Assembly: GCA_963728825.1 (NCBI GenBank)
Contig: CAVSLA010000001.1
Span: forward strand, 423,886-487,885
Direction of reading: 5' to 3'
DNA length: 64,000 nt
Origin: an uncultured Acidobacteriota bacterium
GTDB taxonomy: Bacteria > Acidobacteriota > Vicinamibacteria > Vicinamibacterales > CAVVIG01
Part shown: positions 1 to 64,000 of the stretch, in pieces
Numbering within the stretch: the first letter of the stretch is position 1
Layout: every line of letters begins with the position of its first letter
The notes under the pieces: model-generated
The model's input: the letters and a program-made list of their open reading frames with translations, nothing else
Databases searched by the model: none
Told to the model about the DNA's origin: nothing
Made by a program: the position numbers and the translations under genes

Positions 1-2525
1 ACGCGGTCCTGCGAGACCTCCGCAGTATGCGGGCCAAACTGCGCCTGGTTGAACTCCAGCTTGTTGTACTGGACGACCAGCCGCCCGCCGTTCCGCACGT
101 AGTCGAGCAGCCGGCTGTTATTCGCCCGCAGATCCGCCCGCCGCTCGTAGGCGCGCACCCCGGTGACGATCACCGGAAAGCGCGACAGATCGCCCCAGGC
201 CAGATCTTCCGGTCCGATGAGCTCCGCGCGGGCGCCAAGCTGCGCAATCGCTTCCGGCACCTCGTCGCCGGCGCCCATGATGTAGCCGACGGTCAGGTTG
301 GGAGTGACACGCACGTCCATCACCTTCATTCGTGATGTCGCCTCGTGAAAAAGATGCTGCCGGGTGGTGTGCGGGTACTCGATCACCTGGAAGCCGCGCC
401 GGAACGTATCCGTACCGGCCGACGCATTGGCGGTCAAGTCGTATTCGCCAGCCTCGATGCCCTGTGGCGCGCGGATCTGAAAACGGACGGTCTGTGATTC
501 GTCCTCGCGAGCGAACGTCAGCTTGTGCTCGGCCGGCGTTGACGTCCAGCCGGATGGCACATTCAGAGTGACGACACTCTCCAGTTCGCCTTTCGAGTCG
601 TTGATGACGGTCACGCGGACATCTCGCGTCGGGCTGGTTTCAGCCGGGGGCTCCGCTCGCGGTGGAGCCGGTGCCGCGCCCCGTCCGCGCCCCGCTGGTG
701 GTGGTGCTGCCGCGCCGCGTCCTCGCGCGCCAGTTGGGGCAGGCGTTGGAGCCGGTGGCGGCCGCGGCATCCACGGGACGATCGTGACGCCGGGGGACAG
801 CCGCACCGAAACCGGTGGCACGACGAGCAGCGACGATCTTTTTTCTCCGCTGAAGATGTCCCCTTCGTAGCGGTACTGCACGGGCACGCCGCCAAACACT
901 TCGGTCGTCCCGGGACCGAAGCTGAGGGTCGCCTGAACGTAGAAAGCGGTCGGCCGGTAGGGCAGGCCGAACGGGGCGTCCTCGTCGAAGACGTAGCGGC
1001 CAGCTTCGCCTTCACGATGCCAGTACGGTTCGCTCACTCGCGCGTCCGTCGGGATGGCCAACGGCACGTCACACCGACCCACTTGATCCTTGGCCAAGGC
1101 GGTCAGCGGCGCGCCCTGCGGCGCCGCGCCGGCCGCTCCCGTCGCCGGTCCGCCTCGGCCGCTGCCGGTGGGCGCGGTGAGCGTGCAGACGCCGTTGCCG
1201 CTGAAGCCCTCGAAGCCGACCTGCCGCACGCCGACGTTCGCCGCACCGCGATTGGCGATGACGAACGAAACCCGCACCGGCTGTCCCGGGACGACGACGC
1301 CATCGTCGGCGAGCGCCTCGAGTCGAACGTTGCCGGCCAGCAGTATCGCCTGTTGAAACTCACGTTCCTTCTGACGGAGACGGAACTCAATCTCGTAGCG
1401 ACCCGCATCAGCAACCGGCAGCATACGCAGCTCGGCGCGCAGTTCGCGCGTCAGTCGCAGGCCCGTCAGCAGCGGCTGCAGCGTGATGTCCTCGCTGCCG
1501 GGCGCGGCGGCATCGAATCGCTTTTGCGCGTCCTGCACGGCGGTTTGAATCGCGGCGAGTCCACTCGTGAGCTCGCGCGGCGGCTTGGGTCCGGCGAATT
1601 GAGCGAGCCCCGCCAGCGAGTAGTCGACACCGTCGAACAGGCCGCGATCGGGCCGATTGGCGCCGCCGGCGAGCGCCGATTCGGTGAGCTGGAACGTGCT
1701 GATCGACGGACCAGGCAACGCGAGCAGCTGCCCCATGCCCTGGCACTTGTGCATGCTGCGCGCTTCGGTGCCTATCTCCGCGTAGGTTCGGCCGAGCAGC
1801 GGATCGTAACCCGCCAGGTTGACCGACAGCCCGGGGCTGGCGGGATTCGGCGCCGCGCCACGACCACCCGCGCCCTGCGCCGGCACGTAGAACTTCTTTG
1901 GCTGCCAGGGCCGCAGCCCGGCTTTCACCTGTTCAGGGTAGGCCGCCGGATCGGCGGCGAGCTTGAACGCTTCGCGGGCGATCACTGAGGACGCCTGATG
2001 ATGCTGACCGCCGCCGGCGCCGTCCGGACGCAGCGCGAGCACGACGTCAGGACGAATCGTGCGAATCAGCCGCACGAAGTCGCCGGTGATGTCCTCGCGA
2101 CCCCACTTCTCGAACGTTTCCTCGATGCTGAACGAATATCCGAAGTCGACGGCGCGGGTGAAGTACTGCTCGGCGCCGTCGAACCGGTGCATGGCGGCCA
2201 GCTCCTCGGTACGGAGCACACCGAGCGCCTCGAAGATCTCGGGGCCGATCTCGTTCTGACCCCCGTTGCCGCGTGTCGCCGTCGCGAGCGCGGTTCGGAA
2301 CCCGAGGCCGCGGCTCAACATCACCAGCAGCCCGTTGTTTTCGTCGTCGGGATGCGCGGTCGCGTGCATGAAGATGCCGGTATTGGCCAGCCGCCGCAGC
2401 GCCAGGCCGAGCCCGACATGCCCCTGCTCCCGGTCCACAGGAGCGACTCGCATCTGCGCGGTCGTGGGTGCAGAAGTGAGTACAGAAAAGTAAGCGAGGA
2501 TGGCGATGCAGACCCAGCGCGTCAT
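1..2525 (-). CDS. Large PIG-L/LmbE-family deacetylase paralog; its 3' end lies beyond the window start
   Basis: Absent from the ORF track because no stop falls inside the window. Manual minus-strand translation from the ATG at 2525 gives MTRWVCIAILAYFSVLTSAPTTAQ (signal-like). It continues IFMHATAHPDDENNGLLVML...IRPDVVLALRPDGAGGGQHHQAS, which carries the LmbE/PIG-L AHPDD-type metal-site motifs. The frame read open down to position 1 (more than 840 codons). Confidence 0.7.
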   Translation of the reverse strand, partial: MTRWVCIAILAYFSVLTSAPTTAQMRVAPVDREQGHVGLGLALRRLANTGIFMHATAHPDDENNGLLVMLSRGLGFRTALATATRGNGGQNEIGPEIFEALGVLRTEELAAMHRFDGAEQYFTRAVDFGYSFSIEETFEKWGREDITGDFVRLIRTIRPDVVLALRPDGAGGGQHHQASSVIAREAFKLAADPAAYPEQVKAGLRPWQPKKFYVPAQGAGGRGAAPNPASPGLSVNLAGYDPLLGRTYAEIGTEARSMHKCQGMGQLLALPGPSISTFQLTESALAGGANRPDRGLFDGVDYSLAGLAQFAGPKPPRELTSGLAAIQTAVQDAQKRFDAAAPGSEDITLQPLLTGLRLTRELRAELRMLPVADAGRYEIEFRLRQKEREFQQAILLAGNVRLEALADDGVVVPGQPVRVSFVIANRGAANVGVRQVGFEGFSGNGVCTLTAPTGSGRGGPATGAAGAAPQGAPLTALAKDQVGRCDVPLAIPTDARVSEPYWHREGEAGRYVFDEDAPFGLPYRPTAFYVQATLSFGPGTTEVFGGVPVQYRYEGDIFSGEKRSSLLVVPPVSVRLSPGVTIVPWMPRPPPAPTPAPTGARGRGAAAPPPAGRGRGAAPAPPRAEPPAETSPTRDVRVTVINDSKGELESVVTLNVPSGWTSTPAEHKLTFAREDESQTVRFQIRAPQGIEAGEYDLTANASAGTDTFRRGFQVIEYPHTTRQHLFHEATSRMKVMDVRVTPNLTVGYIMGAGDEVPEAIAQLGARAELIGPEDLAWGDLSRFPVIVTGVRAYERRADLRANNSRLLDYVRNGGRLVVQYNKLEFNQAQFGPHTAEVSQDR

Positions 2526-2603
2526 CGTGGGAGTCCGAGTATACCGCCCGGCGGAATGGGTGTGTAACCTCAGCCGCGACGGGCCCTGCGTAGACCCCCT
2601 GCC

Positions 2604-3773
2604 CTAGGTGGCCAGGATCTCTTCGTAGTACGCCTCGTAAATCGGGACGATCTTCGAATCGCAGTAGCGCTCGTGCGCCACGCGTCGCGCGGCGGCCGAC
2701 GCACGGCGATAGAGATCGTCGTCGGTGAGTAGACGGTACACGGACTCGGACATGCCGTTCAAATCGTCGAGCGGGTGGAGAAAGCCGGTGACGCCATGCT
2801 CGATGACCTCGGGCAGTCCGCCAACGCGGGACGCGACGACTGGCACCTCGCAGGCCATCGCTTCGAGCGCCGCCAGACCGAAGCTCTCCTGCGTCGAGGG
2901 CAGGAGAAATACGTCGGAGGCCGACAGAAGCTGTACGACCTGATCCTGTTCTCCGAGGAACTCGACGTCCGAAGCCACGCCCAGCGTCCGGGCCAGCCGC
3001 GACGCGTCGGCCACGTCCGGACCGTCGCCCACCATCAACAGCCGACACGCGATCCGGCGGCGGACCACGGCAAAGACTTCGACGGCCGCGGTGACCCGTT
3101 TGACGGGCCGGAAATTCGAGACGTGAATCAACAACTTCTCGCCATGCGGCGCCAGCGTTTTCCGGAGAGCGCTCACTTCGCGCCGCCGATGCACGCTGCA
3201 GTCGAGAAAGTTCGGAATCACGCGAACGTCGTGCTTGATGCCCAGCTCGCGACAAGTATCGGCTTTCAAACTCTCCGACACAGCGGTCACGCCGTCGGAC
3301 TGCTCGATGCAGAACGCCACGGTCTCGGAATACGAGCGATCGCTGCCGAGCAGCGTGATATCTGTACCGTGAAGCGTGGTGATCACTTTAGGGACCTTGT
3401 TTACTCCGGGGACTCCTCCCCCCCGGCCCCACTCCCCTTGAACTCTGCTGCTGAGAATCTGCCGCGCCAGATAGCCCGCGGTGGCATGAGGGATGGCGTA
3501 GTGCGCGTGGACGATCTCCAGGTCTTCATCGCGCGAGACCTGAACGATCTTGTTCGCCAGCGATAGGATGTACTGGGGCTCGCGGAACAACGGGTAGGCC
3601 GGCGTCTCGACCCGGTGGAAGAACAGGCCGGGTTGGTACTCACCGAACCGCGCCGGCATGTCACTGCTCAGAATGTGGACGCGGTGGCCGCGCGTCGCGA
3701 GGACCTTCCCGAGCTCGGTGGCGATGATGCCGCTGCCGCCAATTGATGCGTAGCAAACGATTCCGATATTCAT
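2604..3773 (-). CDS. bshA: N-acetyl-alpha-D-glucosaminyl L-malate synthase (bacillithiol glycosyltransferase BshA, GT4)
   Basis: [86 protein letters not shown] matches Bacillus BshA end to end (from memory). It sits immediately downstream of bshB1, as in Bacillus. I prefer the ATG at 3773 (GGAG 7 nt upstream) over the track's GTG at 3779. Confidence 0.85.
3399..3426. repeat. Degenerate copy (24 of 28 nt) of the GTTCACTCCGGGGGCCCCTACCCCCCGG hairpin element, embedded in frame in the bshA coding sequence
   Basis: gtttactccggggactcctcccccccgg compared with gttcactccgggggcccctaccccccgg at 3774 and 7799. On the coding strand it encodes part of [11 protein letters not shown], inside an apparent extra loop of BshA. 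Confidence 0.6.
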
Positions 3774-3810
3774 GTTCACTCCGGGGGCCCCTACCCCCCG
3801 GTGATCAAAG
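3774..3810. repeat. GC-rich hairpin (REP-like) element, family A copy 1
   Basis: gttcactccgggggcccctaccccccggtgatcaaagg. The stem is CCGGGGG/CCCCCGG around a CCCCTAC loop. The element abuts the bshA start, and its minus-strand end CCGGAGTGAAC supplies the GGAG upstream of the ATG. Confidence 0.8.
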
Positions 3811-3830
3811 GCTCTCCCCAGCGTACAGCT

Positions 3831-3869
3831 TCCTTGGTGTCCTTTGAGTCCTTTGTGTCCTTTGTGTCC
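3831..3869. repeat. 9-bp word repeat (TCCTTTGTG-type), about 4 units
   Basis: tccttggtg tcctttgag tcctttgtg tcctttgtg tcc, directly after the bshB1 stop. The same word array recurs at 48207-48244. Confidence 0.8.
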
Positions 3870-3873
3870 ATCT

Positions 3874-4584
3874 CTAAGTCACACCGCCTCGCAGCAGACT
3901 GCCCCTGACGACCGGCTCGCGAACGACGAACCCTTCCGCCCACCGCACGCCGGCGCGCGCGCCGAACTGTGCGTCGCGGCTTTCGACGAGCTGACGAAAG
4001 AGCGGCGTGTTCAGGCGCGTCGCCACCGCCCCGTCGACCGACGGCGCCTGAAACTGACTCGCGTGGCAATCGAGCGCGGCGCGTTTCTGATCGTAGTGGT
4101 CGGTGACGTCGACGACAAACGAGGGCTCGGCGGCATCATTGATGAAGTAGTAGCAGATCCATTCCGCCTTCCACGCCTCGCCCTCGGAGGCGTAGCGCCG
4201 CAGGCCCGCGTTGAACGCGGCCTCGGTGAGCACGTGGCTCGCAGCGCCGTGGTCCGGATGTCGATCGGACCAGTGCGGAATCGCAATGGTCCGCGGCCGA
4301 TGCTTCCGGATGAACGCAGCGGCCTGCGCGACATGTGACGGATCGCTCCCGATTCGGCGGTCGGGCCAGCGCAGGTTGTGACGCCACAGAGCGCCGAGCA
4401 CCAGCCGCCCCGCCTCCGCTTCGGCGAGTCGCTCCTCGATGGTGCCATTGCTGCCCATCTCGCCGGCGGTGAGATCGCACAAGCCGACCCGCAGCCCTGC
4501 GGCAGCATGGCGCGCAACCGTTCCGCCGAGACCGATCTCGATGTCGTCGGGGTGGGGACCGAAGACCAGGACGTCTACTGGCAT
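3874..4584 (-). CDS. bshB1: N-acetyl-alpha-D-glucosaminyl L-malate deacetylase (bacillithiol biosynthesis, LmbE family)
   Basis: MPVDVLVFGPHPDDIEIGLGGTVARH..GLCDLTAGEMGSNGTIEERL..SDRHPDHGAASHVLTEAAFNAGLRRY..CHASQF aligns along its length with Bacillus BshB1 (from memory). It lies upstream of bshA. Confidence 0.8.
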   Translation of the reverse strand: MPVDVLVFGPHPDDIEIGLGGTVARHAAAGLRVGLCDLTAGEMGSNGTIEERLAEAEAGRLVLGALWRHNLRWPDRRIGSDPSHVAQAAAFIRKHRPRTIAIPHWSDRHPDHGAASHVLTEAAFNAGLRRYASEGEAWKAEWICYYFINDAAEPSFVVDVTDHYDQKRAALDCHASQFQAPSVDGAVATRLNTPLFRQLVESRDAQFGARAGVRWAEGFVVREPVVRGSLLRGGVT

Positions 4585-4608
4585 GCTCGTCTAACTTTCT
4601 TCCACTGG

Positions 4609-4630
4609 CGCTGGGGCCCCACCCCCAGCG
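4609..4630. repeat. GC hairpin with the GGGG-CCCCAC-CCCC core (CGCTGGGG / CCCCAGCG stem)
   Basis: cgctggggccccacccccagcg in the bshB1 upstream spacer. Its flank aactttcttcc resembles the reverse complement of the 82-bp unit at 52502-52747. A second hairpin, CGACCCT..AGGGTCG, follows about 50 nt later. Confidence 0.65.
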
Positions 4631-4762
4631 CGTACTTACGCTGATGCCTCGCCTCGTCCCTCGACTTTGCTCGGGACGACCCTGAGCTCGTCGAAGGGTC
4701 GGATCGATCAGTCCTCGGCTCGGCATGGCCGCAGGCGCTCTGTCCTTCTCGCTCCATGTCGA

Positions 4763-5980
4763 TTATCTGTTGAACCCGAACGCTTCGTCCGCCGCATCGG
4801 CTTCGCCGAGATGATGCCGAAGCAGAACGCGGCTCGCGAGGTACGCGCCAGTCACCCCGTGACTGGCGTCGCCGAACGCGAAGAGATGGTGCGGGAAGTT
4901 GCGATGAGCCCCGAGATACGGAACGCCTTCGGCGGTGAGCGCGTACGGTGCGTCCCATCCGAACGCCGGCATGATGCCGGAAATTTCCGGATACATGGTC
5001 GACAGCTCGTACATCAGTTGCCCGGTACGCTGCACGATGGTCTTCTCCCGGAGTCGCGGCAGCACGATCGCCGCGTCCGCCCCGGCAATCAGCAGCCGAT
5101 CGTCGTCCACCCAGCGCACGATGTGTGCCGGCTCCGCAACATCGCGGATGACGAGCTCCCGTTTGCCGAGCTGGTGACGGATTCTGGCGGGCAGCGGCTC
5201 GGTCAGGACGAGATACGAGCTCTTGAGCCAGAAGTGCCGGATGAGCGACTTGAACAACTGGGTCGGCATTCCGGTCGCCACGATGATCCGCCTGGTGCGG
5301 ATGTTGCCGTCATCGAGCACGACGTCGGCGGTGCGCCGGCCGAATTTCGTCCGGATGACAGGCGTCCGCTCGAAGAGCTGCGCGCCGCGTTCGACAGCGG
5401 CGGCCGCAAGGCCGAGCGTCGCTCGATAGGGATCGAGGACTGCCCCATCCCGTGTTCGAACTCCGCCGGCGGCATGGATCGCCGCTTCCGACTGAATCGC
5501 TTTCGGGCTGAGGGACGGCGCATCAAGACCTGCGTCCTTACGGGCTTTCTGTTCCCGCGCGACGAGCGCAAGCTGCGCCGGCGTCATCGCGGCGAGCAGT
5601 GTCGACCGGGGCTCCAGATAACACTTGACGTCGAGACGCCGCAGCAGGGTCGCGAAGTCGAGTGCGGAGCGACGCCACGCCTGCCAGCCATGGCGTGCGG
5701 CCCGCAGGCCAAGCAGCTTCTGGGCGGAGAGGAAGCTGGCGCCGGGATCGTCGGATATCCAGCCGGTCGAACATGCGCTGGCACCTCGACCGATCTGCGC
5801 CGCCTCGACCAGCGCGACTTTGATGCCGGCCGCCGCGAAGGAGTACGCCGTGGCGCACCCCGTCAGGCCGCCGCCGATGATGACGACGTCGATCTCGTGG
5901 CGGCCTCGAAGGCGTGGATACGAAGGAACGCGCGACCTGGGAAAACGGTCGGTCCATGGGGAACGGCCGTATTTCGTCAT
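4763..5980 (-). CDS. FAD-dependent oxidoreductase (DAO / glycine-D-amino-acid oxidase family)
   Basis: N-terminal Rossmann motif DVVIIGGGLTGCATAYSFAAAGIKVALVE; 405 aa, a typical DAO-family length. Confidence 0.8.
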   Translation of the reverse strand: MTKYGRSPWTDRFPRSRVPSYPRLRGRHEIDVVIIGGGLTGCATAYSFAAAGIKVALVEAAQIGRGASACSTGWISDDPGASFLSAQKLLGLRAARHGWQAWRRSALDFATLLRRLDVKCYLEPRSTLLAAMTPAQLALVAREQKARKDAGLDAPSLSPKAIQSEAAIHAAGGVRTRDGAVLDPYRATLGLAAAAVERGAQLFERTPVIRTKFGRRTADVVLDDGNIRTRRIIVATGMPTQLFKSLIRHFWLKSSYLVLTEPLPARIRHQLGKRELVIRDVAEPAHIVRWVDDDRLLIAGADAAIVLPRLREKTIVQRTGQLMYELSTMYPEISGIMPAFGWDAPYALTAEGVPYLGAHRNFPHHLFAFGDASHGVTGAYLASRVLLRHHLGEADAADEAFGFNR

Positions 5981-5992
5981 GAGTAGGGAATA

Positions 5993-7096
5993 TTAGTCGA
6001 CATTTGCACGTTCCCGGGCGAGCAGGGCCTTCTTGCGCGGTGTCCCCCAGCGGTAGCCGCCTGTGCTGCCGCTCGCCGGCAGGACGCGGTGACAGGGAAT
6101 CGCGAGCGCGACCGGGTTGGCTGCGCAGGTGCGCGCCACTGCTCGAACGGCTCTCGGTCGGCCGATGGCCGCCGCCACTTCGGCATAGCTGCGCGTGGCA
6201 CCGTACGGGATTGCCGCGAGTGCCTCCCACACCTGCCACTGAAAAGCGGTCGCTCGGATGTCCAGGGGCAGATCGAGGCGTGGCAGGCGACCGGCCAGGT
6301 GATCGAGGATCCGTCGCGTCCACTCGACGAGCTGGCCGCGATCCCGGCTGATGATGGCGTTCGGATATTCGCGGTCGAGCGCGGCGCGAAGGTCTGCGTC
6401 CGACTCCCCCATCGATACCGCACAGATCCCGCGCGGCGTCGCTGCAACGAGCAGCCGCCCGACCGGAGAACTGACCGTGGTGTAGTCGATGCGCGTCCCG
6501 GCCGCACCACTTCGGTACGTCGACGGCGTCATGCCAAGCTTCGGCACGCCGCGTTCGTAGAAGCGGCTGCTCGAGCCGTAGCCGGCCTCGAGGGTCGCCT
6601 CGGTGACCGACCGCTGCCCCTTCAACTCGCGCTTGACCCGCCGCAGACGGCAGGCGTCTGCGTACTGGCGCGGCGTGATGCCGACGATCCGCTTGAAATT
6701 GCGCTGCAGGTGATACGGACTGCCGCCGAGACGACGGGCCAGCGATGCCAGTGTCGGGTGGCCCTCGACATCCGCGAGATAGGCGCAGGCGCGGCGGATC
6801 CGCTCGAGCCAGGGATCGGACACCGCCGCGTCGCGCGGCCGGCAGCGGCGGCACGGCCGGAAACCGGCGCGCTCCGCTTCGGCGAATGTGTCGAAAAACG
6901 TGACGCGATCCCGCCGCGGCCGGCGGCTGGCGCATCCGGGACGGCAATAGATACCCGTGGAGCGAACGGCGTAGACGAAGTCGCTCGCCACGGCACGGTC
7001 GCGTGAGACGAGGGCGTCCCACCGTGCGGACTCGGTTGTGTGCGGGGCCGTCTGAATCATGTCCGTACTATGCGCCGGCTCGCCATCCGGCGCCAT
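5993..7096 (-). CDS. ada: Bifunctional Ada-type regulator and methylated-DNA-protein-cysteine methyltransferase
   Basis: Ada zinc domain (YCRPGCASRRPRRDRVTFF), an AraC-type HTH in the middle, and a C-terminal MGMT active site IPCHRVL. An alternative start is the ATG at 7060 (MIQTAPH). Confidence 0.85.
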   Translation of the reverse strand: MAPDGEPAHSTDMIQTAPHTTESARWDALVSRDRAVASDFVYAVRSTGIYCRPGCASRRPRRDRVTFFDTFAEAERAGFRPCRRCRPRDAAVSDPWLERIRRACAYLADVEGHPTLASLARRLGGSPYHLQRNFKRIVGITPRQYADACRLRRVKRELKGQRSVTEATLEAGYGSSSRFYERGVPKLGMTPSTYRSGAAGTRIDYTTVSSPVGRLLVAATPRGICAVSMGESDADLRAALDREYPNAIISRDRGQLVEWTRRILDHLAGRLPRLDLPLDIRATAFQWQVWEALAAIPYGATRSYAEVAAAIGRPRAVRAVARTCAANPVALAIPCHRVLPASGSTGGYRWGTPRKKALLARERANVD

Positions 7097-7177
7097 CCGG
7101 GGCTTGCGGACAAATTGTACGGCTTTACGGGCGGACCTGAGTGGCGGCTGGAGTCGGCAGCAAATTCTCAGATGTGG

Positions 7178-7198
7178 GCCGGGCCTCTTAGGCCCGGC
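7178..7198. repeat. Family C hairpin element (GCCGGGCCT ctt AGGCCCGGC)
   Basis: Perfect 9-bp stem in the spacer between ada and the next gene. Related copies are at 19444, 30471, 35804 and 60911. Confidence 0.75.
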
Positions 7199-7246
7199 AA
7201 AACCTTGATGTAGACGCCGGGACGGTCGCCCGCGGTATCGCTCCGA

Positions 7247-7780
7247 TCACCGCCGCAGCCACTGATCGAGCCGTCCCACCAGCTCGTTCCACCTGGTTTC
7301 GTCAGCCGACACCTGGTTGAGAGCATCGCTTTCCCGGGTCCGCAGCTGCTGCAGCTGGGCGGATACCGATTCGAATTGGGTGCGCAGGTCGGTGCGATGA
7401 TGCTCGAGCGCCTGTCGGGCGTCAATGGGCGGCAGACCCCCTGGCAGCGTCAACTCTTTGGGGCTCATCTGCTCCGCTTCGGCCATCGCGCGCGAGAGGC
7501 TCTGGAATCTCGTGGTCGTCGCATCGAGCTCGCGGCGCACGGTGTCGAGCCGTCCGTTGGCTTCGGCCAACCGGCGCTGCTGGACCTCGAGCAGGCCCGT
7601 GATCGCCTGTGTCTGGATCTGTGTGTCCGCATAACGCTCGATGACATTCCGGAGCGCGCGCATCTCGTTGACGAGCTCCCTCGAAACCGCCGGCTCGACG
7701 TCCCGGCTCTGCGCCGACAGAACGACTGCCGTGAGGGCAACGACAACGCCTGCGATAACGAACGCACCTGTCTTCTTCAT
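7247..7780 (-). CDS. Secreted coiled-coil protein, function unknown
   Basis: MKKTGAFVIAGVVVALTAVVLSAQS signal peptide, then a heptad-like, Q/E/R/L-rich sequence. GGAGGAG lies upstream of the ATG at 7780; the track start at 7804 runs into the repeat. Confidence 0.5.
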   Translation of the reverse strand: MKKTGAFVIAGVVVALTAVVLSAQSRDVEPAVSRELVNEMRALRNVIERYADTQIQTQAITGLLEVQQRRLAEANGRLDTVRRELDATTTRFQSLSRAMAEAEQMSPKELTLPGGLPPIDARQALEHHRTDLRTQFESVSAQLQQLRTRESDALNQVSADETRWNELVGRLDQWLRR

Positions 7781-7798
7781 GCGAGCTCCTCCTCGATT

Positions 7799-7870
7799 GT
7801 TCACTCCGGGGGCCCCTACCCCCCGGTTTGATGCTGTTCACTCCGGGGGCCCCTACCCCGGCTTGATGCT
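7799..7870. repeat. Family A hairpin element, tandem pair (37 bp plus 35 bp)
   Basis: gttcactccgggggcccctaccccccggtttgatgct is followed directly by gttcactccgggggcccctaccccggcttgatgct. It lies between the ADOP stop and the coiled-coil gene start. Confidence 0.85.
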
Positions 7871-7877
7871 GCAGCTG

Positions 7878-10571
7878 CTACGCGTAGTCCTGCCGCAATG
7901 CCTCCGTTGGTTGAATGCGGGTCGCCCGCCAGGCGGGCAGTCCAACGGCGACGACCGCAACCGCGATGAGCAGCCCGATCGCGGTGACAACCGAGGCGAT
8001 GTCGGTCGGCATGACATCGAACAGCTCGGCCCGCACCAGCCGGGCGACGATCGAATGCCCGGCCGCGCCTGCGATCACGCCGACCGCGAGGACGAGAGAC
8101 GTTTCCCTCGCGAGCATCCAGCCAATACGGACACGGCTTGCACCCAGGGCCATGCGCACGCCAATCTCGCTGGTGCGGCGGGCCACCGCAGCGTTCAGCA
8201 TCCCGTAAAAGCCGACGGCAACGAGCAGCAGCGCCAGCGCACTGAATGTGGTACCCAGTGTGGCCAGCAGGCGCTCCCGGCGAAGACCGTTTTCCAGTTG
8301 CTCCTGAACGGTCCTCATCCGAAGCACGCCGACGTTCGGATGAAGCTGCTCGACGGTTCGGCGCGCGGCCGCAGCCAGCAGTTCGGGATCTCCCGCCGTT
8401 CTCAGAACGAATGTCGTGCCGCGAACATCGCCTTGCGAACGAGGCGCGTAGATCATGTTGTCGGTCGCCCGCTTGAGTCCGCCGTCACGAACGTCCCTGA
8501 CGACGCCGATGATGTGGAAAGGCTGATTCAGCTCAGTGGGCGCGAACGAAACGGTTCGACCGACGACGTCGGCTGCGTTGAAGAAGTGGCGGGCAAAAGA
8601 CTCGTTGACGATCGCCACCCGCTGCGATCCCGTCTGGTCGGTTTCGTCGAAGTCACGCCCCGCCAGCAGGGTCATGCCGACCGTGCGGACGAAGCCCGGC
8701 CCGCCGTACGCGACGCCCGCCGAATCGCGCCGCGGATCGGGCGTGCGGTCGGAGGCCGGCGGCGCGATGTTGAAATAGGTGCCGACCCCGACACCGAGCG
8801 AGCCGTACGAATCGGTGACCGCCTGGACGCCCGGCAGCGCGGACAGCGCTTCGCGCCCTTGTGCGAGGAAGGAGTGAAAACGGGTCTCATCCAGATCCCT
8901 TGTGCCGATGTCCATGGTGACCGTCAGCAGACGGTCCGATCCGAACCCGACGTCGATGCGGCGGAAATTGGTGAGGGTCTGCAGGAAGAGCGCGGCGCTG
9001 CCGACGATGGTAATGGTCAGCGCGACCTGGGCCGCCATCAGGCTTCTGGTCAAGCGCGGCGACCCGTGAGCCGAGATGTTCCGGAGCGCATCCTGCGGGT
9101 TGGTCGCTGACGCACGAAGAACCGGCGCGAACCCCGACAGGAGCGCGGCGCCAATCGCCACCAGCGCCGTGAAGCCGAGCATCCACGCGTCAGGACGGAG
9201 ATCGACGCCGTCGAGGGCGCCGTCGCCAAGCGCGAGGTAATAGCCGGCGGGCGCAAGCCACTGCGCGAGGAGCAGGGCGAGTACCCCGCCCGCAAGAGCG
9301 ATGAGCAGGATCTCGGTGAACAACTGACGCATGAGCCGGAAGCGGCCGGCGCCAAGTGCGAACCGGAGCCCCAGCTCCTTCTGGCGGTTCAGCGCACGCG
9401 CGAGAAACAGCCCGGCAAGATTGGAGCAGGCGATCAGAAGAACCAGAGCCGTGGCGATCATCAATACACGCAGCGTCGGCTGAAGCGATCGGCGCACGCC
9501 GGATGTCGCCCCGGTCGACGCCACCCGCACGTCGACCCTGATGTTCTCGGCATTGAGACCCAGTTTCTGGCGCATCCCGGCCGGGACCGCAGCGATCGCT
9601 GCCTCCGATGCTGCTCGGAATACCGGGGTCAGCCGCTCCGCGGCCCGTTCGGTTGAGACGCCGGGCTGGAGGCGTCCGATGAAGATCAACCACCCGCGAT
9701 TGCCCGCGGTCAGGATGCCCGGCGGATAAAACAGCTCTGCGTCGGTGAGCGGCAGGAAGACGTCGTAGCTCTCGCCGAACGCGAGACCACGAAAGTCCCG
9801 CGGCAACACGCCGGCGATCAAGACGTCGCGGCTGCCGAGCACAAATGACTCGCCAATGACCTCGGGGCGTCCTGCGAAGGCCCGGCGCCAGTAAGCGTGG
9901 CTGAGCACTGCGACGGACGGTGAGCCAGGCCGCTCGTCTGACGCCGCCAGCACCCGTCCGGCGGCGGCCGAGATGCCGAGCACATCGAACAGGTTGCCCG
10001 AGGCCAGCATGGCCGTGATTACTTCGCGGCGCCCGTCGATGACCGCGACGACCCCGCCCGGCGTCGGCGCAACGGCGGCGATACCGGTCAGGCCTTCGTG
10101 TCGGTCGGTCAGCATCTGGAATGCCGGGTACGACTGCAGGCACGTCCGCGAGCCGCCGGTGGCGCCCGGGCCCGACCCGCAATCGATCTGCACGAGCTCG
10201 TAAGGATTCGGCACGGGCAGGGTCTTGACGAGCACCTCGCGGACGACGCTGAACAACGCGGTGTTGACGCCGATGCCCAGTGCCAGCGTCACGACGGCCA
10301 GCGCGGCGAAGGCGGGGGTCCGGCGATACGTCCGTAGCGCGAAGCGGACGTCACCGCGGAAATCGTCCAGCCAGACCGAGCGCGTGGCCGCCCGGACGTC
10401 TTCCCTGATCTGCTGCCGGCCGCCAAATTCGAGTCGAGTGAGCCGTGCGGCTTCGGCGGGAGAGCGTCCCGACGCGATGTGCTGCGCAATCTGCTCGTCG
10501 ATGTGAAACTGCAGTTCCCTGTCGATCTGCTGGTCACGACCGCGCGTGAACAACCGACGCAGGACGCTCAT
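7878..10571 (-). CDS. ADOP-family duplicated FtsX/MacB-like permease (no ATPase partner), copy 1
   Basis: MSVLRRLF..ELQFHIDEQIAQHIASG..RSPAEAARLTRLEFGG leader typical of the PadR-linked class. Two FtsX-type 4-TM modules are separated by large periplasmic domains. The ATG at 10571 overlaps the PadR stop (ATGA); the track's 10715 start is an off-target extension. Confidence 0.85.
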   Translation of the reverse strand: MSVLRRLFTRGRDQQIDRELQFHIDEQIAQHIASGRSPAEAARLTRLEFGGRQQIREDVRAATRSVWLDDFRGDVRFALRTYRRTPAFAALAVVTLALGIGVNTALFSVVREVLVKTLPVPNPYELVQIDCGSGPGATGGSRTCLQSYPAFQMLTDRHEGLTGIAAVAPTPGGVVAVIDGRREVITAMLASGNLFDVLGISAAAGRVLAASDERPGSPSVAVLSHAYWRRAFAGRPEVIGESFVLGSRDVLIAGVLPRDFRGLAFGESYDVFLPLTDAELFYPPGILTAGNRGWLIFIGRLQPGVSTERAAERLTPVFRAASEAAIAAVPAGMRQKLGLNAENIRVDVRVASTGATSGVRRSLQPTLRVLMIATALVLLIACSNLAGLFLARALNRQKELGLRFALGAGRFRLMRQLFTEILLIALAGGVLALLLAQWLAPAGYYLALGDGALDGVDLRPDAWMLGFTALVAIGAALLSGFAPVLRASATNPQDALRNISAHGSPRLTRSLMAAQVALTITIVGSAALFLQTLTNFRRIDVGFGSDRLLTVTMDIGTRDLDETRFHSFLAQGREALSALPGVQAVTDSYGSLGVGVGTYFNIAPPASDRTPDPRRDSAGVAYGGPGFVRTVGMTLLAGRDFDETDQTGSQRVAIVNESFARHFFNAADVVGRTVSFAPTELNQPFHIIGVVRDVRDGGLKRATDNMIYAPRSQGDVRGTTFVLRTAGDPELLAAAARRTVEQLHPNVGVLRMRTVQEQLENGLRRERLLATLGTTFSALALLLVAVGFYGMLNAAVARRTSEIGVRMALGASRVRIGWMLARETSLVLAVGVIAGAAGHSIVARLVRAELFDVMPTDIASVVTAIGLLIAVAVVAVGLPAWRATRIQPTEALRQDYA

Positions 10572-10912
10572 GACTGTTCCTCCGCCGTGCTCAGCACGAG
10601 GCCGATCGCCTGCGCCATTCGTTCCCAGTTCAGCCGTTCGACGTCGAGCTGTTTCCGCCCGGCCCTGGTCAGCGTGTAGAACTTGGCTTCGCGCCCGGTT
10701 TCGGTGTTCTTCCACTCGGCTTTGAGCCAGCCCCGCTCCTCCAGCCGGTGGAGGGCGGGATACAGCGAACCCTGCTGGACCTGCAGTGCCTCGCGTGACA
10801 GCTGTTGCAGACGCTGCGCGATGGCATAGCCGTGGAGCGGACCAACGGCCACCACTTGGAGAATGAGCAGGTCGAGTGTGCCCTGCAGCAGATCAGATCT
10901 TGAAGCGCTCAT
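10568..10912 (-). CDS. PadR-family transcriptional regulator (acidobacterial ADOP-linked type)
   Basis: LLQGTLDLLILQVVAVGPLHGYAIAQRLQ..GSLYPALHRLEERGWLKAEW..REAKFYTLTRAGRKQL winged-helix signature. The track's GTG start is at 10918; the ATG is at 10912. Confidence 0.9.
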   Translation of the reverse strand: MSASRSDLLQGTLDLLILQVVAVGPLHGYAIAQRLQQLSREALQVQQGSLYPALHRLEERGWLKAEWKNTETGREAKFYTLTRAGRKQLDVERLNWERMAQAIGLVLSTAEEQS

Positions 10913-10959
10913 GCCCACATACCTAGCCTGTCGACATATGTAACGCTTCTATATGTAGG

Positions 10960-10975
10960 ATGTCAAGGTATACAT
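10960..10975. promoter_or_regulatory. Candidate PadR operator, ATGT-N8-ACAT
   Basis: atgtcaaggtatacat lies 48 nt upstream of the PadR ATG, within the only AT-rich stretch of the spacer. It matches the ATGT-N8-ACAT core reported for PadR-family operators. A second ATGT-containing repeat (acatatgtaacgcttctatatgtagg) is adjacent. Confidence 0.4.
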
Positions 10976-10977
10976 CT

Positions 10978-11029
10978 CCGGGTGCCGGGTGCCGGGTGCC
11001 GCGGTGCCGGGTGCTGCGGCGCCGGGTGC
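10978..11029. repeat. 7-bp word repeat (CCGGGTG-type)
   Basis: ccgggtgccgggtgccgggtgccgcggtgccgggtgctgcggcgccgggtgc. Its reverse-complement array (GCACCCG units) is at 49031-49100. Confidence 0.8.
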
Positions 11030-11174
11030 AGAGCGCAGAGTGCGCGGACTCGCGCGGGGAAATTGCTCTAGCGGTTGTGGGACCGACCTTTCGGTGAAAC
11101 TCGTTTGGATGGGGGCGGCGCTATGGTGCCGCCTTTGGCATCCCGCTGGGTTTGCGAACAGGAGAACTATCTGA

Positions 11175-11229
11175 GTAATTGGGTAACCGATCGGCTTACC
11201 AGACTACCCAATTACCCAATCACCCAATT
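11175..11229. repeat. 8-bp word repeat (ACCCAATT x3) with an inverted copy
   Basis: gtaattgggtaa (11175-11186) is the inverted partner of acccaatt acccaatc acccaatt (11206-11229). The array ends 2 nt before the serine hydrolase stop. Confidence 0.75.
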
Positions 11230-11231
11230 CT

Positions 11232-12464
11232 TCAGCGTGATGCCGTCGTCGGCGCTGGCCGCAGCGAGGCGATCGTCTTGCCGACCAGATCGTTGAGGCC
11301 ATTCGCCCAGCGCGTGACGATCACGAGATCGTTTTCCCAGTCGACGTAGACGATGTTGTTGCCGTTGCCGACGAAGCGCACGGCGGTCGCCGGCGCGGCC
11401 GGTAACGGCTTGCGGTCGGTGTTCAAGTACCAGTTCGCGAAGCCGTAGGTGGCGTTGGCTGGACCCGGCTTGCGCGCCATCTCGATCCATTTCTCCGAAA
11501 CGATCGCGCGATCCTTCCATTTGCCGTTGCGCAGGAAGAGATACCCGAAGCGCGCCATGTCATACGCGTTGATGAACATCCCGCCGCCCCAGTGGCCGCC
11601 GCCCGACACCGACTGCACCTTCTGTCCGTCGATGTCGACCCAGGAATTCTCGTACCCGTGCCACCGCCACGTCGACGAGGCGCCGATCGGTTCCATCAGC
11701 TCCTCGCGAAGCAGCTGCGGCAGGGGCTTGCGGATGACCTGCAGTGCGGCAAGCGACAGGACGTTGACGCGCACGTCGTTGTACTTGAAGTGCGTGCCGG
11801 GCTCCCGGAGCGGACGGTTGGGCCAGTCGGCCGACGTCTTGCCTTCGGGTCGGTCCGCCCAGTCGGGCTTCCCCCACAGCGTGCCCTGCCAATCGCTCGT
11901 CTGGCGGAGCAGATGATCCCAGGTGATCTTCTGGTTGTGCTCCGACTCGAACAGATCGACGCCTGGCGGCATGTAGCCGCGCACCGGATCGCTGAGGTCG
12001 CGAATCAGCCCGCGCTGCCACGCCAGGCCGACCACCGTCGTCAGGAAAGTCTTCGTCACGCTGTTGCTCATGTCGACCCGCAACGGTTCGCCCCATTCCG
12101 CGACGATGTAGCCGTTGCGGATGATGAGGCCGCTCGCGGGGCCGCGCGGCTTGATCGGACCGATCACCGTATCAAACGGCTCGCTGCGTCCGAAGCTCGT
12201 CGCCTGCTCCAGCGCAAGATCCCGATTGGCGCGAATCTCGGTGCTCACCGCGGCCTGCACCGCCTCGGCGACGAGCGCCGGCGACATCCCGACTTCTTCA
12301 GGACGTTTGTGCTGCCAGTCGAACCGCTCGGGGAAGTAGGTCGACTGCGCAGACGGCCGCGCCGCCTGGCTGGCGGCCGGCGCGGTCGGGCGCGGCTGCT
12401 GGGCAGAAAGTGACGCGGCAGCGACGAAGGCACCGACGACGGCGACGGCACAGATGGCTTTCAT
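11232..12464 (-). CDS. Secreted serine hydrolase, beta-lactamase-related (class C/PBP-like fold)
   Basis: Signal peptide MKAICAVAVVGAFVAAASLSAQQ and an S-x-x-K motif in MSNSVTKTFLTTVVGLAWQRGLI. Confidence 0.8.
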   Translation of the reverse strand: MKAICAVAVVGAFVAAASLSAQQPRPTAPAASQAARPSAQSTYFPERFDWQHKRPEEVGMSPALVAEAVQAAVSTEIRANRDLALEQATSFGRSEPFDTVIGPIKPRGPASGLIIRNGYIVAEWGEPLRVDMSNSVTKTFLTTVVGLAWQRGLIRDLSDPVRGYMPPGVDLFESEHNQKITWDHLLRQTSDWQGTLWGKPDWADRPEGKTSADWPNRPLREPGTHFKYNDVRVNVLSLAALQVIRKPLPQLLREELMEPIGASSTWRWHGYENSWVDIDGQKVQSVSGGGHWGGGMFINAYDMARFGYLFLRNGKWKDRAIVSEKWIEMARKPGPANATYGFANWYLNTDRKPLPAAPATAVRFVGNGNNIVYVDWENDLVIVTRWANGLNDLVGKTIASLRPAPTTASR

Positions 12465-12501
12465 GCGCGCTCCTCTCCGGAGATTCAGCGCAGTATAGCG
12501 C

Positions 12502-13014
12502 CTAGGCGTGGAAGGCGTATTGAAACTGGTCGACGATCACGCCGTCTTTGATGGCGCTGCGCTCCAGACGGGCTTCCAGCACGTATCCGGCTTTTTCCAG
12601 AACCCGGCAGGAGGCCGTGTTGTAGGCAAACGGCACGGCAAACAGCCGCGTCAGCTGGTGCCGCTCGACGGCGTATCGCGAGATCGCCATCACCGCTTCC
12701 GTGACGATGCCACGGCCCCAGAAGGCCTCGCCGAGCCAGTAACCCACTTCCGCCGAGACGCGCTCGACGTCGGCCTGGAGCACGAACCCGATGCCGCCGA
12801 CCGCTTCGCCGTCCACCGCGATCGCGAAGAAGGTCTCCGGGGTCATCTTGCGCGCTTCACGGAGGAAGCGGCGACCGTCCGAGTAGGTGTACGGATGCGG
12901 AAAGCGATCGCGCAGATTGATCCAGACGCTGCGGTTGTTCGCATGACGGACCAGCGAATCGAGATCGGAGGACCGCCAGGAGCGCAGTTCGCTGCGCTCG
13001 AGCGTGAGAGTCAT
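12502..13014 (-). CDS. GNAT N-acetyltransferase (RimJ/RimL-like)
   Basis: MTLTLERSELRSWRSSDLDSLVRHANN..GYWLGEAFWGRGIVTEAV..NTASCRVLEKAGYVLEA. I prefer the ATG at 13014 over the track's 13107 extension. Confidence 0.8.
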   Translation of the reverse strand: MTLTLERSELRSWRSSDLDSLVRHANNRSVWINLRDRFPHPYTYSDGRRFLREARKMTPETFFAIAVDGEAVGGIGFVLQADVERVSAEVGYWLGEAFWGRGIVTEAVMAISRYAVERHQLTRLFAVPFAYNTASCRVLEKAGYVLEARLERSAIKDGVIVDQFQYAFHA

Positions 13015-13024
13015 CGGGCGAGCC

Positions 13025-14176
13025 CTAAATGCGCAGGCCGAAGAACGGGCGCAGCTTCGTACCGACGGCGTTGCCGGCAAACGCCGCGGCGAACCAGACC
13101 CAGCCATGGACGCTCGACGAGGCGATGCCGCTGAAGTACGCGCCGATGTTGCAGCCGTACGCGATGCGTGCGCCGTAGCCGAGCATCAGACCGCCGACGA
13201 TGGCCGCCACCAGCGATCGAATCGGCACGCGCCAGGACGGCGCGAAGCGTCCCGCCAGCCCGGCGGCGGTCAGCGCGCCCAGCACGATGCCGAAATTCAT
13301 CACCGAGGTGACATCGTCGAATACCGTGGCCTGGAGCTCCGCCGACCGGGCCGCGGTTTGCCAATACGGCCAGCCGGCGACGTCGACGCCGGCGGCGCCG
13401 ACGATCTTCGATCCCCACAGCGCGAACGCCGACGTCACGCCCCACGGCCTGCCGGCGAGCAGGAGTGTCGCGATGTTGACCGCCGCCAGCCCCAATGCGC
13501 CGGCCACGATCGGCCACGGACCGCGCCACATCGACTGGGTCGCAGCCGGTTTCTCGAGCGCACCGTGGCGACGCTGTTCGACCACCGCCGAGACCATCGT
13601 CACCGATCCGAAGAGGATGAAACTGCCAGCCAACGCCGGGCCGAGCCCGAGGGACGCGAGGAGTGTCGTTGGCGCGAGTGACGGCGTGGCTTCCCACATT
13701 GGCATATGGAGGACGCCGACCACCGATCCGGCAATGAACGCCGCGAGCGTCACGATCATCCGCACGCTGCCGCCGCCGGCCGTGTAAAGGGTCCCCGACG
13801 CGCAGCCGCCACCGAGCTGCATGCCGACGCCAAAAATAAACGCGCCACAGATGACCGACAGACCGATCGGAGCCACGGTTCCGCGCACCAGGCGGCCGAA
13901 GACCTGACCGTCGGCCAGCAACGGCAGAAATACGGCACACGTCACGGCCAGCATCAACATCTGCGCGCGCACGCCCCGGCCGCGGCCGTCGGCGATGAGC
14001 GCCCGCCAGGCCGACGTGAAGCCGAACGCCGAATGGTAGAGGACGAGCCCCGCCGCGGCGCCAACCAGAAACAGCGCGCTCTGACGCCACGTGAACGCCA
14101 GCGCTAGATAGAGCGCGCCGGCGGCGATCAGGCCGACCGCAATCGAAGCCGGGCCACGTCTGTTGGGTTGAGGCAA
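13025..14176 (-). CDS. YeeE/YedE-family sulfur-compound (thiosulfate-type) transporter
   Basis: Polytopic membrane protein with the two signature Cys motifs, GGGCASGTLY and AYGCNIGAYFSG. Confidence 0.8.
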   Translation of the reverse strand: MPQPNRRGPASIAVGLIAAGALYLALAFTWRQSALFLVGAAAGLVLYHSAFGFTSAWRALIADGRGRGVRAQMLMLAVTCAVFLPLLADGQVFGRLVRGTVAPIGLSVICGAFIFGVGMQLGGGCASGTLYTAGGGSVRMIVTLAAFIAGSVVGVLHMPMWEATPSLAPTTLLASLGLGPALAGSFILFGSVTMVSAVVEQRRHGALEKPAATQSMWRGPWPIVAGALGLAAVNIATLLLAGRPWGVTSAFALWGSKIVGAAGVDVAGWPYWQTAARSAELQATVFDDVTSVMNFGIVLGALTAAGLAGRFAPSWRVPIRSLVAAIVGGLMLGYGARIAYGCNIGAYFSGIASSSVHGWVWFAAAFAGNAVGTKLRPFFGLRI

Positions 14177-14184
14177 CCGCTACA

Positions 14185-14949
14185 TTATGCGCCGGTGAAG
14201 CCGCCGCTCAGGAAAACCCAGCCGCCGCGCGAAAAAACCGCGATCTCGTCCATCGGCGTGAACCCGAGCTTGGCCCCGAGCCTCAGCGAAGCGGTGTTCG
14301 ACTCGAGTGCGCCCCAGACCGGATCCAGCCCCTGACCGCGCATCAGGTCGACCATGAACCAGACGGCCCGTGCCCCGAACGATCGACCGCGATGCTCTTC
14401 GACCGTATCGATCGAAATGTCCCACAGCCGTTCCGTCCTCCAGACCGGATAACAGAACGAGACCGGCGTGCCTTTGACGAAGACCGCGCCGACCGGCGCG
14501 AAGTCCTGGGCGTGGGTCATCTCGTGGCGCAGCCCGGCCGGCAGATGCGAGAGCGAATCGTCGCGCGTCAGGACTCGTATCTCGAGTCGCGCGTCGGGAT
14601 CCGGGCGCGGGGCAGGAGCGCTGAGACGATGCAGAATCGCCCGTTCGCTCGTCCAGGAGACTTCAACCGGACCCTGCAGCGCCCGGGCGACATGGGCGGC
14701 GTCGATGGTCTGGGCGATCACTGGCGTGAGCTCGGTTGCCCCAACCAGCGCCGAGCGAATCGCATCGGCAGGCGGCCGGCCGACGACGGCCACCGCCGCC
14801 AGTGCGCCGTGGGTGACGCTGACGACGAATCCGGCGTCGAGCGATTCGCCGCCGGTGACGGCAGCGTGTGGGCTGAGGAGCATTCCGCGCGTCTCCAGCC
14901 ACCGCGGCTCATCGGGCAGTTGCGCGGCAAGCCGACGAGCGAGGTCCAC
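14185..14949 (-). CDS. GNAT-domain protein (C-terminal acetyltransferase fold), function unknown
   Basis: The C-terminal part, HRGRSFGARAVWFMVDLMRGQGLDPVWGALESNTASLRLGAKLGFTP, resembles a GNAT core. The N-terminal half was not recognised. Confidence 0.55.
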   Translation of the reverse strand: MDLARRLAAQLPDEPRWLETRGMLLSPHAAVTGGESLDAGFVVSVTHGALAAVAVVGRPPADAIRSALVGATELTPVIAQTIDAAHVARALQGPVEVSWTSERAILHRLSAPAPRPDPDARLEIRVLTRDDSLSHLPAGLRHEMTHAQDFAPVGAVFVKGTPVSFCYPVWRTERLWDISIDTVEEHRGRSFGARAVWFMVDLMRGQGLDPVWGALESNTASLRLGAKLGFTPMDEIAVFSRGGWVFLSGGFTGA

Positions 14950-14957
14950 GGGCGCTC

Positions 14958-16847
14958 CTATTGACGAGGGCGCTTCGCCAGAATCGCTTCCATCTCGTCC
15001 ATCACGCGATTCATCTCTTTCATGGTGAGTTCGAGCGGCTCGTCGGTGGTCATGTCGACGCCCGCCTCCTTCAGGAGGTCAATCGGGTATCGCGACCCGC
15101 CGGAGCTGATGAAGGCGAGGTAGCGCTTCTTCGCCGCCTCGTCACCCGACTTGACCTTGGCGGCCAGCGCCGACGAAGCGGTGAACGACGTCGCGTACTG
15201 GAACACGTAGAAGTCGCGGTAGAAGTGCGGGATGTAGCTCCACTCGTGGGCGATGTAGTCGTCGACCAGGCAGACGCCCTGGTCGTGTCCGTAGTAGCGC
15301 TTGGTGATGTCCATGTACAGCTTGGCCAGCGCCTCCCCGGTGAGCGGCTGACCCTTCTGGGCCATCTCGTGCATCCGGAGCTCGAACTCGGCGAATTGCG
15401 TCTGACGGAACACGGTCCCTTTGATGCCCTCGAGGTAGTTGCCGAGGACGGTCAGCTTCGTATCATCGTCTTTGATCGTCTTCAACATGTAGTCGATGAG
15501 CAGCGATTCGTTGAAGGTCGACGCCACTTCCGCGACGAACGTCGGGTACGAGGCCAGCGGGTATGGCTGCGTTTTGTTCGAGAAGTAGCTGTGCATCGTG
15601 TGACCGAGCTCGTGCGCCAGCGTGCTGACGTCGTCGTACTTCCCGTTGTAGTTCATCAGGATGTAGGGATGAACGTCATAGGCGCCGCCGTTGGAGTAGG
15701 CGCCGGAGCGTTTGCCCGGATTGGGAAAGAGATCGATCCATCGTTCGTTGAAGCTGCGCTGCAGGACGGCGATGTACTCCGGCCCGAGCGGCGCCAGCGC
15801 GGCCAGCACGTGTTTCTGGGCTTCCTCCGGCGTGTAGGCGAGGTCGACCGAGCCGACGAGCGGAGCGTATAGATCGTAGTAGTGGAGCTCGTCGAGGCCC
15901 ATCATCCGCTTGCGCAGCTTGAGATAGCGATGGAATGACGGCAGCGCGCGGTTCACGCCTTCGATCAGGCGGGTGTAGACCGACACCGGGATATTGGGGC
16001 CATCGAGCACCATCTCCAGCGTCGACGGATACTTTCGCGCTTTCGAGTAGAACAGCACCTTCTGGACTTCGCTGTTCATCGTCGTGCCGAACGTCCGGCT
16101 GAAGCCGCCGAGAGATTGAAAGAACGACGACATCACCTTTTGCCGATCGTTGCGGTCCGGGACACCGCGCAGCGTGCTGAACGCGGCGGCGTCGAGCTTC
16201 GCCGGCTTGCCGTCGCTGAGCGTGACGGTCGGGTACGGAAAATCGGCGTTCGACAGAATGTTGTAGATGTTCGACGGCGAGGCGGCGAGCGGGCCGGCGG
16301 CGGCGAGAATCTTTTCCTCGGCGTCGCTCAGCGTGTGAGGCGCGCGCCGGATGATGTCCTCGAGATAGAAACCGTAGACCTTCAGGCGCGGCTCCGCGGC
16401 GATGAACTTGTCGAGCGTCGCTTTGGGAATCTTGAGGATCTCCGGCTCGATGTACGACGCCTCGGCGGCGAAGGCCGCGCCGACCTGGACCATCTCCTCG
16501 CGCATGCCCTGCGGGGCCGATTCGCGCGTGTCCTGATCGGCGAGCATGCCGACGTAAACGAACGCGCGCGACAGCTCCTTGTCCAGCGCGTAGAGGGTGT
16601 CGAGCGCGTCGGCCAGCGTCGACGCCGACGCGCCAAGCTTGCCCCTGAACTGGCCGATCTTCGGCAGTTCCTTCGGGATGCGATCCTTCGCCGCCCGCCA
16701 CGCCTCGGTGGACGGGTAGATGTCGGCGAGGTTCCATTTGTATCGGTCGGAAATCTGCGCGCGCTCGCGCTGCTGCGCGACGCTATTGAGCGTAAGCGCG
16801 AGCAGCACGAACGCCGCCGCGACGAGGCCGACGGAGAACCGTTTCAT
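14958..16847 (-). CDS. pepF: Oligoendopeptidase F (M3B metallopeptidase), secreted
   Basis: HELGHTMH zinc motif and M3B-length protein. Signal peptide MKRFSVGLVAAAFVLLALTLNSVAQQ from the ATG at 16847. Confidence 0.85.
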   Translation of the reverse strand: MKRFSVGLVAAAFVLLALTLNSVAQQRERAQISDRYKWNLADIYPSTEAWRAAKDRIPKELPKIGQFRGKLGASASTLADALDTLYALDKELSRAFVYVGMLADQDTRESAPQGMREEMVQVGAAFAAEASYIEPEILKIPKATLDKFIAAEPRLKVYGFYLEDIIRRAPHTLSDAEEKILAAAGPLAASPSNIYNILSNADFPYPTVTLSDGKPAKLDAAAFSTLRGVPDRNDRQKVMSSFFQSLGGFSRTFGTTMNSEVQKVLFYSKARKYPSTLEMVLDGPNIPVSVYTRLIEGVNRALPSFHRYLKLRKRMMGLDELHYYDLYAPLVGSVDLAYTPEEAQKHVLAALAPLGPEYIAVLQRSFNERWIDLFPNPGKRSGAYSNGGAYDVHPYILMNYNGKYDDVSTLAHELGHTMHSYFSNKTQPYPLASYPTFVAEVASTFNESLLIDYMLKTIKDDDTKLTVLGNYLEGIKGTVFRQTQFAEFELRMHEMAQKGQPLTGEALAKLYMDITKRYYGHDQGVCLVDDYIAHEWSYIPHFYRDFYVFQYATSFTASSALAAKVKSGDEAAKKRYLAFISSGGSRYPIDLLKEAGVDMTTDEPLELTMKEMNRVMDEMEAILAKRPRQ

Positions 16848-16905
16848 GACAGGGTTCATATCAGGGCGCATGTCAATCATTGTATCGGGGTCGAATCTGA
16901 CCCCG

Positions 16906-19419
16906 CTACCCGGCCAGGGCGATCAGCGGATCGATTCGCGTCGCCCGTCGGGCCGGCAGCGCACACGCGGCGATCGCCACGCCCGCGAGCACAGTGGCCG
17001 CGGCCACCAGCACGAGCGGATCGGTGGCCGAGACGTGGAACAGCTGGCTTTGGAGGCTGCGCCGCAAGGCCAGGGCACCGGCGGCGCCCAGGGCAAAGCC
17101 AACGGCAATCAGCATCAGGCCCTCGCGGAGGATGAGATCGAAGATGCTGCGACCGCTGCTGCCGAGCGCGAGCCGGATGCCAATCTCCCGCGTGCGCTGT
17201 GTCACGACGTAGGCGAGGACGCCGTAGATGCCAATCGCCGACAACAGCAGCGCGATCGCGCCGAACGCCAATGACAGGACGACCGGCGATCGCCGGTTGA
17301 CGAGCGAGCGATCGACACGCTCGGTCATCGTCAACATGTCGAAGAGGGCCAGCTCGCGATCGAGCGCGGCGATCGCCTGGCGCACCGAGCCGCCGAGCGC
17401 CGCCGGATCGCCAGCGGTTTTGATGGCGTAGTTGAGCGCGAAGCCCTGCGCCTGCGGCGGCGGCATGTTCTGCAGAACCGGGAAGTAGACCGCTCCCACG
17501 AACTCGTCTTCCTGCGTGAGGCTCTGCAGCTTCATCTCGCGAATCACCCCGACGACGTCGATGAACACCGTCCGCTCGGTGATGGCCGTGAGATTGCTCG
17601 GATCGGTCGGCAGATACATCCGGCGGCCGATCGGGCTCTGACCCGGCCAGAACCGTCGGGCGAGTCGATCGTCGACGATGACCACGCGCGGCTGCGGAGC
17701 GCCGAACGCGGATGGCGCGGCGTCAGGCGGAGCCACGTCCCGTTCGTCGAAGAACCGGCCTGACATCAGCTGGACGCCCATCGCCTCGAAGAATCCGGGC
17801 GAGATACTCGACTGCGTCGGAGCGATCGCGGCCTCACCCGGCCGCATCTGGTAGCCTTCGGCGAAAATCACGCTGTTGTTTCCGCTGCCGCCGAGCGGCA
17901 TCATGCTCGTCGTGCCGGCCGCCTCGACGCCGGGCAACGCGCGAACGCGCTGCAGCGACTCGTTCAAGAACCCGATCATTGCGGTGTTTTCGCGGAACCT
18001 GGCTCGGGGCAGGACGGCCGATGCGGTCAACACGCGGTCGGCGGTGAAGCCGGGATCGACCGCCAGCACCTGCCGAAAGCTGGAGAACAACAGTCCCGCC
18101 CCAGCCAGCAGCACGAAGGCAAACGCCACTTGAGTGACGACGAGGGTGCGTCGCAGCAACCGCGTGCCGCGGCCGCTCGTTCCCGTCCGTCCCTCCTCGC
18201 GCAGCATCGTCGTCACGGTCGACGGCAGCACTGCCGCCGTCGGGATCAGCCCCAGCACGAAACCGATGGCCGCCCCGGCCGCCATCGTGACGGCAATCAC
18301 GACACCGTCGAGTCGAATCTCGGCGCCGCGCGGCAGTTCCTGGATGTTCAGCGCGCCGAGCAGGCGAAGCGCCGCCCAGCCGACCGCGAGGCCGACCGCC
18401 GACGACGCGAGCGCGAGCATCAGGCCTTCGGTGATCAGTTGGCGCGCGATCCGGCTTCGACGGGCGCCGAGCGCGACGCGCGTCGCCAGCTCCTTCAAGC
18501 GCGCGCGCGATCGCACCAGCACCAGATTGGCGACGTTCACACAACCGATCAACAGGACGAACAGCGCGCCGCCCCACATCAGATAGAGGGTCGTCCGCAC
18601 ATCGCGCACGAGGTCGTCCTGCAGCGGGCTGACAATCGTGTGGAAGCCGGCGTTGACGACCAGCTCCTTGAACTGGGGGAACCGATCGAGATTGGCGGTG
18701 TTCAGCCGATCGATCTCCGACTGCGCCTGCTGGAAGCTGGCGCCGGCTTTCAGTCGTCCGATCTGCTGGAGGTTGTTGCTGTGCCGTGACTGGTCCGACT
18801 TCTGGACGGGAGTAAACGCCAGCGCACGCCACAACATGACGTCGGGCCGGAGGTAGACGAAGCTCTGTGGCATGACGCCGACCACGGTGTAGGTCTGGCC
18901 GTCGATCGGCACGTCGCGGCCGACGACGGTCAGATCGCCGCCGAATGCCGACTGCCACAAGCCGTAACTCAGCACGATCTTCCGCTGATTGCCGGGCTCA
19001 CCCTCGTCGTCGGTGAAGGTCCGGCCGTGCAGCGGCTGAACCGCCAGCACTCGAAAGAACGACGGCGTGACGTTCATCGCACGAACGCGCGTCGGTGTGC
19101 CGTCCTGGTCGATATTGACGCTGGCGTTGTTGTAGACCGCCTGCTCCGCAAACGCCGTCGTCTCACGCAGCCGATCGAAGTAGTCGGGCACGCCCACCGC
19201 CCGCAGGTTTGCGGCCCCCGCTTTGGGGTAGGCGTTACCGATGATCGCGATCCGGTCGGACTCGGACATCGGCAGCGGCCGCAGCAGCACGTTGTTGACG
19301 ACCGCGAACAGCGCCACGTTCGCGCCAATGCACAGCGCCAGCGTCACGGCGACGGTGGCGCTGAAGCTGCGGTCCTTCCACAGCAGCCGCAACCCTACTT
19401 TGACGTCATGACTGAGCAT
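16906..19419 (-). CDS. ADOP-family duplicated FtsX/MacB-like permease, copy 2 (no PadR, no leader domain)
   Basis: [41 protein letters not shown], with a duplicated FtsX architecture and a C-terminal [13 protein letters not shown]. Confidence 0.85.
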
Positions 19420-19443
19420 GTCAGTGCCTGCGGATCCGTACGT

Positions 19444-19493
19444 AGGTCGGGCCTCTCAGGCCCGACCTCTCCAAAGGTCAGGCCCGACCTCTC
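19444..19493. repeat. Family C hairpin element plus a 15-nt direct repeat of its right arm
   Basis: AGGTCGGGCCT ctc AGGCCCGACCT (11-bp perfect stem, 19444-19468). aggcccgacctctcc is then repeated at 19479-19493. Confidence 0.8.
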
Positions 19494-19551
19494 CGACCTC
19501 CCGGGGCCGCACTCCGCTTAGACGAGCCTGTGAATATGAAAGTTGTGGGAA

Positions 19552-20097
19552 TCAGCTCGGCAGACCGAACTCGACGAATCGCTTCAGCCGCCGGACCTGG
19601 GTGGTGAGCACCTGATCGACGTTCTTGACGACCGAATCGAGTCCCCCTCGCATGTAGCCGCCGACCACGTAAGTCATCTCGACGCGCGTCCGAGACCCCG
19701 CGTCGGTCAGGGTCCAGGTCATGGTGCCGATGACGGCCTGTTCGTGCAAGGGACCGAGCGCTCCGCGCAGCCGGAGGGTCTTGCCAGGATCGGCGAGGGT
19801 GACCGTCATGTGCTGAACCGTGCCACCGCTGGTCAGCCTTTCACAAAAGCACCCGTCGGCCCGCGCGTCAATCGTCATGTTCCGCGGATTCCCGGACCAC
19901 GTGTGTTGTGGATCCCACCAGGCCCCGACCTGTCCCGTCAACGCGCGATAGACGGTGCCCGACCCTGCGGAAATCTCGGCGGTCGTTTTCGTCGTGAATC
20001 CGGCGGGCGTCGACTCGATCACCTCGGCGCGGCCGGCCGACCCGAGAAAGAGGCCGATCACGCCGATCGAGAAGAGGACGGTCAACCTTCGTTGCAT
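19552..20097 (-). CDS. SRPBCC (START/Aha1-like) domain protein with signal peptide
   Basis: VYRALTGQVGAWWDPQHTWSG...RVEMTYVVGGY pattern resembles SRPBCC ligand-binding proteins. N-terminal MQRRLTVLFSIGVIGLFLGSAGRAE. Confidence 0.55.
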   Translation of the reverse strand: MQRRLTVLFSIGVIGLFLGSAGRAEVIESTPAGFTTKTTAEISAGSGTVYRALTGQVGAWWDPQHTWSGNPRNMTIDARADGCFCERLTSGGTVQHMTVTLADPGKTLRLRGALGPLHEQAVIGTMTWTLTDAGSRTRVEMTYVVGGYMRGGLDSVVKNVDQVLTTQVRRLKRFVEFGLPS

Positions 20098-20858
20098 GAC
20101 GGCTCCGGCTTCATTGGTACTGCTGCGATCGCGACGACATCGCCGCGCAGTACCCTCGCGCGGCCGATCGAGCGGCGCATCGTCACGGAAAACCCCGCGC
20201 GACCGAGCGCCGCACGAATCGTTTCACGGTCGTAGAGCCGCACATGATGGATCTCGCGAGAGCGGCGATAGTGGCGGCCGACTCTCCGGAACGTCGTCAT
20301 CTCGCGCGTCAGCATCCGGCCGTTGGCCTCGGCGCGCGTCACGATCGCCCAGTCTTGTCCGGTGCGTCCCTGGCCATCGAAGGTCCGCCCGTCGGCCGAT
20401 TCCATGAAATCGAACAGCAGGAGGCCGCGCGGAGTGAGGGCGCGAGCGGCGCGATCGAAGAAGTGAAAGAGCCTCGTATCGTGGCGCCGAACGGCGGCCA
20501 CGCCGCGACCCGGAAGGTAATTCACCACTTCGCCGAGCGCGACGATCGCCTCACACCGGGGAATCGCCGCTGCAGCAAGCGTCCCGACTTTGAACGCCGC
20601 GCCCGGCGCCTGGTCACGCGCGATACGAATCATCGCCGGCGACTGATCGATGCCGAGGACTCGAAAGCCCCGTCTTGAAAGATCGCGCACCAGCGATCCG
20701 CCGCCGCATCCGAGCTCGATAACCAACGGCCGCTGCCCGGTCGGCCGCTTTTGCCGGAACCGACGACGGAGCAGGCGCGCGATCTCGGGCGCAGCCTGAT
20801 GTATGAAGTCCTCGAACCCCGCATGATGGATGTAGGCGAGGTCATCCGAGTAGATCAT
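20082..20858 (-). CDS. Class I SAM-dependent methyltransferase
   Basis: MIYSDDLAYIHHAGF..VIELGCGGGSLVRDLSRRGFRVLGIDQSPAMI (motif I). The track fuses it to an upstream frame (20082..21380). The ATG at 20858 overlaps the stop of the preceding gene (ATGA). Confidence 0.8.
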   Translation of the reverse strand: MIYSDDLAYIHHAGFEDFIHQAAPEIARLLRRRFRQKRPTGQRPLVIELGCGGGSLVRDLSRRGFRVLGIDQSPAMIRIARDQAPGAAFKVGTLAAAAIPRCEAIVALGEVVNYLPGRGVAAVRRHDTRLFHFFDRAARALTPRGLLLFDFMESADGRTFDGQGRTGQDWAIVTRAEANGRMLTREMTTFRRVGRHYRRSREIHHVRLYDRETIRAALGRAGFSVTMRRSIGRARVLRGDVVAIAAVPMKPEPSCNEG

Positions 20859-21274
20859 TCCCGGTACAACCAGGCCCCGGCAACGGACGCTAGAACGACC
20901 TCGCCGAAGGCCCAGGCCAGGCTGACCAGGATCACGCCAGGTGGAAACATCTGCATCACCGCATTGCCCATCTGCGGCCACAGAAACGCGAAGAACCAGA
21001 CGAGGGCGCCGTTCAGCACGGCCGTCGGCACGCCAGGTCCGAATCGCGTCCGGATGGCGGCGTACAGCCACACGATGCCGATGCCGAGCCCGAAGCACAT
21101 GAACACGAAGCTCATGATCTCGCGCGTGCCGAGCGGCGGCAGGTTGCGCGCGGCAATCGTGGCCTCCATCTGCTCGGCCACGACGAACAGGTTCAACACT
21201 GATTCGCCGATGTTGAGGACCAGACCCGCCAGCAAGCCGCCGGCGATCACCCGTCCGATGTTGATCTTTCCCAT
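20855..21274 (-). CDS. Small integral membrane protein (about 4 TM), function unknown
   Basis: MGKINIGRVIAGGLLAGLVLNIGESVLN..FVFMCFGLGIGIVWLYAAI..ALVWFFAFLWPQMG..VILVSLAWAFGEVVLASVAGAWLY. Purine-rich RBS before the ATG at 21274. Confidence 0.5.
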   Translation of the reverse strand: MGKINIGRVIAGGLLAGLVLNIGESVLNLFVVAEQMEATIAARNLPPLGTREIMSFVFMCFGLGIGIVWLYAAIRTRFGPGVPTAVLNGALVWFFAFLWPQMGNAVMQMFPPGVILVSLAWAFGEVVLASVAGAWLYRE

Positions 21275-21401
21275 CCGGCCCTCTTCTCTCAATGGCGTTG
21301 TGGCGCCGGCAGCGTTTGACGCTGATGCTGCGGGCGCTGCTGTTGTCGAGGTCGCTATACTGCCAGAAACCTCCTATCACCGGTAGTACGATCGGCGCCG
21401 C

Positions 21402-22640
21402 ATGACCGACCCGCGGCGCGTCATCGGGGAACTGCGCGAGCTCGAGGCGCTGACGTCGAACCAGGACGGCGCGCAGCGGGTCGCCTGGAGTCCCGTCTGG
21501 CAGCAGGCCCGCGAGTGGTTCGGCGCCAAGCTCGCGGCCTTGGGCGTCGCGCGCGAGCTCGACGCCGCCGGCAATGCCTGGTTCACCATGCCAGGCCGGT
21601 CACCAAAGACGGTGATTCTCGGCTCGCATCTCGATTCAGTGCCGAACGGCGGGTGGCTGGACGGAGCGCTCGGCATGCTCGCCGCGCTCGAGGCGGTGCG
21701 TGTCCACGCCAGTCAGTCACCGGTCACACTGCGACTGGTCGACTGGGCGGACGAGGAAGGACGGTTCGGCTTGAGCCTGCTCGGGTCGTCGGCCGCCGCC
21801 GGCCGGATCGATCTCGATGCGGCGCGCCGTGCGTCGGACAAGACCGGTGTCCGGCTGGTGGACGCGCTGCGGGCGAACGGCGTCAGCCTCGAGACCATGC
21901 CTGCCGCGCGGCAGTATCTCCAGGCGATCGATGCCCGCGCCTATCTCGAGCTGCATATCGAGCAGGGGCCGGTGCTCGCCTCTCAGAATGCCGCGGTCGG
22001 CGTTGTCAGTGGAACGTTCGGCGTCGAACGGCATCTGCTGCGATTCGCCGGCCAGGCCGCTCACGCCGGTTCGACGCCGCTCGAGATGCGCCGCGACGCG
22101 TTTCTGGCCGCCGCCGAGACGGCGATCGAATGCCGCGCGATCGCCCGGCGCCTGGTGGAACGCGGAACGCCGGCCGTCTGCACCACCGGCTCGGTCAACG
22201 TCCAGCCCAACATCCCGACAGCGATTCCGGGGCTCTGCGAGATGTCGCTCGATCAGCGCGCCCTCGATGCGCACGCGCTCGCCACGATCGTTGCTGAGGC
22301 ACGCGCCGCGTCCGAGCGATGTGCCGCTGCCAATCGCGTGAGCGTCGACTGGCGGACGCTGTGGCGCATCGAGCCGCGGCCGTTCGACGCCGCGCTGATG
22401 GCGTCGTGCGAGGAAGCGGTCCGCGAAGAGACCGGCCAGGCGCCACGTCTGCCGTCCGGGCCGGTGCACGACGCGACCGAGATGGCCGCACTCATGCCGG
22501 TGGTGATGATGTTTGCGGCATCACCCAACGGGCTATCTCATTGCAAGGAGGAGGACACACCCGAACCCGTTCTCGAACACGCGATCCGCGCCTACGTGCG
22601 GCTGGTCGGCAGGGCGATCGAGCGGGCGGCGATTAGCTGA
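21402..22640 (+). CDS. M20-family Zn-dependent amidohydrolase (allantoate amidohydrolase / N-carbamoyl-amino-acid hydrolase type)
   Basis: GSHLDSVPNGGWLDGALGMLAALE..DWADEEGRFG..LELHIEQGPVL..GQAAHAGSTP is the classic AmaB/AllC-family motif order. Confidence 0.85.
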   Translation: MTDPRRVIGELRELEALTSNQDGAQRVAWSPVWQQAREWFGAKLAALGVARELDAAGNAWFTMPGRSPKTVILGSHLDSVPNGGWLDGALGMLAALEAVRVHASQSPVTLRLVDWADEEGRFGLSLLGSSAAAGRIDLDAARRASDKTGVRLVDALRANGVSLETMPAARQYLQAIDARAYLELHIEQGPVLASQNAAVGVVSGTFGVERHLLRFAGQAAHAGSTPLEMRRDAFLAAAETAIECRAIARRLVERGTPAVCTTGSVNVQPNIPTAIPGLCEMSLDQRALDAHALATIVAEARAASERCAAANRVSVDWRTLWRIEPRPFDAALMASCEEAVREETGQAPRLPSGPVHDATEMAALMPVVMMFAASPNGLSHCKEEDTPEPVLEHAIRAYVRLVGRAIERAAIS

Positions 22641-22724
22641 AGCGGGGCATCGGCTGTGACGCGTCCACATCTGTTATGATCCGCCGCCCGAAGTGGAAGG
22701 ACCACGGGGTGGAGATCGCAGATC

Positions 22725-23972
22725 ATGAATCGATGGCTTCCGGTTGTCGGTGGCGTGTGCATGAATCTCGCGCTCGGTTCGCTCTATGCGTGGAGCGTAT
22801 TCGTGCTGCCGCTCGAGAAGGAATTCGGCTGGACCCGCGCGCAGACCTCATGGGTATTCACGATTGCGATCGTCGTCTTCGCCGCAGCGTTCGTGCTCGC
22901 GGGACGCATTCAGGACAAGCGCGGGCCGCGGATCTGCGCGGCCGTCGGCGGCACGCTGGTCGGCCTCGGTTTCATCCTGGCGAGCTGGACCACCACCCTG
23001 CCCTTCCTCTATCTGATCTTCGCGATCATCGGCATCGGCAACGGGTTTGGCTATGCGACGCCAGTACCCGTCGCGTCGAAATGGTTCCCCGACAAACGCG
23101 GCCTGGTCGTCGGCCTGATGGTCGGAGGCTACGGCGGCGGCTCGGCCATCTTCGGACCACTGGCCATCCGCCTGATCGAAACTGTCGGCTGGCGACAGAC
23201 CTTCCAGATTCTCGGCGTGTTGTTCTTCATCATGGGGATGATCGGCACCTGGCTGCTCGTCAACCCTCCCGCCGGCTACCAACCGCCGGGGTGGAAGCCG
23301 GTCGCGACCGGCGCGGTCGCGCAGCGCAGCACTCGCGATTACTCGACTGCGGAAATGATGCGCACACCGACGTTCTATTTTCTCTGGATCGCCTACTGCT
23401 TTGGCGCCACGGCGGGTCTCATGACCATCAGTCAGCTGGTGCCGTTCGCGCAGGCCTCGGGTCTCGGAGCCGCCGCCGCCACCCTCGTCCTGCCGATCAG
23501 CGCCGCGGGCAACGCCGGAGGACGGATCCTGTCGGGCTGGATGTCCGATACGCTCGGACGGCTGACGACGCTCCGTGTCATGGTGATTCTGTCCGCCGTC
23601 GCGATGCCGGTCTTGTTCGCCGTGCGTCAGGAGGTCTTCCTGTTTTTTCTGCTCGTGGCGGTGGTGTACTGGTGCTACGGCACGCAGTTGTCGGTGTTTG
23701 CTTCGACGACGGCCGATTTCTTCGGGACGCGCAATCTTGGGCTGAACTACGGCGTGCTGTTCACGGCGTGGGGAATCGCAGGAGTGCTGGGACCGATCAT
23801 CGCCGCTCAGGTCTTCGACGCATTCGGCGATTACCAGTATGCCTTCTACGCCGCCGGCGGGCTCGCGCTGCTCGCGTTCGTGTCTCTTCTGCTCGCCCGT
23901 CCGCCGAGTTTCTCGGTTGCACCGGCAGCTGACGTGATGGCGCCGGCGGCGGCCAAAACGCGGCCTGTTTAG
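22725..23972 (+). CDS. MFS transporter, oxalate:formate antiporter (OFA)-like
   Basis: MNRWLPVVGGVCMNLALGSLYAWSVFVLPLEKEFGW is the typical OFA N-terminus; 12-TM pattern. Confidence 0.85.
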   Translation: MNRWLPVVGGVCMNLALGSLYAWSVFVLPLEKEFGWTRAQTSWVFTIAIVVFAAAFVLAGRIQDKRGPRICAAVGGTLVGLGFILASWTTTLPFLYLIFAIIGIGNGFGYATPVPVASKWFPDKRGLVVGLMVGGYGGGSAIFGPLAIRLIETVGWRQTFQILGVLFFIMGMIGTWLLVNPPAGYQPPGWKPVATGAVAQRSTRDYSTAEMMRTPTFYFLWIAYCFGATAGLMTISQLVPFAQASGLGAAAATLVLPISAAGNAGGRILSGWMSDTLGRLTTLRVMVILSAVAMPVLFAVRQEVFLFFLLVAVVYWCYGTQLSVFASTTADFFGTRNLGLNYGVLFTAWGIAGVLGPIIAAQVFDAFGDYQYAFYAAGGLALLAFVSLLLARPPSFSVAPAADVMAPAAAKTRPV

Positions 23973-23994
23973 CTCTTATCGAGGAGTGATTCAT

Positions 23995-26112
23995 ATGTCA
24001 GAGGTCAAAGACCAGCGGGACGTCACCGAAGCTCAGATCGCGTCCCACTGGAAGGAGGAAGGGTTCCTGCACCCTCCCGTCGAATTCGTCGCTCAGGCCA
24101 ACATGGCGGATCCGGCCGTGTTCGAGCGATTCAACGGCAAGAACTTCCCGAATTGTTTTCGCGAGTACGCGGATCTTCTTGACTGGGATCAATACTGGCA
24201 CACCATCCTGGACTCATCGAATCCCCCGTTCTTCAAGTGGTTCGCCGGCGGACGGCTGAATGCGTCTTACAACTGCGTCGACCGGCACCTGACCAAGTAC
24301 CGGAACAAGGCGGCGTTCATCTGGGTGGCAGAACCTGAGAGCGAGCCCGACCGGGTCATCACCTACCAGGAGCTCTGGGTCAGGGTCAACGAGTTCGCGG
24401 CGCTGCTCAGGGATTTCGCCGGTTTGAAAGCGGGTGACCGGGTCACCTTTCACCTGCCGATGACGCCGGATCTTCCGGTCGCGATGCTGGCCGCGGCGAG
24501 ACTGGGCGTCGTCCACTCGCAGGTGTTTGGCGGATTCAGCGGCGCGGCCTGCGGCGATCGCATCGCGGACTCCCAGTGTCGAGTCCTGGTCACGATGGAC
24601 GCGTATTGGCGGAACGGCCAGTTGATCGATCACAAGATCAAGGCCGATGAGGCGGTCGAGAACGCCGCCAAGCAGGGGTTCAAGGTCGACAAGGTTCTGG
24701 TGTTCCGCCGCTACGCCGGAAAAAACTCGTCGCCCACGCCAATGGTCGAAGGCCGCGATTTTTTCGTGGACGACGTTCTCAAGGATTTCCGCGGCAAACG
24801 GGTCGAGCCGGTCTCGATGCCGGCCGAGGCGCCGCTGTTCCTGATGTACACCAGCGGTACGACCGCCAAGCCCAAGGGTTGTCAGCACAGCACCGGTGGC
24901 TATCTCTCGTATGTGGCGGGCACCGCCAAGTACTACCAGGACATCCATCCCGAGGACGTCTACTGGTGCTTTGCCGATATCGGATGGATCACCGGCCACT
25001 CCTACATCGTCTACGGCCCGCTGTCGTTGGCAGCGACCGGCGTCCTCTACGAAGGTGTGCCGACCTTTCCCGATCCCGGCAGGCCATGGAGAATCGCCGA
25101 GCGGCTGAACGTGAACATCTTCCACACGGCCCCCACGACCATCCGGATGCTGCGGAAGGCCGGACCGGACGAACCCGCCAAGTACAACTATCACTTCAAG
25201 CACATGACGACGGTGGGCGAACCCATCGAGCCTGAAGTCTGGAAGTGGTACTACGATGTGGTCGGCAAGAGAGAGGCTGCGATCGTCGACACGTGGTGGC
25301 AGACCGAAACCGGTGGCTTCATCGGCACGACGCTGCCGGCGCTTCAGCCGATGAAGCCTGGCAGCTGTGGTCCCGGTGCTCTGGGAATCTCTCTCGCGAT
25401 CTTCGACGAAGAGGGGAAACCGGTCGAACCTGGAAGCGGGAAGGGCGGCAACATCTGCGTGACCAATCCGTGGCCAGGTCTGGAGCAGACGATCTGGGGC
25501 GACCCTCAGCGATTCGTCGCCACCTACTTCAAGAAGTACTGCAAAGACCCGAACAGCAAGGATTGGCGCGACTGGCCCTACGTGACCGGCGACGGAGCGA
25601 TGCAGGCCAAGGACGGCTACTTCCGCATCGTGGGCCGCGTCGACGATGTCATCAACGTTGCCGGCCACCGTTTGGGTACCAAGGAGCTCGAGTCGGCGGC
25701 GCTGACCGTCGAGGCGGTTGGTGAGGCGGCCGCGGTACCGGCGGTCGACGACCTGAAAGGCAGAGTCCCCGAGATCTACGTCTCTTTGAAGCCAGGGTAC
25801 GAAGCGTCCACCGCGGTGGAAGATCAGGTGAAGCAGGCGGTCACGAAGCTGATCGGCCCGATGGCGCGGCCGACGCGCGTGTGGATCAGCAGTGACCTGC
25901 CGAAGACCCGCTCAGGCAAGATCATGCGACGGGTCATCGCGGCGATCTCGAACTTCATCGATGTGGGGGACGTCACGACATTGGCGAATCCCGAGGTCGT
26001 GGAAGTGATCCGCAGGCATGTCCAGAGCGTCAAGGCCAAGGACGGCGCGATTCCGAAGTCGATGTCGAAGGAAATAGAGGAGGAGCTGCGCAAGTTCGGA
26101 GATGTGAGCTAA
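23995..26112 (+). CDS. Acetyl-CoA synthetase-like AMP-forming acyl-CoA ligase (long form)
   Basis: WFAGGRLNASYNCVDRHL, LMYTSGTTAKPKG (AMP motif), WWQTETGG and DLPKTRSGKIMRR. GGAG lies 9 nt before the ATG at 23995; the track starts at the GTG at 23986. Confidence 0.85.
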   Translation: MSEVKDQRDVTEAQIASHWKEEGFLHPPVEFVAQANMADPAVFERFNGKNFPNCFREYADLLDWDQYWHTILDSSNPPFFKWFAGGRLNASYNCVDRHLTKYRNKAAFIWVAEPESEPDRVITYQELWVRVNEFAALLRDFAGLKAGDRVTFHLPMTPDLPVAMLAAARLGVVHSQVFGGFSGAACGDRIADSQCRVLVTMDAYWRNGQLIDHKIKADEAVENAAKQGFKVDKVLVFRRYAGKNSSPTPMVEGRDFFVDDVLKDFRGKRVEPVSMPAEAPLFLMYTSGTTAKPKGCQHSTGGYLSYVAGTAKYYQDIHPEDVYWCFADIGWITGHSYIVYGPLSLAATGVLYEGVPTFPDPGRPWRIAERLNVNIFHTAPTTIRMLRKAGPDEPAKYNYHFKHMTTVGEPIEPEVWKWYYDVVGKREAAIVDTWWQTETGGFIGTTLPALQPMKPGSCGPGALGISLAIFDEEGKPVEPGSGKGGNICVTNPWPGLEQTIWGDPQRFVATYFKKYCKDPNSKDWRDWPYVTGDGAMQAKDGYFRIVGRVDDVINVAGHRLGTKELESAALTVEAVGEAAAVPAVDDLKGRVPEIYVSLKPGYEASTAVEDQVKQAVTKLIGPMARPTRVWISSDLPKTRSGKIMRRVIAAISNFIDVGDVTTLANPEVVEVIRRHVQSVKAKDGAIPKSMSKEIEEELRKFGDVS

Positions 26113-26799
26113 GGCACCTCTTCGACTGGCTTTCCGTTGATCGACTCGGTACTGGTAGGTCATCGTCATCGTCGATTTGCCGGCGATCCGGACGCTCGCC
26201 ACGGATTCGAGCTTGACGGGCACACGGACGCCGGCTCTCCGTTCATAGGTTCGAACGATCTCGACTTTACGAGTCCAGAAGGACGGGGTTTTCGAAAGCG
26301 CTCCTTCGATGCGGACGAGGTCGCCGTCGTGCGGCCTCAGGAAAATCGATCCGTTGACGAGCAGGACGTCCTTGCGCCGTGGTGTGACGCCGATCCATGC
26401 GAGCCCGGTCGGCTCCGCGCCACGATCTTCAAAAGTGTAATTGGCGAGCGTGAACGCGCCGCGATCGCCGGCGCCCCACATGGTGCGCTCCGTCTCGAGG
26501 GCCTGAACGAACACGCGTTCACGCACGTAGCCGGAGCCGCCCTCGCCGACGATCTCGTAGTGGAAGCCGGACTCATCGGCCTCGGTCCAGACGCTCATCC
26601 AGGCGGCCTCGCTCAGGCGATCGTTTCGCACCTCCATCCGGCGCAACGCGCGGTAGGCGGTCGGTCCCTGTTCGACGGTTGTGAGAAACCGCTGAAGTAC
26701 ATGTGGAAGCTGACTCTCGTCGAGCTTATCGGCGCTGATGGAAATGTCGCAGAGTAGAAGGGCCGGGAGGAGCGCGCTGGTGGCGAGCGCCCTGCGCAT
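26109..26799 (-). CDS. Secreted protein of unknown function (possibly LolA-like fold), with an apparent 1-nt frameshift near its 3' end
   Basis: Signal-like MRRALATSALLPALLLC. In the track frame the last ~70 aa are antisense to the acs 3' end. Skipping one base in atgacctaccagtacc (26137-26152) gives ..MTMTYQY/ESINGKPVEEVP and a stop at 26109-26111. Confidence 0.45.
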
Positions 26800-26826
26800 G
26801 CCCGGCAGGTAGCAAGGAGTGCGCCA

Positions 26827-27312
26827 TCAGAGCAGCGACTGCTGGCGAACCTGCTCGGCCAGTTCTTCGCGGTATGCCTGCAGTTTTTCGCGGAGATCGG
26901 GCCGGGACGTTGCCAGAATGGCCACCGCCAGCAAGCCGGCGTTGGCCGCCCCGGATGGTCCGATTGCGACGGTCGCTACCGGTATGCCTTTGGGCATCTG
27001 AACGGTAGACAACAGGGAGTCGAGCCCGTTCAGGGCGCTGGTGACCGGCACGCCAATGACGGGCAGCACGGTGTGCGCGGCGATGACGCCAGCCAGATGG
27101 GCGGCGCCGCCGGCGCCGGCAATAATCACCTGCAACCCGCGCGCGGCCGCGCCCGAGGCGTAGGCCGCCGTGTCGACCGGCGTTCGATGCGCGGACATGA
27201 CGCGCGATTCGTGGGCAATCCCGAATCGCGTCAGCATCTCGTCGGCCTGACGCATCGTCTCCCAATCCGACTTGCTTCCCATGATGATGGCAACGAGTGG
27301 CGTATCTGACAT
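26827..27312 (-). CDS. purE: 5-(carboxyamino)imidazole ribonucleotide mutase
   Basis: [48 protein letters not shown], full-length PurE signature. Confidence 0.9.
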
Positions 27313-27379
27313 TTGTTAAGCTCTCGCAGGGCCGAGCCCCGAAAACCGAGCCGTCATTGTACGGGAGTAGAATCGCTTC

Positions 27380-28714
27380 ATGAAATGCGCCGTCCTGGTA
27401 CTGGCGCTGCTCGCGGGTGTCTCGCCCGCGCTCGGGCAGACGACGATTCGGGTTCCGTACACGCATTTCACCCTGCCGAACGGGCTCGAGGTCATCCTCC
27501 ACGAAGACCACAGCGTGCCGATTGTCAGCGTGAACGTCTGGTATCACGTCGGCTCGGCGAACGAAAAGCCGGGGCGCACCGGGTTTGCGCATCTCTTCGA
27601 GCACCTGATGTTCATGGGATCGGGCCACGTGAAGCCCGGCGAGTTCGATGCGTGGCTCGAAGGCGCCGGCGGCAACAACAACGGCTCGACCAGCAACGAT
27701 CGCACCAACTACTGGATCAACGTGCCGTCGAACGCGCTGGAGCTCGCGTTGTTCCTCGAGTCCGATCGCATGGGGTATCTGCTCGACAGCATGACCCCGC
27801 AGACCGTCGACGCCCAGCGCGACGTCGTCAAGAACGAGCGGCGCCAGAGCTACGAGAACCGGCCCTACGGCATGGCCGATCTGCTGCTGATGGAGATGCT
27901 CTATCCCAAGGGCCATCCGTATCACTGGCCGGTCATCGGTTACATGGAGGACCTGACCGCCGCCAGTTATCAGGACACCGTCGAATTCTTCAAGCGCTAC
28001 TACGCGCCTTCGAATGCCAGCCTCGTGATCGCTGGCGATATCGAACCGGCTGCGACGCGCCGGCTGGTCGAGAAGTGGTTCAGCGACGTCAAACCGGGCC
28101 CGCGCGCCGAGCCGATGACGCTCCCCGGCGTCGCGCTGACCGACGTTCAACGCAAGACGATCACCGATCGCGTGCAGCTGCCGCGCCTGACGCTGGCGTG
28201 GCTCACGCCGCGGCATTTCGCGCCGGGCGACGCCGCGCTCGACGTGCTGGCCGACGTCCTGGCCGGCGGCCGGAACTCACGGCTCTACAAACGCCTCGTC
28301 TACGACCTGCAGATTGCGCAGAACGTCAGCGCGTTCCAGGCCTCGCAGGGGCTGTCGTCCTATTTCCAGGTGGAAGCGACCGCACGCCCGGGCCACACCG
28401 TCGAAGAGATTCAGAAAGTGATCGACGAGGAGATCGGCAAAGTGCAGCAGGAAGCGCCAACCGAACGCGAGGTCCAGCGCGCGATCAACAAATTCGAGGC
28501 GTCGTTTTTCAATCGGATGGAACGGGTCGGCGGATTCGGCGGCAAGGCCGACCTGCTGAACTCGTACTTCTCCGAAACCGGCATCCCTGACTGGTTCAAC
28601 GAGGACGTTGGACGCTATCGTGTGCTTTCGCCGGACGACGTCCGTGCCGCCGCCGCCGCTTTCCTTCCGGCGACGCGGCGCGTCGAGCTGATTGTCCTGC
28701 CTGACAAACAATGA
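27380..28714 (+). CDS. M16 (pitrilysin-family) zinc peptidase, catalytic subunit, secreted
   Basis: Signal peptide MKCAVLVLALLAGVSPALGQ and the inverted zinc motif HLFEH in GFAHLFEHLMFMGS. Confidence 0.85.
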   Translation: MKCAVLVLALLAGVSPALGQTTIRVPYTHFTLPNGLEVILHEDHSVPIVSVNVWYHVGSANEKPGRTGFAHLFEHLMFMGSGHVKPGEFDAWLEGAGGNNNGSTSNDRTNYWINVPSNALELALFLESDRMGYLLDSMTPQTVDAQRDVVKNERRQSYENRPYGMADLLLMEMLYPKGHPYHWPVIGYMEDLTAASYQDTVEFFKRYYAPSNASLVIAGDIEPAATRRLVEKWFSDVKPGPRAEPMTLPGVALTDVQRKTITDRVQLPRLTLAWLTPRHFAPGDAALDVLADVLAGGRNSRLYKRLVYDLQIAQNVSAFQASQGLSSYFQVEATARPGHTVEEIQKVIDEEIGKVQQEAPTEREVQRAINKFEASFFNRMERVGGFGGKADLLNSYFSETGIPDWFNEDVGRYRVLSPDDVRAAAAAFLPATRRVELIVLPDKQ

Positions 28715-30141
28715 GCATCTCTCGCCTGCTCATCGCGCTCGTCCTGTGCGGCGTCGTCGCGTCGGCGCAGGCACCCGATCGCTCGAGGCCACCTGCAACC
28801 GCTCCGGCGCCAGTGCTGAAACTGCCGACCATCGTCAAGCGACACCTGGCGAACGGCCTCGGCGCCTGGATCGTCGAGCTGCACGAAGTACCGGTCGTGC
28901 AGGTCAACCTTGTGGTACTGGCGGGAACGGTCAACGACCCGCCAGGCAAGTTCGGTGTGGCCAGTCTGACTGCGGCGATGCTCACCGAAGGAGCGGGATC
29001 CAGATCGTCACTCGAAATCGCCGATGCGGTGGAGTTCCTCGGCGCCGACCTGAACGCATCGGCCGGCATCGATTCCTCCGCGGTTCGGCTGCATGTGCCG
29101 GTCGCCCGCATCGCCGAGGCGCTGCCGATCATGGCCGACGTCGCGACGCGGCCGACCTTCCCACGTGAAGAGCTCGAGCGTCAACGGCAGCAGCGCCTCA
29201 CCAGCCTCCTGCAGGCGCGGGACGACCCGGCCACCCTCGCGTCGCTGGCGTTCTCGCGCGTGCTCTACGGGCCGTCGCATCGCTTCGGCACGGCGACGAT
29301 GGGAACCGCCGACGCCATCAAGGCATTCGCGCCGGAAGACCTGGCCTCCTTCTACCGGAGCGCCTTCCGTCCGGAAAACTCCACGATCGTCGTCGTCGGC
29401 GACGTCACGCCGGATCGCATGTTTCCAATGCTGGAAAAGACGTTCGGCGGGTGGAAAGCCGCCGGGGCGCCGAGCGCACCCACGACGCTGCCGACGGTTC
29501 GGCCGCCAGCCCGGCGTCAGATGTATCTTGTCGACAAACCGAACGCACCCCAATCCCAGATTCGGATTGGCACCATCGGCGTCGCACGGGCGACTCCCGA
29601 TTTCTTCGCGATCCAGGTGATGAACACCATTCTCGGCGGCTCGTTCAGCTCACGTCTGAATCTGAATCTGCGCGAGAAGCACGGGTATACCTACGGCGCT
29701 TCATCCGGGTTCGATATGCGCCTCACCCCGGGTCCGTTTTCTGCGCAGGCCGGAGTGCAGACCGACAGGACGGCCGAGGCGCTGGCCGAGTTCTTCAACG
29801 AACTGAACGGAATCCTGAAGACCGTTCCCGCCGACGAGCTCGCGCGGGCGAAAAACTACGTCAGCCTGCGATTCCCAAGTTCCTTCGAGACGAGCGGTGA
29901 TATCGCCCGACGGCTCGAGGACGCGATCCTCTACAAGCTCCCTGATGACTACTACTCGCGCTACGTCCAGAACGTGGCGGCGATTACCGCTGCCGACGTC
30001 GAGCGCGTGGCGCAAAAGTACATCCAGCCAGACCGGCTCGCGGTGGTCGTGGTCGGCGATCGCAAGATCATCGAGCCCGGCCTCCGCAAGCTGAACCTCG
30101 GGCCAATCAATATCCTGACAGTCGACGAGCTGTTCAAGTGA
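28711..30141 (+). CDS. M16-family peptidase, non-catalytic partner subunit
   Basis: M16 fold pattern without HxxEH. Signal-like MSISRLLIALVLCGVVASAQA. ATGA overlap with the upstream M16 gene. Confidence 0.8.
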   Translation: MSISRLLIALVLCGVVASAQAPDRSRPPATAPAPVLKLPTIVKRHLANGLGAWIVELHEVPVVQVNLVVLAGTVNDPPGKFGVASLTAAMLTEGAGSRSSLEIADAVEFLGADLNASAGIDSSAVRLHVPVARIAEALPIMADVATRPTFPREELERQRQQRLTSLLQARDDPATLASLAFSRVLYGPSHRFGTATMGTADAIKAFAPEDLASFYRSAFRPENSTIVVVGDVTPDRMFPMLEKTFGGWKAAGAPSAPTTLPTVRPPARRQMYLVDKPNAPQSQIRIGTIGVARATPDFFAIQVMNTILGGSFSSRLNLNLREKHGYTYGASSGFDMRLTPGPFSAQAGVQTDRTAEALAEFFNELNGILKTVPADELARAKNYVSLRFPSSFETSGDIARRLEDAILYKLPDDYYSRYVQNVAAITAADVERVAQKYIQPDRLAVVVVGDRKIIEPGLRKLNLGPINILTVDELFK

Positions 30142-30154
30142 GTCGCGCGATCGC

Positions 30155-30376
30155 CTAGACGCGCGACCGCGTGCGGGCGCCGGCGACCACGAGTGCGATG
30201 CCGCCAGCCAGCGCGGCGACGCCGACGATTGGCGACAACGGAATGGTCTCGCGGTCCTCCGACTGCACTTCCACCGGCCCGACGTCAATCACGGTGTCGC
30301 GGTCCGTATAGCTGATGCCGCCAACGACCAGCGCGAAAATCCCGAACGCGATGAGTACGTAACCGATGAGCTTCAC
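30155..30376 (-). CDS. Small two-TM membrane protein, unknown function
   Basis: MKLIGYVLIAFGIFALVVGG ... IVGVAALAGGIALVVAGA; 73 aa, two hydrophobic helices. Confidence 0.5.
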   Translation of the reverse strand: MKLIGYVLIAFGIFALVVGGISYTDRDTVIDVGPVEVQSEDRETIPLSPIVGVAALAGGIALVVAGARTRSRV

Positions 30377-30470
30377 ATCGACCTCCGCTCATCCGTTATG
30401 CACGTGCCGGGCCAGTCGCATGCCGTCGTATGTAGGCCGTGTCTTTTTTTAGTCGCAGGACGTATGTAGC

Positions 30471-30488
30471 CCGGGTCTTTAGACCCGG
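30471..30488. repeat. Family C hairpin element (CCGGGTCT tt AGACCCGG)
   Basis: Preceded by tatgtag, as in other copies. A half-copy, tatgtaggccgtgtc, lies 30 nt upstream. Confidence 0.65.
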
Positions 30489-30582
30489 CATTTTGGTCTG
30501 GTGACTCGTCAGTTGAAGTACTGCTGGAAGGCAAACAGCGCGGCGAGGACCGCGATCCACAGGATGACCACGCGCCGGTAAT

Positions 30583-32037
30583 TCACAGGGCGCGGCTCCT
30601 GGCGGCCAGCCGCCCGGCGGCGGCCGCAAGCGCCTGACGGGCGGCCTCGAGTCGCGACTCGTCCACAGCGAGGAGGTCACGGGACGCGGCGAGCGCCTTC
30701 GCCGTTTCGTCGGGAGCAGGTCCGCCGGGCGTTCGTCGGACTCCGACGAAATGAGACGGGCTGAGTATCTCGGTCAGCGACGACTCCGAGTAGCTGACGG
30801 GCTTGCCAATCACCTGCGTCGAGACATCGTCGAGCAGCTCCGAGAGGCGGCGCGCCGGCTCACGCTCCCGGGCAGCCACCAGGCGCGCGGCAATCGCGTG
30901 CGCGGAAGAGAACGGCACGTCCTGGTCGCGCACCAGGCTGTCGGCGAGCTCGGTCAGCGTCGTCCAGCCGTCGGCCGCTCGCGCGCTCAGGCTGGCGGCG
31001 TCGAACTGCGCCGTCCGCATCGCCGCGGCGACGAGCTTCACGGCGCGCGACGCGTCGCCAAAGGTGGAAAACACCAGCGGCTGCAAATCGTCTTCGGTGT
31101 CGACGATGTCGCCGAACGGCGTGTTGTGCACGGCCAGGACGATGGCTTGCGTCTGCCCGAGCGCTTTGCTGGCAATCGCTCGCGCATGCTCCAACGCCAC
31201 CGGATTCCGTTTCTGCGGCATGATGCTGCTGCACTGAACGAAGCCCTCGCCGAGGCGGAGGTAATTGAATTCAGACGTTGTCCACTGCAGCAGGTCCTGC
31301 ACCACCCGGCCCAGCCCCACCAGCATGACCGCCGCGGCTGAAACACTCTGCAGCAGGTAGTCGACCGTCGCGATGCTGCCGTAGGTGTTGCCGGTCGGGG
31401 CATCGAAGCCGAGCAGGCCGGCGGTCAACTCGCGATCGATGGGAAACCCGGTGCCGGTAATCGCGCAGGCGCCCAACGGACAGCGATTGGTCGTCTCATA
31501 GGCCGCCCCGAACCGCGTGACGTCCCGCTCGAGCTGCTCGACGACCGCGAGCAGGTAGTGTGCGATGGTCGTCGGCTGGGCCCGCTGCGTGTGGGTATGC
31601 ACCGCCACGATCGTCTCGCGGTGCCGATCGCAGACGTCGAGCAGGACGCGCCGCAAGTCGCAAGCGGCCGCGGCCAGCGCCAGCACGAGCTCCCGCTGGC
31701 GCATGCGGTACATCGTCATATCGATGTCGTTGCGGCTGCGTGCGGTGCGCAGGCGGCCGGCGGTCTCGTCGCCGCAGGCGGCGGCGAGGAGCCGTTCGAT
31801 ATGGAAAAACAGATCCTCCGATCGGCCATCGAACGCCTGCCGCTGAACCTCGGGTTGCGAGACTGCGTCGAGAGCCAGCCGCAGCGCCCGCGCATCGTCG
31901 GCGGCGACGATGCCCTGCGCCGCCAGCATGACCAGGTGGGCGTAGTGAATCGACATCAGCGGCGCCAGGAACTGCTGCTTGGCGTCGTCGAAGTTTTCGT
32001 TCAGGACGTAGGCGACGTACTCCGGAGCGAAGCGCAT
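30583..32037 (-). CDS. Argininosuccinate-lyase-family (class II fumarase/aspartase superfamily) lyase
   Basis: TARSRNDIDMTMY and SSIMPQKRNPVALEHAR signatures. The ATG at 32037 overlaps the rhodanese stop (TAATG). It has a short N-terminus relative to canonical ArgH, so it may be a paralog. Confidence 0.75.
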   Translation of the reverse strand: MRFAPEYVAYVLNENFDDAKQQFLAPLMSIHYAHLVMLAAQGIVAADDARALRLALDAVSQPEVQRQAFDGRSEDLFFHIERLLAAACGDETAGRLRTARSRNDIDMTMYRMRQRELVLALAAAACDLRRVLLDVCDRHRETIVAVHTHTQRAQPTTIAHYLLAVVEQLERDVTRFGAAYETTNRCPLGACAITGTGFPIDRELTAGLLGFDAPTGNTYGSIATVDYLLQSVSAAAVMLVGLGRVVQDLLQWTTSEFNYLRLGEGFVQCSSIMPQKRNPVALEHARAIASKALGQTQAIVLAVHNTPFGDIVDTEDDLQPLVFSTFGDASRAVKLVAAAMRTAQFDAASLSARAADGWTTLTELADSLVRDQDVPFSSAHAIAARLVAAREREPARRLSELLDDVSTQVIGKPVSYSESSLTEILSPSHFVGVRRTPGGPAPDETAKALAASRDLLAVDESRLEAARQALAAAAGRLAARSRAL

Positions 32038-32468
32038 TATTTGGCGGCTTCGACGGGATTGCCGTCGTTGAACCAGTCCACCCACCCGCCGGTCAGGGCG
32101 CGGGCGTCGCCCACCCCGGCGTCACGCAGCGTCCTCGCGATGCGCAGGCTCGTGATCTCGGCCGGGCACGCGCAATAGATTACGACGGGCACCTTCGATT
32201 GGCGCAGCGCGCCGATGATTTTCTCCGCGGCCGGTGACCGCGCCGCGAGATCGGTGTCTGGCAGCGAGATCGCGCCCGGGATGTGCCCTCGGGCAAATTC
32301 GACTTCGCCGCGCACGTCCACGATCGCGACTGCCTTTGCCACGGTGAGCTGCTTGAACTCCGCCTGCGAGATGCGTTCCTGCGCCGGAGCAGCCTGCGCG
32401 AGCAACGCACACAGGGCGCCCGCGGCGGGCCCGCCGACCCACGGGCGCACGCGGTCAAGTCGTGGCAC
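32037..32468 (-). CDS. Secreted single-domain rhodanese-like sulfurtransferase
   Basis: VDVRGEVEFARGHIPGAISLP ... VVIYCACPAEITS (active-site loop Cys) ... LTGGWVDW. N-terminal signal-like segment. Confidence 0.75.
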   Translation of the reverse strand: MPRLDRVRPWVGGPAAGALCALLAQAAPAQERISQAEFKQLTVAKAVAIVDVRGEVEFARGHIPGAISLPDTDLAARSPAAEKIIGALRQSKVPVVIYCACPAEITSLRIARTLRDAGVGDARALTGGWVDWFNDGNPVEAAK

Positions 32469-32485
32469 GGATCTAATATAGACCC

Positions 32486-34093
32486 GTGGCGGGATATTCG
32501 ATGCGCGCGCGGCTGCCGCTGAACGGCGCCGGTCGCGCCGATATCACGCGCGATCCCGACATCATCCGCTCGTACCTCGAGGACGCCGCCCACTTCACGG
32601 GCGGGCATGCCGGCGAGCTGGTCGCACCGGCCAACGAAGCGCAGCTGGCGGACGCCCTGCGCAACGCGACCGCAATCCTGACAGTCGGCGCCCAGTCGTC
32701 GCTGACCGGCGGCGCCACGCCGATGGGCGAAACCATCGTCAGCACGAAGCGCCTGACCGGCATCGAGTTTCACGGTTCCACCCGCGTACGGGTTGGCGCG
32801 GGAGTGACCATCGAGGAGCTGATCACCGCTGTCGAATCGGCCGGTCATTACTATCCGCCGGCACCGACTTTCAAAGGCGCGTTCGTCGGAGGCACGATCG
32901 CCACCAACGCCGCCGGTGCGGCAACCTTCAAGTACGGGGCAACGCGCGACTGGGTCGAGTCGATCACCGTGATGTTGCCGTCAGGCGATGTCCTGGACAT
33001 GGAGCGCGGCGCGACCCGGGCCAACGGTGACGGATTCTTCGAGCTGCAGCTGCGGTCGGGGACGGTCAAGGTGCCGGCTCCCGGCTACCGGACGCCCCGG
33101 TTGCCGAAGCTGTCGGCTGGCTACTTCGCCGCGCCGCAGATGGACCTCGTCGATCTGTTCATCGGATCGGAAGGCACGCTGGGCGTGATCACGTCGGCAA
33201 CGCTGCGCATCCTCGCCGCTCGTCCCGCCATATGCGTTGCCCTGGTGCCGTTCCCCGACGAGCGCGCGGCCTTGAAATTCACCCGGATCCTCAGAGACGC
33301 GTCGCGTGAGACATGGCGCAGCTGCTGCCGGCGCGGCGTCGACGTTGCGGCCATCGAGTACATCGACGATCGCTCGCTGGCCATCATCCGCGAAGACGGC
33401 GCCGACGTGGTGAACGGCGTCAGCCTGCCGGCCTCAGCCCACAGCGCTCTGCTGGTGGCTCTGGAACTTCCGCCAGACGTCGATGCGGCTCAGGCCTTCG
33501 ACCAGATCGGACGGGTGCACGACGCGCATCGACCGGACACGCCGCTCATCCGGTTCTGCAGGCTGCTGCTGGACGCCCAGGTTCTCGACGATGTCGAGGT
33601 CGCGGTCCCAGGTGATGCGGTACGAGCCGCGCAGTTCGCGGCGATTCGCGAAGCCGTGCCGGCGGGCGTCAACCAGCGGGTCGGCAGAGCGAAGCAGGAC
33701 GTCGACCATCGAATCGAAAAAGTCGCCGCTGATATCGCCGTGCCGTTCGATCGCCTCGAAGATCTCATCGATCGGTTCCATGCCGAAGCGAAGCGGCGCG
33801 GCCTGCACGCCGTCGTCTGGGGGCATGCCTCTGACGCCAACCTCCACCCCAATGTCATCGCGCGATCGTACGAGGAGATGCAATGGGCCAAAGCGGTCGT
33901 TGCTGAAATCGGCCGCATCGCCATCCAGCTCGGCGGCGCGCCGATGGCTGAACACGGCGTCGGCAGAAACCCCATCAAGCAGCAGCTGCTCCGCGACCTC
34001 TATGGCGCCGACGGCATCGAGCAGATGCGCTCGGTCAAACGTGCGGTCGATCCTGATTGGAAACTGGCTCCGGGGGTTCTGTTCAGCCGTTGA
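32486..34093 (+). CDS. FAD-linked oxidase (GlcD / FAD_binding_4 family)
   Basis: VGAQSSLTGGATP, GSEGTLGVIT, and C-terminal GGAPMAEHGVGRNP..VKRAVDPDWKLAPG. An alternative start is the ATG at 32501. Confidence 0.8.
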   Translation: MAGYSMRARLPLNGAGRADITRDPDIIRSYLEDAAHFTGGHAGELVAPANEAQLADALRNATAILTVGAQSSLTGGATPMGETIVSTKRLTGIEFHGSTRVRVGAGVTIEELITAVESAGHYYPPAPTFKGAFVGGTIATNAAGAATFKYGATRDWVESITVMLPSGDVLDMERGATRANGDGFFELQLRSGTVKVPAPGYRTPRLPKLSAGYFAAPQMDLVDLFIGSEGTLGVITSATLRILAARPAICVALVPFPDERAALKFTRILRDASRETWRSCCRRGVDVAAIEYIDDRSLAIIREDGADVVNGVSLPASAHSALLVALELPPDVDAAQAFDQIGRVHDAHRPDTPLIRFCRLLLDAQVLDDVEVAVPGDAVRAAQFAAIREAVPAGVNQRVGRAKQDVDHRIEKVAADIAVPFDRLEDLIDRFHAEAKRRGLHAVVWGHASDANLHPNVIARSYEEMQWAKAVVAEIGRIAIQLGGAPMAEHGVGRNPIKQQLLRDLYGADGIEQMRSVKRAVDPDWKLAPGVLFSR

Positions 34094-34130
34094 TGCGCGG
34101 TGATGATGGGTGCGTGATATAAGGGGTTCG

Positions 34131-34490
34131 ATGGTTCGTCTGGTCATCTCCGCGGCAATCGGGTTCGCCATCGCGATCTCGCCGCTCTCCGTACTGTGCG
34201 GCCCCGACTGCGACACGGGGGGGCACGCGGCGGCCGCTGTCGAAGCGCCCTGTCCCTTGCACGACGCGCCGCCGGCCGATCACCACGACAGCTGCGACCA
34301 CGAACATGCCGTGGCGCCGGCGACCGCCGGCAAAACCGACAAAGCCATTACCGCTCAGAACGCCGCGCTGGAAATGTCCGAGCTCGACCAACTGTTCGAC
34401 GACCAGGTCGCCCCCGCGCTGCCGGACGTCCGTGTCGATTCCACTCCAGCCGAACTCCTCGCACGCCGTTTCTTGCCGCTCCGCATCTGA
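34131..34490 (+). CDS. Small exported His/Cys-rich protein, unknown function (possible metal ligand)
   Basis: MVRLVISAAIGFAIAISPLSVLCGPDCDTGGH..APCPLHDAPPADHHDSCDHEH. AAGGGG lies before the ATG. The gene sits directly upstream of the barrel gene. Confidence 0.4.
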   Translation: MVRLVISAAIGFAIAISPLSVLCGPDCDTGGHAAAAVEAPCPLHDAPPADHHDSCDHEHAVAPATAGKTDKAITAQNAALEMSELDQLFDDQVAPALPDVRVDSTPAELLARRFLPLRI

Positions 34491-34538
34491 TCCCTTCCGG
34501 CGTTCTGACACGAACTTTTCCGGAACGAGGATCAACCG

Positions 34539-35753
34539 ATGTATCGAACTGCTGGCGTCGTGTGCCTTGGTCTGTTTTTTTGTGGGGCCACGGCCCGTGC
34601 CCAAACCCCTCAGCCGCACGATCACACCGCCCATCAGATGGCGACTGGTTCGTCGTGGAGGTTCGCCTACGACGGCGTGCTGTTTGCGACGGTCAATCAT
34701 CAGGGTGGACCCCGCGGTGGAGACGAAGTGCTCGCGACCAACTGGTTGATGGGCATGGCGACTCGAAGACTTGGAAGCGGTGACCTGACCCTGGGCGGCA
34801 TGATCAGCTTCGATCCGGCCACCGCCGGCGCGCGCGGCTATCGCGAGCTGTTTCAGGTCGGCGAGGCTTACCACGGTGAGCCGCTGATCGATCGACAGCA
34901 TCCACACGACTTCATGATGCAGATGTCTGCCTCATGGCGCGTGCCGCTCGGCGCCACGCGCCTGACCTTGTCGGCCGCGCCGGTTGGCGAGCCGGCGCTC
35001 GGTCCGGTCGCGTTCATGCACCGTCCGTCCGCGGCGGAGAACTCGGTCGCCCCGTTGAATCACCACCGGCTGGACTCCACCCATATCGCGATGGGCGTGC
35101 TCACGGCGGCGCTCGAGCGCCCGGCCTGGACGATCGAGTCGTCGCTCTTTCACGGCCGCGAGCCCGACGACAACCGCTGGGACATCATGGATCCCGGACC
35201 GCTCGATTCATGGTCGGCGCGGGTCTGGTGGCGGCCCTCGTCTGCCTGGTCGCTGCAGCTGTCTCACGGTTTTCTGAACGAGCCGGAGGAGATCGAACAG
35301 ACGGACGTGCGGCGCACGACCGGGTCGTTATCGTGGTTCAAGACACGGGAACACGGATTCACCGCCGCCACCGCCGCCTTCGGCCGCAACGACGAAGAGC
35401 ACGGCGCGACCAACGGCGTGCTCGCCGAGGCGACGCACAAGGCAGGATTGAACTCGATTTTCGGTCGATGGGAAACGCTGCAGACCGAAGGGTTGCTCGG
35501 TCCCGAAGATCATCAACCTGACGACGATCAATCCGTGGTGACGGCGCTGACGATCGGCGCGGTCAGGGAGCTGCCGCGTTGGAAAGGTTTCGAGCCTGGC
35601 ATCGGCGCAGATCTGACCGCCTACCAGGTTCCTGCCGACCTCAGGACCGCGTACGGCGATCACCCGTTCTCATTCCATCTCTTCTTTCGCTTGAGGCCGC
35701 CCGCCGGGACGATGGGCCGGATGTGGAACATGACCATGGGCGGAGGGCATTGA
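34539..35753 (+). CDS. Putative outer-membrane beta-barrel protein with His-rich N-terminus and Met/His-rich C-terminus
   Basis: Signal peptide MYRTAGVVCLGLFFCGATARAQ, then TPQPHDHTAHQM. Alternating amphipathic strands, a DRQHPHD motif, and a C-terminal tail GTMGRMWNMTMGGGH. Confidence 0.55.
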   Translation: MYRTAGVVCLGLFFCGATARAQTPQPHDHTAHQMATGSSWRFAYDGVLFATVNHQGGPRGGDEVLATNWLMGMATRRLGSGDLTLGGMISFDPATAGARGYRELFQVGEAYHGEPLIDRQHPHDFMMQMSASWRVPLGATRLTLSAAPVGEPALGPVAFMHRPSAAENSVAPLNHHRLDSTHIAMGVLTAALERPAWTIESSLFHGREPDDNRWDIMDPGPLDSWSARVWWRPSSAWSLQLSHGFLNEPEEIEQTDVRRTTGSLSWFKTREHGFTAATAAFGRNDEEHGATNGVLAEATHKAGLNSIFGRWETLQTEGLLGPEDHQPDDDQSVVTALTIGAVRELPRWKGFEPGIGADLTAYQVPADLRTAYGDHPFSFHLFFRLRPPAGTMGRMWNMTMGGGH

Positions 35754-35792
35754 GTCGACAGTCGAGTCGGTAGTCGGTAGTCGGTAGTCGAG
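35754..35792. repeat. 7-bp word repeat (GTAGTCG x3 perfect, plus degenerate units)
   Basis: gtcgaca gtcgagtcg gtagtcg gtagtcg gtagtcg, directly after the barrel gene stop. Confidence 0.8.
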
Positions 35793-35803
35793 CGGGAATG
35801 TAG

Positions 35804-35825
35804 GGCGGGGCCTTTTGGACCCGCC
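35804..35825. repeat. Family C hairpin element (imperfect)
   Basis: aatgtagGGCGGGGCC tttt GGACCCGCC; one mismatch in the stem. Confidence 0.6.
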
Positions 35826-35846
35826 TCGATCTCGAGTGGCCGCGCG

Positions 35847-36407
35847 CTATGCGATCAGAACGGCCAGGCCGATCAGGCCCAGTCCGCTGATGATCAGCCA
35901 CGGCGCAAGGGCGCCGGCAGGCCCGCTCGAGATTTCGCCTTCCCCTTGAAGGCGATGCGCCACAGTCGCCTGGGCGGAAAACGCCACGCCGGCTGCCGCA
36001 AGCAGCAGCACCCAGCCGACGCCGAGCGCGGCGCGTGCCGCAGGCACGCCATTGAGGAGCTCCGTGGAAAAGAACAACGTTGCCAGCCAACTGGCGACGG
36101 CGACGCCCGCCACCAGCCTGAGGCGACCGATCTCCCGGTCGCCGGCCTGACGCCGCAGCTCGAGTTGCAGCGCCCGCTCGGCTCTGGCCCGTTCGCCCTC
36201 GAGCTGATCCCGTTCCAGTTCCAGGCGCCGCGAGTCGCGGTCGAATGCTTCCTTGAGCGCCGCGACCACCACGCCGGCGAGCCTCGCTTCGAGGGGACCG
36301 GTGGCGCCGGGCGCGAGCTGCTGCGGTTCATCCCGACGCGTCACTCGACGCGCGATGTCGGTCATGCCGAGCGCCGCGTCCATCAGACGCAGCCAGGGAA
36401 TTGCCAT
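35847..36407 (-). CDS. Membrane protein with a central coiled-coil and C-terminal TM helices, unknown function
   Basis: MAIPWLRLMDAALG..RRLELERDQLEGERARAERALQLELRRQ..LVAGVAVASWLATLFF..VGWVLLLAAAGVAF..LIISGLGLIGLAVLIA. Its ATG overlaps the M61 stop by 1 nt (TGATG). Confidence 0.5.
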   Translation of the reverse strand: MAIPWLRLMDAALGMTDIARRVTRRDEPQQLAPGATGPLEARLAGVVVAALKEAFDRDSRRLELERDQLEGERARAERALQLELRRQAGDREIGRLRLVAGVAVASWLATLFFSTELLNGVPAARAALGVGWVLLLAAAGVAFSAQATVAHRLQGEGEISSGPAGALAPWLIISGLGLIGLAVLIA

Positions 36408-38251
36408 CAGTTCACCCACCGTTCTCGAAATGCGCGCTGCGCCGCGCTCAACGATTGACCGCTCTGCTCGATTGGCACGATCTGGATGGCCGGATCCTCG
36501 GCAAGCGTCAGAGCGGTCGTCCGCTGCCGACCGGTGCGGTCGGTGAAGACAATCGAAATCCTGTCGCCAGGACGTCGCCGCGCCAGAACCGCGGCGATCT
36601 CGCTCGCGGAGCGGACCGCCGTTCCGTCGAGCTGCCGGATTTCGTCGTCCACATCCAGCTCCGCGTTGTAGATCGGCGATGCAAAGGCCGGCGGCGAGCC
36701 AAGGCGAACTCCACCGCCGCGGGGCTCGAGCTCCACGTCACCGAGCCACGCGCGACCGTTCGCCGGCCGCCGCAGCACGAAGCCGGCCCGCAGCAGCAGG
36801 ACCGCGTAGTCGGCGACCTCGCGACCTCGGATGAATCGCGCGAAGAAGTCACGCGCGAATGCAGCGTCGCCCGCCACTTCCGCCAGGCGCGCTTCGGCGT
36901 CTTCAATGGTGTACGGGCGGTCGACAAACCCGGGACGCGCGCCGCCCGGCTTGCCGTGCGCCCGCCACATGGCGCGCATGTAGTCGTCCAGCGTCACGCC
37001 GCCGTCCGAGCGCTGCCGGAGCGTCAAGTCGAGGGCCAGCGCAATCGCGCCGCCGAAGTCATAGTAGGAAATGAACGTCTGAGACCAGTTCGTCCGATCC
37101 AGCGGCCGGCCCAGGTCGGTGAACGAAGCCATCTGACTCATCTCCTCGGCAGACCGCACGGATCGTGCCGGATTCGAGGCAATGCTCGCCACCAGCTGGC
37201 CGAGTGCGTCGGCCAGGCCGGCATGATTCAGCAGCCCGGCGCGGGCCATCGTCAGCGGGCCGAAGTATTCCGTGAACCCTTCAGCCAGCCACAGCTCGCC
37301 TGACATGTTGGGTCCCTCGAAGTCGAATGGCTCGAGCGATCGTGGCCGGATGCGTTCGACGTTCCATCCGTGGAAGAACTCGTGCGCGACGCCGCGCAGC
37401 AGCGTGCCGCGACCGCTGCCCAGCGACATCGACGAGGTCAACACGCTGCTGTTGCGGTGCTCCATGCCGTCTTCGGCCGCGTACGGCAGATAGTCGGCCA
37501 GGAACGTGTAATGCCCCGAGTCGTAGACGGGGAACTCACCGAAGACATCGCGCTGCGCACGGACGATTCGCTCGACGTCCCGCACGAAGCCATCGACCTC
37601 GTTGGCCGAACCGGCGTGATGGACGGCGACCCGGATCGGTTGCCGGTCGACCGAGAATTCGCGAAGCGTCGGCAGCCCGAACTCCGCCGGCGAATCCATG
37701 AGGTACTGCAGATTAGGGGCGGTGAAGTCGAACGGCGTTCCGGCGGGATGGAGCTGCGTCACGACTCGCCAGTCACGACCCGGCGGTGGCTCGAACCGCA
37801 CCGCGATCGGTCGGTCATCGAAGCCTTGGGCCCACATCACGGCGGCCGGCATGTTGATGTGGGCGTGAGTCGGATCGACCGCCAGATAGGTGCCATCAAG
37901 CCGATCGCCGAATACCTTGTACCGAATCGTCGCGCTGCCGCCATGGTCGCGCACGACCCACCCGTGGGGATCCGACCGCACCGCAGTCAGCTCCCGTTGG
38001 CTGGATACCGCGCGGACGTCATACACGTTCTTCGCGAAGTCGTGTTGAGAGTAGCGGCCTGGAGAGGACCGACTCATGCGAAGCTCGAGCGGCCGATCGC
38101 TCAGGTCGGTCAGCCGGATCTCAACCTGCATCCATCGGTGCTGGGGCTCAGGAAACGTCAAGACGTACTGGATGAGAGGCTGCGCCCGCGGCGCCTCGAG
38201 CCACAGCGCGACCAGCGCCGCCACGAAGAGACCGATGAAACGGATCCGCAT
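36407..38251 (-). CDS. M61 glycyl aminopeptidase-family metallopeptidase with C-terminal PDZ domain, secreted
   Basis: Signal peptide MRIRFIGLFVAALVALWLEAPRAQ. HEFFHGWNVERIRP zinc motif. PDZ-like C-terminus (NAELDVDDEIRQLDG). Confidence 0.85.
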   Translation of the reverse strand: MRIRFIGLFVAALVALWLEAPRAQPLIQYVLTFPEPQHRWMQVEIRLTDLSDRPLELRMSRSSPGRYSQHDFAKNVYDVRAVSSQRELTAVRSDPHGWVVRDHGGSATIRYKVFGDRLDGTYLAVDPTHAHINMPAAVMWAQGFDDRPIAVRFEPPPGRDWRVVTQLHPAGTPFDFTAPNLQYLMDSPAEFGLPTLREFSVDRQPIRVAVHHAGSANEVDGFVRDVERIVRAQRDVFGEFPVYDSGHYTFLADYLPYAAEDGMEHRNSSVLTSSMSLGSGRGTLLRGVAHEFFHGWNVERIRPRSLEPFDFEGPNMSGELWLAEGFTEYFGPLTMARAGLLNHAGLADALGQLVASIASNPARSVRSAEEMSQMASFTDLGRPLDRTNWSQTFISYYDFGGAIALALDLTLRQRSDGGVTLDDYMRAMWRAHGKPGGARPGFVDRPYTIEDAEARLAEVAGDAAFARDFFARFIRGREVADYAVLLLRAGFVLRRPANGRAWLGDVELEPRGGGVRLGSPPAFASPIYNAELDVDDEIRQLDGTAVRSASEIAAVLARRRPGDRISIVFTDRTGRQRTTALTLAEDPAIQIVPIEQSGQSLSAAQRAFRERWVN

Positions 38252-38269
38252 CCAGGACGAATTGTAAGT

Positions 38270-38947
38270 TCACGCGTCCCGATTGGTGGCGTCCGTCCCG
38301 CCCAGGGCCTGGTCGATGAACGCATCCTCGGGCACGGCGCCGAGGACCTCGGTGGTCTCGTTCACCACCGTCTTGGGCACGGCCGAAACACGGTACCGCC
38401 GCGCCAGATCGGGAAACTCCGTCGCCTCGACCGCAAATGCCGTGACCTGTGGGCTTGCGAATGCCATCTCATGCGCCAGGCTGACCGCCCGCGGACAATG
38501 CGGTCAAGTCGGTGTGGTGAAGACGTGCATGACCATCGGCTTGTCGAGGGCGGTCAGACGCGCGCGATTCTGGTCGGACAGATCGGGCGGCCGCCCGCCG
38601 CCGGCCAGCAGCACAGCCCTGATCAACGAGATGAACTCGTAGCCGGCGGGCGTGCCCAAGAAACGGATGCGCGAATCTTTCAGGTCCTCGCCCTCGAGGA
38701 ACGTCACCGCCACGGCTGGTACTCGATCGACACCGTATTGTGCGGCCTTGTCCGGTTCGAGGACGAAGTTCACTTCCTCGATGGAGATCTTGTCTGACAG
38801 GGGTGGCAGTTCGTCCAGCACCTGACGGGTCAGCAGGCACGTCTCGCACCCGAGCGTCTGCGTGAAGAACAGCAGCCGCACCGGGCGCGCCATCTTCGCG
38901 AAATCCTCTCGAAGGCGCGCCTGATCGGCAGCCGATATCAAAGCCAT
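38270..38947 (-). CDS. PfPDO-like (glutaredoxin-like, two thioredoxin folds) protein disulfide oxidoreductase with an in-frame UGA at the first Cys of the second CxxC motif; candidate selenoprotein
   Basis: Track ORFs 38504..38947 and 38270..38467 share one frame, separated by TGA (38504-38506) and 12 open codons. The joined product is MALISAADQARLREDFAKMARPVRLLFF..GCETC..FLGTPAGYEF..VMHVFTTPT-[UGA]-PHCPRAVSLAHEMAFASP..ATEFPDLARRYRVSAVPKTVVN. This follows the Pyrococcus PDO layout (..VFVTPTCPYCPLAV..), recalled from memory. Confidence 0.7.
38474..38493 (-). other. SECIS-like stem-loop downstream of the in-frame UGA
   Basis: The RNA CGCGGGC-GGUCA-GCCUGGCG forms 7 pairs (one G-U), with one bulged G and a 5-nt apical loop starting GGU. 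The loop starts 20 nt after the U of UGA. Folded by eye only. Confidence 0.4.
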
Positions 38948-38977
38948 ACCGGGATTATCGCCGAGCCCTGGTCATTC

Positions 38978-39475
38978 TCACCGTGTACACGAGCTGCCGG
39001 TCGGAGCTACCGAACGCACCCGCAGTGAAGAGATCTCGAGACGGGTCTGCTGTTCGGTGGCCACCTTCGGGGTAGGACCCGCGCCGGCGGCCGGTGCCTG
39101 CCCGGCGGATGTGCCAGTCGACTCGCTGCCGCTTGTCCCGACGCCGGGCGACGCCGCGACCGCTGGCGCAGCCTCACGAACAATCGCCACCTCAGGCGTG
39201 TCCGCCATACCGCTCACACGTACCTGACGGCCGACGTGCTGACGGAACACGCTGGCGTCGCCGATCAAGCGGTAGCTCTCGGTCGACGGCGCAGCGATCG
39301 TTGTTCCGGTCTCGGCCCGGTCGAGCTCGGTCAAGACGAACTCGTCGCCAGTGCCGGTCAGACATCCGGTCACCTCGACTTCAGATTTCATCTCCGCAGG
39401 ATCCTGATTGCCGGCACCACAGGCCACTACCGACGCGGCGGCGCAAAGGATTGCCGCATGAATCGCGTGTTTCAT
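38978..39475 (-). CDS. Lipoprotein, unknown function
   Basis: MKHAIHAAILCAAASVVACG lipobox, GGAGG before the ATG at 39475, and a low-complexity A/G/S/T/P C-terminal half. The track start at 39766 is an extension. Confidence 0.55.
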   Translation of the reverse strand: MKHAIHAAILCAAASVVACGAGNQDPAEMKSEVEVTGCLTGTGDEFVLTELDRAETGTTIAAPSTESYRLIGDASVFRQHVGRQVRVSGMADTPEVAIVREAAPAVAASPGVGTSGSESTGTSAGQAPAAGAGPTPKVATEQQTRLEISSLRVRSVAPTGSSCTR

Positions 39476-39552
39476 CGCGTAGTTCCTCCTGCATGGGAGC
39501 CACAGCAGAAAGCGGGCCATGGCGCCTCTGCAGCCGGACGTCCTCGACAGTT

Positions 39553-39990
39553 TTACTTGAAGAGATCGTCGAAGGCCTGGCGCGCGCTGGTCGGCCCAGG
39601 TGTGCTGGTTTGCCGTTCGACGGTGGTGCGCGGTGCAAAGTACGCGCAGAGGTTGCGCTCGTCCTTGGGCGTCACTCGCGCCGTCAGCGCCTGCTGGGTA
39701 CATTCCCAACGTGCGCTGGTGTCGAACGATGCGCAGTTGATGCAGCTGTGGACCGCAACGCCACACCGGGCGCAGCGGCTGTCGCTTTCGACGGGGACGG
39801 CCAGCTTGTTCCCGCAGCGGGCGCAGCGGAAGACTTCATGCGCGCCCATGAGGTTGGGCGTTCGCGGTCCCGAAGCGTCCTGCAGTTGACGCCCGGGCGC
39901 CCGCGGTTCCGGTGCGGGCTTGGGGCGCTTCGGCCCCTGTGCCCTCGGCTCGTCCTGATATCCGCGCTGGCGGTACTTGCGGTCGGACAT
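39553..39990 (-). CDS. Zinc-ribbon protein with a basic disordered N-terminus, unknown function
   Basis: MSDRKYRQRGYQDEPR.. followed by CARCGNK..CARCG..CINC..C Cys pairs. I prefer the ATG at 39990 over the track's 40098. Confidence 0.5.
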   Translation of the reverse strand: MSDRKYRQRGYQDEPRAQGPKRPKPAPEPRAPGRQLQDASGPRTPNLMGAHEVFRCARCGNKLAVPVESDSRCARCGVAVHSCINCASFDTSARWECTQQALTARVTPKDERNLCAYFAPRTTVERQTSTPGPTSARQAFDDLFK

Positions 39991-40138
39991 GCCCGGATCC
40001 TGACGCGGCCTGCCGCTCTCGTCAAGCGCTCGACTCGCGACTCGCGGCTTTGGGGGAAGAGGGGAAGAGGAATTGCTTGCCGTCGGCGGCGACGGCAAAG
40101 CATAAAAATACTTGAGTTTTGGCCTGATTGGACAATTA

Positions 40139-40154
40139 CGTGAAATGTTTCACA
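40139..40154. promoter_or_regulatory. CRP/FNR-family-like inverted repeat upstream of actA
   Basis: cGTGAaatgttTCACA (GTGA-N6-TCAC core) lies in the AT-rich stretch about 70 nt upstream of the actA ATG. Confidence 0.3.
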
Positions 40155-40225
40155 AAATAGGGATCGCGTGGCCACGGAAAACGGGGTAAGCTCCCGTCAA
40201 TTCGGCCGCGCGCGTGACCATGTAA

Positions 40226-40872
40226 ATGGCCCAGATCTTTCACCGCAGCACCAACACGATTTCCCGGGTCAGCATCTTCGGCACGCTCTTCATCGTCGCC
40301 GGGCTGCTCTGGCTGGTTGCCCAGATCCATCGCTCGTCGTGGCTCACCGATGCGCTGGTCGCCCGCGAGCAGCCGATTCAGTTCAGTCACGAGCGCCACG
40401 TCGGCGGCAACGCGATCGATTGCCGCTACTGCCACACGTCGGTCGAGGTCTCGCCATTCGCCGGCATTCCGCCGACCAAGACCTGCCTGAACTGCCACGG
40501 TGAGATTTTCGCCAACAGTCCGTTTCTGCTGCCGGTGCGAACCAGCTTCGAGTCGAACCGGCCGATCGAATGGACCCGCGTCCACGATCTGCCCGACTTC
40601 GTGCACTTCGATCACAGCATTCACGTGAGCAAGGGCATGGGGTGCACGACCTGCCATGGTCCGATCGATCGGATGGGGCTGACCTGGCAGGACAAATCGC
40701 TGCAGATGGAGTGGTGCCTGGACTGCCACCGCAATCCCGAACGCTACGTGCGACCGAAAAGCGAAGTCTTTTCCGTCGCCTATCGTCCGCCGCCCGATCA
40801 GATGGCGGTCGGACGGCGTCTGGTCGCCGAGTACGGCATTCAGAAACTACAGAGCTGCTCGACGTGTCATCA

Positions 40873-40876
<4 letters not shown>
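40226..40876 (+). CDS. actA: Alternative Complex III pentaheme cytochrome c subunit
   Basis: N-terminal TM anchor and five CxxCH motifs (CRYCH, CLNCH, CTTCH, CLDCH, CSTCH). First gene of the act cluster. Confidence 0.9.
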
Positions 40877-45374
<4,498 letters not shown>

Positions 45375-45377
45375 GCG

Positions 45378-45918
45378 ATGGCGACCCGAACGACGATCTA
45401 CGGCCTGATGGCCGAGTTCGACGACCCGAACGCCCTGGTCGCGGCGGCCTACCGCACGCAGTACGAGGGCTATCGGCGGGTCGACGCCTACTCGCCGTTT
45501 CCGATCGAAGAGCTCCACGAGGCGCTCGGCATCCACCACACGCGGCTGCCGCTCATCGTCTTCCTCGGCGGGCTCACCGGCTGCATCGGCGGCTATCTGC
45601 TCCAGGTACTGGGCGGCCGGCATCGCCTACCCGTTGAACATCGGCGGCAAGCCATTCAACGCCTGGCCGATGTTCATCCCGGTGACCTTCGAGTGCACGA
45701 TTCTCGGCGCGGCGCTGGCGGCGGTGCTCGGCATGCTGGCCCTGAACGGGCTGCCGATGCCGTACCACCCGGTGTTCAACGTCCCGCGCTTCGCGCTGGC
45801 CAGCCGCAACCGTTTCTTCCTCTGCATCGAAGCGCGCGACGCGAAGTTCAACCTCGAAGCCACGCGGCGATTCCTCGAGACGCTCGGACCGCGGGAGGTG
45901 TCGACCGTTGCCAACTGA
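45378..45918 (+). pseudogene. actD: Alternative Complex III subunit ActD, interrupted by a single extra base (frameshift) at about 45605-45606
   Basis: Frame 1 reads [64 protein letters not shown], then turns into nonsense. Skipping one G in ctccagGtactgg restores [49 protein letters not shown] (track ORF 45634..45918). This is either a sequencing indel or a true pseudogene. Confidence 0.8.
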
Positions 45919-46570
45919 AATCCTGTCGAGGACGCGGAGCAAGCAAAGGGCGCAGAGGCTGTTCAGCCTGCGCGCCTTGCGGGTCCCCTGCTCGCTCCGC
46001 GGCGCTGGCTCCCTTTGCGTCCTCTGCTCCCTCTGCGTCCTCGTCCTGGGCTGCAGACAAGATATGCACGACCAACCCACCTACACCGCGATGGAGCATT
46101 CGTCGTTTTTTCCCGACAACGCGGCGTCGCGGCCGCCGGTACCGGGGACGGTGGCGCGCAGCCAGCTGCGTGACGACGAGCTGTTGTATCGGGGCACAGT
46201 AAACGGCGAGGCGGCGGACGTGTTTCCGTTCCCGGTCGACGAGGCGGTGATGGCGCGCGGGCAGGATGTGTTCAACGCCTTCTGTTCGCCGTGTCACGGC
46301 CGCACCGGCCGCGGCGACGGCATCATCGTCCAGCGTGGCTTCACGCGGCCGCCGGATCTGACCGACGACAATGCGCGCAGCGCGCCGGTCGGCCACATCT
46401 TCAACGTCATCACCAACGGATTCGGCGCGATGCCCGATCATGCGGCGCAGGTGCAGGTCCGCGATCGATGGGCGATCGCCGCCTACCTGCGGGCGCTGCA
46501 GGTCAGCGCGTCCGCTTCGATCAACGACATTCCGGCGGCGGAACGCACGCGGCTGGAGGGCGCCCGGTAA
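45908..46570 (+). CDS. actE: Alternative Complex III monoheme cytochrome c lipoprotein
   Basis: Lipobox ..LCVLVLGC and a single CSPCH heme site. The start is uncertain: only TTG/CTG codons lie upstream of the lipobox (TTG at 45908 or 45977). Confidence 0.8.
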
Positions 46571-47778
46571 TGCGGCTCGCGCAAAGCCCCGATCGGTTCA
46601 TTCCGGAGCTGGCGCGCTACCAGCGTCAGCTGCTGATCGCGGGGGGCGCCGGCGCGGCCGTGTCGCTGGTCGGTCTGTTCATCGATCGTCGACAGTTCTT
46701 TCAGTCGTATCTGATGGCCTACCTGCTGCTGCTCGGTGCGACGCTCGGCTCGCTCGCGCTCGGCATGATTCATCAGCTGTCGGGCGGCGCCTGGGGCGTC
46801 GTGACGCGCCGGATTCTTGGCGCGGCCTCGCGCGTCCTGCCGGTGCTGACGCTGTTGTTCCTGCCGCTGCTGCTCGGCCTCCACGATCTCTACGAGTGGA
46901 CGCATGCGGAGGTCGTCGCCGCCGATCCGATCTTGAGGGGCAAGCAGCCCTACCTCAACATCCCGTTCTTCCTCGCTCGCGCCGTTCTCTACTTCGGCGT
47001 CTGGAACGCCTTCGCCTACTTCCTCAACCGCTGGTCGCTCGATCAGGATCGCAGCCCGGATCCGCGCATCGCGCGCCGCATGCAGAGGTTGAGCGGCGGC
47101 GGCCTGGTCGCCTACGTGTTGACGATGACCTTCGCGTCGTTCGACTGGGTGATGTCGCTCGATCCGCATTGGTACTCCACGATCTACGGCGTGCTCTTCC
47201 TGGGCGGACAGGCTCTGACGGCGCTCGCCTTCCTGGTGATTGCCCTGGCCTGGTTGAGCCGGCGCGAGCCGTTGAACACGATCGTGGTACCGACGCACTT
47301 TCACGACCTCGGCAATCTGATGCTGGCGTTCGTGATGCTCTGGGCCTACTTCTCGTTTTCGCAGTACCTGATCATCTACTCGGCGAACCTGCCGGAAGAG
47401 ATCACCTGGTACACGCGCCGCCTGTTCACCGGCTGGCGGGTGATTGGCATCGGTTTGGTGATCTTTCACTTCGCCGTGCCGTTTCTCATCCTGCTGTCGC
47501 GGGCGGTCAAGCGGAATCCGCAGCTGCTCGTCAAAGTGGCGATCGGCATCATCGTCGTCCGGCTGATCGATCTGTTCTGGCTGATTGCGCCGGAGCTGCA
47601 TCGCGACGGCTTCGTCATCAGCTGGCTCGACGTGCTGTTGCCGCTCTCGCTCGGCAGCGTGTGGCTCGGCTGCTTCGTGTGGCAGCTGCGCGGCCGGCCG
47701 CTGCTGCCGCTGCACGATCCGCAGTTTCACGAAGCGCTCGGGCCGATCATCGACCGGCGACAGGAGCGGCCGATATGA
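46570..47778 (+). CDS. actF: Alternative Complex III membrane subunit ActF
   Basis: [26 protein letters not shown].., polytopic. The ATG overlaps the actE stop (TAATG). The track's 46291 start is a spurious extension. Confidence 0.85.
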   Translation: MRLAQSPDRFIPELARYQRQLLIAGGAGAAVSLVGLFIDRRQFFQSYLMAYLLLLGATLGSLALGMIHQLSGGAWGVVTRRILGAASRVLPVLTLLFLPLLLGLHDLYEWTHAEVVAADPILRGKQPYLNIPFFLARAVLYFGVWNAFAYFLNRWSLDQDRSPDPRIARRMQRLSGGGLVAYVLTMTFASFDWVMSLDPHWYSTIYGVLFLGGQALTALAFLVIALAWLSRREPLNTIVVPTHFHDLGNLMLAFVMLWAYFSFSQYLIIYSANLPEEITWYTRRLFTGWRVIGIGLVIFHFAVPFLILLSRAVKRNPQLLVKVAIGIIVVRLIDLFWLIAPELHRDGFVISWLDVLLPLSLGSVWLGCFVWQLRGRPLLPLHDPQFHEALGPIIDRRQERPI

Positions 47779-48197
47779 GCGACGAACGCCAGCACCATCT
47801 CGAGTCGATCGATCAGCCGTCGGTGCATCACGAAGAAACCGACATCAACATCCGCGCTGTCTTCGGCTTCGGCGGCGGTCTGCTGGTCACGACCATCGTC
47901 GTGATGCTGGCGATGTGGGGGCTGTTTCGCTACCTCGACGGCCGGGCGGAGCGGCTCGGTGGTTCGCTCCGGCCGCTCGCGACGAATGAAGTGCGGCTGC
48001 CGCCTGAACCGCGACTGCAGATCACGCCGCGCGCCGACGCCGCCGAGTTCCGTGCGCAGGAAGACGCGCTGCTGAACGGTTACTCATGGGTCAATCGGGA
48101 AACAGGCACGGTCAGGATCCCGATCGCTGAGGCGATGAAGATGACGTTACAGCGAGGGTTGCCCGCGCGCGAGCAGCCGGCGGGTCAGCAGAAATGA
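47775..48197 (+). CDS. Small single-TM protein encoded between act and cox genes (possible ActG-like accessory subunit)
   Basis: MSDERQHH..INIRAVFGFGGGLLVTTIVVMLAMWGLF (TM) ..RLPPEPRLQ..LLNGYSWVNRETGTVRIPIAEAM. ATGA overlaps on both sides. Confidence 0.55.
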   Translation: MSDERQHHLESIDQPSVHHEETDINIRAVFGFGGGLLVTTIVVMLAMWGLFRYLDGRAERLGGSLRPLATNEVRLPPEPRLQITPRADAAEFRAQEDALLNGYSWVNRETGTVRIPIAEAMKMTLQRGLPAREQPAGQQK

Positions 48198-49135
48198 CGC
48201 GACGTTTTGTGTCCTTGGTGTCCTTGGTGTCCTTTGTGCTCCTGACATCTCCGCTCGCCGCCCAGATGAGCGGTGCCCCCAGCGCCGGATACCGCCTCGA
48301 GCCTGGAGTGGCGGCATCGGTCGTCCCGCAACCGCTGCGCGAGATCGGATTCGATCAGCGGCTCGACGAACGCGTGCCGCTGGACGTCGAGTTCAGAGAC
48401 GAGCTCGGGCAAACCGTACGGCTCGGTCAGTACTTCGGGCAGAAACCGGTCGTGCTCGCCTTCGTGTACTACGACTGTCCGATGCTCTGCACGATGGTGC
48501 TCAGCTCGATTACCAGCACGCTGGGCGTCCTGTCGCTCGATGCCGGCACGGACTTCGAGCTCGTGATGGTGAGCTTCGACCCGCGGGAAACACCGGAGCT
48601 GGCGGCGCGGAAAAAAGCGGAATATCTCGGGCGCTACGATCGACCTGGTGCCGCGGGCGGGTGGCATTTCCTCACCGGCAACCAGGCCTCGATCAGCCGG
48701 CTCACCGCAGCCGCCGGGTTCCGCTACACCTGGGACGAGGACACGAAACAGTTCGCGCATCCAGCCGGCATCGTGGTCCTCACGCCTGACGGCCGACTGG
48801 CCCGCTATCTGTTCGGCCTCGAGTTCGGTCCGCGAGACCTGCGCCTGGCACTGATCGAAGCCTCCGGTGGCCGCATCGGCACGGCGGTCGACACGGCGCT
48901 GCTCTATTGCTACCACTACGATCCGATGACCGGCCGCTACGGCCTGGTCGTGATGCGCGTGCTGCGCATCGCCGGCGCCGCCACGGTGCTGGCCCTCGGC
49001 ACATTCATTTTCGTCATGGTCAGGCGAGAACGCACCCGGCACCTACGCACCCTGCACCCGGCACCCGGCACCCCGCACCCGGCACCCGGCACCCGGCACC
49101 AGCCCCCGGCCCCCGCTCCCGACGTGAGGCAGTGA
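48194..49135 (+). CDS. sco1: SCO1/SenC copper chaperone for CuA assembly, with a C-terminal TM helix and a repeat-derived tail
   Basis: PVVLAFVYYDCPMLCTMV (CxxxC) and a downstream FAHPAG His. N-terminal VSLVSLVSFVLL and C-terminal HPAPGTPHPAPGTRH are both encoded by word repeats. Confidence 0.85.
   Translation: MTRRFVSLVSLVSFVLLTSPLAAQMSGAPSAGYRLEPGVAASVVPQPLREIGFDQRLDERVPLDVEFRDELGQTVRLGQYFGQKPVVLAFVYYDCPMLCTMVLSSITSTLGVLSLDAGTDFELVMVSFDPRETPELAARKKAEYLGRYDRPGAAGGWHFLTGNQASISRLTAAAGFRYTWDEDTKQFAHPAGIVVLTPDGRLARYLFGLEFGPRDLRLALIEASGGRIGTAVDTALLYCYHYDPMTGRYGLVVMRVLRIAGAATVLALGTFIFVMVRRERTRHLRTLHPAPGTPHPAPGTRHQPPAPAPDVRQ
48207..48244. repeat. 9-bp word repeat (GTCCTTGGT-type), second locus
   Basis: ttgtgtccttggtgtccttggtgtcctttgtgctcc inside the first codons of sco1. 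Same words as 3831-3869. Confidence 0.8.
49031..49100. repeat. 7-bp word repeat (GCACCCG-type), reverse complement of the 10978-11029 array
   Basis: gcacccggcacctacgcaccctgcacccggcacccggcaccccgcacccggcacccggcacccggcacc, lying in the last codons of sco1. Confidence 0.85.
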
Positions 49136-49136
49136 A

Positions 49137-50153
49137 ATGTGGCCCGGTACGCCGCTGTTTCCCGACACCGCCTCGACCATCGCGCCGCGCGTGGACGCGT
49201 TGTATTTCTTCCTGGTCGGCGTCGCCGCCTTCTTCTCGCTGCTGATTGCCGGCCTGATCATCTACTACGCGATCAAATTTCACCGCCGCGCCCCTGACAG
49301 CGTCGGCGCGCGCATCTCGGGCGGCCTGGTCCTCGAGATCACCTGGAGCGTCATCCCGCTGGCGATCGTGATGGTCATCTTCGTCTGGGGAGCCAGTGTG
49401 TTTTTTACGATGGCCCGTCCCCCGGCCGATACGCTGAACATCTATGTGGTCGGGAAACAGTGGATGTGGAAGTTCCAGCACCTGAACGGCGCCCGGGAGA
49501 TCAACGAGCTGCACGTGCCGATCGGCCAGCCGGTCAAGCTGATCATGACCTCGGAAGACGTCATCCACGATCTGTTCTTCCCGGCGTTCAGAGTGAAAGC
49601 CGACGTCATTCCCGGCCGCTACACCCAGATCTGGTTCGAAGCCACCCGGCCCGGCACCTATCACTTGTTCTGCGCCGAATACTGCGGCACCCGGCACTCC
49701 GGGATGATCGGCCAGGTCGTCGTGATGGAGCCGAGCGAATTCCAGACGTGGCTGAGCAGCGGTCAGGCCGAGGGGTCGCTGGCGTCCGCCGGCGGCAAGC
49801 TGTTTCGAGACCTGGCGTGCAACACCTGCCATCGCAGCGACGCCCAGGGGCGCGGTCCGGTCCTGGACGGGCTGTTTGGCAAGACGGTCACGCTCCAGAG
49901 CGGCGAGAACGTCGTCGTGGACGAAGCGTATATCCGCGAGTCGATCGTCAATCCGAACGAGAAGCTGACGGCGGGCTTTCAGCCGATCATGCCGGCCTAT
50001 CAGGGACAGGTGAACGAGGAAGGCCTGCTCGAGCTGATCGAATACGTCCGCGCGCTCGGCACCGGCGCGGCCGCGCCGGAGCTGCGGCCCGACGCCGGTG
50101 GTCCGCGGCCGGGTGAAAACACGCCGTCCCGGGGAGGAGACGTCCCCCGTTAA
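49137..50153 (+). CDS. ctaC: Cytochrome c oxidase subunit II with fused C-terminal cytochrome c (caa3 type)
   Basis: CuA site [20 protein letters not shown] and a C-terminal CNTCH heme c motif. Confidence 0.9.
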
Positions 50154-50157
50154 CCGT

Positions 50158-51772
<1,615 letters not shown>

Positions 51773-51783
<11 letters not shown>

Positions 51784-52504
51784 CACCGCCGCGGGCGCGA
51801 CCCGGCCCGGACACCACCGCCTCGACGACAGCGGCCCTGGGCACCGAAGCCTTGGCGGAGGTGGCCATCGGGCGCTGGCGCATCACTTCGACAACCTCGC
51901 CCAGCAGCAGGAAGCAGCCACGCTGGGCATGTGGGTCTTCCTGGTCACCGAGGTACTGTTCTTCGGCGGGCTGTTCGCCGCCTACTCGCTCTACCGCGCC
52001 TGGTATCCGGACGCCTTTGCCGCGGCGAGTCATACGCTGGACATCACGCTCGGCACGGTGAACACCGCCGTCCTGATCACCAGCAGCTTGACGATGGCGC
52101 TGGCGGTCCACGCGGCGCAGCTCGGCGAGCGGCATCGGCTGATGCTGTTTCTGATCGCGACGATGATTCTCGGCGGCGTGTTCCTGGGCATCAAAGGCGT
52201 CGAATACGCCCACAAGTTCACCGAGCATCACGTGCCCGGTCCCTCGTTTCACTTCGAGGAAGAGCACCTGTCAGCCCAGGCGCAGCTGTTTTTCTCGCTC
52301 TATTTCGTGATGACCGGCCTCCACGCGCTGCACATGGTGATCGGGCTCGGGATCATGGCGTGGATGCTGTGGTGGGCGTGGAACGGCACGATCGGACGTG
52401 ACTACTACAGTCCGATCGAAGTCAGCGGCCTCTACTGGCACTTCGTCGACATCGTCTGGATCTTCCTGTTCCCGCTCTTATATCTCATCGGAAGACACGG
52501 ATGA
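51773..52504 (+). CDS. ctaE: Cytochrome c oxidase subunit III
   Basis: [67 protein letters not shown]. Confidence 0.85.
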
Positions 52505-52747
52505 CGTCCTGTTCTTGATACGCGCGAGCACAACGGTGCGAGCGCGTCGGCGAGTGGGGGTGGGGCCCCACGAGAAGTAAAGTTGACGTCCTGTTCTTGT
52601 TACGCACGAGCACTGCGGTGCGAGCGCGTCGGCGAGTGGGAGTGGGGCCCCACGAGAAGTAAAGTTGACGTCCTGTTCTTGTTACGCACGAGCACTGCGG
52701 TGCGAGCGCGTCGGCGAGTGGGGGTGGGGCCCCACGAGAAGTAAAGA
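52502..52747. repeat. Tandem repeat, 3 x 82 bp, equal to a triplicated ctaE-ctaF intergenic spacer
   Basis: Units start at 52502, 52584 and 52666, each with TGACGTCCTGTTCTTG, and differ at a few positions. The first TGA is the ctaE stop, and the third unit ends at the ctaF ATG (52748). Each unit carries GTGGGG-GTGGGG-CCCCAC. Confidence 0.9.
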
Positions 52748-53041
52748 ATGTCTGACTACATCGTTCCGACCCGCACCTATTACCTGATTTTTGCCGCCCT
52801 GATGGTCGGAACCTACATCACCGTGCAGGCGGCGTTCATCGATCTCGGGGCGCTGAACACCGTCGTCGCGCTGGCGATCGCCTGCATCAAGGCGACGCTC
52901 GTCATCCTGTTCTTCATGCACGTGAAGTACAGCACGCGCCTGACCTGGGCGGTCGTGGCCGGGAGTGTCTTCTGGCTGGGAATCCTGCTGACGCTGACCT
53001 TCAGCGACTACCTGACACGGGCCTGGCGGACTTTCGGATAG
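52748..53041 (+). CDS. ctaF: Cytochrome c oxidase subunit IV (prokaryotic COX4_pro family)
   Basis: 97 aa, three TM helices, with the ..CIKATLVILFFMHVKY signature. Confidence 0.8.
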   Translation: MSDYIVPTRTYYLIFAALMVGTYITVQAAFIDLGALNTVVALAIACIKATLVILFFMHVKYSTRLTWAVVAGSVFWLGILLTLTFSDYLTRAWRTFG

Positions 53042-53219
53042 CGTCAGGCATAGCCGCAGCGCGCCTGTCAGTTTTCAGGCGGGCGATTATACTGTCGGCG
53101 TTTCCCGTGATTGATCCCACGTCCACCCTCGAAGCCACCGTCGCCCTGCTCGAAGCGACCCTCGAGGCGACCAGGGAGCTTGGGCAACGCATTCGCGACG
53201 TCCACGCTCCAACCGCCCG

Positions 53220-55328
53220 ATGAGGCGAGCGGAGGCGGTCCTCCTCGCAACGCTGGTCGGCGCGTGGATCGCGCCGCCAGCCGCGAAGGCAGCGCTGAAT
53301 GTCACCCACGGCCTCACTATTCAGCCGTTCACCAACCTGAATCAGGCGGGCACCCGATTCTTTGGCTACCTCACGGTTCTGCGGGGGGGCCTTTTCCGGT
53401 TCGAGACACGATCGGCCGCGCCGTCGACGCTTCAGGTCGACGGGAGCACCGCACCCGAACGATCGATGGCGGCGGGTGCGCATTTCCTGCTGATCGAATT
53501 GACGCACGACGGTCAGCCGCCAGCGTTTGAACTGCTCTGGGCGAAGGACGACGGAGCGTTGGCGTCAGTCCCGCTCTGGCGGTTGACGACCTCGCGAGTC
53601 GACACCTGGCGGTTGCTCCTGTTGCGGAGTCTCGAATGGGCACGAGTGGCGGTGACGCTTCTTGCCCTGGCCTACGTGCTGGTTCGCCGGCGGGCGCCGC
53701 TGTCCAATGCCGCACGCCTTCGTCCGCAAACCGCCGCGTTCGGGTTGTTCGTGCTGCTGGCCGTCATGCACACCTGGCCGCTGGCGGCAGACCCGGCCGG
53801 CCTGTCGCGCCACGACAACAGCGATGCGATGCTGAACGAGTGGGCGCTCGGGTGGGTGGCGCATCAAATCGTGCGCGACCCGCTCGATCTGTTTGATGCG
53901 AACATCTTTTTTCCGGAGCGCAACACCCTCGCCTACTCGGAGGCCATGCTGGTGCAGGGCGCTCTCGGCGCACCGCTCATCTGGGCCGGCGCGTCCACCC
54001 TCTTCGCCTACAACCTCGTCCTGCTGGCGGGTTTCGCGTTGACCGGGTGGGCGACCGCGCTCGTCGCCGCGCGCTGGACCGGCGATTGGACCGCCGGACT
54101 GGCCGCCGGCATCGTCGCGGCCTTCAATGCCCACACGTTGACCCGGCTGCCTCACCTCCAGGCGCTGCACGTCGAATTCCTGCCGCTGGCCCTGGCCGCG
54201 CTCGATTCGCTGTTGCGCGAGCCGCGGGCGGGGCATGCGATGCGGCTTGCCGGGTGGTTCACTCTGCAATCGCTCGCCTCGATTTACCTGCTCGTCTTCT
54301 CAGCATTCGCCCTGACCGCCGCGGCATTGGCGCGCCCGCGCGAGTGGAGCGGACGCCGCTTTCGACCGGTGGCATTCTTATTCGTGGCGGCGGCCGCGCT
54401 CAGCTTCGTCCTGCTGCTGCCCTATCTTCAGGCGTATTGGCAGGTCCATCGCGAACAGGGGGCCGTGCGGCCGCTCGCGGATGTCGAGCTGTACTCCGCG
54501 TCGTGGAACGACTATCTATCGAGCCCATCACGCGTTCATTTCAACACCTGGAGTTACCGGTGGTTCACGGGAACGGCGCTGTTCCCCGGATTCGTCGCGC
54601 TCGGTCTCGCCGCGCTGGCAGTTGGCCGCGGCATCGCGTGGCGGAATCCGCGGGCCCGGATGTGCCTGGCATTCGGTCTCTGCGGCCTGGTGTTGTCGTT
54701 TGGCACCAAGGTGCCCGGCTACGCCGGGCTGTATGAAATTCTGCCGCCTCTTCAGGCGGTCCGCGCCGTGTCCCGGTTCGGATACCTGACGGTGATGGCG
54801 ATCGCGCTGCTCGCCGCGTTCGGGCTGGCAGCGCTCCGCGCACGTGTGCCGCCGCGGCGATGGCCGGCCATCGCCTCCGTACTGCTCGTGGCGCTCACAC
54901 TGGAACCGCTCGTCGCGCCCATTCACCTCACCCGCTTCAGCGGCATCCCGTCGATCTATGAGGCGGTCGCCGACGACCCTGCCGCGGTCGTCGCCGAACT
55001 GCCGATGCCGGGCGGATTCGGCTGGTTCGGCAACGCGCGCTACGTGCTGAACTCGACGAAACATTGGCGGCCGTTACTGAACGGTTACAGCGGCTTTGCG
55101 CCCGCCAGCTTCCACGAACATGTCTCGGCGCTCGCCGGCTTTCCGCAGCCGGCCGCCATTGCGGCGCTGCAGGCGACCGGCGTGACGCACGTGTTCGTTC
55201 ACCTGGACGGCTATACGCCGGAACAGCGATCGCTGATGGAGAACGACGCGTCGCTCACGAGGATGCGGGCTGAGGATCGTACCGTGCTGTACCGCGTGAC
55301 TCAGCGGTCGGCGAGGCAGGCAGAGTGA
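53220..55328 (+). CDS. Large polytopic membrane protein with an N-terminal beta-rich extracytoplasmic domain (possibly a GT-C-like glycosyltransferase); function unknown
   Basis: 702 aa. The N-terminal ~110 aa are soluble-looking (..FFGYLTVLRGGLFRFETRSAAPSTLQVDG..), followed by more than 10 hydrophobic helices and a C-terminal soluble domain. Confidence 0.55.
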   Translation: MRRAEAVLLATLVGAWIAPPAAKAALNVTHGLTIQPFTNLNQAGTRFFGYLTVLRGGLFRFETRSAAPSTLQVDGSTAPERSMAAGAHFLLIELTHDGQPPAFELLWAKDDGALASVPLWRLTTSRVDTWRLLLLRSLEWARVAVTLLALAYVLVRRRAPLSNAARLRPQTAAFGLFVLLAVMHTWPLAADPAGLSRHDNSDAMLNEWALGWVAHQIVRDPLDLFDANIFFPERNTLAYSEAMLVQGALGAPLIWAGASTLFAYNLVLLAGFALTGWATALVAARWTGDWTAGLAAGIVAAFNAHTLTRLPHLQALHVEFLPLALAALDSLLREPRAGHAMRLAGWFTLQSLASIYLLVFSAFALTAAALARPREWSGRRFRPVAFLFVAAAALSFVLLLPYLQAYWQVHREQGAVRPLADVELYSASWNDYLSSPSRVHFNTWSYRWFTGTALFPGFVALGLAALAVGRGIAWRNPRARMCLAFGLCGLVLSFGTKVPGYAGLYEILPPLQAVRAVSRFGYLTVMAIALLAAFGLAALRARVPPRRWPAIASVLLVALTLEPLVAPIHLTRFSGIPSIYEAVADDPAAVVAELPMPGGFGWFGNARYVLNSTKHWRPLLNGYSGFAPASFHEHVSALAGFPQPAAIAALQATGVTHVFVHLDGYTPEQRSLMENDASLTRMRAEDRTVLYRVTQRSARQAE

Positions 55329-56646
55329 CAACGAACGTCGAACCCAGACCTTCCGTGCTCGAGCATGAAATCGTCCCTCGATGCGACTCGACGATGGCCC
55401 GGGCCACCGCCAGACCCAGGCCCGCGCCGCCGGTCGCGCGCGACCTCGCCTGATCGACGCGAAAGAACCGATCGAACACGTACGGCAGAGCGGCCGCCGG
55501 AATGCCCGTGCCGGTATCCGCCATCTCGATCCTGGCGCCGTCGTCAGCCGCCGACAGCGAAACAGTCACGCGGCCGTCCGGCCGGTTATAGACGATGGCA
55601 TTGGTCATCAGGTTGACGATCGCTTCTCTCAGCTGCTCCTCGTCGCCGACCACCTGCAGGTCGTCGCCGACCACCTGCAGCCGGACGGACCGCTCGACCG
55701 CGAGGGGCTCGAGCCACGCCGCCACTTCAGCGAGCATGTCACGCAGCGGAATGACGGAAGCGGTCGGGTTCTGATCGCCGCTCTCGGCACGCGCCAACGC
55801 CAGCAACCGCTCGACGATCCCCTGCATCCGAACGACCGCCCGGCGGCAGACGGACAACGAGTCGCGGAGCTGGTCTGCCGATTGTTCGCGGCCAAGTGTC
55901 GCGTCGATTTCGGCCCGCAAGATCGAGAGCGGTGTTCTCAGCTCGTGCGACGCATCGGCGACGAACCGGCGCTCGTGCTGGATCGCGAGTCGCAGCTTGT
56001 CGAACGCGTTGTTGAGCGACGCCGCGACCTGGCCAAGCTCCGTTTCGGTGCGATCGATTGGAATGCGGGCGTGCAGATCGCCGTCGGACATCGCCCGCGC
56101 GACCCGGCTGATCCGTTCGATCGGCGCCAATGCCCGCCGGGCGACGAACCAGCCGCCGAGGACAGCGAGCGCCAGCATCGCCGCCGCCGCGAGGGTCACG
56201 TTGACGGTCAGTTGCCACATGGCCGCGCGCAGCTGCGCCGTGCTCCGGCCGACGAGCACGACGGCGCCGGCCGCCGCCGCACCGGCCACCTCGCGGCGTC
56301 CGTCGATCATCCGGGCGCCCGGCCGCTCCGGGTACGGCACCTGCACGTCGGGATTCGACGAAGCAACCAGCTCGCGGCTGCGATTCCAGACCACGAAATA
56401 GCGGGCACCGTCGTCCTGCCGGAAGTAGTCGAGCGCGTCGCCTGGCAACTCCAGATCGAATCGTCCACCCGGCACCGGTTGGAGTGCTCCGGCGACCTGC
56501 TGTGTGAGCGAGTGCAGCTCGCGGTCCATTTCGGCAATCATCGATCGCCAGAACTGGTAACAGACGGTGGATCCGTAGAGCGCGACCACCAGCCCCAGAA
56601 TCAGGGCGTACCAGAGCACGAGCCGCACGCGGAGCGACTCAACCAT
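55255..56646 (-). CDS. Sensor histidine kinase (two TM, HAMP, HisKA, HATPase_c)
   Basis: H-box FVADASHELRTPLS, N-box NAIVYN, and G-boxes DTGTGIP and GGAGLGLAV. Confidence 0.85.
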   Translation of the reverse strand: MVESLRVRLVLWYALILGLVVALYGSTVCYQFWRSMIAEMDRELHSLTQQVAGALQPVPGGRFDLELPGDALDYFRQDDGARYFVVWNRSRELVASSNPDVQVPYPERPGARMIDGRREVAGAAAAGAVVLVGRSTAQLRAAMWQLTVNVTLAAAAMLALAVLGGWFVARRALAPIERISRVARAMSDGDLHARIPIDRTETELGQVAASLNNAFDKLRLAIQHERRFVADASHELRTPLSILRAEIDATLGREQSADQLRDSLSVCRRAVVRMQGIVERLLALARAESGDQNPTASVIPLRDMLAEVAAWLEPLAVERSVRLQVVGDDLQVVGDEEQLREAIVNLMTNAIVYNRPDGRVTVSLSAADDGARIEMADTGTGIPAAALPYVFDRFFRVDQARSRATGGAGLGLAVARAIVESHRGTISCSSTEGLGSTFVVTLPASPTAESRGTARYDPQPASS

Positions 56647-57295
56647 CGATGATGTAGCCGTGGCCGCGCCGCGTCTGAATCACCTCGGCGCCGAGCTTGC
56701 GCCGCAGCGCTGCGACGTGCACGTCGACCACGTTCGAGAAGACGTCACTGCCATCATCGTAGATGTGCTCGCAGATCGCGGTCCGTGTGACGAGCGAGCC
56801 GCGCCGGTTCATCAGAAACTCGAGCACCGAATACTCGCGGGCGGTCAGCGGCACCGGCGCGTCCTGCCGATAGACACGCCGCGCCGACATATCGACCCGG
56901 ATGCAGCCGAACACGTGCACCGGACCGGGGTGGCCGGCGGCACGCCGGACCAGCGCCCGGAGGCGGGCGATCAGCTCTGCGGTGTCGAACGGCTTGAGCA
57001 GGTAATCGTCCGCCCCCAGATCGAGCGCGCTCACCCGATCTTCGACGGCCAAACGGGCGGTCAGGACCAGGACCGGGACTCGCGCTCCCGAGGTACGCAG
57101 GTCTTTCAGCACTACCCAACCGCTTCGTTTCGGCACCATCAGATCCAGCACCACGACGTCATAGTCAATCTCGGCGAGCGCGAACGCTGCCTCATCGCCG
57201 TCGACCGCGACATCGACCGCGAACTGCTGGTTCTCGAGCGACCGCTTCAAGGCGGCGGCCAGGTCCACTTCGTCTTCGACGAGCAGTACCCTCAT
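56639..57295 (-). CDS. OmpR-family response regulator
   Basis: MRVLLVEDEVDLAAAL..DVVVLDLMVP..LVLTAR..GADDYLLKPF receiver domain plus a winged-helix C-terminus (..VHVAALRRKLG..IQTRRGHGYI). The ATG at 57295 overlaps the upstream stop (ATGA). Confidence 0.9.
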   Translation of the reverse strand: MRVLLVEDEVDLAAALKRSLENQQFAVDVAVDGDEAAFALAEIDYDVVVLDLMVPKRSGWVVLKDLRTSGARVPVLVLTARLAVEDRVSALDLGADDYLLKPFDTAELIARLRALVRRAAGHPGPVHVFGCIRVDMSARRVYRQDAPVPLTAREYSVLEFLMNRRGSLVTRTAICEHIYDDGSDVFSNVVDVHVAALRRKLGAEVIQTRRGHGYIIDG

Positions 57296-57918
57296 CGTGG
57301 CCGCTCCGCCCGCGGCTCGATCCGGAAGTCGTCGAACGACACGACCGCGTCGGCGGCGGCCCACAGACCGACCGCACCCGAGCCGCGGAACGCGCGATCC
57401 CGCTCGCGGAACACCGGGATGCCCCCCAGGTAGACGCGCAGCGTGTTGTCGTCGCACACCACGCGGAGCGTGTGCCATGCTTCGACGTCGAGCTCGAGCT
57501 CGTCGTGTCGATCGATTCTGATCCGGTTGCCGTCGGTCACGCGGTACACCGCCAGATCCTGGGCGGCGAGATTCAGCTGAACGGCGTAGTGATTGAGCGG
57601 GTCGGCATAGCGGACGACAACGCCGGCGCGGCGGCTGCCGCCCCGCATCCGCATCCGGACCGACACTTCCACGTCGTCATAGGTTCCGTTGTCGACGGCG
57701 ACCCCGAAGCCGCCCGGCGCCGCCGCGTCGCCGCCGTACAGGAGAATGTGGGTATCACCTTCGCGCTGAACCAGCCACTTACCCGGCGGGCCGTCGCGGC
57801 CGACCGCGAAGAGGAAGCCGGCGGGCGGTTTGCCCGGGCCATCCTCCTCGAACGATCGCACGAGGCCCTGATCGGCGGTCGTCAGCAGCAGCAGAGCGAG
57901 GAGCGGCCCGCGCAGCAT
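57292..57918 (-). CDS. Secreted DUF1080/LamG-like (concanavalin-type jelly-roll) protein, first gene of the two-component operon
   Basis: Signal-like MLRGPLLALLLLTTA, then W..V..G.L (KWLVQREGDTHIL), YDDVEVSVRMRM, AGVVVRYAD..YAVQL, WHTLRVVCDDNTLRVYLGG, VGLWAAADAVVSFDDFRI. Confidence 0.6.
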   Translation of the reverse strand: MLRGPLLALLLLTTADQGLVRSFEEDGPGKPPAGFLFAVGRDGPPGKWLVQREGDTHILLYGGDAAAPGGFGVAVDNGTYDDVEVSVRMRMRGGSRRAGVVVRYADPLNHYAVQLNLAAQDLAVYRVTDGNRIRIDRHDELELDVEAWHTLRVVCDDNTLRVYLGGIPVFRERDRAFRGSGAVGLWAAADAVVSFDDFRIEPRAERPR

Positions 57919-57942
57919 TTCCAGGCGATTCTACTGCCGCCC

Positions 57943-57991
57943 GGATGAAGCCTTGGTGAAGACCAACGCCGGGCTTCATCCCGGCTTCATC
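57943..57991. promoter_or_regulatory. Inverted plus direct GGCTTCATC repeats in a divergent promoter region
   Basis: GGATGAAGCC (57943-57952) is the inverted partner of GGCTTCATCC (57972-57981). A second GGCTTCATC (57983-57991) lies 11 bp downstream in phase, the spacing typical of tandem OmpR-family half-sites. Confidence 0.3.
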
Positions 57992-58030
57992 TCGATTTGG
58001 CTATAACGTGGCCGACGGAGGATGGAACGG

Positions 58031-59281
58031 ATGTGTCGACTCGGTGTGATTGTGCTCGTGGTGTGTTGGTGGGTGCCGCTGTCGGCCCAGCCTCCGGCCA
58101 GCCAGCCCGGCGCGGCGATTCGGGTGTTTCTCGACTGCACTGACGATTGTTTCCAGGACTTCATCCGCGACGAGATTGACTTCGTCGAGTACGTTCGCGA
58201 TCGCCGCGAGGCCGACGTGCACGTCATCGTCACCTCGTCGACGACCGGCAGCAGCGGCCGCGAACGCGCGCTGTCGTTCATCGGACTTGGGCGCTTTGCC
58301 GGCATCGAGCACCAGTTGAAGGCGACGACCGAGGCCGGGGACTCCGAGGATCAACAGCGGCGCATGCTGGCCAGTGCCGTGACCATCGGCCTGCTGAACT
58401 ATCAGGCGGCCGGCGGCGTCGGCCGCGATTTGTCGGTCGACGTCCGCCTGGCCGGCACGCGTTCGTCGGCGACGCCGACCAGCGACCCGTGGAACAACTG
58501 GGTGATGAGCATCCGCGGCAGCGTGTCGGTGCAGGGCGAGGAGACCAGCCGCGAAATGCAGTTGAGCGGTGAGCTTGGCGCCGACCGGATCACCGCTGCC
58601 TGGAAGATCACCCTTGGCGCGCAGTTCGACCACTCGCGCGAGGACTTCGACCTCGATGAGGACGACCCGATCCGCGCGACGCGCGACGAGCGGGAATTCG
58701 ACTGGCTGGTCGCTCGGAGCCTCGACGACCATTGGTCGGTCGGGGCAATGGGGTCGCTCGAATCCTCCACCTTCGAGAACCTTGACGGCCAGGTGTACGG
58801 CGCGCCGGCGATCGAATTCAATGTCTTCCCGTACTCTGAATACACGCGCCGTCAGCTGCGCATGAACTATTCAATCGGCCCGTACTACGCCCGGTACAAC
58901 GAAGTGACGCTGTACGGGAAGCTGCACGACACGTTGGGCAGGCACGAAGCGTCGGTGACGCTCGACCAGCGCGAGCCCTGGGGATCGCTGGAGGTACGCT
59001 TCGAGGCGTCGAGCTACCTGCCGGGCCTGGACCGGCATCGCCTCGAGCTCGAAGGCGATGTCTCGCTCCGTCTGGCGCGGGGGCTGTCGTTCAACGTCGA
59101 AGGATCCGCCAGTCGATTGCGGGATCAGCTGTCGCTGCCGCGTCGAGATGCGACCTCCGACGAGGTCCTGCTCCGCCTCCGCCGGCTGCAGAGCGGCTAC
59201 GAGTACGAGTTGCAGATCGGTCTGACCTACACGTTTGGATCGATCTTCAACACGATCGTGAATCCACGGTTCGGTCAGTGA
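58031..59281 (+). CDS. Putative outer-membrane beta-barrel protein, unknown function
   Basis: Signal peptide MCRLGVIVLVVCWWVPLSAQ, an alternating strand pattern, and an aromatic-rich C-terminus LTYTFGSIFNTIVNPRFGQ. GGAGG lies 9 nt before the ATG at 58031; the track starts at 58022. Confidence 0.5.
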   Translation: MCRLGVIVLVVCWWVPLSAQPPASQPGAAIRVFLDCTDDCFQDFIRDEIDFVEYVRDRREADVHVIVTSSTTGSSGRERALSFIGLGRFAGIEHQLKATTEAGDSEDQQRRMLASAVTIGLLNYQAAGGVGRDLSVDVRLAGTRSSATPTSDPWNNWVMSIRGSVSVQGEETSREMQLSGELGADRITAAWKITLGAQFDHSREDFDLDEDDPIRATRDEREFDWLVARSLDDHWSVGAMGSLESSTFENLDGQVYGAPAIEFNVFPYSEYTRRQLRMNYSIGPYYARYNEVTLYGKLHDTLGRHEASVTLDQREPWGSLEVRFEASSYLPGLDRHRLELEGDVSLRLARGLSFNVEGSASRLRDQLSLPRRDATSDEVLLRLRRLQSGYEYELQIGLTYTFGSIFNTIVNPRFGQ

Positions 59282-59282
59282 C

Positions 59283-60807
59283 TCAGGCGGGCAGCGCGCC
59301 GGGACGTCCATCCTCGACGACAAACGACGCCCGCGTCCGGATCGGCGAACCGGGCTCGGTGACGTAGTCGACGATCTTGAAATCCACCCGCGCCTGCTTC
59401 GGCGTCAGCTCGCAGGAGACGTAGCCGCGCTGACCGTTGTAGAACCTGATGAAGGGGTTCTCGGCCAGCAGCGGCTTGATGTTGTCCGGCAGGTCGTCGC
59501 CGTCCCCGCCGGAGCTGATCGACGAGCAGGCGAGCTCGGTGGCAATCGTCGGCGATTTCGGGTTTGCGAAATCGCGCTTGAGATCGTTCACCCAGTGGCT
59601 GTGGATGTCGCCGGTCAGGACGATCGTGTTGCGGGTCAACGGGCTCGACAGCGCGTCCAGGAGGCGCGTGCGAGCTGCGTCGTATCCGTTCCAGTGGTCC
59701 ATGTAGTAGCGCTGATCGGGTCCCGGCGCGTAGTCGACCATCGCCATCAGCACCTGCTGGGGAATCACCGTCCAGCGCGCCGCCGAACGTCGCAGGCCAT
59801 CCACCAGCCACCGCTCCTGGGCTTCGCCCAGCATGGTCGTGGAAGCATCGCTCGCGGCGGGACAGAGCGGACCGGTCGGGCACAGCTGATCGGCCCGGTA
59901 TTGTCGCGTATCGAGCACGAAGAACGACGCAAGGTCGCCGTGCTGCAGGCCACGATAGAGCTGCAGAGCGCCGTCGCGCGGCCTCGACGAAGCCCGCAGC
60001 GGCATGTGCTCGTAGTAGGCCTGGTAAGCCGCCGCCCGCCGCTGCAGAAACGCCTCGACGGAAATCTGCTCTTCGGACACGGTACCGGCGTAATCGTTGT
60101 CGACCTCATGATCGTCCCAGGTCACCAGCCAGGGCGCAGCAGCGTGCGCCCGCTGGAGATCGGCATCGGTCTTGTACTGCGCGAAGCGGACCCGGTACTC
60201 GTCGAGCGTTCGTGGCTCGCCGCCAGCGTGACGGCGCACGCCCCCGGCGCGGCCGGCCGACTCGTAGATGTAATCACCGAGATGGAACACGAAGGCGACG
60301 TCTTCGTTGGCCAGATGGCCAAGCGGCGTGAAGTAACCCATCTCGAAGTTCTGGCACGAGACGAACGCAAAGCGCATCCGGTCGGCGCGCGCGGTCGCGA
60401 ACGGCAGCGTCCGGGTCCGGCCGATCGGGCTGGCCGCGCTGCCCGCATCGAACTGATACCAGTACCGGCCGATCGGGTCGAAGCCCCGACACCTCGACGT
60501 GCACCGAGTGCGCCCAGTCCGGCGACGCATCGACCGCCCCGCGGCGAACGATTCTCTGCATCCGCTCGTCTTCGGCAACCCGCCAGCGCACCTCGACGCG
60601 CTCGGGCGGCATGCCGCCGCCAATCAACGGATCTGGGGCCAGCCTGGTCCAGAGCACTACGCCGTCGGGAGCTGGATCGCCGGAAGCCACGCCCAGCGTG
60701 AACGGCGTCCCCTGAAACTTCGGGGCCCCGCGTTCAATCTGCCGGAAGTGGGGAGGGCCGGCGAGCAGCGCGAGCCCGCTACCGAGGAACGATCGCCGCG
60801 TCAGCAC
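59283..60807 (-). pseudogene. phoD: Alkaline phosphatase D (PhoD family, Tat-exported), interrupted by a single extra base near 60480
   Basis: The N-terminus, MLTRRSFLGSGLALLAG..FTLGVASGDPAPDGVVLWTRL..WAHSVHVEVSGL, is in one frame (track 60274..60807). The rest, DPIGRYWYQFDAG..MRFAFVSCQNFEMGYF..FHLGDYIYE..TWDDHEVDNDY.., is in another (track 59283..60623). Dropping one C in ggg ctt C gac ccg joins them into a normal-length PhoD. Confidence 0.8.
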
Positions 60808-60910
60808 GGGCCGCAGAGTACATCAGTCGCGGCAGGACGGCGATTCCCATTTTCACTGTTTCACGGTTCTTGACCGGCTGAACGCCTTACCCTAGGCTTA
60901 TCTAGGCAAG

Positions 60911-60934
60911 TGCCGGGCCGGAGAGGCCCGACCT
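60911..60934. repeat. Family C hairpin element, inverted orientation
   Basis: The reverse complement, aggtcgggcctctccggcccggca, matches the 19444 copy at about 20 of 24 positions. Stem CGGGCC/GGCCCG. Confidence 0.65.
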
Positions 60935-60975
60935 GCGCACGTCCCTTCAACCAATCGGTCTGGAGCAAAAGTGAG

Positions 60976-63564
60976 ATGGGCTGGATCCGTCGCCTGCGTG
61001 GGACGCTGCTGCGGGAGGACTCGACGTTCGACGAGGAGGCGCAGTTTCACCTGGAGTGCCGCGCTGAGGATCTCGTTGAAACGGGTCTGACCCGCGAGCG
61101 GGCACAGCGCGAGGCACTGCGACAATTTGGAGGCGTGATGGTGGCCAGAACGCGTACTCGCGACGCCGACGTGATCGTGTGGCTCGACGGCTTTGTGCAC
61201 GACCTGCGTCACGCCCTCCGCAGCCTGTGGCGGGTGCCTGGCCTGGTCGGTGTGAGCGTTCTGTCGCTCGGCCTGGGCATCGGCGTCAACCTGGCGCTCT
61301 ACGCCGCGATCAGCACGATCTTCCTCCACCGGCCGACGATGGAAGCTCCGGAGCGGGTGCTGGGGGTGGAAATCGGCGGTGCGCGACAGCTCTCGTACCC
61401 GAATTACCGCGACCTCCGCGACAGCGAGCTGTTCGCCGACACGATGGCGTTCAGGGCCGGCTCGATGACGCGCCGGTCGGACGATGTGCTCGAGAATCTC
61501 GGCGTACTGGTGGTGAGCGCGAACTTCTTCGATGGGCTGGGGATCCGCGCCCGCATCGGTCGCACGTTCTCGAACGGGGAAGCGGCGGCGGAGCGGGCGC
61601 CGCGCCTGATCGTCCTGACCCACCGCTATTGGCATGCCCGCTTCGCCGGCGACCCCGCGGCGGTCGGGCGGACGATGACCCTCAACGGCGAACCGTTCGA
61701 GATCGTCGGCGTGCTCGACGAAGACTTCCGCGCCATCACCGGGTTTGCCGCACCGGCCGCCTACGTGCCGATCAGCGCGCTCGCGCTCCCGACGCTCGAC
61801 GATCGCGGCAGCCCGAGCCTGAGCGTGGTCGCCAGGCTGCGGGACGGCGGCACCTCGCAGCAGGCGCAAGCGGCGGTCACGGCGTGGGGACGGAATCTGG
61901 AGCGCAGCTTCCCTGAACGGAACGAGGGTCTGGGACGGCCCGCGGCAGTTGTTCCGGCGAGGTCGTTGCAGTTCCGCGGCACGCCGTTCGGCTTCGTTTT
62001 CTTCCCGATCGTGCTGGCGGTGCTCTTCGCGATCCTGCTGCTGCTCGGCGCGGTCAACGTCGCGGGACTGCTGCTCGCCCGCGCCGCTGCGCGCCGGCAG
62101 GAACTGGCCATCCGTGCCGCCCTGGGCGCTGGCCGGTGGCGCGTCGTCCAGTCGCTGCTGGTCGAAAGCCTGGTGCTGAGTCTCCTGGGGGCCGGCGTTG
62201 GGGTGCTGGTGACCATCGTCCTGACGCGCGTGCCGCTGCCGGTGTCGAGCACTTTTCTCCAGCAGCTGATCGTTCCGGATCTGCGACTGCTCGGCCCGGC
62301 GCTGCTGCTGGTGGCGGTGACCACCCTGGTGTGCGGAGCGATGCCGGCACTTCGCGCGACTCGCGGACGCGTCGTCCACACGCTTCGCCAGGAGGAGGCG
62401 AGCCACACCGGCCGGATGACTCTGCGCAGTGCGCTGGTCGTCAGCCAGGTGGCGATGTCATTCGTCCTGCTGGTGGTCGCGTCGCTGTGCCTGCGCAGCC
62501 AGCTGCGGGTACTGACGTTTCATCCGGGTTTCGATCTCGACCAGAGCGCGGTCGCACGCATTACGCTCGAACCGGGTCGCGACACTGCAGACGGCCGCAT
62601 CCGGATGGCCGAGCGGCTCGTCGAGCGGGTCGAACAGCTGCCTGGCGTGCGGGCGGCCGCCGCGACGTCGGTCGTCCCGCTGGGCGGCGACGCCCTGGTG
62701 GCGAGCTTTCATCCGGCAGGGAGAAGCGACATCCCTGGAACGCGACCGACCGTCGCCAGCGTCGGCCCGCGCTATTTCGAGACGCTGGGCATCCCGCTGG
62801 CCGGTGGGCGCGACTTTCTCGACACCGATCGCGCCGGCACGCCGGTCGTCACGATCGTCAATCAGACCTTCGCGAACACCTATTTTCCGGGCCGCAACCC
62901 GCTCGGCGAGCAGGTGCTGATCGGCGGCGAGCCGCCGGCCGAGATCGTCGGAGTCGTCGCCGACAGCAAGGTCGACACGATCGGCGAGGCGCCCAAGTCG
63001 GTCCTCTACTACCCGTTTGCCCAGCGGTCACGCCGACTGACGGTGGTGATCCGCACGGAAGGACCGCCGGCCGCCGCGCTGTCGGCCATCCGTCGGGCGA
63101 TGTCCGAAGTCGATCCGACCCTGGCGGTCGGCGTCAGCACGCTTCGAGAGGCGGCCGGCACCGAGCTGGCGATGCGGCAGACCGGCACGGTGATGGTCGG
63201 CGCCGTTGGCGTCGTCGGCCTGCTGCTGACCGCAATCGGCTTGTACGGCGTCGTGGCATATCTGGTGGCGTCGAGAACGATCGAAATGGGAATCCGGATG
63301 GCGCTCGGCGCGTCGCCGCGCGGTCTACGCTGGGTGGTGATGCGGGGCGCCGCGGTGCTGGTCGTTTTCGGGGTCGCAGCGGGCACCGCCGCCGCGCTGA
63401 TCGTGACGCCAGCGCTCGCGACCTTCCTCGCCGGTCTGAGCCCGCTCGACCCGATTGCGTATGCCGGCGGCGCGACCGTGCTCATCCTGGTCGGCCTCGC
63501 GGCGAGCTATCTGCCGGCCCGCCGGGTGACGCGCGTCGACCCGATGATTGCCTTGCGGCGCTGA
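60976..63564 (+). CDS. ADOP-family duplicated FtsX/MacB-like permease, copy 3 (leader domain present, no PadR)
   Basis: MGWIRRLRGTLLREDSTFDEEAQFHLECRAEDLVETGLTRERAQREALRQFGG leader, then a duplicated FtsX architecture, ending RRVTRVDPMIALRR. I prefer the ATG at 60976 over the track's 60910. Confidence 0.85.
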   Translation: MGWIRRLRGTLLREDSTFDEEAQFHLECRAEDLVETGLTRERAQREALRQFGGVMVARTRTRDADVIVWLDGFVHDLRHALRSLWRVPGLVGVSVLSLGLGIGVNLALYAAISTIFLHRPTMEAPERVLGVEIGGARQLSYPNYRDLRDSELFADTMAFRAGSMTRRSDDVLENLGVLVVSANFFDGLGIRARIGRTFSNGEAAAERAPRLIVLTHRYWHARFAGDPAAVGRTMTLNGEPFEIVGVLDEDFRAITGFAAPAAYVPISALALPTLDDRGSPSLSVVARLRDGGTSQQAQAAVTAWGRNLERSFPERNEGLGRPAAVVPARSLQFRGTPFGFVFFPIVLAVLFAILLLLGAVNVAGLLLARAAARRQELAIRAALGAGRWRVVQSLLVESLVLSLLGAGVGVLVTIVLTRVPLPVSSTFLQQLIVPDLRLLGPALLLVAVTTLVCGAMPALRATRGRVVHTLRQEEASHTGRMTLRSALVVSQVAMSFVLLVVASLCLRSQLRVLTFHPGFDLDQSAVARITLEPGRDTADGRIRMAERLVERVEQLPGVRAAAATSVVPLGGDALVASFHPAGRSDIPGTRPTVASVGPRYFETLGIPLAGGRDFLDTDRAGTPVVTIVNQTFANTYFPGRNPLGEQVLIGGEPPAEIVGVVADSKVDTIGEAPKSVLYYPFAQRSRRLTVVIRTEGPPAAALSAIRRAMSEVDPTLAVGVSTLREAAGTELAMRQTGTVMVGAVGVVGLLLTAIGLYGVVAYLVASRTIEMGIRMALGASPRGLRWVVMRGAAVLVVFGVAAGTAAALIVTPALATFLAGLSPLDPIAYAGGATVLILVGLAASYLPARRVTRVDPMIALRR

Positions 63565-63578
63565 CAACGAGTTGCGGG

Positions 63579-64000
63579 CTACAAGCCCAACCAGTAATTC
63601 ATCTTCACCATCAGCACATGGGTGCCGTCGGCGCCGAAGGCATCGCCAAGATCGCGGAACGGTGAGAAGACGCCAGGACGCGCCGCGTCCGAGGTGGACA
63701 TGTTCCAGACCAGGAAGAGCGCGCTGCCGCGCTGGTATTCCCAGCGCATCACGACGTTGCCGCGCAGTGACTTGGTGTTGAAGTCCGGATTGGTCGAGAT
63801 CGTCGCCGGCTCGAAGTCGAACGAGCGCGGCCGCGCCAGGCGGCGGATGTCCGTGTAATCGCCGACCGCAACGAACGGCTGCAGGAACATCTGCAGCGTG
63901 AGATCGCGCGTGAAGGCATAGGTGGCGCGGCCGGTGACGTCGACGACGTTGCGCCGCAGCCGGCCGTAAATGTGATCGGCGACATCGTCTCCGGTCACGT
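63579..64000 (-). CDS. C-terminal part of an outer-membrane-type beta protein (DUF5916-like); its 5' end lies beyond the window end
   Basis: ..RGNVVMRWEYQRGSALFLVWN..THVLMVKMNYWLGL beta-strand pattern with a terminal aromatic/Leu. The ORF is open to the window edge, so the track's Met at 63998 is not the real start. Confidence 0.45.
   Translation of the reverse strand, partial: VTGDDVADHIYGRLRRNVVDVTGRATYAFTRDLTLQMFLQPFVAVGDYTDIRRLARPRSFDFEPATISTNPDFNTKSLRGNVVMRWEYQRGSALFLVWNMSTSDAARPGVFSPFRDLGDAFGADGTHVLMVKMNYWLGL

Follow-up and report, generated by a model that had tools for sequence, protein, structure and literature searches.

The bshA gene in the genome fragment analyzed here (64,000 nucleotides in all, hereafter the window) contains a short G+C-rich segment that resembles a hairpin repeat lying between genes of the same fragment, which raises the question of whether a copy of that repeat has been inserted into the coding sequence of an enzyme and, if so, why it has persisted there. 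An earlier note on this DNA had proposed such a capture and had called the segment "exonised." Our analysis confirms the observation and supports in-frame capture in bshA, with each of the three checks proposed in that note turning out in its favor, although the word itself is loose for a bacterium. The explanation that we favor, with high confidence, is that a copy of the hairpin repeat was inserted in frame into a loop of bshA and is most likely carried there as a neutral passenger. The features discussed below are collected in Table 1.

Judged by sequence comparison, the product of the window gene is a true BshA and is otherwise intact. It scores 505.8 bits against the TIGR03999 model, thiol_BshA (N-acetyl-alpha-D-glucosaminyl L-malate synthase), which is above the equivalog cutoff of 273.7, and its residues 1-387 align in one stretch to positions 1-374 of the 375 positions of the model. 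The match to PDB entry 2JJM has an E-value of 7e-103, and when the protein is aligned to Bacillus anthracis BshA (2JJM/3MBO), the sole large gap, which comprises 17 residues, falls exactly at the insert. The protein exceeds its close acidobacterial orthologs by 11-12 residues here; likewise, alignment of filled and empty alleles at the DNA level gives a net gain of 33-36 nt over the AAG-xxx-C-V loop of those orthologs. Thus, the insertion of roughly 17 residues that had been estimated by comparison with Bacillus BshA is correct as the size of the gap, but only about 11-12 of these residues represent insertion, the rest being a longer loop that is found clade-wide in Acidobacteriota. The description of the enzyme as essential in the earlier note was overstated for BshA, since Bacillus bshA null mutants are viable.

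The loop has five residues in 117 of the 120 closest homologs (73-100% identity), where it takes the form QIL-AA-Gxxx-C-VP[KR]V. P0002, the nearest homolog (90.8% identity outside the loop), lacks the insert and reads AAGQRAC where the window protein has 19 residues. The insert is also absent from all 80 metagenomic bshA loci that we compared, each of which has a five-residue loop, and no copy of the repeat occurs in the 254 kb that these loci span; intermediate alleles are likewise missing among them. The insert is therefore lineage-specific, being missing from P0002, from 116 others of the 120 homologs and from the 80 metagenomic loci, and the bshA copy entered after the lineage had split from its nearest sampled relatives. 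The extra DNA lies at or beside the Cys codon that precedes GTN-CCN-AAR. Its left boundary is ambiguous, as the adjoining upstream residues have diverged too (SSRVQGEW versus AAGQRA), and one additional codon is unaccounted for.

In an AlphaFold2 model of BshA (mean pLDDT 86), the insert follows helix 94-109 and precedes strand 129-134, and pLDDT falls below 50 at residues 113-124. The insert is predicted to be a disordered surface loop, in keeping with the loop position that had been proposed for it. In a Rossmann-type domain, the helix-to-strand loops lie on the face opposite to the one with the C-terminal strand ends and the active site. From this fold topology, we infer that the BshA insert would lie away from the catalytic cleft.

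Table 1. Positions of bshA, its neighbor and the hairpin-repeat copies in the window, and placement of intragenic copies at loci outside the window.
Feature	Position	Strand, orientation or frame	Basis or remark
bshA coding sequence (389 aa; ATG 3773-3771; stop included)	2604..3773	minus	TIGR03999 and PDB 2JJM match
Expanded BshA loop, residues S108-V127	3393..3452	minus	DNA alignment of filled and empty alleles; AlphaFold2 pLDDT
Diverged hairpin-repeat copy in bshA	3399..3426	minus (CCGGGGGGGAGGAGTCCCCGGAGTAAAC)	24/28 match; shuffles; nhmmer family profile; absence from orthologs
Canonical repeat copy adjoining the bshA ATG	3774..3801	minus	exact match; sequence read; fold
Rest of the ~100-nt bshB-bshA spacer (whole spacer 3774-3873)	3802..3873	minus	comparison with relatives
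bshB1, bacillithiol deacetylase, upstream operon gene	3874..4584	minus	TIGR04001, 261.9 bits (cutoff 182.5)
Canonical intergenic copy, same orientation as flanking minus-strand genes	7799..7826	minus	exact match
Second intergenic copy, 37 nt from the 7799 copy (tandem), G run 2 nt shorter	7836..7861	minus	sequence and family profile
L019, ABC exporter	between ABC_membrane and ABC_tran		63-nt dimer, …ERGDGAPAERDRGEGAPGVNYVLRDVSF…
L021 and L034, NYN/OST-HTH protein, two genomes	OST-HTH split near profile position 36/37	sense, main frame	
L025, S9 peptidase	inside ORF	sense, main frame	
L013, squalene/phytoene synthase	inside single domain match 20-284	sense, main frame	
L017/L008, FtsX-type permease	five tandem 30-nt units		GAGAPGVNK ×5
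L031, TamB-like protein	inside ORF	sense, main frame	
L036, DUF4097 protein	inside ORF	sense, main frame	
L020, PadR regulator	wing split	other open sense frame	PGDRGPRSE
L003, GT2	inside ORF	antisense	
L010, PAS histidine kinase	inside ORF	antisense	
L005, S15 peptidase	inside ORF	antisense	

Read on the plus strand, the internal bshA copy is GTTTACTCCGGGGACTCCTCCCCCCCGG, which differs from GTTCACTCCGGGGGCCCCTACCCCCCGG at 4 of 28 positions, and the 24/28 match to the intergenic element is thus borne out by direct comparison. Two of the three intergenic copies that the earlier note had listed, 3774-3801 and 7799-7826, are exact occurrences of GTTCACTCCGGGGGCCCCTACCCCCCGG, whereas the third, 7836-7861, is a variant that is 2 nt shorter. 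The internal copy lies in frame within the minus-strand open reading frame 2604-3773, so the claim that the reading frame is preserved also holds, and it codes for R117-N125 (RGGGVPGVN) together with the last base of the G116 codon.

The possibility that a 24/28 match arises by chance in G+C-rich DNA had been raised along with the original observation. When all sites in the window are ranked by their mismatches to GTTCACTCCGGGGGCCCCTACCCCCCGG, the series runs 0, 0, 4, 4 and then 10, with no sites at 5-9 mismatches. By comparison, 300 dinucleotide-preserving shuffles gave a mean of 0 sites at or below 5 mismatches; the closest approach, seen once, was a site with 6. The shuffle result and the gap in the mismatch series indicate that the match to the repeat is not a by-product of the 66% G+C background. 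The segment represents a copy of the short G+C-rich hairpin repeat that is older and has decayed slightly, with 4 changes from the consensus, one of which shortens the stem. We consider it extremely unlikely that slippage or duplication of G-rich Gly/Pro codons instead lengthened the loop, which would then merely resemble the intergenic repeat. Such a coincidence would be helped by the low complexity of the G/C sequence and by the modest hairpin of the internal copy (z-score of only -1.5), but it is opposed by the shuffles and the empty range of 5-9 mismatches, by the inclusion of the non-repetitive tail GGAGTAAAC in the match, and by the presence of the family, in frame, within no fewer than 11 other genes as well as, at the same codon, in a second bshA lineage.

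On the coding strand, the consensus of the repeat is CCGGGGGG-NN-GGGGCCCCCGGAGTGAAC; the element as read here has TA as NN. The repeat is 28 nt long and consists of a 7-bp G:C stem (CCGGGGG/CCCCCGG), a short variable loop and a conserved 3' tail, GGAGTGAAC; its 5' end is variable. All copies are predicted to fold into a hairpin of the form CCGGGG(G)/(C)CCCCGG. Folded as RNA, the canonical copy has a minimum free energy of -18.6 kcal/mol and a z-score of -2.3 (-2.8 as DNA), compared with the z-score of -1.5 for the internal bshA copy. Since the sequence is nearly all G/C, the hairpin is only modestly better than those of shuffled sequences. The repeat is free of stop codons in five of its six frames. 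No relevant match to it was obtained with the Rfam 15 covariance models at E <= 1 over positions 3300-8000.

An nhmmer profile of the family detects four copies in the 64-kb window. To these, a GTDB scan with the exact 18-mer GGGGCCCCCGGAGTGAAC, which covered one genome per species and did not include the source genome, adds 34 loci, about 29 of which have the full 28-nt consensus. At least 16 of the exact 18-mer loci are in a single Vicinamibacterales metagenome-assembled genome (MAG), SMAG_U6528, further loci are in five other Vicinamibacterales MAGs, and the remaining family loci are in other Acidobacteriota/Terriglobia MAGs. A few 18-mer matches in unrelated phyla look like chance. Clustered copies are all arranged head-to-tail and often in tandem, with periods of 15, 28, 30, 32, 37 and 63 nt and units of 30-37 nt. 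In the 63-nt units, the repeat alternates with a second hairpin, GCGGGGCGTAGGGGTCCCCGCGGAGCGCGT, whose stem departs from that of the main family in both bases of the outer pair. Sub-families are distinguished by alternative complementary stem residues (CCGGGG…CCCCGG versus GCGGGG…CCCCGC); since sampling by the 18-mer fixes the 3' arm, only the GCGGGG…CCCCGC sub-family (3 loci) is informative about stem covariation. The family is thus dispersed, often in tandem, in Vicinamibacterales and in other Acidobacteriota.

The window gene is not the only bshA with a filled loop. In P0007 (locus L001), the insert reads GAC CGG GAC GGA GGG GCC CCC GGA GCG AGA (DRDGGAPGAR), is situated at the same codon as the window insert, and shares the exact 13-nt core GGGGCCCCCGGAG with the repeat family. 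Outside the loop, P0007 is 90.5% identical to its nearest relative, P0020, which lacks the insert, and only 84.8% identical to the window protein. In a neighbor-joining tree, the smallest clade that contains both P0007 and the window protein (P0001) has 32 leaves, 30 of which are without this insert. Based on these sequence relationships, two independent gains, or a recombinational transfer, are more parsimonious than a single gain followed by many precise losses. A pattern scan of the metagenome collection with CCCCGGAG-N8-GTNCCNAARGTN… returned no matches; L001 was also unmatched, indicating that the collection is without those samples.

These alleles bear on an explanation that requires no transposition, in which the internal copy arose from the start-codon copy by ectopic recombination, gene conversion or template switching, and the L001 allele is shared by recombination or descent. 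In its favor, one gene has two like-oriented copies that are separated by 375 nt, the two filled alleles agree in the codon and the frame at which the element is placed, and neither a target-site duplication nor a transposase has been seen. However, L001 has no upstream copy, since its bshB and bshA genes overlap, and the internal copy in the window is more diverged than the upstream copy, which argues against its being a recent conversion product. Shared descent would need many precise losses among the 30 leaves that lack this insert, and the P0001 and P0007 inserts differ in length and at many positions. We therefore regard this explanation as unlikely and retain insertion of a repeat copy into the loop as the preferred reading.

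Further lineages have other inserts in the same BshA loop. P0046 (L119) has a 28-residue insert that is coded by an unrelated palindrome of about 75 nt, with a folding energy of -30.6 kcal/mol and a z-score of -3.7; none of 200 shuffles folds as well. At the protein level, P0116 has a third insert-like loop, GPAGGSAGADT. The loop insert of P0038 (L118) was considered as another palindrome and rejected, as it folds no better than its shuffles (z = +0.4). The BshA loop is evidently a permissive insertion site.

A genome-wide search for other in-frame copies had been suggested when the bshA copy was first noticed, and such copies are indeed found in many unrelated genes of related genomes. When the open reading frames spanning the copies were translated and scanned against Pfam, at least 11 other sites, among approximately 29 family loci, proved to be firmly intragenic in Pfam-annotated genes, with Pfam domains that flank the copy or extend across it (Table 1). 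Intragenic copies appear to account for about one-third to one-half of the sampled loci; the family is not predominantly extragenic in the way that REPs are. Counting the two bshA alleles, 10 of 13 firmly intragenic sites have the repeat in the sense orientation, and 9 of the 13 use the main sense frame, R-G-x-G-A-P-G-V-N, an excess over the one in five expected from the number of open frames (binomial P = 1.7e-4). Other copies are found at or just upstream of start codons (window position 3774, L016, L018, L022, L026 and L027).

We also weighed the possibility that the insert is adaptive, either because the loop gives BshA an interaction or a means of regulation, or because a hairpin in the mRNA tunes translation or mRNA stability, and that it has been kept for that reason. 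The over-representation of the RGxGAPGVN frame is compatible with such a role, as are the two or three lineages in which the same loop has been hit and the retention of the copy by both of the orthologs L021 and L034 in two genomes. On the other hand, the insert is missing in nearly all relatives and is predicted to be disordered, the host genes of the family are functionally unrelated, and the internal copy is decaying, as its four changes and shortened stem attest. The tolerance of the loop for unrelated inserts also fits permissiveness better than function. We regard an adaptive role as quite improbable.

The stop-free frames, the co-orientation with transcription and the preferred R-G-x-G-A-P-G-V-N frame raise the further possibility, which we advance tentatively and regard as doubtful, that the family is specialized for life inside coding sequence. 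If that were true, the family would act quite generally as a source of variation in the loops and linkers of Acidobacteriota proteins, and the recurrence of this and other palindromes in the BshA loop would stem from a target preference of the mechanism itself, for instance for hairpin-prone single-stranded DNA at that site, and not from a selective filter alone. Two additional features have been cited for this reading: growth by in-frame units of 30 nt (10 codons) or 63 nt (21 codons), and the donation of a ribosome-binding site, and possibly of a GTG start, at the 5' ends of genes.

Returning to the neutral passenger that we favor, the copy would have persisted because it landed in frame in a tolerant loop, that between helix 94-109 and strand 129-134, where it would add about 11 Gly/Pro-rich, disordered residues that BshA tolerates. 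It is the combination of in-frame landing, loop location and tolerated disordered residues that makes neutrality most likely. A passenger of this kind would represent selfish or slippage-prone DNA that has been filtered by selection, rather than an adaptation.

As for how copies multiply, the tandem arrays probably grew by slippage. For dispersal, our favored guess, by analogy with REPs, is a trans-acting single-strand DNA transposase of the HUH/Y1 type that would act on the hairpin. A regular expression for HUH…Y(x)3-4[NQ/EQ], a crude and weak screen, had no matches in the six-frame open reading frames of the window and the 34 loci (L003-L036). Comparison of the copies revealed neither a target motif nor a target-site duplication that was consistent among them. 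GTGAAC was considered as a common target, since sequence resembling it is found ahead of the insertion at the bshA start and at L026 and, less closely, in the bshA loop; most copies show no consistent pattern of this kind, and it was dropped. The hexamer is duplicated only at L026 and perhaps also at the bshA start.

Palindromic repeats inside genes are already known (Ogata 2000; Di Nocera 2013), but the family itself is previously undescribed, and our literature search found no description of the element for Acidobacteria or Vicinamibacteria. The earlier note had called the element REP-type. This is apt insofar as it is a short dispersed hairpin repeat, but the GTAG/CGTC tag by which the classical super-families are recognized is missing, and the motif screen of the window and the 34 loci showed no RAYT transposase. 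Like REPs (PMC3733652), it is a G/C-rich stem-loop of 20-40 nt that is dispersed and sometimes grouped, with sub-families that have alternative complementary stem residues. A minority of classical REPs are inside known genes, where they code for short in-frame peptides that are thought to be neutral in linkers or loops (PMC3733652), and in-gene GTAG/CGTC REPs have been reported from Opitutus, Thauera, Xanthomonas and others (Di Nocera et al. 2013, PMC3733652). Unlike GTAG/CGTC REPs, the acidobacterial repeat has no unpaired terminal tag, GTAG being confined to the loop in a minority of copies and replaced by GCAG, GAAG or ACAG in most, and unlike REPINs, its copies are arranged head-to-tail, with no inverted pairs. 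It further differs from REPs in its conserved 3' tail GGAGTGAAC, in its host phylum, Acidobacteriota, and in an intragenic share that appears to be much higher.

Untagged hairpins have been described in this phylum before. Class 3 TnpA(Y1) genes in Acidobacteria and Planctomycetes are flanked by high-copy untagged hairpin repeats (Quentin et al. 2018, PMC6006769), and Solibacter usitatus has approximately 600 atypical secondary-structure repeats without the GT[AG]G tag (PMC6006769). The present repeat resembles these in being an untagged hairpin of Acidobacteria, and both are candidates for the same mobilization route. However, the repeats associated with class 3 TnpA(Y1) carry a 5' CnGA foot (PMC6006769), which is not consistently present here.

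In their behavior inside genes, the acidobacterial copies recall the palindromic RPE repeats of Rickettsia, which, as relayed in PMC3733652 and PMC1779305, occur in frame in many unrelated, apparently functional genes (Ogata 2000). The two have in common an in-frame palindromic repeat at surface-compatible sites of unrelated open reading frames, within a family that is also intergenic. They differ in that RPE-1 is about 100-150 bp long and codes for some 30-50 residues, whereas the acidobacterial element is 28-37 nt long and codes for approximately 10; the sequences are unrelated, and the hosts contrast as well, the one being a free-living soil bacterium with a large genome and the other, in the same accounts, having a reduced intracellular genome.

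Two other classes of known element, the MITEs and the CRISPR arrays, were considered and rejected. A MITE (70-300 bp, with terminal inverted repeats and target-site duplication) does not fit, as the element is too short and has no consistent flanking duplication; nor does a CRISPR array, as neighboring copies in the tandems either adjoin directly or have repeated linkers between them, and unique spacers are not seen. Cyanobacterial SDRs, which Elhai and colleagues reportedly described in 2008, are said to be about 21-27 nt long and also to insert into coding sequence. Mycobacterial MIRUs, which Supply and colleagues reportedly described in 1997, are said to be 40-100 bp long, to lie between operon genes in one orientation with translational coupling, and not to be typically intragenic. 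The copy at the bshB-bshA junction resembles MIRUs in sitting between operon genes, but the present family differs from both SDRs and MIRUs in its unrelated sequence and phylum.

The finding leaves what is known of bacillithiol synthesis unchanged. It adds a short hairpin family for Vicinamibacterales/Acidobacteriota, a dominant yet poorly studied soil phylum, that behaves like the RPEs of Rickettsia and the rare intragenic REPs, lying in frame within many ordinary genes (among them those for BshA, ABC exporters, peptidases, PadR and squalene synthase). The family shows an unusual affinity for coding sequence, can grow by tandem units of 10 residues and can rebuild the translation start of a gene. 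Inserts of this kind account for unusual low-complexity loops in acidobacterial proteins and reveal where the loops of enzymes such as BshA are permissive; they can also mislead gene callers at 5' ends. The system should be useful for asking how palindromic repeats spread and why some of them are tolerated in coding DNA.

The rebuilding of a translation start is illustrated by bshA itself. The order of bshB and bshA is identical in relatives of the window genome, where the two genes overlap by 4 nt (ATGA/GTGA) in L001, L002 and L037 and are 1-2 nt apart in L038-L041. In the window, the younger, canonical copy sits within a block of about 100 nt that has separated the formerly overlapping genes, and comparison of this spacer with the overlap in relatives indicates that the ancestral translational coupling of bshB and bshA is gone. 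The start-codon copy has a GGAG at 3782-3779, 5 nt before the bshA ATG. This is the sole Shine-Dalgarno-like sequence before the gene and, judging from its position, is likely to be the Shine-Dalgarno of bshA. Given that the canonical copy provides the only such sequence, initiation of bshA translation probably depends on the element. In the predicted hairpin fold, the GGAG is partly base-paired. The bshB-bshA spacer also holds four 9-nt repeats resembling CACAAAGGA, a run that reaches 2 nt into the stop region of bshB.

Several copies of the 28-nt hairpin element either terminate 0-1 nt upstream of an ATG or contain a GTG themselves (GGAGTGAAC) where the ORF downstream appears to begin. Given these arrangements, the element may often donate a ribosome-binding site or a start codon. 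Comparison with relatives, among these start-proximal copies, covered the window case only. The coordinates of these copies and of other repeats are collected in the table.

Coordinates of repeat features in the window and in loci from other genomes
Feature	Locus	Position	Context
Start-proximal hairpin element copy	window	3774-3782 (within the copy at 3774-3801)	
Start-proximal hairpin element copy	L018	5514-5535	
Start-proximal hairpin element copy	L022	709-729	
Start-proximal hairpin element copy	L026	6746-6778	
Five head-to-tail 30-nt hairpin element units	L017	917-1063	Vicinamibacterales MAG SMAG_U6528
Five head-to-tail 30-nt hairpin element units	L008	410-526	Vicinamibacterales MAG SMAG_U6528
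63-nt composite units	L027	5072-5222	
63-nt composite units	L019	7438-7498	
28-residue insert, long palindrome CGTTCGTCGTTCGTCGTTCG … CGAACGTCGAACGACGAACG	L119	1896-1996	bshA of P0046
Four tandem 9-nt units, CACAAAGGA / CTCAAAGGA / CACCAAGGA	window	3802-3875	bshB-bshA spacer, minus strand
CTAATCC repeat	L044		bshB-bshA spacer
AATTAGG/AATTAAG repeat	L046		bshB-bshA spacer
GGCTAGA repeat	L116		bshB-bshA spacer
Distinct repeat of its own	L042		bshB-bshA spacer

The element also forms arrays within other genes. The five 30-nt units of L017 and L008 lie in frame within an FtsX-type permease ORF and encode the peptide GAGAPGVNK five times over; these two loci, which are on two contigs of the same MAG, have their left flank in common but differ in linker sequence. 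In the 63-nt composite units, the main hairpin alternates with a second hairpin, GCGGGGCGTAGGGGTCCCCGCGGAGCGCGT, which has both bases of its outer stem pair exchanged, and at L019 one composite dimer is in frame within an ABC exporter.

The insert of the BshA homolog P0046 occupies the same BshA loop as the hairpin element copy of the window, and the palindrome that encodes it is unrelated to the hairpin family. This palindrome has a fold z-score of -3.7, and none of 200 shuffles was equally stable.

At the bshB-bshA junction, the 9-nt tandem units of the window adjoin the hairpin element. Those relatives that have a spacer at this junction carry 7-10-nt tandem repeats there, which are unrelated to the window 9-mers. 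The intercistronic site seems to have been repeatedly colonised by short tandem repeats.

Elsewhere in the window, three tandem 82-nt units (94% identical) at 52502-52747 occupy the whole interval from the 3' end of a cytochrome-oxidase-subunit-III-like ORF, whose stop codon is at 52502-52504, to the start of a small membrane ORF, whose ATG is at 52749. The palindrome GTGGGGCCCCAC is present in every unit, GAGAAGTAAAG forms the end of each, and the units have no match in Rfam. The ORF at 48194-49135 contains a 7/14-nt tandem repeat (CGGCACC / CGCACCC) of at least four units close to its 3' end (49046-49100). A 9-nt repeat, GTGTCCTTG, lies at 48194-48247 within an apparent signal peptide (MTRRFVSLVSLVSFVLL…). 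This 9-nt repeat is similar to the plus strand of the 9-mers at 3825-3875, a likeness that may be a coincidence.

Follow-up and report, generated by a model that had tools for sequence, protein, structure and literature searches.

A putative copper-sensing leader ORF precedes a porin-like outer-membrane barrel of an unnamed family in an uncultured Acidobacteriota bacterium

The gene pair and its surroundings

The window analyzed here, a 64,000-nucleotide (nt) stretch of DNA from an uncultured Acidobacteriota bacterium, contains two open reading frames (ORFs) that lie on the same strand, 48 nt apart, and encode products of 119 and 404 amino acids (Table 1). The pair is flanked by genes for an FAD oxidase and an M61 peptidase. 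Both ORFs had been delineated in an initial annotation and were confirmed at their coordinates, and both look coding: the GC content at codon positions 1/2/3 is 0.73/0.49/0.80 in the small ORF and 0.64/0.52/0.78 in the larger one, with the adjoining FAD oxidase gene (0.71/0.49/0.80) serving as a reference, and the overlapping alternative frames lack such a coding-type profile. A GTG at position 34110, as an alternative start, would lengthen the product of the small ORF to 126 residues; the start of the 119-residue form is the one used in the database entry P0121. An exact database look-up of the 404-residue protein returned no record. The motifs quoted in the initial annotation are all present, namely, the hydrophobic leader MVRLVISAAIGFAIAISPLSVL and the CGPDC, PCPLH, and HHDSCDHEH clusters of the small protein, as well as the signal peptide (ARA/Q), the N-end QTPQPHDHTAHQM, the DRQHPHD segment (residues 118 to 124), and the C-end GTMGRMWNMTMGGGH of the larger one. 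Neither protein matched any Pfam or NCBIfam model, in agreement with the earlier statement that neither belongs to a named family.

It had also been pointed out that a CuA/CuB oxidase and SCO1 are encoded about 12 kb from the pair, and these genes are located at 48194 to 49135 (SCO1) and 49137 to 52504 (COX2/COX1/COX3). A search for nearby CopA-, CusA-, or CsoR-type genes, which the initial annotation had proposed, yielded no copper efflux or regulator gene in the 64-kb window; nor does a gene for the multicopper oxidase CopA/PcoA lie beside the barrel gene there. A promoter/terminator scan detected no promoter-like site and a single terminator-like hairpin, within the barrel ORF, which is below the chance expectation of 1.5. 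No Rfam family was found between positions 33900 and 34800.

Table 1. Features of the small ORF-barrel locus (positions are those of the window; A1 and A2 are the barrel and small-ORF alignments, respectively; AF2, AlphaFold2)
Feature	Position	Strand	Basis or remark
Shine-Dalgarno-like AAGGGG of small ORF	34121..34126	+	4 nt 5′ of ATG; sequence inspection
Small ORF, 119 aa + TGA stop	34131..34490	+	ORF list
Putative export signal or membrane anchor, residues 1-22, MVRLVISAAIGFAIAISPLSVL	34131..34196	+	Arg3 followed by hydrophobic stretch
Cys/His cluster C23-GPD-C27, C41-PL-H44, H52-H53-DS-C55-D-H57-E-H59	34197..34307	+	A2
Spacer of conserved length and unconserved sequence	34308..34466	+	A2
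C-terminal peptide RFLPLRI + TGA, family motif [PS]-[LF]-R-[ILV]-stop	34467..34490	+	A2
Predicted mRNA stem-loop, last sense codon + stop + next bases (GCAUCUGAUCC...) against barrel Shine-Dalgarno/AUG (...GGAUCAACCGAUGU)	34483..34542	+	RNAfold
Shine-Dalgarno GAGGA of barrel gene	34527..34531	+	7 nt 5′ of ATG, inside predicted stem
Barrel ORF, 404 aa	34539..35753	+	ORF list
Putative Sec signal peptide of barrel, MYRTAGVVCLGLFFCGATARA, A-R-A/Q	34539..34601	+	Sequence inspection
Short His-rich mature N-end of barrel, QTPQPHDHTAHQM	34602..34640	+	A1
DRQHPHD, residues 118-124, long loop between strands 3 and 4	34890..34910	+	A1, AF2
H161-R162...H175-H176-R-L-D179-S180-T-H182, long loop, strands 5/6	35019..35084	+	Columns invariant in A1
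E208-P-D210-D-N-R213-W214, loop between strands 7/8	35160..35180	+	Columns invariant in A1
Barrel C-terminal MGRMWNMTMGGGH, after last strand	35712..35750	+	A1

The barrel protein and its relatives

A sequence search with the 404-residue protein retrieved more than 7,889 homologs at an E value of ≤1e-3, which form 2,729 clusters at 50% identity and are spread over Acidobacteriota, Verrucomicrobiota, Bacteroidota, Armatimonadota, Myxococcota, and Proteobacteria. Judged by these matches, the protein belongs to a large unnamed family, for which literature searches found no published description. The outer-membrane barrel proposed in the initial annotation is supported by an AlphaFold2 model, which predicts a 16-strand porin-like barrel (pLDDT of 76, pTM of 0.76) preceded by a helix at residues 2 to 20. 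The best Foldseek matches of this model in the PDB were the 16-strand porins Omp32, OmpF, and BpsOmp38 (E value of 1e-11, TM score of 0.51 to 0.57). A search of PDB sequences with the barrel profile gave chance matches only, with no relative at an E value below 0.6.

In the alignment of 41 close homologs (A1), residues D118, Q120, H121, and H123 are invariant, and the motif QH[PAT]H[DN] recurs in 119 of 124 diverse representatives of the family. The motif HHxxD[SA]xH is found in 119 of these representatives as well, and EPD in 91. Assignment of the H161-H182 segment to a loop follows the strand list of the AlphaFold2 model; the loops with the conserved His residues are modeled at a pLDDT of about 56 to 60, and the predicted topology would place them in the lumen of the barrel. 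The family signature is this internal His/Asp cluster (DxQHPHD, HR, HHxxDSxH, and EPD) and not the terminal tails. The C-terminal tail is located after the last strand and should therefore be periplasmic by topology. Its segment M392-G-R-M-W-N-M398 is invariant or nearly so in the 41 close homologs but occurs in only 2 of the 124 diverse representatives; some relatives carry a longer tail with a His/Met linker and a YHS domain. The His-rich N-end is present in some homologs in A1 and absent from others, and the N-terminal extensions of the diverse representatives are enriched in His (4.8%) and Met (6.6%). Of the motifs in the initial annotation, DRQHPHD alone forms part of the family-wide cluster; the MGRMWNM tail stressed there is clade-specific, and the N-terminal His stretch is variable.

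Since the window harbors no copper efflux or regulator genes, the link to copper comes from the relatives of the barrel and not from its local context. In one locus (L084), genes for a Cus-like RND system and a cupredoxin precede a small ORF and the barrel gene, which are followed by CopCD, PCYCGC, MerR, and Cu-ATPase genes, and the barrel protein itself carries long MxxM/H repeats in its N-terminal region. In another (L085), a YHS-fused barrel lies between a Cus pump and a group of Cu-ATPase, DUF1775, and PepSY genes, while in L081 a multicopper oxidase gene lies directly 5′ of the barrel gene. Barrel genes also occur on plasmids, in Sphingobium within a locus that runs from MerR through barrel-DUF305 to an ATPase and in Pontibacter in the order Cu-ATPase, hypothetical protein, barrel, and four-helix Cu-binding protein. 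A census of neighbors in loci L036 to L070 was led by AhpC/Redoxin (14), PCYCGC (8), HMBD, YHS, and CusF (7 each), and P-type ATPase (6). The closest relatives of the barrel have many housekeeping neighbors. Some barrel relatives are fused to a C-terminal YHS domain or to an N-terminal cytochrome c domain, with His-rich linkers. Collectively, gene neighborhoods and domain fusions in other genomes strongly back a role of the family in copper handling and, with it, the guess at copper made in the initial annotation. The c-type cytochrome domain lies N-terminal to the barrel in P0130, P0149, and P0224, and the CxxCH heme motif was found in 6 of the 124 representatives. In this layout, the fused proteins may resemble the Cyc2-type cytochrome-porins; the barrel of the window lacks the CxxCH motif and differs from the Cyc2 type in this respect.

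We further compared the barrel with known outer-membrane systems. Like CopB/PcoB (PF05275), it is a predicted outer-membrane β-barrel whose relatives are found in copper resistance loci, where they take the position of copB beside the multicopper oxidase (L081) or before CopCD (L084). Both also have a disordered, poorly conserved His/Met-rich N-terminal region (PMC12509749), which is short in the window protein and long in relatives. However, the window protein does not match PF05275, its model has 16 strands compared with 12 in PcoB (PMC9210255), and it differs from CopB/PcoB in the conserved internal His cluster in long loops. Homology to CopB/PcoB was rejected on profile-profile comparison, in which hhalign assigned a probability of only 0.8% to the pairing of A1 with an alignment of five CopB/PcoB members. 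With the general porins (Omp32, OmpF/OmpC, and OmpU/OmpT), the barrel shares 16 strands and long, potentially pore-constricting loops, but the sequence identity is about 10% and the TM score only about 0.55; it also differs from them in the absence of any porin Pfam match, in its metal-ligand-rich loops and termini, and in its copper-gene context.

The small ORF and the junction with the barrel gene

A sequence search with the 119-residue protein returned only the protein itself and one 89%-identical homolog, which likewise precedes a barrel gene; with a profile built from 24 positional relatives, the search did not reach beyond close Pyrinomonadaceae copies. Because these searches gave so little, the family was assembled by position and motif. 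Assembled in this way, it comprises ORFs that immediately precede a barrel homolog at no fewer than 22 of the 85 loci, compared with a background rate of 1.7% for the same C-terminal pattern among all ORFs in these loci, so that the two-gene module proposed in the initial annotation is conserved. Genes of this type were present in only about a quarter to a third of the barrel loci sampled. The intergenic distance to the barrel gene is 48 to 122 nt in most relatives. In other barrel loci, the same position is occupied by small secreted metal binders, namely, Cys-rich repeat proteins, an HMA protein, and CusF.

The relatives are 110 to 154 residues long and share a common layout that consists of an export signal, CxxxC, CH, and CxHxH motifs, an unconserved spacer of about 64 residues, an optional PP, and [LF]-R-[ILV]-stop. 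In the alignment of 24 sequences (A2; about 20% identity, mean column identity of only 24%), C23, H44, and C55 are invariant. Arg3 and the hydrophobic stretch of about 18 residues seen in the window copy have an equivalent segment in all 24 relatives. Between the third conserved Cys and the C-terminus lie 52 to 72 residues (median of 64), and the spacer is rich in Ala, Ser, and Pro, with one Pro as its sole conserved column. The penultimate Arg is present in all 24 sequences, and its codon varies among 20 loci (CGC, CGA, CGG, CGU, and AGA), an indication that the peptide is under selection; a purely RNA-level explanation for the conserved L-R-I end is weakened by this synonymous variation of the Arg codon and by that of the Leu codon. 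In most relatives, PP is located 10 to 18 residues from the end; the C-end of the window copy, DSTPAELLARRFLPLRI, contains neither PP nor RAPP and has single prolines at positions −14 and −4. We also considered a lipoprotein and rejected it, as in the majority of members the residues preceding the first Cys (DWC, DHC, ERC, and NQC) do not conform to a lipobox.

This architecture resembles that of CutF of Rhodobacter capsulatus, CruR of Bordetella pertussis, and CopL of Xanthomonas/Stenotrophomonas, which are DUF2946-like exported copper-sensing upstream ORFs (PMC9973294, PMC9426467, bioRxiv 10.1101/2025.02.05.636593) with a published mechanism for the CutF-like type (PMC9973294, bioRxiv 10.1101/2025.02.05.636593). 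CutF-like ORFs are defined by a length of <150 residues, a signal peptide or N-in/C-out anchor, a CxxxC or CxxC motif, and PP or RAPP within about 15 C-terminal residues, and they are followed on the same strand, after a short intergenic region, by a gene whose Shine-Dalgarno sequence is shielded by a stem-loop (PMC9973294, PMC9426467). The ORF described here, with 119 residues, falls below the length limit and has a putative N-terminal export signal, a CxxxC motif (C23-GPD-C27), and further Cys residues, CutF having four Cys as well. A fixed-length spacer separates its metal motif from a conserved C-terminal peptide, and in CruR a comparably conserved CXXC-RAPP spacing is functionally important (PMC9426467). 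As with CutF-type ORFs, it would head a copper-related operon, with a short gap before the following gene and a predicted stem-loop that hides the ribosome-binding site of that gene, and the neighbor types AhpC_TSA, YcnI/DUF1775, CopC, PepSY_TM, and Cus components are common to both kinds of loci. On the other hand, none of the 24 members matched the Pfam DUF2946 or NCBIfam CopL profile at an E value of ≤1, and neither arrest motif of the CutF-like definition, PP or RAPP, is present in the window copy. The end motif also differs, being [PS]-[LF]-R-[ILV] at the stop here, PPP in CutF, and RAPP three residues before the end in CruR, and the CH and CxHxH motifs are additional. Moreover, the ORF occurs in Acidobacteriota, a phylum that a term search did not find mentioned in the main text of the CutF-type studies, and the gene it would control encodes an unnamed porin-like barrel, which is outside the neighbor classes named in the text of those studies (OEP, ACR_tran, CusB/CusF, TonB-dependent transporters, and PCuAC). 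Nevertheless, the shared architecture makes the ORF a recognizable kind despite the missing DUF2946/CopL match, and we regard it as most likely a candidate copper-sensing leader of the CutF/CruR/CopL type and not a stable metal-binding partner in the uptake or detoxification pair that the initial annotation had envisaged.

The stem-loop at the junction was predicted by RNAfold with a free energy of −23.8 kcal/mol (z score of −4.25), and 0 of 200 shuffled sequences was as stable. Pairing between the stop region and the Shine-Dalgarno/AUG region was present in the minimum free energy fold of 14 of 20 loci, including the window, and in the remaining 6 the stop region was not paired with it; whole-region folding z scores were weak in many of the 20 loci. 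The median energy of the stop-region/start-region duplex was −15.4 kcal/mol, compared with −9.1 kcal/mol in 51 other adjacent gene pairs (p = 1.8e-5), but in only 8 of 20 loci was the duplex better than 95% of shuffles. The conserved L-R-I codons could by themselves account for part of this pairing, because CUC CGC AUC includes the complement of AUG. The noncoding bases 3′ of the stop pair better with their own Shine-Dalgarno region than with Shine-Dalgarno regions taken from other loci (Wilcoxon p = 0.005). These calculations show a predicted stem-loop with lineage-specific complementarity.

A proposed copper-responsive unit and its alternatives

The explanation that we somewhat favor is that the pair constitutes a copper-responsive unit, an outer-membrane copper channel gated by a leader. 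The barrel would be a 16-strand porin-like channel in which the invariant His/Asp cluster on three long loops forms a metal-selective passage, and its periplasmic His/Met-rich termini would pass copper to or from the channel, making it a functional analogue of CopB/PcoB from a separate family. The 119-residue ORF would act in cis as a sensor of the CutF/CruR/CopL kind, being exported during its own translation. With the ribosome at [LF]-R-[ILV]-stop, the spacer of about 64 residues would span the ribosomal tunnel and the translocon, and the four-Cys/His cluster of the nascent protein would be exposed in the periplasm. Copper bound there would alter the dwell time of the ribosome on the stop codon; a ribosome at this codon would melt the 5′ arm of the stem-loop and free the Shine-Dalgarno sequence and AUG of the barrel gene, so that, in this proposal, the amount of barrel would follow periplasmic copper. 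Copper as the ligand, the pausing of the ribosome, the sign of regulation, and the direction of transport are what we infer here. In the known systems the polarity differs, as copper turns the CutF target on and the CruR target off. Several observations weigh against the proposal, namely, the missing PP and DUF2946/CopL matches of the small ORF and its limited occurrence among barrel loci, the loci and duplexes with weak or absent stop-to-start pairing, the low model confidence of the His-bearing loops, and the lack of copper efflux or regulator genes in the window.

The direction of transport bears on the proposal. The barrel may instead serve copper uptake for respiratory cuproenzymes (the aa3-type oxidase via SCO1) and not resistance, with the leader switching it off in a CruR-like manner when copper suffices. 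We consider this rather unlikely: most distant relatives have neighbors that serve efflux or detoxification (Cu-ATPase, Cus RND, CusF, multicopper oxidase, and MerR), and 12 kb to the oxidase genes is no linkage. It would nonetheless suit the position of the pair in this genome, where it stands by itself, remote from any efflux genes and at a distance of 12 kb to SCO1 and COX2/1/3, as well as the AhpC/TlpA, DUF1775 (YcnI), and PepSY neighbors, which are typical of copper acquisition operons. Furthermore, CruR-type leaders regulate uptake transporters (PMC9426467), and PcoB, the functional analogue, is reported to permit copper import (PMC9210255). Lower still is the probability that we assign to a barrel that is a general or differently specific porin, with the Cys/His motifs and the copper-gene association reflecting another metal (Ag, Zn, Ni, or Co) or redox stress. 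The best fold matches are nonspecific porins, housekeeping genes are frequent beside the closest relatives, and some CutF-like clusters are thought to sense Ni or Co (PMC9973294), but the fusion partners and neighbors of the family are specifically copper-linked (YHS, HMBD, CusF, CopCD, PCYCGC, DUF305, four-helix Cu-binding protein, and multicopper oxidase), and the invariant His cluster and Met-rich tails suit Cu(I)/Cu(II) chemistry, where silver would accompany Cu(I).

As to the small protein, it might be stable after all and act as a Cu(I) chaperone or a metallothionein-like partner, either membrane-tethered or periplasmic, whose C-terminal peptide docks on the barrel and which hands copper to or from it, a function compatible with a regulatory role. 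Its four conserved Cys/His positions exceed a minimal CxxxC, its conserved extreme C-terminus could serve as the docking peptide, and the small secreted metal binders at the same position in other barrel loci are clearly structural. We nevertheless think this improbable, if less so than another metal as the ligand. Only length is conserved between the motifs, a pattern that would be uncommon in a folded partner but is characteristic of nascent-chain sensors (PMC9426467); the terminal codons lie within the stem that masks the next ribosome-binding site; and exported CutF is rapidly degraded and undetectable in vivo (PMC9973294).

Within bacterial copper homeostasis, passage of the metal across the outer membrane counts among the less well understood steps, with CopB/PcoB, a few TonB-dependent receptors, and general porins as the known participants. 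The barrel family has thousands of members, which are found on plasmids as well as in the copper islands of soil Acidobacteriota, Bacteroidota, Verrucomicrobiota, and Proteobacteria, yet it is annotated everywhere as "hypothetical protein"; it would be an obvious missing candidate for this step. Taking both genes together, we tentatively suggest, with somewhat less confidence than the leader-gated unit itself, that they may represent a new, widespread family of copper-selective outer-membrane channels, present in several phyla, and a new class of transmembrane nascent-chain metal sensors. The former would be unrelated in structure and evolution to CopB/PcoB and the TonB-dependent copper receptors and have a pore lined by the invariant His/Asp cluster, and the latter would use a termination pause via (PP)...[LF]-R-[ILV]-stop and not polyproline or RAPP arrest. 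If this is true, the upstream ORF is an independent lineage of the recently discovered nascent-chain periplasmic copper sensors, and the CutF/CruR principle reaches Acidobacteria with a new arrest chemistry, the differing end motif offering a natural comparison for arrest-peptide function. A link to the classical DUF2946/CutF family is provided by the Sphingobium plasmid, where the first gene of the barrel operon is a small ORF that bears DUF2946/CutF hallmarks and ends in PAPPPPRIA.

The gene pair and its setting

The initial annotation described an exported His/Cys-rich peptide followed by an outer-membrane barrel, and both ORFs, together with every motif quoted from their products, are present exactly where it had placed them. 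The two genes lie on the same strand, separated by 48 nt. GC content by codon position was 0.73/0.49/0.80 in the small ORF, 0.64/0.52/0.78 in the barrel gene and 0.71/0.49/0.80 in the flanking FAD oxidase gene, as in real genes of a 65% GC genome; alternative ORFs overlapping the pair lacked this pattern. Neither protein was matched by any Pfam or NCBIfam model, in line with the earlier remark that neither was recognized as a named family.

Coordinates of the features (nucleotides of the window; residues for barrel loops)
Feature	Position	Strand	Remark
Small ORF	34131-34490	+	119 aa
Predicted hairpin	34483-34542	+	66 nt spanning small-ORF end and barrel start, folding into one hairpin
Barrel gene	34539-35753	+	404 aa
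Barrel loop, strands 3-4	D118-x-Q-H-P-H-D124		alignment and AlphaFold2 model
Barrel loop, strands 5-6	H161-R162, H175-H176-x-x-D-S-x-H182		alignment and AlphaFold2 model
Barrel loop, strands 7-8	E208-P-D-x-x-R-W214		alignment and AlphaFold2 model
190-aa predicted membrane protein	35847-36419	-	tail-to-tail with barrel gene, just upstream of M61 peptidase
Respiratory cluster	40570-52504		alternative-complex-III-like genes, then SCO1, COX2/COX1/COX3
495-aa ORF in respiratory cluster	46291-47778		no Pfam match
SCO1	48194-49135		
COX2/COX1/COX3	49137-52504		

Among Vicinamibacterales, the block of FAD oxidase, small ORF, barrel, 190-aa membrane protein and M61 peptidase is kept. The 190-aa protein has no Pfam match, and its arrangement recurs in the related Vicinamibacterales contigs L001, L002 and L004. 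The proposed check for CopA/CusA/CsoR-type genes nearby came back empty: the ORFs scanned across the 64-kb window included no gene for CopA, Cus, CsoR or a multicopper oxidase. The SCO1 and oxidase genes noted at about 12 kb were located: the respiratory cluster begins 6 kb downstream, with SCO1 12.4 kb from the pair, and its alternative-complex-III-like genes encode a 1130-aa Fe-S protein, an NrfD-like membrane subunit and a cytochrome c. The window also carries three large MacB_PCD/FtsX-type permease genes (7878-10715, -; 16906-19419, -; 60910-63564, +) and two ORFs with good coding signal and no Pfam match (53220-55328, +, 702 aa; 58022-59281, +, 419 aa), which flank a histidine kinase gene (55255-56646, -).

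A leader-like small ORF and a predicted stem-loop

A sequence search with the small ORF returned only one homolog (89% identical), and there, too, a gene occupies the barrel position downstream of it. ORFs of the same kind lie upstream of barrel homologs in the two closest long contigs and, across several acidobacterial classes, in at least 22 of 85 loci, which bears out the pairing initially proposed. The 24 relatives collected align at just ~20% identity and share a basic residue, a hydrophobic N-terminal segment with C-x3-C immediately after it, CH and C-x-H-x-H motifs and a nearly invariant Pro (usually PP). Their shared extreme C terminus is [PS]-[LF]-R-[ILV]-stop, in which the penultimate Arg never varies; across the loci as a whole, no more than 1.7% of ORFs terminate this way. 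Since the Arg is encoded as CGC, CGA, CGG, CGU or AGA and the Leu position as CUU, CUC, CUG or UUC, selection appears to act on the terminal peptide itself. Between the third Cys and the C terminus lie 52-72 residues (median, 64), A/S/P-rich and with no conserved sequence.

Where the small ORF ends and the barrel gene begins, the RNA is predicted to form a hairpin in which GCAUC-UGA-UCC (last codon, stop and next bases) pairs with GGAUC of the barrel Shine-Dalgarno (SD) region and GAUGU at the start codon (ΔG of -23.8 kcal/mol, z of -4.25; 0 of 200 dinucleotide shuffles equaled it). No Rfam family was found at this region. Intergenic distances in relatives, measured to start codons with an SD sequence, are mostly 48-122 nt. 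Minimum free energy folds paired the SD/AUG region with the upstream stop-codon region in 14 of the 20 loci folded, the window included, and did not in the other 6. Stop-region/start-region duplexes had a median of -15.4 kcal/mol, compared with -9.1 kcal/mol in a control set from the same loci, 51 other neighboring gene pairs that share a strand and have an SD (Mann-Whitney P = 1.8e-5), and -12.8 kcal/mol for noncognate combinations (P = 0.015). When the duplexes were restricted to noncoding sequence (the 24 nt that follow the stop and the 22 nt that precede the start), pairing within a locus was still stronger than pairing between loci, by 2.5 kcal/mol on average (Wilcoxon P = 0.005), and the complementarity is therefore lineage specific and not merely a by-product of the L-R-I codons. 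Support is uneven across loci, with only 8 of 20 duplexes beating 95% of shuffles.

This anatomy, small ORF plus stem-loop, matches that of the CutF/CruR/CopL class of exported copper-sensing upstream ORFs, and a regulatory leader of this kind, in a new variant, is a better reading of the small ORF than the initial annotation. In CutF, a small protein exported through Sec, CxxxC (part of a total of four Cys) is combined with a proline-rich arrest motif at the C terminus; when copper binds the nascent chain exposed in the periplasm, the ribosome stalls and melts a stem-loop hiding the cutO SD (PMC9973294; bioRxiv 10.1101/2025.02.05.636593). CruR combines CXXC with a C-terminal RAPP at a conserved, functionally important spacing and has the opposite polarity, in that copper relieves arrest and expression of a TonB-dependent transporter falls (PMC9426467). 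The neighbors published for such ORFs (Cus components, CusF, PCuAC, Sco, YcnI, CopC, PepSY_TM and AhpC_TSA) are families that recur around the barrel. However, the Pfam DUF2946 and NCBIfam CopL models matched 0 of the 24 small ORFs, so that the family has no profile match to the class. It carries the additional CH and CxHxH motifs, its host here is acidobacterial, and the ORF in the window lacks PP; a controlled gene of the barrel type is not named among the neighbors in the text of those papers. The terminal motif also differs, and its position right before the stop suggests that ribosomes pause during termination. The first gene of the barrel operon on a Sphingobium plasmid is a small ORF that bears the DUF2946/CutF hallmarks, namely a signal peptide, HCPGM and CGLC motifs and a PAPPPPRIA terminus; this ties the barrel family to CutF-type control in Proteobacteria as well.

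In four loci (L035, L041, L054 and L074), small exported ORFs of another class with CxxxC lie ~0.8-0.9 kb ahead of the barrel, from which one gene separates them. They have PPP near the end and termini of ...CCVFLI or ...SVFLI and appear related to the ...SVFRI form of L071 and L084. In L026, an ORF that has all the N-terminal motifs of the small-ORF family (CLVSC, HCH and CDHDH) continues into the barrel signal peptide as a single 200-aa reading frame, possibly through a frameshift, an assembly error or natural fusion.

A large family of porin-like barrels

The barrel has more than 7,889 homologs (E ≤ 1e-3; 5.8-billion-protein set), and 2,729 clusters were counted among representatives at 50% identity. 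They are hypothetical or unnamed in every source, and this large uncharacterized family merits experimental attention. A genome scan placed it mainly in Acidobacteriota (Vicinamibacterales, which hold the closest relatives, Pyrinomonadaceae, Thermoanaerobaculia, Bryobacterales and Terriglobales) and also in Verrucomicrobiota, Armatimonadota, Myxococcota, Alpha- and Betaproteobacteria and Bacteroidota (Mucilaginibacter, Ginsengibacter and Pontibacter). The AlphaFold2 model, built from a 41-sequence alignment (pLDDT 76, pTM 0.76), has 16 β-strands after the signal-peptide helix. Its best Foldseek matches in the PDB were the 16-strand general porins Omp32, OmpF, BpsOmp38 and OmpT/U (E ~1e-11, TM ~0.55, ~10% identity), in agreement with the initial outer-membrane call; a profile search of PDB sequences gave no match.

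The invariant columns fall outside the strands, in three long interstrand loops. Among 124 near-full-length representatives (36-63% identity), QH[PAT]H[DN] and HHxxD[SA]xH each occur in 119. Assuming porin topology with both termini periplasmic, these His/Asp loops, modeled with low confidence, would lie on the extracellular side and be of the lumen-folding porin kind. The His/Met-rich termini emphasized initially held up in part: N-terminal extensions are generally His- and Met-rich (4.8% and 6.6%), with ~250 residues of MxxM/H repeats in one relative, but the N-terminal His stretch varies and the MGRMWNM tail, invariant or nearly so in 41 close homologs, occurs in only 2 of the 124 representatives.

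The family shares with PcoB a His/Met-rich N-terminal region of low conservation (PMC12509749), and it takes the copB position in some loci. Homology to CopB/PcoB was nonetheless rejected: a profile-profile comparison with PcoB and four diverse plasmid CopB sequences gave an hhalign probability of 0.8%, and PcoB is a 12-strand barrel (PMC9210255) against the 16 strands predicted here, which together place the family outside CopB. It may still work in a CopB-like way.

Copper context and a model of control

The copper link of the pair stems from relatives, not from the context in the window. Fusions in the barrel family include C-terminal YHS domains joined by His/Met linkers, N-terminal cytochrome c and Cys-rich modules; P0130, P0149, P0224, P0197 and P0134 are homologs with N-terminal cytochrome c (His-rich linkers), Cys-rich CxxC modules or DUF5666, and the cytochrome-porin fusion could point to redox handling of metal. 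In locus L084 the gene order is Cus-type RND pump, cupredoxin, small ORF, barrel, CopC-CopD, PCYCGC, MerR regulator and copper P-type ATPase, and in L085 it is Cu-ATPase, YHS protein, DUF1775, PepSY_TM, YHS-fused barrel, cytochrome c and Cus pump. Plasmid copies, labeled "hypothetical protein" by PGAP, lie between a MerR/glutaredoxin unit and DUF305 with a heavy-metal ATPase nearby (Sphingobium baderi) or have a copper ATPase on one side and a four-helix-bundle copper-binding protein on the other (Pontibacter). In L081 and L083, the gene immediately before the barrel encodes a multicopper oxidase or HMA protein. Counted by family, 149 neighbors from the more distant loci L036-L070 were led by AhpC/Redoxin with 14 members, ahead of PCYCGC (8), HMBD, YHS and CusF (7 each) and P-type ATPase and thioredoxin-like proteins (6 each). 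Closer relatives have a mixed context of housekeeping genes with cytochrome c, DUF1775, ATPase, CusF and PepSY_TM. These neighborhoods and fusions are comparative evidence that supports the copper interpretation first offered as a guess.

Beyond fold, conservation and context, we infer the whole copper-sensor and channel reading of the pair. The small ORF would be translated and exported cotranslationally; with the ribosome at the stop codon, the ~64-residue spacer would span the tunnel and translocon, so that the Cys/His cluster faces the periplasm, where copper binding, against disulfide formation, would alter release. A ribosome held on the stop codon would keep the 5′ arm of the hairpin unwound and expose the barrel SD and AUG. 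Copper would then cross the outer membrane through the barrel, along a passage lined by His/Asp, with the periplasmic His/Met tails of the barrel serving as antennae. The context in relatives favors a resistance role, for which copper would turn the barrel on for detoxification or efflux, as in CutF. That the pair stands alone in the window would also be compatible with a CruR-like arrangement, in which copper would turn the barrel off and the barrel would acquire copper for the nearby oxidase.

Several other proteins recur beside the barrel. A ~440-aa protein with weak BNR_2 matches was found in copper islands (L084 and L085; 5 of the 149 neighbors), and in many Pyrinomonadaceae loci PCYCGC and AhpC/TlpA-like redoxins follow the barrel. 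In L053, L067 and L075 (Pyrinomonadaceae), barrel homologs are preceded by small secreted proteins that are extremely rich in Cys and contain repeats such as CCGCCGDSCDMKKKD, and a 65-aa Cys-rich protein (GCCADAPCCKEG...) adjoins the barrel gene on the Sphingobium plasmid (L088:11274-11468); these look like exported metallothionein-type proteins.

Follow-up and report, generated by a model that had tools for sequence, protein, structure and literature searches.

The minus-strand segment 38947..38270 of the window (the whole stretch of DNA analysed, 64 kb in length) is very probably one gene, whose sequence predicts a 225-residue oxidoreductase of the P. furiosus protein disulfide oxidoreductase (PfPDO) / AhpF N-terminal domain family in which the UGA at codon 148 is recoded to selenocysteine (Sec). 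Frame inspection found this gene, referred to here as the PDO gene, to consist of 678 nt and 226 codons in a single frame. The sole break in this frame is the TGA at 38506..38504, located in the context HVFTTPT-[TGA]-PHCPRAVSLAHEMAF, and no second lesion occurs among the 77 codons on its 3' side. Gene callers would split the gene into an ORF of 147 aa (38504..38947) and an ORF of 65 aa (38270..38467, with an ATG start at 38467), the twelve codons between the UGA and this ATG being PHCPRAVSLAHE. A preliminary description of this DNA had proposed that the two ORFs share one frame, separated only by the TGA and twelve open codons, and that the first unit retains GCETC; the 226-codon frame confirms the former, and the latter was identified as Cys34 and Cys37 at 38848..38837. 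The features of the gene are as follows:

38270..38947, minus strand: predicted complete selenoprotein gene, PDO / AhpF N-terminal domain homologue of 225 aa with two thioredoxin folds and Sec at residue 148 (single frame, TIGR02187.2, Thioredoxin_3 and 1A8L alignment)
38504..38506, minus strand: UGA codon 148, predicted to be read as Sec, at the first, nucleophilic position of U-P-H-C in the C-terminal thioredoxin fold (alignment to CPYC of PfPDO; TGC or TGT in 17 acidobacterial homologues)
38495..38506, minus strand: U-P-H-C active-site motif, residues 148-151, with Cys151 as resolving cysteine (1A8L alignment; PHCPRAV invariant in Sec forms)
38837..38848, minus strand: C-E-T-C motif (within GCETC), Cys34 and Cys37, in the N-terminal thioredoxin fold (aligns with CQYC of PfPDO; CxxC kept in the homologues inspected)

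UGA is used as a normal stop elsewhere, and it also terminates the PDO gene itself and many of its homologues, showing the genetic code to be standard. When the whole window was scanned for TGA triplets with coding-like composition on both flanks, that of the PDO gene was the only match inside a gene; two other matches were ordinary gene boundaries, in frame by chance, and the scan yielded no further in-frame TGA candidates in the 64 kb. The in-frame TGA of the PDO gene is far beyond chance. The two ORFs could instead represent separate products, namely a single-fold protein of 147 aa, terminated at the UGA, and a second protein of 65 aa initiated from the ATG at 38467. Both ORFs are callable, the second possesses an ATG start, and termination at the UGA when selenium is scarce would give a 147-aa fragment still carrying CETC. 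This is nevertheless extremely improbable, as the twelve intervening codons form the most conserved stretch of the protein and include the resolving cysteine, the 65-aa fragment would be without the active site and half of a thioredoxin fold, and the methionine at the start of the second ORF is an internal conserved residue also in homologues with Cys at the UGA position (Cys forms).

Protein searches with the full-length PDO product were performed with U entered as C. The product matches NCBIfam model TIGR02187.2 ("PDO_seleno_TRX", an equivalog for protein disulfide oxidoreductase) with 240.7 bits, above the cut-off of 185 set for this model. Residues 7-214 align with model positions 3-206 of 209, and there is also a partial match to NCBIfam TIGR03140. 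Pfam analysis placed Thioredoxin_3, Thioredoxin and Glutaredoxin on residues 135-214 (Thioredoxin_3 on 138-214). The best match among solved structures was PfPDO (1A8L, E=2.9e-36), aligned over the full length, as was the homologue from P. horikoshii (1J08). In both alignments CETC falls on CQYC and U-PHC on CPYC, with the UGA at the first Cys of CPYC. Lower-ranked structure matches were PDOs of Aquifex and Aeropyrum (2AYT, 2YWM and 2HLS being listed among the PDOs) and AhpF N-terminal domains. At the level of sequence, the 1A8L and 1J08 alignments together with Pfam thus reveal two tandem thioredoxin folds with a redox CxxC, here UxxC, in the second, in agreement with the initial identification as a PfPDO-like disulfide oxidoreductase with two thioredoxin folds. 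Alignment of U with the first Cys of CPxC, which had been suggested as a check, was observed both against CPYC of PfPDO and against 17 Cys homologues.

In common with PfPDO and the other solved PDOs (1J08, 2AYT, 2YWM and 2HLS), the window protein possesses two thioredoxin folds with both CxxC motifs in register over the full length. It differs in that those proteins are all Cys enzymes, whereas Sec would occupy the first active-site position here, and in that the middle residues of the motif are PH rather than the PY of PfPDO; furthermore, the PDOs characterised so far are from hyperthermophiles. Tandem thioredoxin folds with a redox CxxC in the second are also shared with the N-terminal domain of AhpF (1ZYN, 1HYU and 4O5Q; E=1e-9 to 1e-11), but the window protein is stand-alone, without a fused FAD/NAD(P)H reductase domain. 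The first fold of the AhpF N-terminal domain is not known to carry a CxxC, whereas that of the window protein keeps one. Pfam annotation of the ORFs of the 64-kb window identified no AhpC gene near the PDO gene.

The PDO family is catalogued as a UxxC selenoprotein, and its description is credited in the catalogues to the 2004 prokaryotic selenoproteome study of Kryukov & Gladyshev (PMC9312934, PMC13188914). A representative of the known selenoprotein family is ABB15282.1 of Carboxydothermus hydrogenoformans. Members were recorded in this species and in Symbiobacterium thermophilum in a 2006 survey (PMC1794560), and a 2026 review also places the family in Asgard archaea (PMC13188914). The 2006 survey further lists selenoproteins for Acidobacteria (three families, four proteins; PMC1794560), a record that supports the Sec reading at phylum level only. 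The name of TIGR02187.2 itself refers to the selenoprotein form. The question raised in the preliminary description, whether a Sec form of the PDO family has been described, can be answered: it has been since 2004, and it is listed in current catalogues. The Sec form is already known, so that the locus is an annotation fix and not a discovery, and it adds no new selenoprotein family, recoding mechanism or SECIS type. The window protein resembles the known family in passing the same NCBIfam model above cut-off, in the placement of Sec at the start of the UxxC motif of the second thioredoxin fold, in the coexistence of Cys homologues, and in a SECIS-type hairpin directly downstream, inside the coding sequence. 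The difference lies in the host: two thermophiles were the known carriers in 2006, whereas here most copies in mesophilic soil Vicinamibacteria are Sec forms, with aerobic-respiration genes beside them.

Homologous loci were compared in two samples, one of 43 loci from genomes (one genome per species, nearly all labelled Acidobacteriota or Vicinamibacteria) and one of 80 loci from metagenomes that are mostly of soil origin, to judge by their names. At the codon corresponding to 38506..38504, TGA is present in 34/43 of the genome loci and 71/80 of the metagenome loci; all others have TGC or TGT. Overall, this codon is TGA in 106 sequences (105 besides the window) and TGC/TGT in 17. TGA is found in every one of the homologues closest to the window protein (78-82% identity); full-length Cys forms exist at up to 78% identity to it, and a Cys form frequently has a Sec form as its nearest neighbour. 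The in-frame TGA thus lies on a conserved Cys with both flanks conserved, FTTPT on one side and PHCPRAVSLAHEMAF on the other, PHCPRAV being invariant in the Sec forms. The proposal that a stop aligned with a redox Cys represents a Sec/Cys signature is upheld by this recurrence among relatives, and the signature excludes a private nonsense mutation.

Beyond the UGA, the Sec forms have an open frame of a further 68-85 codons, which ends roughly where the Cys forms end. The lone exception among the 106 is locus L036 (3443-3560), from a long-read MAG, in which the frame is lost approximately 18 codons after the UGA; the loss reflects either an indel in the assembly or genuine decay of the copy. 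Comparison of the window with eight TGA-carrying relatives gave dN/dS values of 0.04-0.18 over the 60 codons after the UGA (dS ~0.9-1.5), and selection on these codons is tighter than on the 30 codons preceding it. Downstream of the UGA, the sequence evolves like translated protein and is under strong purifying selection. Independently truncated copies in relatives, which had been named as a sign of a pseudogene, were not seen: downstream codons are intact, with the dN/dS values given above. A nonsense pseudogene or a sequencing error, in which a Cys codon (TGC or TGT) became TGA by a single change and left the gene dead or mis-assembled, would require one base only; the window copy moreover has the weakest, uncompensated variant of the hairpin stem described below, and its downstream RNA is almost identical to that of a Cys form (locus L111). 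Such an origin is very unlikely when set against the occurrence of this TGA in 105 independent assemblies (among them every relative at 78-82% identity), the 77 downstream codons without a second lesion, a dN/dS after the TGA of 0.04-0.13 versus the nearest relatives, and the codons CGG, GCG, GUC and AGC of the window, a signature of the Sec forms that Cys forms rarely show.

A hairpin resembling a bacterial SECIS element (bSECIS) was identified just downstream of the UGA:

38474..38493, minus strand: SECIS-type hairpin in the coding sequence, nt 14-33 counted from the U of the UGA, with a 7-bp stem, one bulged G and the apical loop GGUCA (38486..38482) (bSECIS constraints, frozen synonymous sites and correlated changes)

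The hairpin had been proposed at this position with a 7-bp stem, a bulged G and a GGU loop, and it was recovered as such, the GGUCA loop comprising nt 21-25 and beginning at a spacing of 17 nt after the UGA. The energies calculated for this hairpin range from -9.5 to -10.0 kcal/mol according to the register. Published bSECIS constraints are an apical loop of 3-9 nt with G in the first two loop positions, an upper stem of 4-16 bp, a distance of 16-37 nt from the UGA and an energy of <= -7.5 kcal/mol (PMC13188914). The window hairpin lies within all four (5-nt loop, 7-bp stem, 17-nt spacing, -9.5 kcal/mol), and 105/106 Sec forms pass a re-implemented bSECIS model. The fit to bacterial SECIS geometry suggested in the preliminary description therefore holds, although 32% of the 1677 TGA triplets of the window, which is DNA of 66% GC, pass the re-implemented model too.

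A bSECIS pass was rejected as strong evidence on account of this background and of the 13/17 Cys forms that also pass. Stability was likewise rejected as evidence for a SECIS, the Sec forms showing no difference from the Cys forms (-11.5 vs -11.3 kcal/mol). A hairpin at least as stable as that of the PDO gene follows 19% of the TGAs in the window, the local fold around the UGA is unremarkable compared with shuffles (z=0.43), and the SECIS-type hairpin is not the minimum-free-energy fold. The G-U of the loop corresponds to the first two bases of an invariant Val codon, by which it is forced, and is not independent evidence. The hairpin alone is weak evidence for Sec. A search with an Infernal SECIS-type model had also been proposed; Rfam gave no SECIS match at the gathering threshold in the whole window, and with E up to 10 the region 38400-38560 returned only chance matches, to one snoRNA and one miRNA model. 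A missing Rfam match does not count against the SECIS call, as bacterial SECIS elements are too diverse.

The real support for the hairpin comes from the freezing of synonymous sites and from correlated substitutions, not from stability. RNAalifold consensus folding and column-wise pair counting for both candidate helices (the second is described below) showed no compensatory columns, because variants shift the register; codon-level contingency tests were used in place of column-wise covariation. Mean synonymous codon entropy at codons +4 to +9 is 0.47, compared with 1.20 at 28 other four-fold or six-fold degenerate codons in the same 35 Sec sequences (Mann-Whitney p=3.5e-4), while the value for +4 to +9 in Cys forms is 0.99. 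Arg+5 is encoded by CGG in 101/106 Sec forms vs 3/17 Cys forms and Leu+9 by CUC in 100/106 vs 6/17, these being counts across related sequences with kinship ignored. CCC at Pro+4 is seen only in the presence of CUG at Leu+9 (4/4 vs 1/102, p=1e-6), a change which converts the pairs G15-C32/C16-G31/G17-C30 into C15-G31/C16-G30/G17-U29. CGA at Arg+5 is confined to sequences with a pair between nt 18 and U29 (4/10 vs 0/96, p=4e-5) and is accompanied by a non-AGC codon at +8. Both correlated changes (+4/+9 and +5/+8) keep the stem of the hairpin intact, and the RNA just downstream of the UGA is constrained beyond the requirement of the protein.

Among the 106 Sec forms, the window is the only one with CUG at Leu+9 (38478..38480, minus strand) but without the compensating CCC at Pro+4. 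Owing to this combination, its stem is among the weakest of the Sec forms, yet it remains within the bSECIS model. The downstream RNA of the Cys-form relative L111 is nearly the same as that of the window and looks like a fossil SECIS left by a recent switch from Sec to Cys.

The window hairpin can be compared with the SECIS of E. coli fdhF, in which the G-U of the loop is at nt 23-24. Like the latter, it is located immediately 3' of the UGA within the coding sequence, has a single bulged nucleotide and fits the consensus bSECIS; its apical loop begins with GGUC, with G-U at nt 22-23. It differs in its shorter stem and in the position of the bulge, which is on the 3' side, whereas fdhF has U17 on the 5' side.

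A second structure, mutually exclusive with the SECIS-type hairpin and more stable than it, pairs the UGA itself:

38482..38506, minus strand: competing helix UGACCGC/GCGGUCA, nt 1-25, including the UGA (folding energy -11.8 kcal/mol)

This helix is the minimum-energy fold (-11.8 kcal/mol) and is retained in ~85% of the Sec forms. It does not conform to the SECIS model, as its loop, situated 8 nt from the UGA, lacks a G at the first two positions. Among the 34 distinct Sec sequences of alignment A1, pair 2-24 of this helix is broken in 6 and pair 5-21 in 7, and nucleotide 30 lies outside the helix; for these reasons the SECIS-type hairpin is the better supported of the two. It is doubtful, if conceivable, that the helix is a conserved alternative conformer which tunes Sec insertion against termination (for example according to selenium supply or ribosome unwinding) or, more modestly, that an aerobic soil clade of global abundance uses a Sec-dependent PDO as its default thiol-disulfide oxidoreductase. 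If the conformer proposal were true, the locus would be a regulated recoding site and not a plain SECIS.

The machinery for Sec insertion was sought in the window and in related loci. No tRNA, tRNA-Sec included, was found in the 64-kb window, and neither tblastn with approximate E. coli queries nor Pfam annotation of 39 ORFs identified SelA, SelB or SelD homologues there. The statement that selA, selB, selC and selD are missing from the window is thus substantiated by tRNA search, tblastn and Pfam annotation; their absence from the window says nothing on the rest of the genome. Similarly, selA, selB, selD and tRNA-Sec were not found in ~650 kb of 123 related loci, a negative that is only indicative given the approximate tblastn queries. 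A literature search for Sec use in Vicinamibacteria returned nothing relevant. With no Sec machinery in the window or the related loci, and with dN/dS showing translation past the UGA irrespective of which residue is inserted, readthrough or reassignment of the UGA to a standard amino acid (Trp, Cys or Gly) could be considered in place of Sec. The likelihood of this is minimal: UGA terminates other genes and the PDO gene, so that the code is standard, the site is the catalytic Cys of CxxC with Cys as the sole alternative seen there, the downstream RNA is constrained as expected of a SelB-binding hairpin, and the family is a catalogued selenoprotein.

For the preferred reading, Sec at codon 148, the following mechanism is proposed. 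SelB with Sec-tRNA(Sec) would bind the hairpin through its GGUCA loop 17 nt after the UGA and would deliver Sec to the ribosome at codon 148 in competition with release factor 2. In the mature protein, the selenolate of Sec148, as the exposed attacking residue of U-P-H-C, is predicted to attack a substrate disulfide, giving a selenenylsulfide. Cys151 would resolve this mixed selenenylsulfide, and the oxidised U-C pair may then be re-reduced by an NAD(P)H-dependent partner of thioredoxin-reductase type. Cys-type PDOs and the AhpF N-terminal domain work by the same cycle of attack, resolution and re-reduction. No gene for a thioredoxin-reductase-type partner was identified in the 64-kb window.

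The main value of the locus is in annotation, as ~86% of PDO relatives in soil Acidobacteriota (Vicinamibacteria) would be split likewise. Because gene callers split the Sec forms, the full-length enzyme is under-represented in protein catalogues. The Sec form, and not the Cys form, would be the common state (~86%) of PDO in the abundant and largely uncultured soil Vicinamibacteria, and a Sec majority form implies that the lineage needs selenium and a working Sec-insertion system.

Several other genes of the window were noted:

36407..38251, minus strand: M61 glycyl-aminopeptidase-family gene (Peptidase_M61_N and Peptidase_M61, Pfam)
38978..39475, minus strand: lipoprotein-like ORF (MKHAIHAAILCAAASVVACG...) between the zinc-ribbon gene and the PDO gene (no Pfam match)
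39553..39990, minus strand: Cys-rich, zinc-ribbon-like protein of 145 aa (MSDRKYRQRGYQ..., several CxxC pairs), syntenic neighbour upstream of the PDO gene (no Pfam match)
13025..14179, minus strand: PF04143 Sulf_transp (YedE/YeeE) gene (E=5.6e-64)
40226..45374, plus strand: alternative complex III-like cluster, comprising a multihaem cytochrome c, an 1130-aa Fe-S/molybdopterin-type subunit and an NrfD-type membrane subunit
48131..52504, plus strand: SCO1, followed by aa3-type cytochrome oxidase subunits II, I and III
7878..10715 (minus strand), 16906..19455 (minus strand) and 60874..63564 (plus strand): three large MacB/FtsX-type permease paralogues (MacB_PCD and FtsX domains)

The M61 gene starts 18 nt after the stop codon of the PDO gene, with which it is probably co-transcribed. 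Its location downstream of PDO in 56 related loci points to a conserved operon that combines a redox protein with a peptidase. A homologue of the zinc-ribbon-like protein was identified in 103/123 related loci, directly upstream and on the same strand in nearly all of those with inspected coordinates; judging by this synteny, the protein could be a functional partner or substrate of PDO. The lipoprotein-like ORF at 38978..39475 has a counterpart in only one related locus (L048). Members of the YedE/YeeE family are linked to sulfur or selenium uptake, and the Sulf_transp gene at 13025..14179 may be relevant to selenium supply. The alternative complex III-like and aa3-type oxidase clusters point to the host being an aerobic respirer. 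Expansions of MacB/FtsX permeases are typical of Acidobacteriota, the phylum of the source organism, which is a member of the soil lineage Vicinamibacteria.

Follow-up and report, generated by a model that had tools for sequence, protein, structure and literature searches.

The window analysed here, a 64-kb stretch of DNA from an uncultured bacterium of the Vicinamibacterales, carries a gene string ACIII-SCO1-coxII-coxI-ctaE that is followed by ctaF. Every junction in this string overlaps or abuts except that between ctaE and ctaF, where three 82-bp units lie head-to-tail and fill positions 52502–52747, from the ctaE stop codon to the base preceding the ctaF ATG. Tandem Repeats Finder places the array at 52502–52746 (period 82, 3.0 copies, 96% matches, 0 indels, score 455). 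The resulting ctaE-ctaF spacer of 243 nt was the longest found in our comparison. Genes and units are arranged as follows.

51773–52504, + strand: ctaE, cytochrome c oxidase subunit III (Pfam COX3, E = 9e-19); its stop codon TGA, 52502–52504, forms the first three bases of unit 1
52502–52583, + strand: repeat unit 1, the most diverged (unit-specific A17, G23 and AA31–32); 93.9% identity to unit 2
52584–52665, + strand: repeat unit 2, distinguished by an A at position 58, within a hairpin stem
52666–52747, + strand: repeat unit 3, whose AAAGA end abuts the ctaF ATG; 98.8% identity to unit 2
52748–53041, + strand: ctaF, cytochrome c oxidase subunit IV, intact (Pfam COX4_pro, E = 2e-12; best metagenomic homologues 89% identical)

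An alignment of the three units needs no gaps, and six of its 82 columns vary (17, 23, 31, 32, 58 and 82), the other 76 being invariant. Units 2 and 3 differ twice (58 and 82). Between unit 1 and unit 2 there are five differences (17, 23, 31, 32 and 58), as many as between unit 1 and unit 3, and four internal positions set unit 1 apart from both. Divergence among the units is nested, with unit 1 outside the pair formed by units 2 and 3, a pattern indicative of two successive duplications in place. The count of three is a minimum, as extra identical copies could have collapsed. The sequence is AAAGTTGACG at the internal junctions and AAAGAATGTC at the final one, and 5-nt direct repeats border every unit (ATGAC at 52501–52505, TTGAC at 52583–52587 and 52665–52669, ATGTC at 52748–52752). 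A clean duplication model requires an additional A-to-T change at the internal junctions.

Much of this had been described in a first-pass annotation of the sequence, and that description stands: the near-identical units start at 52502, 52584 and 52666, as both Tandem Repeats Finder and the gap-free alignment confirm; unit 1 opens with the ctaE TGA and unit 3 runs up to the ctaF ATG; the ends of units 1 and 2 mimic the junction upstream of ctaF; and the repeat unit equals the complete intergenic spacer. The array was also rightly distinguished from a CRISPR locus, the units being contiguous, with no unique spacers between them.

The full 82-bp unit was found nowhere else: the rest of the window, the 98 loci compared and the GTDB representative genomes all lacked it. 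The unit has a GC content of 66%. Two candidate explanations of the unit itself were rejected: alignment to the 3′ end of ctaE or the 5′ end of ctaF, from which it might have been copied, was no better than for shuffles, and the same was true of a hidden 41-bp sub-period that would divide it into two half-units.

The ctaE-ctaF junction in relatives

Among 79 representative genomes with a ctaE-ctaF pair, the spacer was 20 nt or less, often with overlap of the two genes, in 47, reached a maximum of ~176 nt, and contained unit-like sequence in none. In the closest metagenomic relatives (CtaF 85–89% identical) the junction measured −4 to +2 nt. Individual junctions among the metagenomic relatives were of the following kinds.

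L092: TGAtcGTG, a 2-nt ctaE-ctaF spacer
L094: TAGcATG, a 1-nt spacer
L086–L090: GTGA overlap of ctaE and ctaF
P0002 contig: 4-nt overlap of ctaE and ctaF
L093: 66-nt spacer, unrelated to the window unit
L082–L085: AT-rich 92-nt hairpin repeat at the junction, unrelated to the window unit

Alignment with L086, L092 and L094 sets the filled site of the window against empty homologous junctions. As judged from these sequences, the ctaE-ctaF junction is ancestrally tight, with the genes overlapping or abutting, and is a hotspot for unrelated lineage-specific inserts. The tight junctions (−4 to +2 nt) of the closest relatives indicate that the window array is a lineage-specific gain, one that abolishes the ancestral stop/start coupling geometry.

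A dispersed hairpin family

The 3′ 37 nt of the unit belong to a dispersed hairpin family of the form NNGGGG-GTGGGG-CCCCN′N′ plus a purine-rich tail. A family element has a G/C stem of 6–9 bp, a GU(G/A)GGGG loop and the purine-rich tail, and is then followed by ATG. The window contains eight GGGGCCCC sites against 1.8 expected, all eight of them in intergenic spacers, and seven of the eight represent one hairpin design, giving seven copies at four loci in 64 kb. The kinship with other hairpins in the window that had been claimed for the array is borne out by these seven sites. The family block at ctaF and the copies outside the array are listed here.

52714–52750, + strand: 37-nt block GCGAGTGGGGGTGGGGCCCCACGAGAAGTAAAGAATG, comprising the hairpin, the purine-rich tail (which contains an in-frame TAA) and the ctaF ATG
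4608–4631, − strand: A-type hairpin GCGCUGGGG/GUGGGG/CCCCAGCGC, single, with the start of a PIG-L deacetylase gene (ATG at 4584) 23 nt downstream
3781–3801, − strand: B-type hairpin CCGGGGG/GUAGGGG/CCCCCGG, then AGTGAAC and, 7 nt from the hairpin, the start of a GT4 glycosyltransferase gene (ATG at 3773)
7798–7871, − strand: a tandem pair of 37-bp units with one B-type hairpin apiece (7806–7826 and 7843–7861), in the spacer that separates the stop codon (7878) of a MacB-like permease gene from the ATG (7780) of a hypothetical gene; the nearest hairpin stands 25 nt from that start

All family copies are sense-oriented and all lie in intercistronic spacers between co-directional genes, with the gene-nearest hairpin 7–25 nt from the ATG, and the A-type tail reads TAA-NNN-ATG in every copy. 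The stem-closing pairs vary among copies (GU/AC, GCU/AGC, GC/GC, GCGCU/AGCGC and CCG/CGG). Across the seven A-type copies, covariation amounts to one compensatory substitution plus a single paired insertion (C-G), a count that 86 of 500 shuffles matched; strong covariation of the hairpin was rejected as a claim, with a single compensatory substitution among the A-type copies. Because the formal covariation count is thin, support for the hairpin comes mainly from its recurrence with different closing pairs, B-type copies included, a recurrence that is suggestive of selection for the family hairpin.

A metagenome scan with the 23-mer GTGGGGCCCCACGAGAAGTAAAG matched a single contig, L091, in which three tandem units of 42–44 bp, each composed of GATGCGAG, the hairpin and GAGAAGTAAAGAATG, lie between the genes for a 2Fe-2S and a molybdopterin subunit (TAT-signal start). 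This molybdoenzyme operon belongs to another Vicinamibacterales population (MAG; 62% GC, compared with 66% for the window), and its first unit is identical to window positions 52714–52750 in unit 3 at 37/37 nucleotides, ATG included. The L091-type array (L091/L095–97) was identical in three assemblies, which are independent and derive from different samples, and on a fourth contig the two genes stand the same 150 nt apart. In a 93%-identical relative of L091 the spacer is 4 nt and the array is absent. A degenerate family copy was found in L011, 12 nt upstream of a DinB-like ATG, and the family is known at present from six loci: four in the 64-kb window, L091 and L011. The family hairpin was not found in ~470 kb of other relatives' DNA, nor the family core in viral contigs, and a protein search for further arrays by way of their spurious translations, using concatenated frame translations, returned nothing at E up to 10.

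These data qualify the earlier suggestion that the array is a recent and unstable duplication. Duplication itself is largely the correct reading, in line with the relatives' junctions of −4 to +2 nt. However, ‘recent’ is too strong a word, because unit 1 differs at four internal positions and the first duplication has had time to diverge, and so is ‘unstable’, because the three-unit array of the L091 type is the same across assemblies.

Predicted folding, translation starts and rival readings

Each 82-bp unit is predicted to form two hairpins, one of 28 nt at unit positions 19–46 and the GUGGGG/GUGGGG/CCCCAC family hairpin at positions 53–70, and the unpaired tail GAGAAGUAAAG comes after the second.

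52684–52711, + strand: hairpin 1 of unit 3, ACGCAC-GA-GCAC-UGCG-GUGC-GA-GCGCGU (RNAfold), with equivalents at 52520–52547 in unit 1 and 52602–52629 in unit 2
52718–52735, + strand: family hairpin of unit 3, GUGGGG, loop GUGGGG, CCCCAC, with equivalents at 52554–52571 in unit 1 and 52636–52653 in unit 2

The 28-nt hairpin had been left out of the first-pass annotation. It has no relative elsewhere in a BLAST search of the unit against the window and all loci. The GTGGGG..CCCCAC hairpin, which had been called strong, is present in all three units; in unit 2 the G-to-A change at position 58 leaves an A.C mismatch in the stem. The adjective has to be qualified: single-unit folds (−29 to −30 kcal/mol) were no better than those of dinucleotide shuffles (z = −0.2 to −0.7). 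The whole array folded with z = −2.1 against shuffles. Within 51500–53500 there were no terminator-like sites, the hairpins preceding GAGAAGUAAAG and not a U-tract, and a consensus scan found no promoter-like site within the units. Rfam 15 gave no match in the window at gathering score, and between 52400 and 52850 only chance-level matches at E up to 10. For the RBS/AUG region of ctaF, pairing was predicted at 0.62, 0.57 and 0.62 with three, two and one units; in this model copy number is without structural effect on the ctaF start site, and the comparison of one folded unit with three, proposed earlier, returned equal RBS accessibility.

These results bear on the reading that the array is a selected intercistronic RNA module, in which stacked hairpins would set the CtaE:CtaF ratio, as 3′-exonuclease barriers stabilising coxII-coxI-ctaE and/or as partial Rho-assisted attenuators before ctaF. 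Such a module would fit the sense orientation of all family copies within co-directional gene pairs, the maintenance of the stem by one compensatory substitution and one paired insertion, and the better-than-shuffled fold of the whole array, and E. coli REP arrays act in this manner (bioRxiv 10.64898/2026.03.23.713779). It fits poorly with single-unit hairpins that are no better than shuffles, with the stem-weakening change in unit 2, with the lack of a U-tract terminator and with RBS pairing that is unmoved by copy number. Moreover, relatives lack the array, the closest of them keeping a junction of −4 to +2 nt for the same 1:1 complex. We consider this reading unlikely. The proposal of the first-pass annotation, a dedicated mRNA-stability or attenuation module in the oxidase operon, is unsupported given that no relative has the array, no U-tract and no Rfam match were found, and RBS accessibility is independent of copy number; as far as sequence comparison can tell, the operon holds no sign of a conserved regulatory device.

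The spacer also contains the following small reading frames and signals upstream of ctaF.

52501–52504, + strand: ATGA, an ATG overlapping the ctaE stop codon, which opens a 5-codon dead-end ORF (ATG ACG TCC TGT TCT TGA, 52501–52518)
52583–52744, + strand: TTG-started ORF of 53 codons, which starts at junction 1 after a copy of the tail and spans units 2 and 3
52736–52747, + strand: tail GAGAAGTAAAGA, supplied by the last repeat unit and unpaired in single-unit folds

The ATGA is probably a relic of an ancestral ctaF start coupled at −4, as the GTGA overlap in L086–L090 and the 4-nt overlap in the P0002 contig suggest, and the tail GAGAAGTAAAGA is the presumed ribosome-binding region of ctaF. 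The predicted 53-codon ORF ends at a TAA 3 nt upstream of the ctaF ATG and is in frame with ctaF. A second TTG, at 52665, opens a predicted 40-codon ORF that crosses the ctaF start out of frame. As an intact gene whose product shares 89% identity with its closest homologues, ctaF is presumably expressed.

In a ribosome relay of the type proposed for MIRUs, translated short ORFs would melt the hairpins, stop at the next start and pass ribosomes on to ctaF, making the insertion nearly harmless; MIRUs are thought to work in this way (PMC12548453). Such a design would suit the L091 array, where each of three predicted mini-ORFs encloses one hairpin and their ends fall at +3, −4 and +3 nt relative to the next ATG. 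The window's TTG ORF at 52583–52744, with its TAA 3 nt upstream of the ATG, and the invariable TAA-NNN-ATG of the A-type tail would also suit a relay. However, a period of 82 is not divisible by 3, which precludes a one-ORF-per-unit design in the window; the ATGA-coupled ORF is dead after five codons, the ORF from TTG 52665 passes the ctaF start out of frame, and with so few loci the geometry could reflect chance or common descent. A relay is in our estimation slightly harder to credit than an RNA module.

Far less probable is an assembly artefact, in which one or some other number of 82-bp copies would have been mis-expanded, tandem repeats below read length being a classic source of copy-number error. 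All three units are distinguishable (5, 5 and 2 differences), which requires reads from three copies and fixes their order, and an analogous three-unit family array came out identical in assemblies made independently from different samples. A DNA-level element multiplied in tandem, either the 12-bp palindrome GTGGGGCCCCAC as a protein site or a G-quadruplex built from the G-runs of adjacent units, can claim a perfect palindrome present three times and two G4–5 runs per unit, and is nonetheless every bit as improbable, as the palindrome degrades in other family copies (GTGGGGCCCCAG, GTGGGGCCCCGC) where changes in the distal 5′ arm keep pairing with the 3′ arm and favour a single-strand hairpin, the strict sense orientation is unexpected of a symmetric DNA site, and the G-runs adjoin complementary C-runs.

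Kinship with known repeats and probable origin

MIRUs are units of 40–100 bp that form direct tandem arrays in operons and point the same way as the genes. They appear to insert at start codons, have short direct repeats on either side and are missing from the homologous sites of relatives (PMC3184786, PMC12548453). They contain GC-rich inverted repeats and their ends overlap the flanking stop and start codons (PMC3184786, PMC12548453, PMC4213456), and three 77-bp MIRUs lie between senX3 and regX3 (PMC4213456). The window array, at 3 × 82 bp in direct tandem between the co-directional ctaE and ctaF, has much the same architecture. It spans the upstream stop codon to the downstream start codon, with the ATG included in the 37-nt family block; its units have GC-rich internal inverted repeats and short direct repeats at their borders; and filled sites contrast with empty ones, dispersed copies occupy other intercistronic sites, and the last unit forms the presumed initiation region of the downstream gene. 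The L091 array shares with MIRUs its per-unit ORFs at spacings of +3, −4 and +3, whereas the window array is without one −4-coupled ORF per unit and has the 5-codon and the two-unit 53-codon ORFs instead. The host phylum also differs (Acidobacteriota, Vicinamibacterales), the likeness to MIRUs being one of architecture, and only the 3′ ~40 nt of the 82-bp unit are dispersed (four window loci, L091 and L011), against tens of genomic loci for a MIRU. Variation in copy number between strains, as in MIRUs, was not observed; an exact-protein look-up of the window's CtaF gave no record.

REP/BIME elements of Enterobacteria and Pseudomonas offer a second parallel, as short GC-rich stem-loops that are lineage-specific, dispersed in transcribed intergenic space and often clustered in operons; the family hairpins are likewise short (18–24 nt, stems of 6–9 bp), with all copies intergenic. 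Some REP/BIME elements, for example REP325 in E. coli yjdMN and those of malE-malF, can stabilise upstream mRNA and attenuate readthrough (bioRxiv 10.64898/2026.03.23.713779; PMC3733652), and REPs carry an unpaired GTAG or CGTC tag at one end (PMC3733652). The family has no such terminal tag: its flanks are GCGAG and CGAG, GTAG occurs only inside the B-type loop, and CGTC occurs 6 nt upstream in the window units only. Unlike BIMEs, family arrays are head-to-tail and always sense, with no inverted dimers, and unlike REPs, which adjoin an upstream 3′ end, family copies adjoin the start codon downstream and have a tail that resembles an RBS. Pfam searches of the ~40 ORFs of the window revealed no transposase, and thus no RAYT gene (IS200/IS605-like Y1 transposase), and mobility is for this reason read solely from the comparison of filled with empty sites. 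The exact 82-bp period with 0 indels, the flanking microhomology and the nested divergence would also befit an ordinary tandem duplication or minisatellite, from which the unit differs in containing a copy of a sequence that recurs, again as tandem repeats, in an unrelated operon of another population.

The first-pass annotation had not noticed that the unit's 3′ half copies the dispersed element, RBS and ATG included; the array is placed on this ground with MIRU/REP-like interspersed repeats. It is probably an intercistronic repeat of this kind that was inserted in this lineage and then amplified locally, with the last copy giving ctaF its RBS. A segment of ~82 bp would have arrived at the ctaE stop and ctaF start when the junction still overlapped or abutted, its 3′ ~40 nt being the dispersed Vicinamibacterales element and its 5′ half the second hairpin; insertion of the element explains only half of the unit, since the 5′ half is without relatives. 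Two rounds of in-place slippage or unequal exchange would have followed, the first separating unit 1 and the second splitting units 2 and 3, probably aided by the short direct repeats ATGAC, TTGAC, TTGAC and ATGTC. The array would now be transcribed inside the ACIII-SCO1-caa3 gene string, its last copy serving as the translation-initiation region of ctaF in place of the lost stop/start coupling, and the upstream copies riding along as passengers, a source of extra hairpins and decoy TTG starts. By analogy with REP arrays, the hairpins could plausibly influence mRNA decay or readthrough (bioRxiv 10.64898/2026.03.23.713779); any effect on CtaE or CtaF expression, whether as a 3′-exonuclease barrier or as a partial terminator, would be a by-product with no conserved function.

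More speculatively, the ~40-nt hairpin with its RBS and TAA-NNN-ATG could be a mobile and portable translation-initiation cassette of Vicinamibacterales, a convergent counterpart of the mycobacterial MIRU, unrelated to it in sequence and in a different phylum, that would insert at the start codons of tightly coupled operon junctions, multiply in tandem and replace the coupling with its own initiation region. We offer this as a tentative idea, more doubtful than confident.

The array itself is ordinary selfish or neutral repeat biology, and it is the start-codon-proximal hairpin/RBS family behind it that merits genome-wide follow-up. In the literature searched, no interspersed intercistronic repeats have been described in the host phylum. 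Should the family prove as widely dispersed as its copies in the window suggest, no MIRU/REP-like interspersed repeat would have been described before it in the Vicinamibacteria, an abundant and poorly studied soil lineage. Its arrays could then serve as natural VNTR-type markers for strain typing in metagenomes and would be a reason for assembly breaks at operon junctions, and the ctaE-ctaF junction would constitute a natural experiment in which the translational coupling between subunits of a 1:1 respiratory complex has been replaced by an autonomous initiation region.

The oxidase gene string and its ctaE-ctaF junction

A run of genes on one strand, at window 40570-53041 (+), comprises an alternative complex III-like set followed by SCO1, coxII, coxI, ctaE and ctaF, the following members of the set being assigned:

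40570-43962 (+), 4Fe-4S subunit
43959-45374 (+), NrfD-like gene
46291-47778 (+), further membrane subunit

Among the assigned ORFs (no gene is assigned in 45374-46291 or 47778-48194), neighbours overlapped or abutted (43959/43962, 49135/49137, 50098/50153 and 51773/51783), the only long spacer between an adjacent pair being that between ctaE and ctaF. In relatives the ctaE-ctaF junction carried hairpin-forming repeats, unrelated to the array in the window; many were rich in AT and built on heptamers (such as TGCAGATTGCAGATTTAAGATT...AATCTTAAATCT). They were located in these loci of relatives:

L082-L085, hairpin-forming junction repeat (about 1178-1269 in L082)
L001 2883-3000, hairpin-forming junction repeat
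L013 2822-3000, hairpin-forming junction repeat
L020 2922-3000, hairpin-forming junction repeat
L081 130-265, hairpin-forming repeat; a different gene, on the opposite strand, lies 5′ of ctaF in place of ctaE

Spacer features shared with another Vicinamibacterales genome

The spacer 5′ of the PIG-L deacetylase gene (window 4585-4765 (-)) was compared with one that separates a pair of DinB-like genes in a different Vicinamibacterales MAG (locus L011, 4394-4560 (-)). Two features are common to both: the identical block GCGCCTGCGGCCATGCCGAGCCGAGG (window 4713-4738) and the family hairpin. There was no match in Rfam. Since the flanking genes differ between the two loci, the common sequence may represent either a conserved leader or another dispersed element, the second of its kind.

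B-type hairpins and short tandem repeats

The hairpin family has a second subtype in the window, which reads CCGGGGG/GTAGGGG/CCCCCGG with an AGTGAAC tail:

3781-3801 (-), B-type hairpin, 7 nt 5′ of a glycosyltransferase ATG
7806-7826 and 7843-7861 (-), two B-type hairpins in a 2 x 37-bp tandem array (7798-7871 by Tandem Repeats Finder) 5′ of a hypothetical gene

Shorter tandem repeats comprised two of 9 bp and two of 7 bp:

3831-3869, TCCTTTGTG x4.3, intercistronic spacer
48209-48243, GTGTCCTTG x3.8, start of the SCO1-like ORF
49032-49115 (+), GCACCCG x12 microsatellite, C-terminal tail of the SCO1-like ORF
10978-11029 (+), CCGGGTG x7, reverse complement of the GCACCCG heptamer

The GCACCCG tract closely precedes the coxII ATG (49137), and copy-number change in a repeat of 7-nt period within the SCO1-like ORF would shift its frame.
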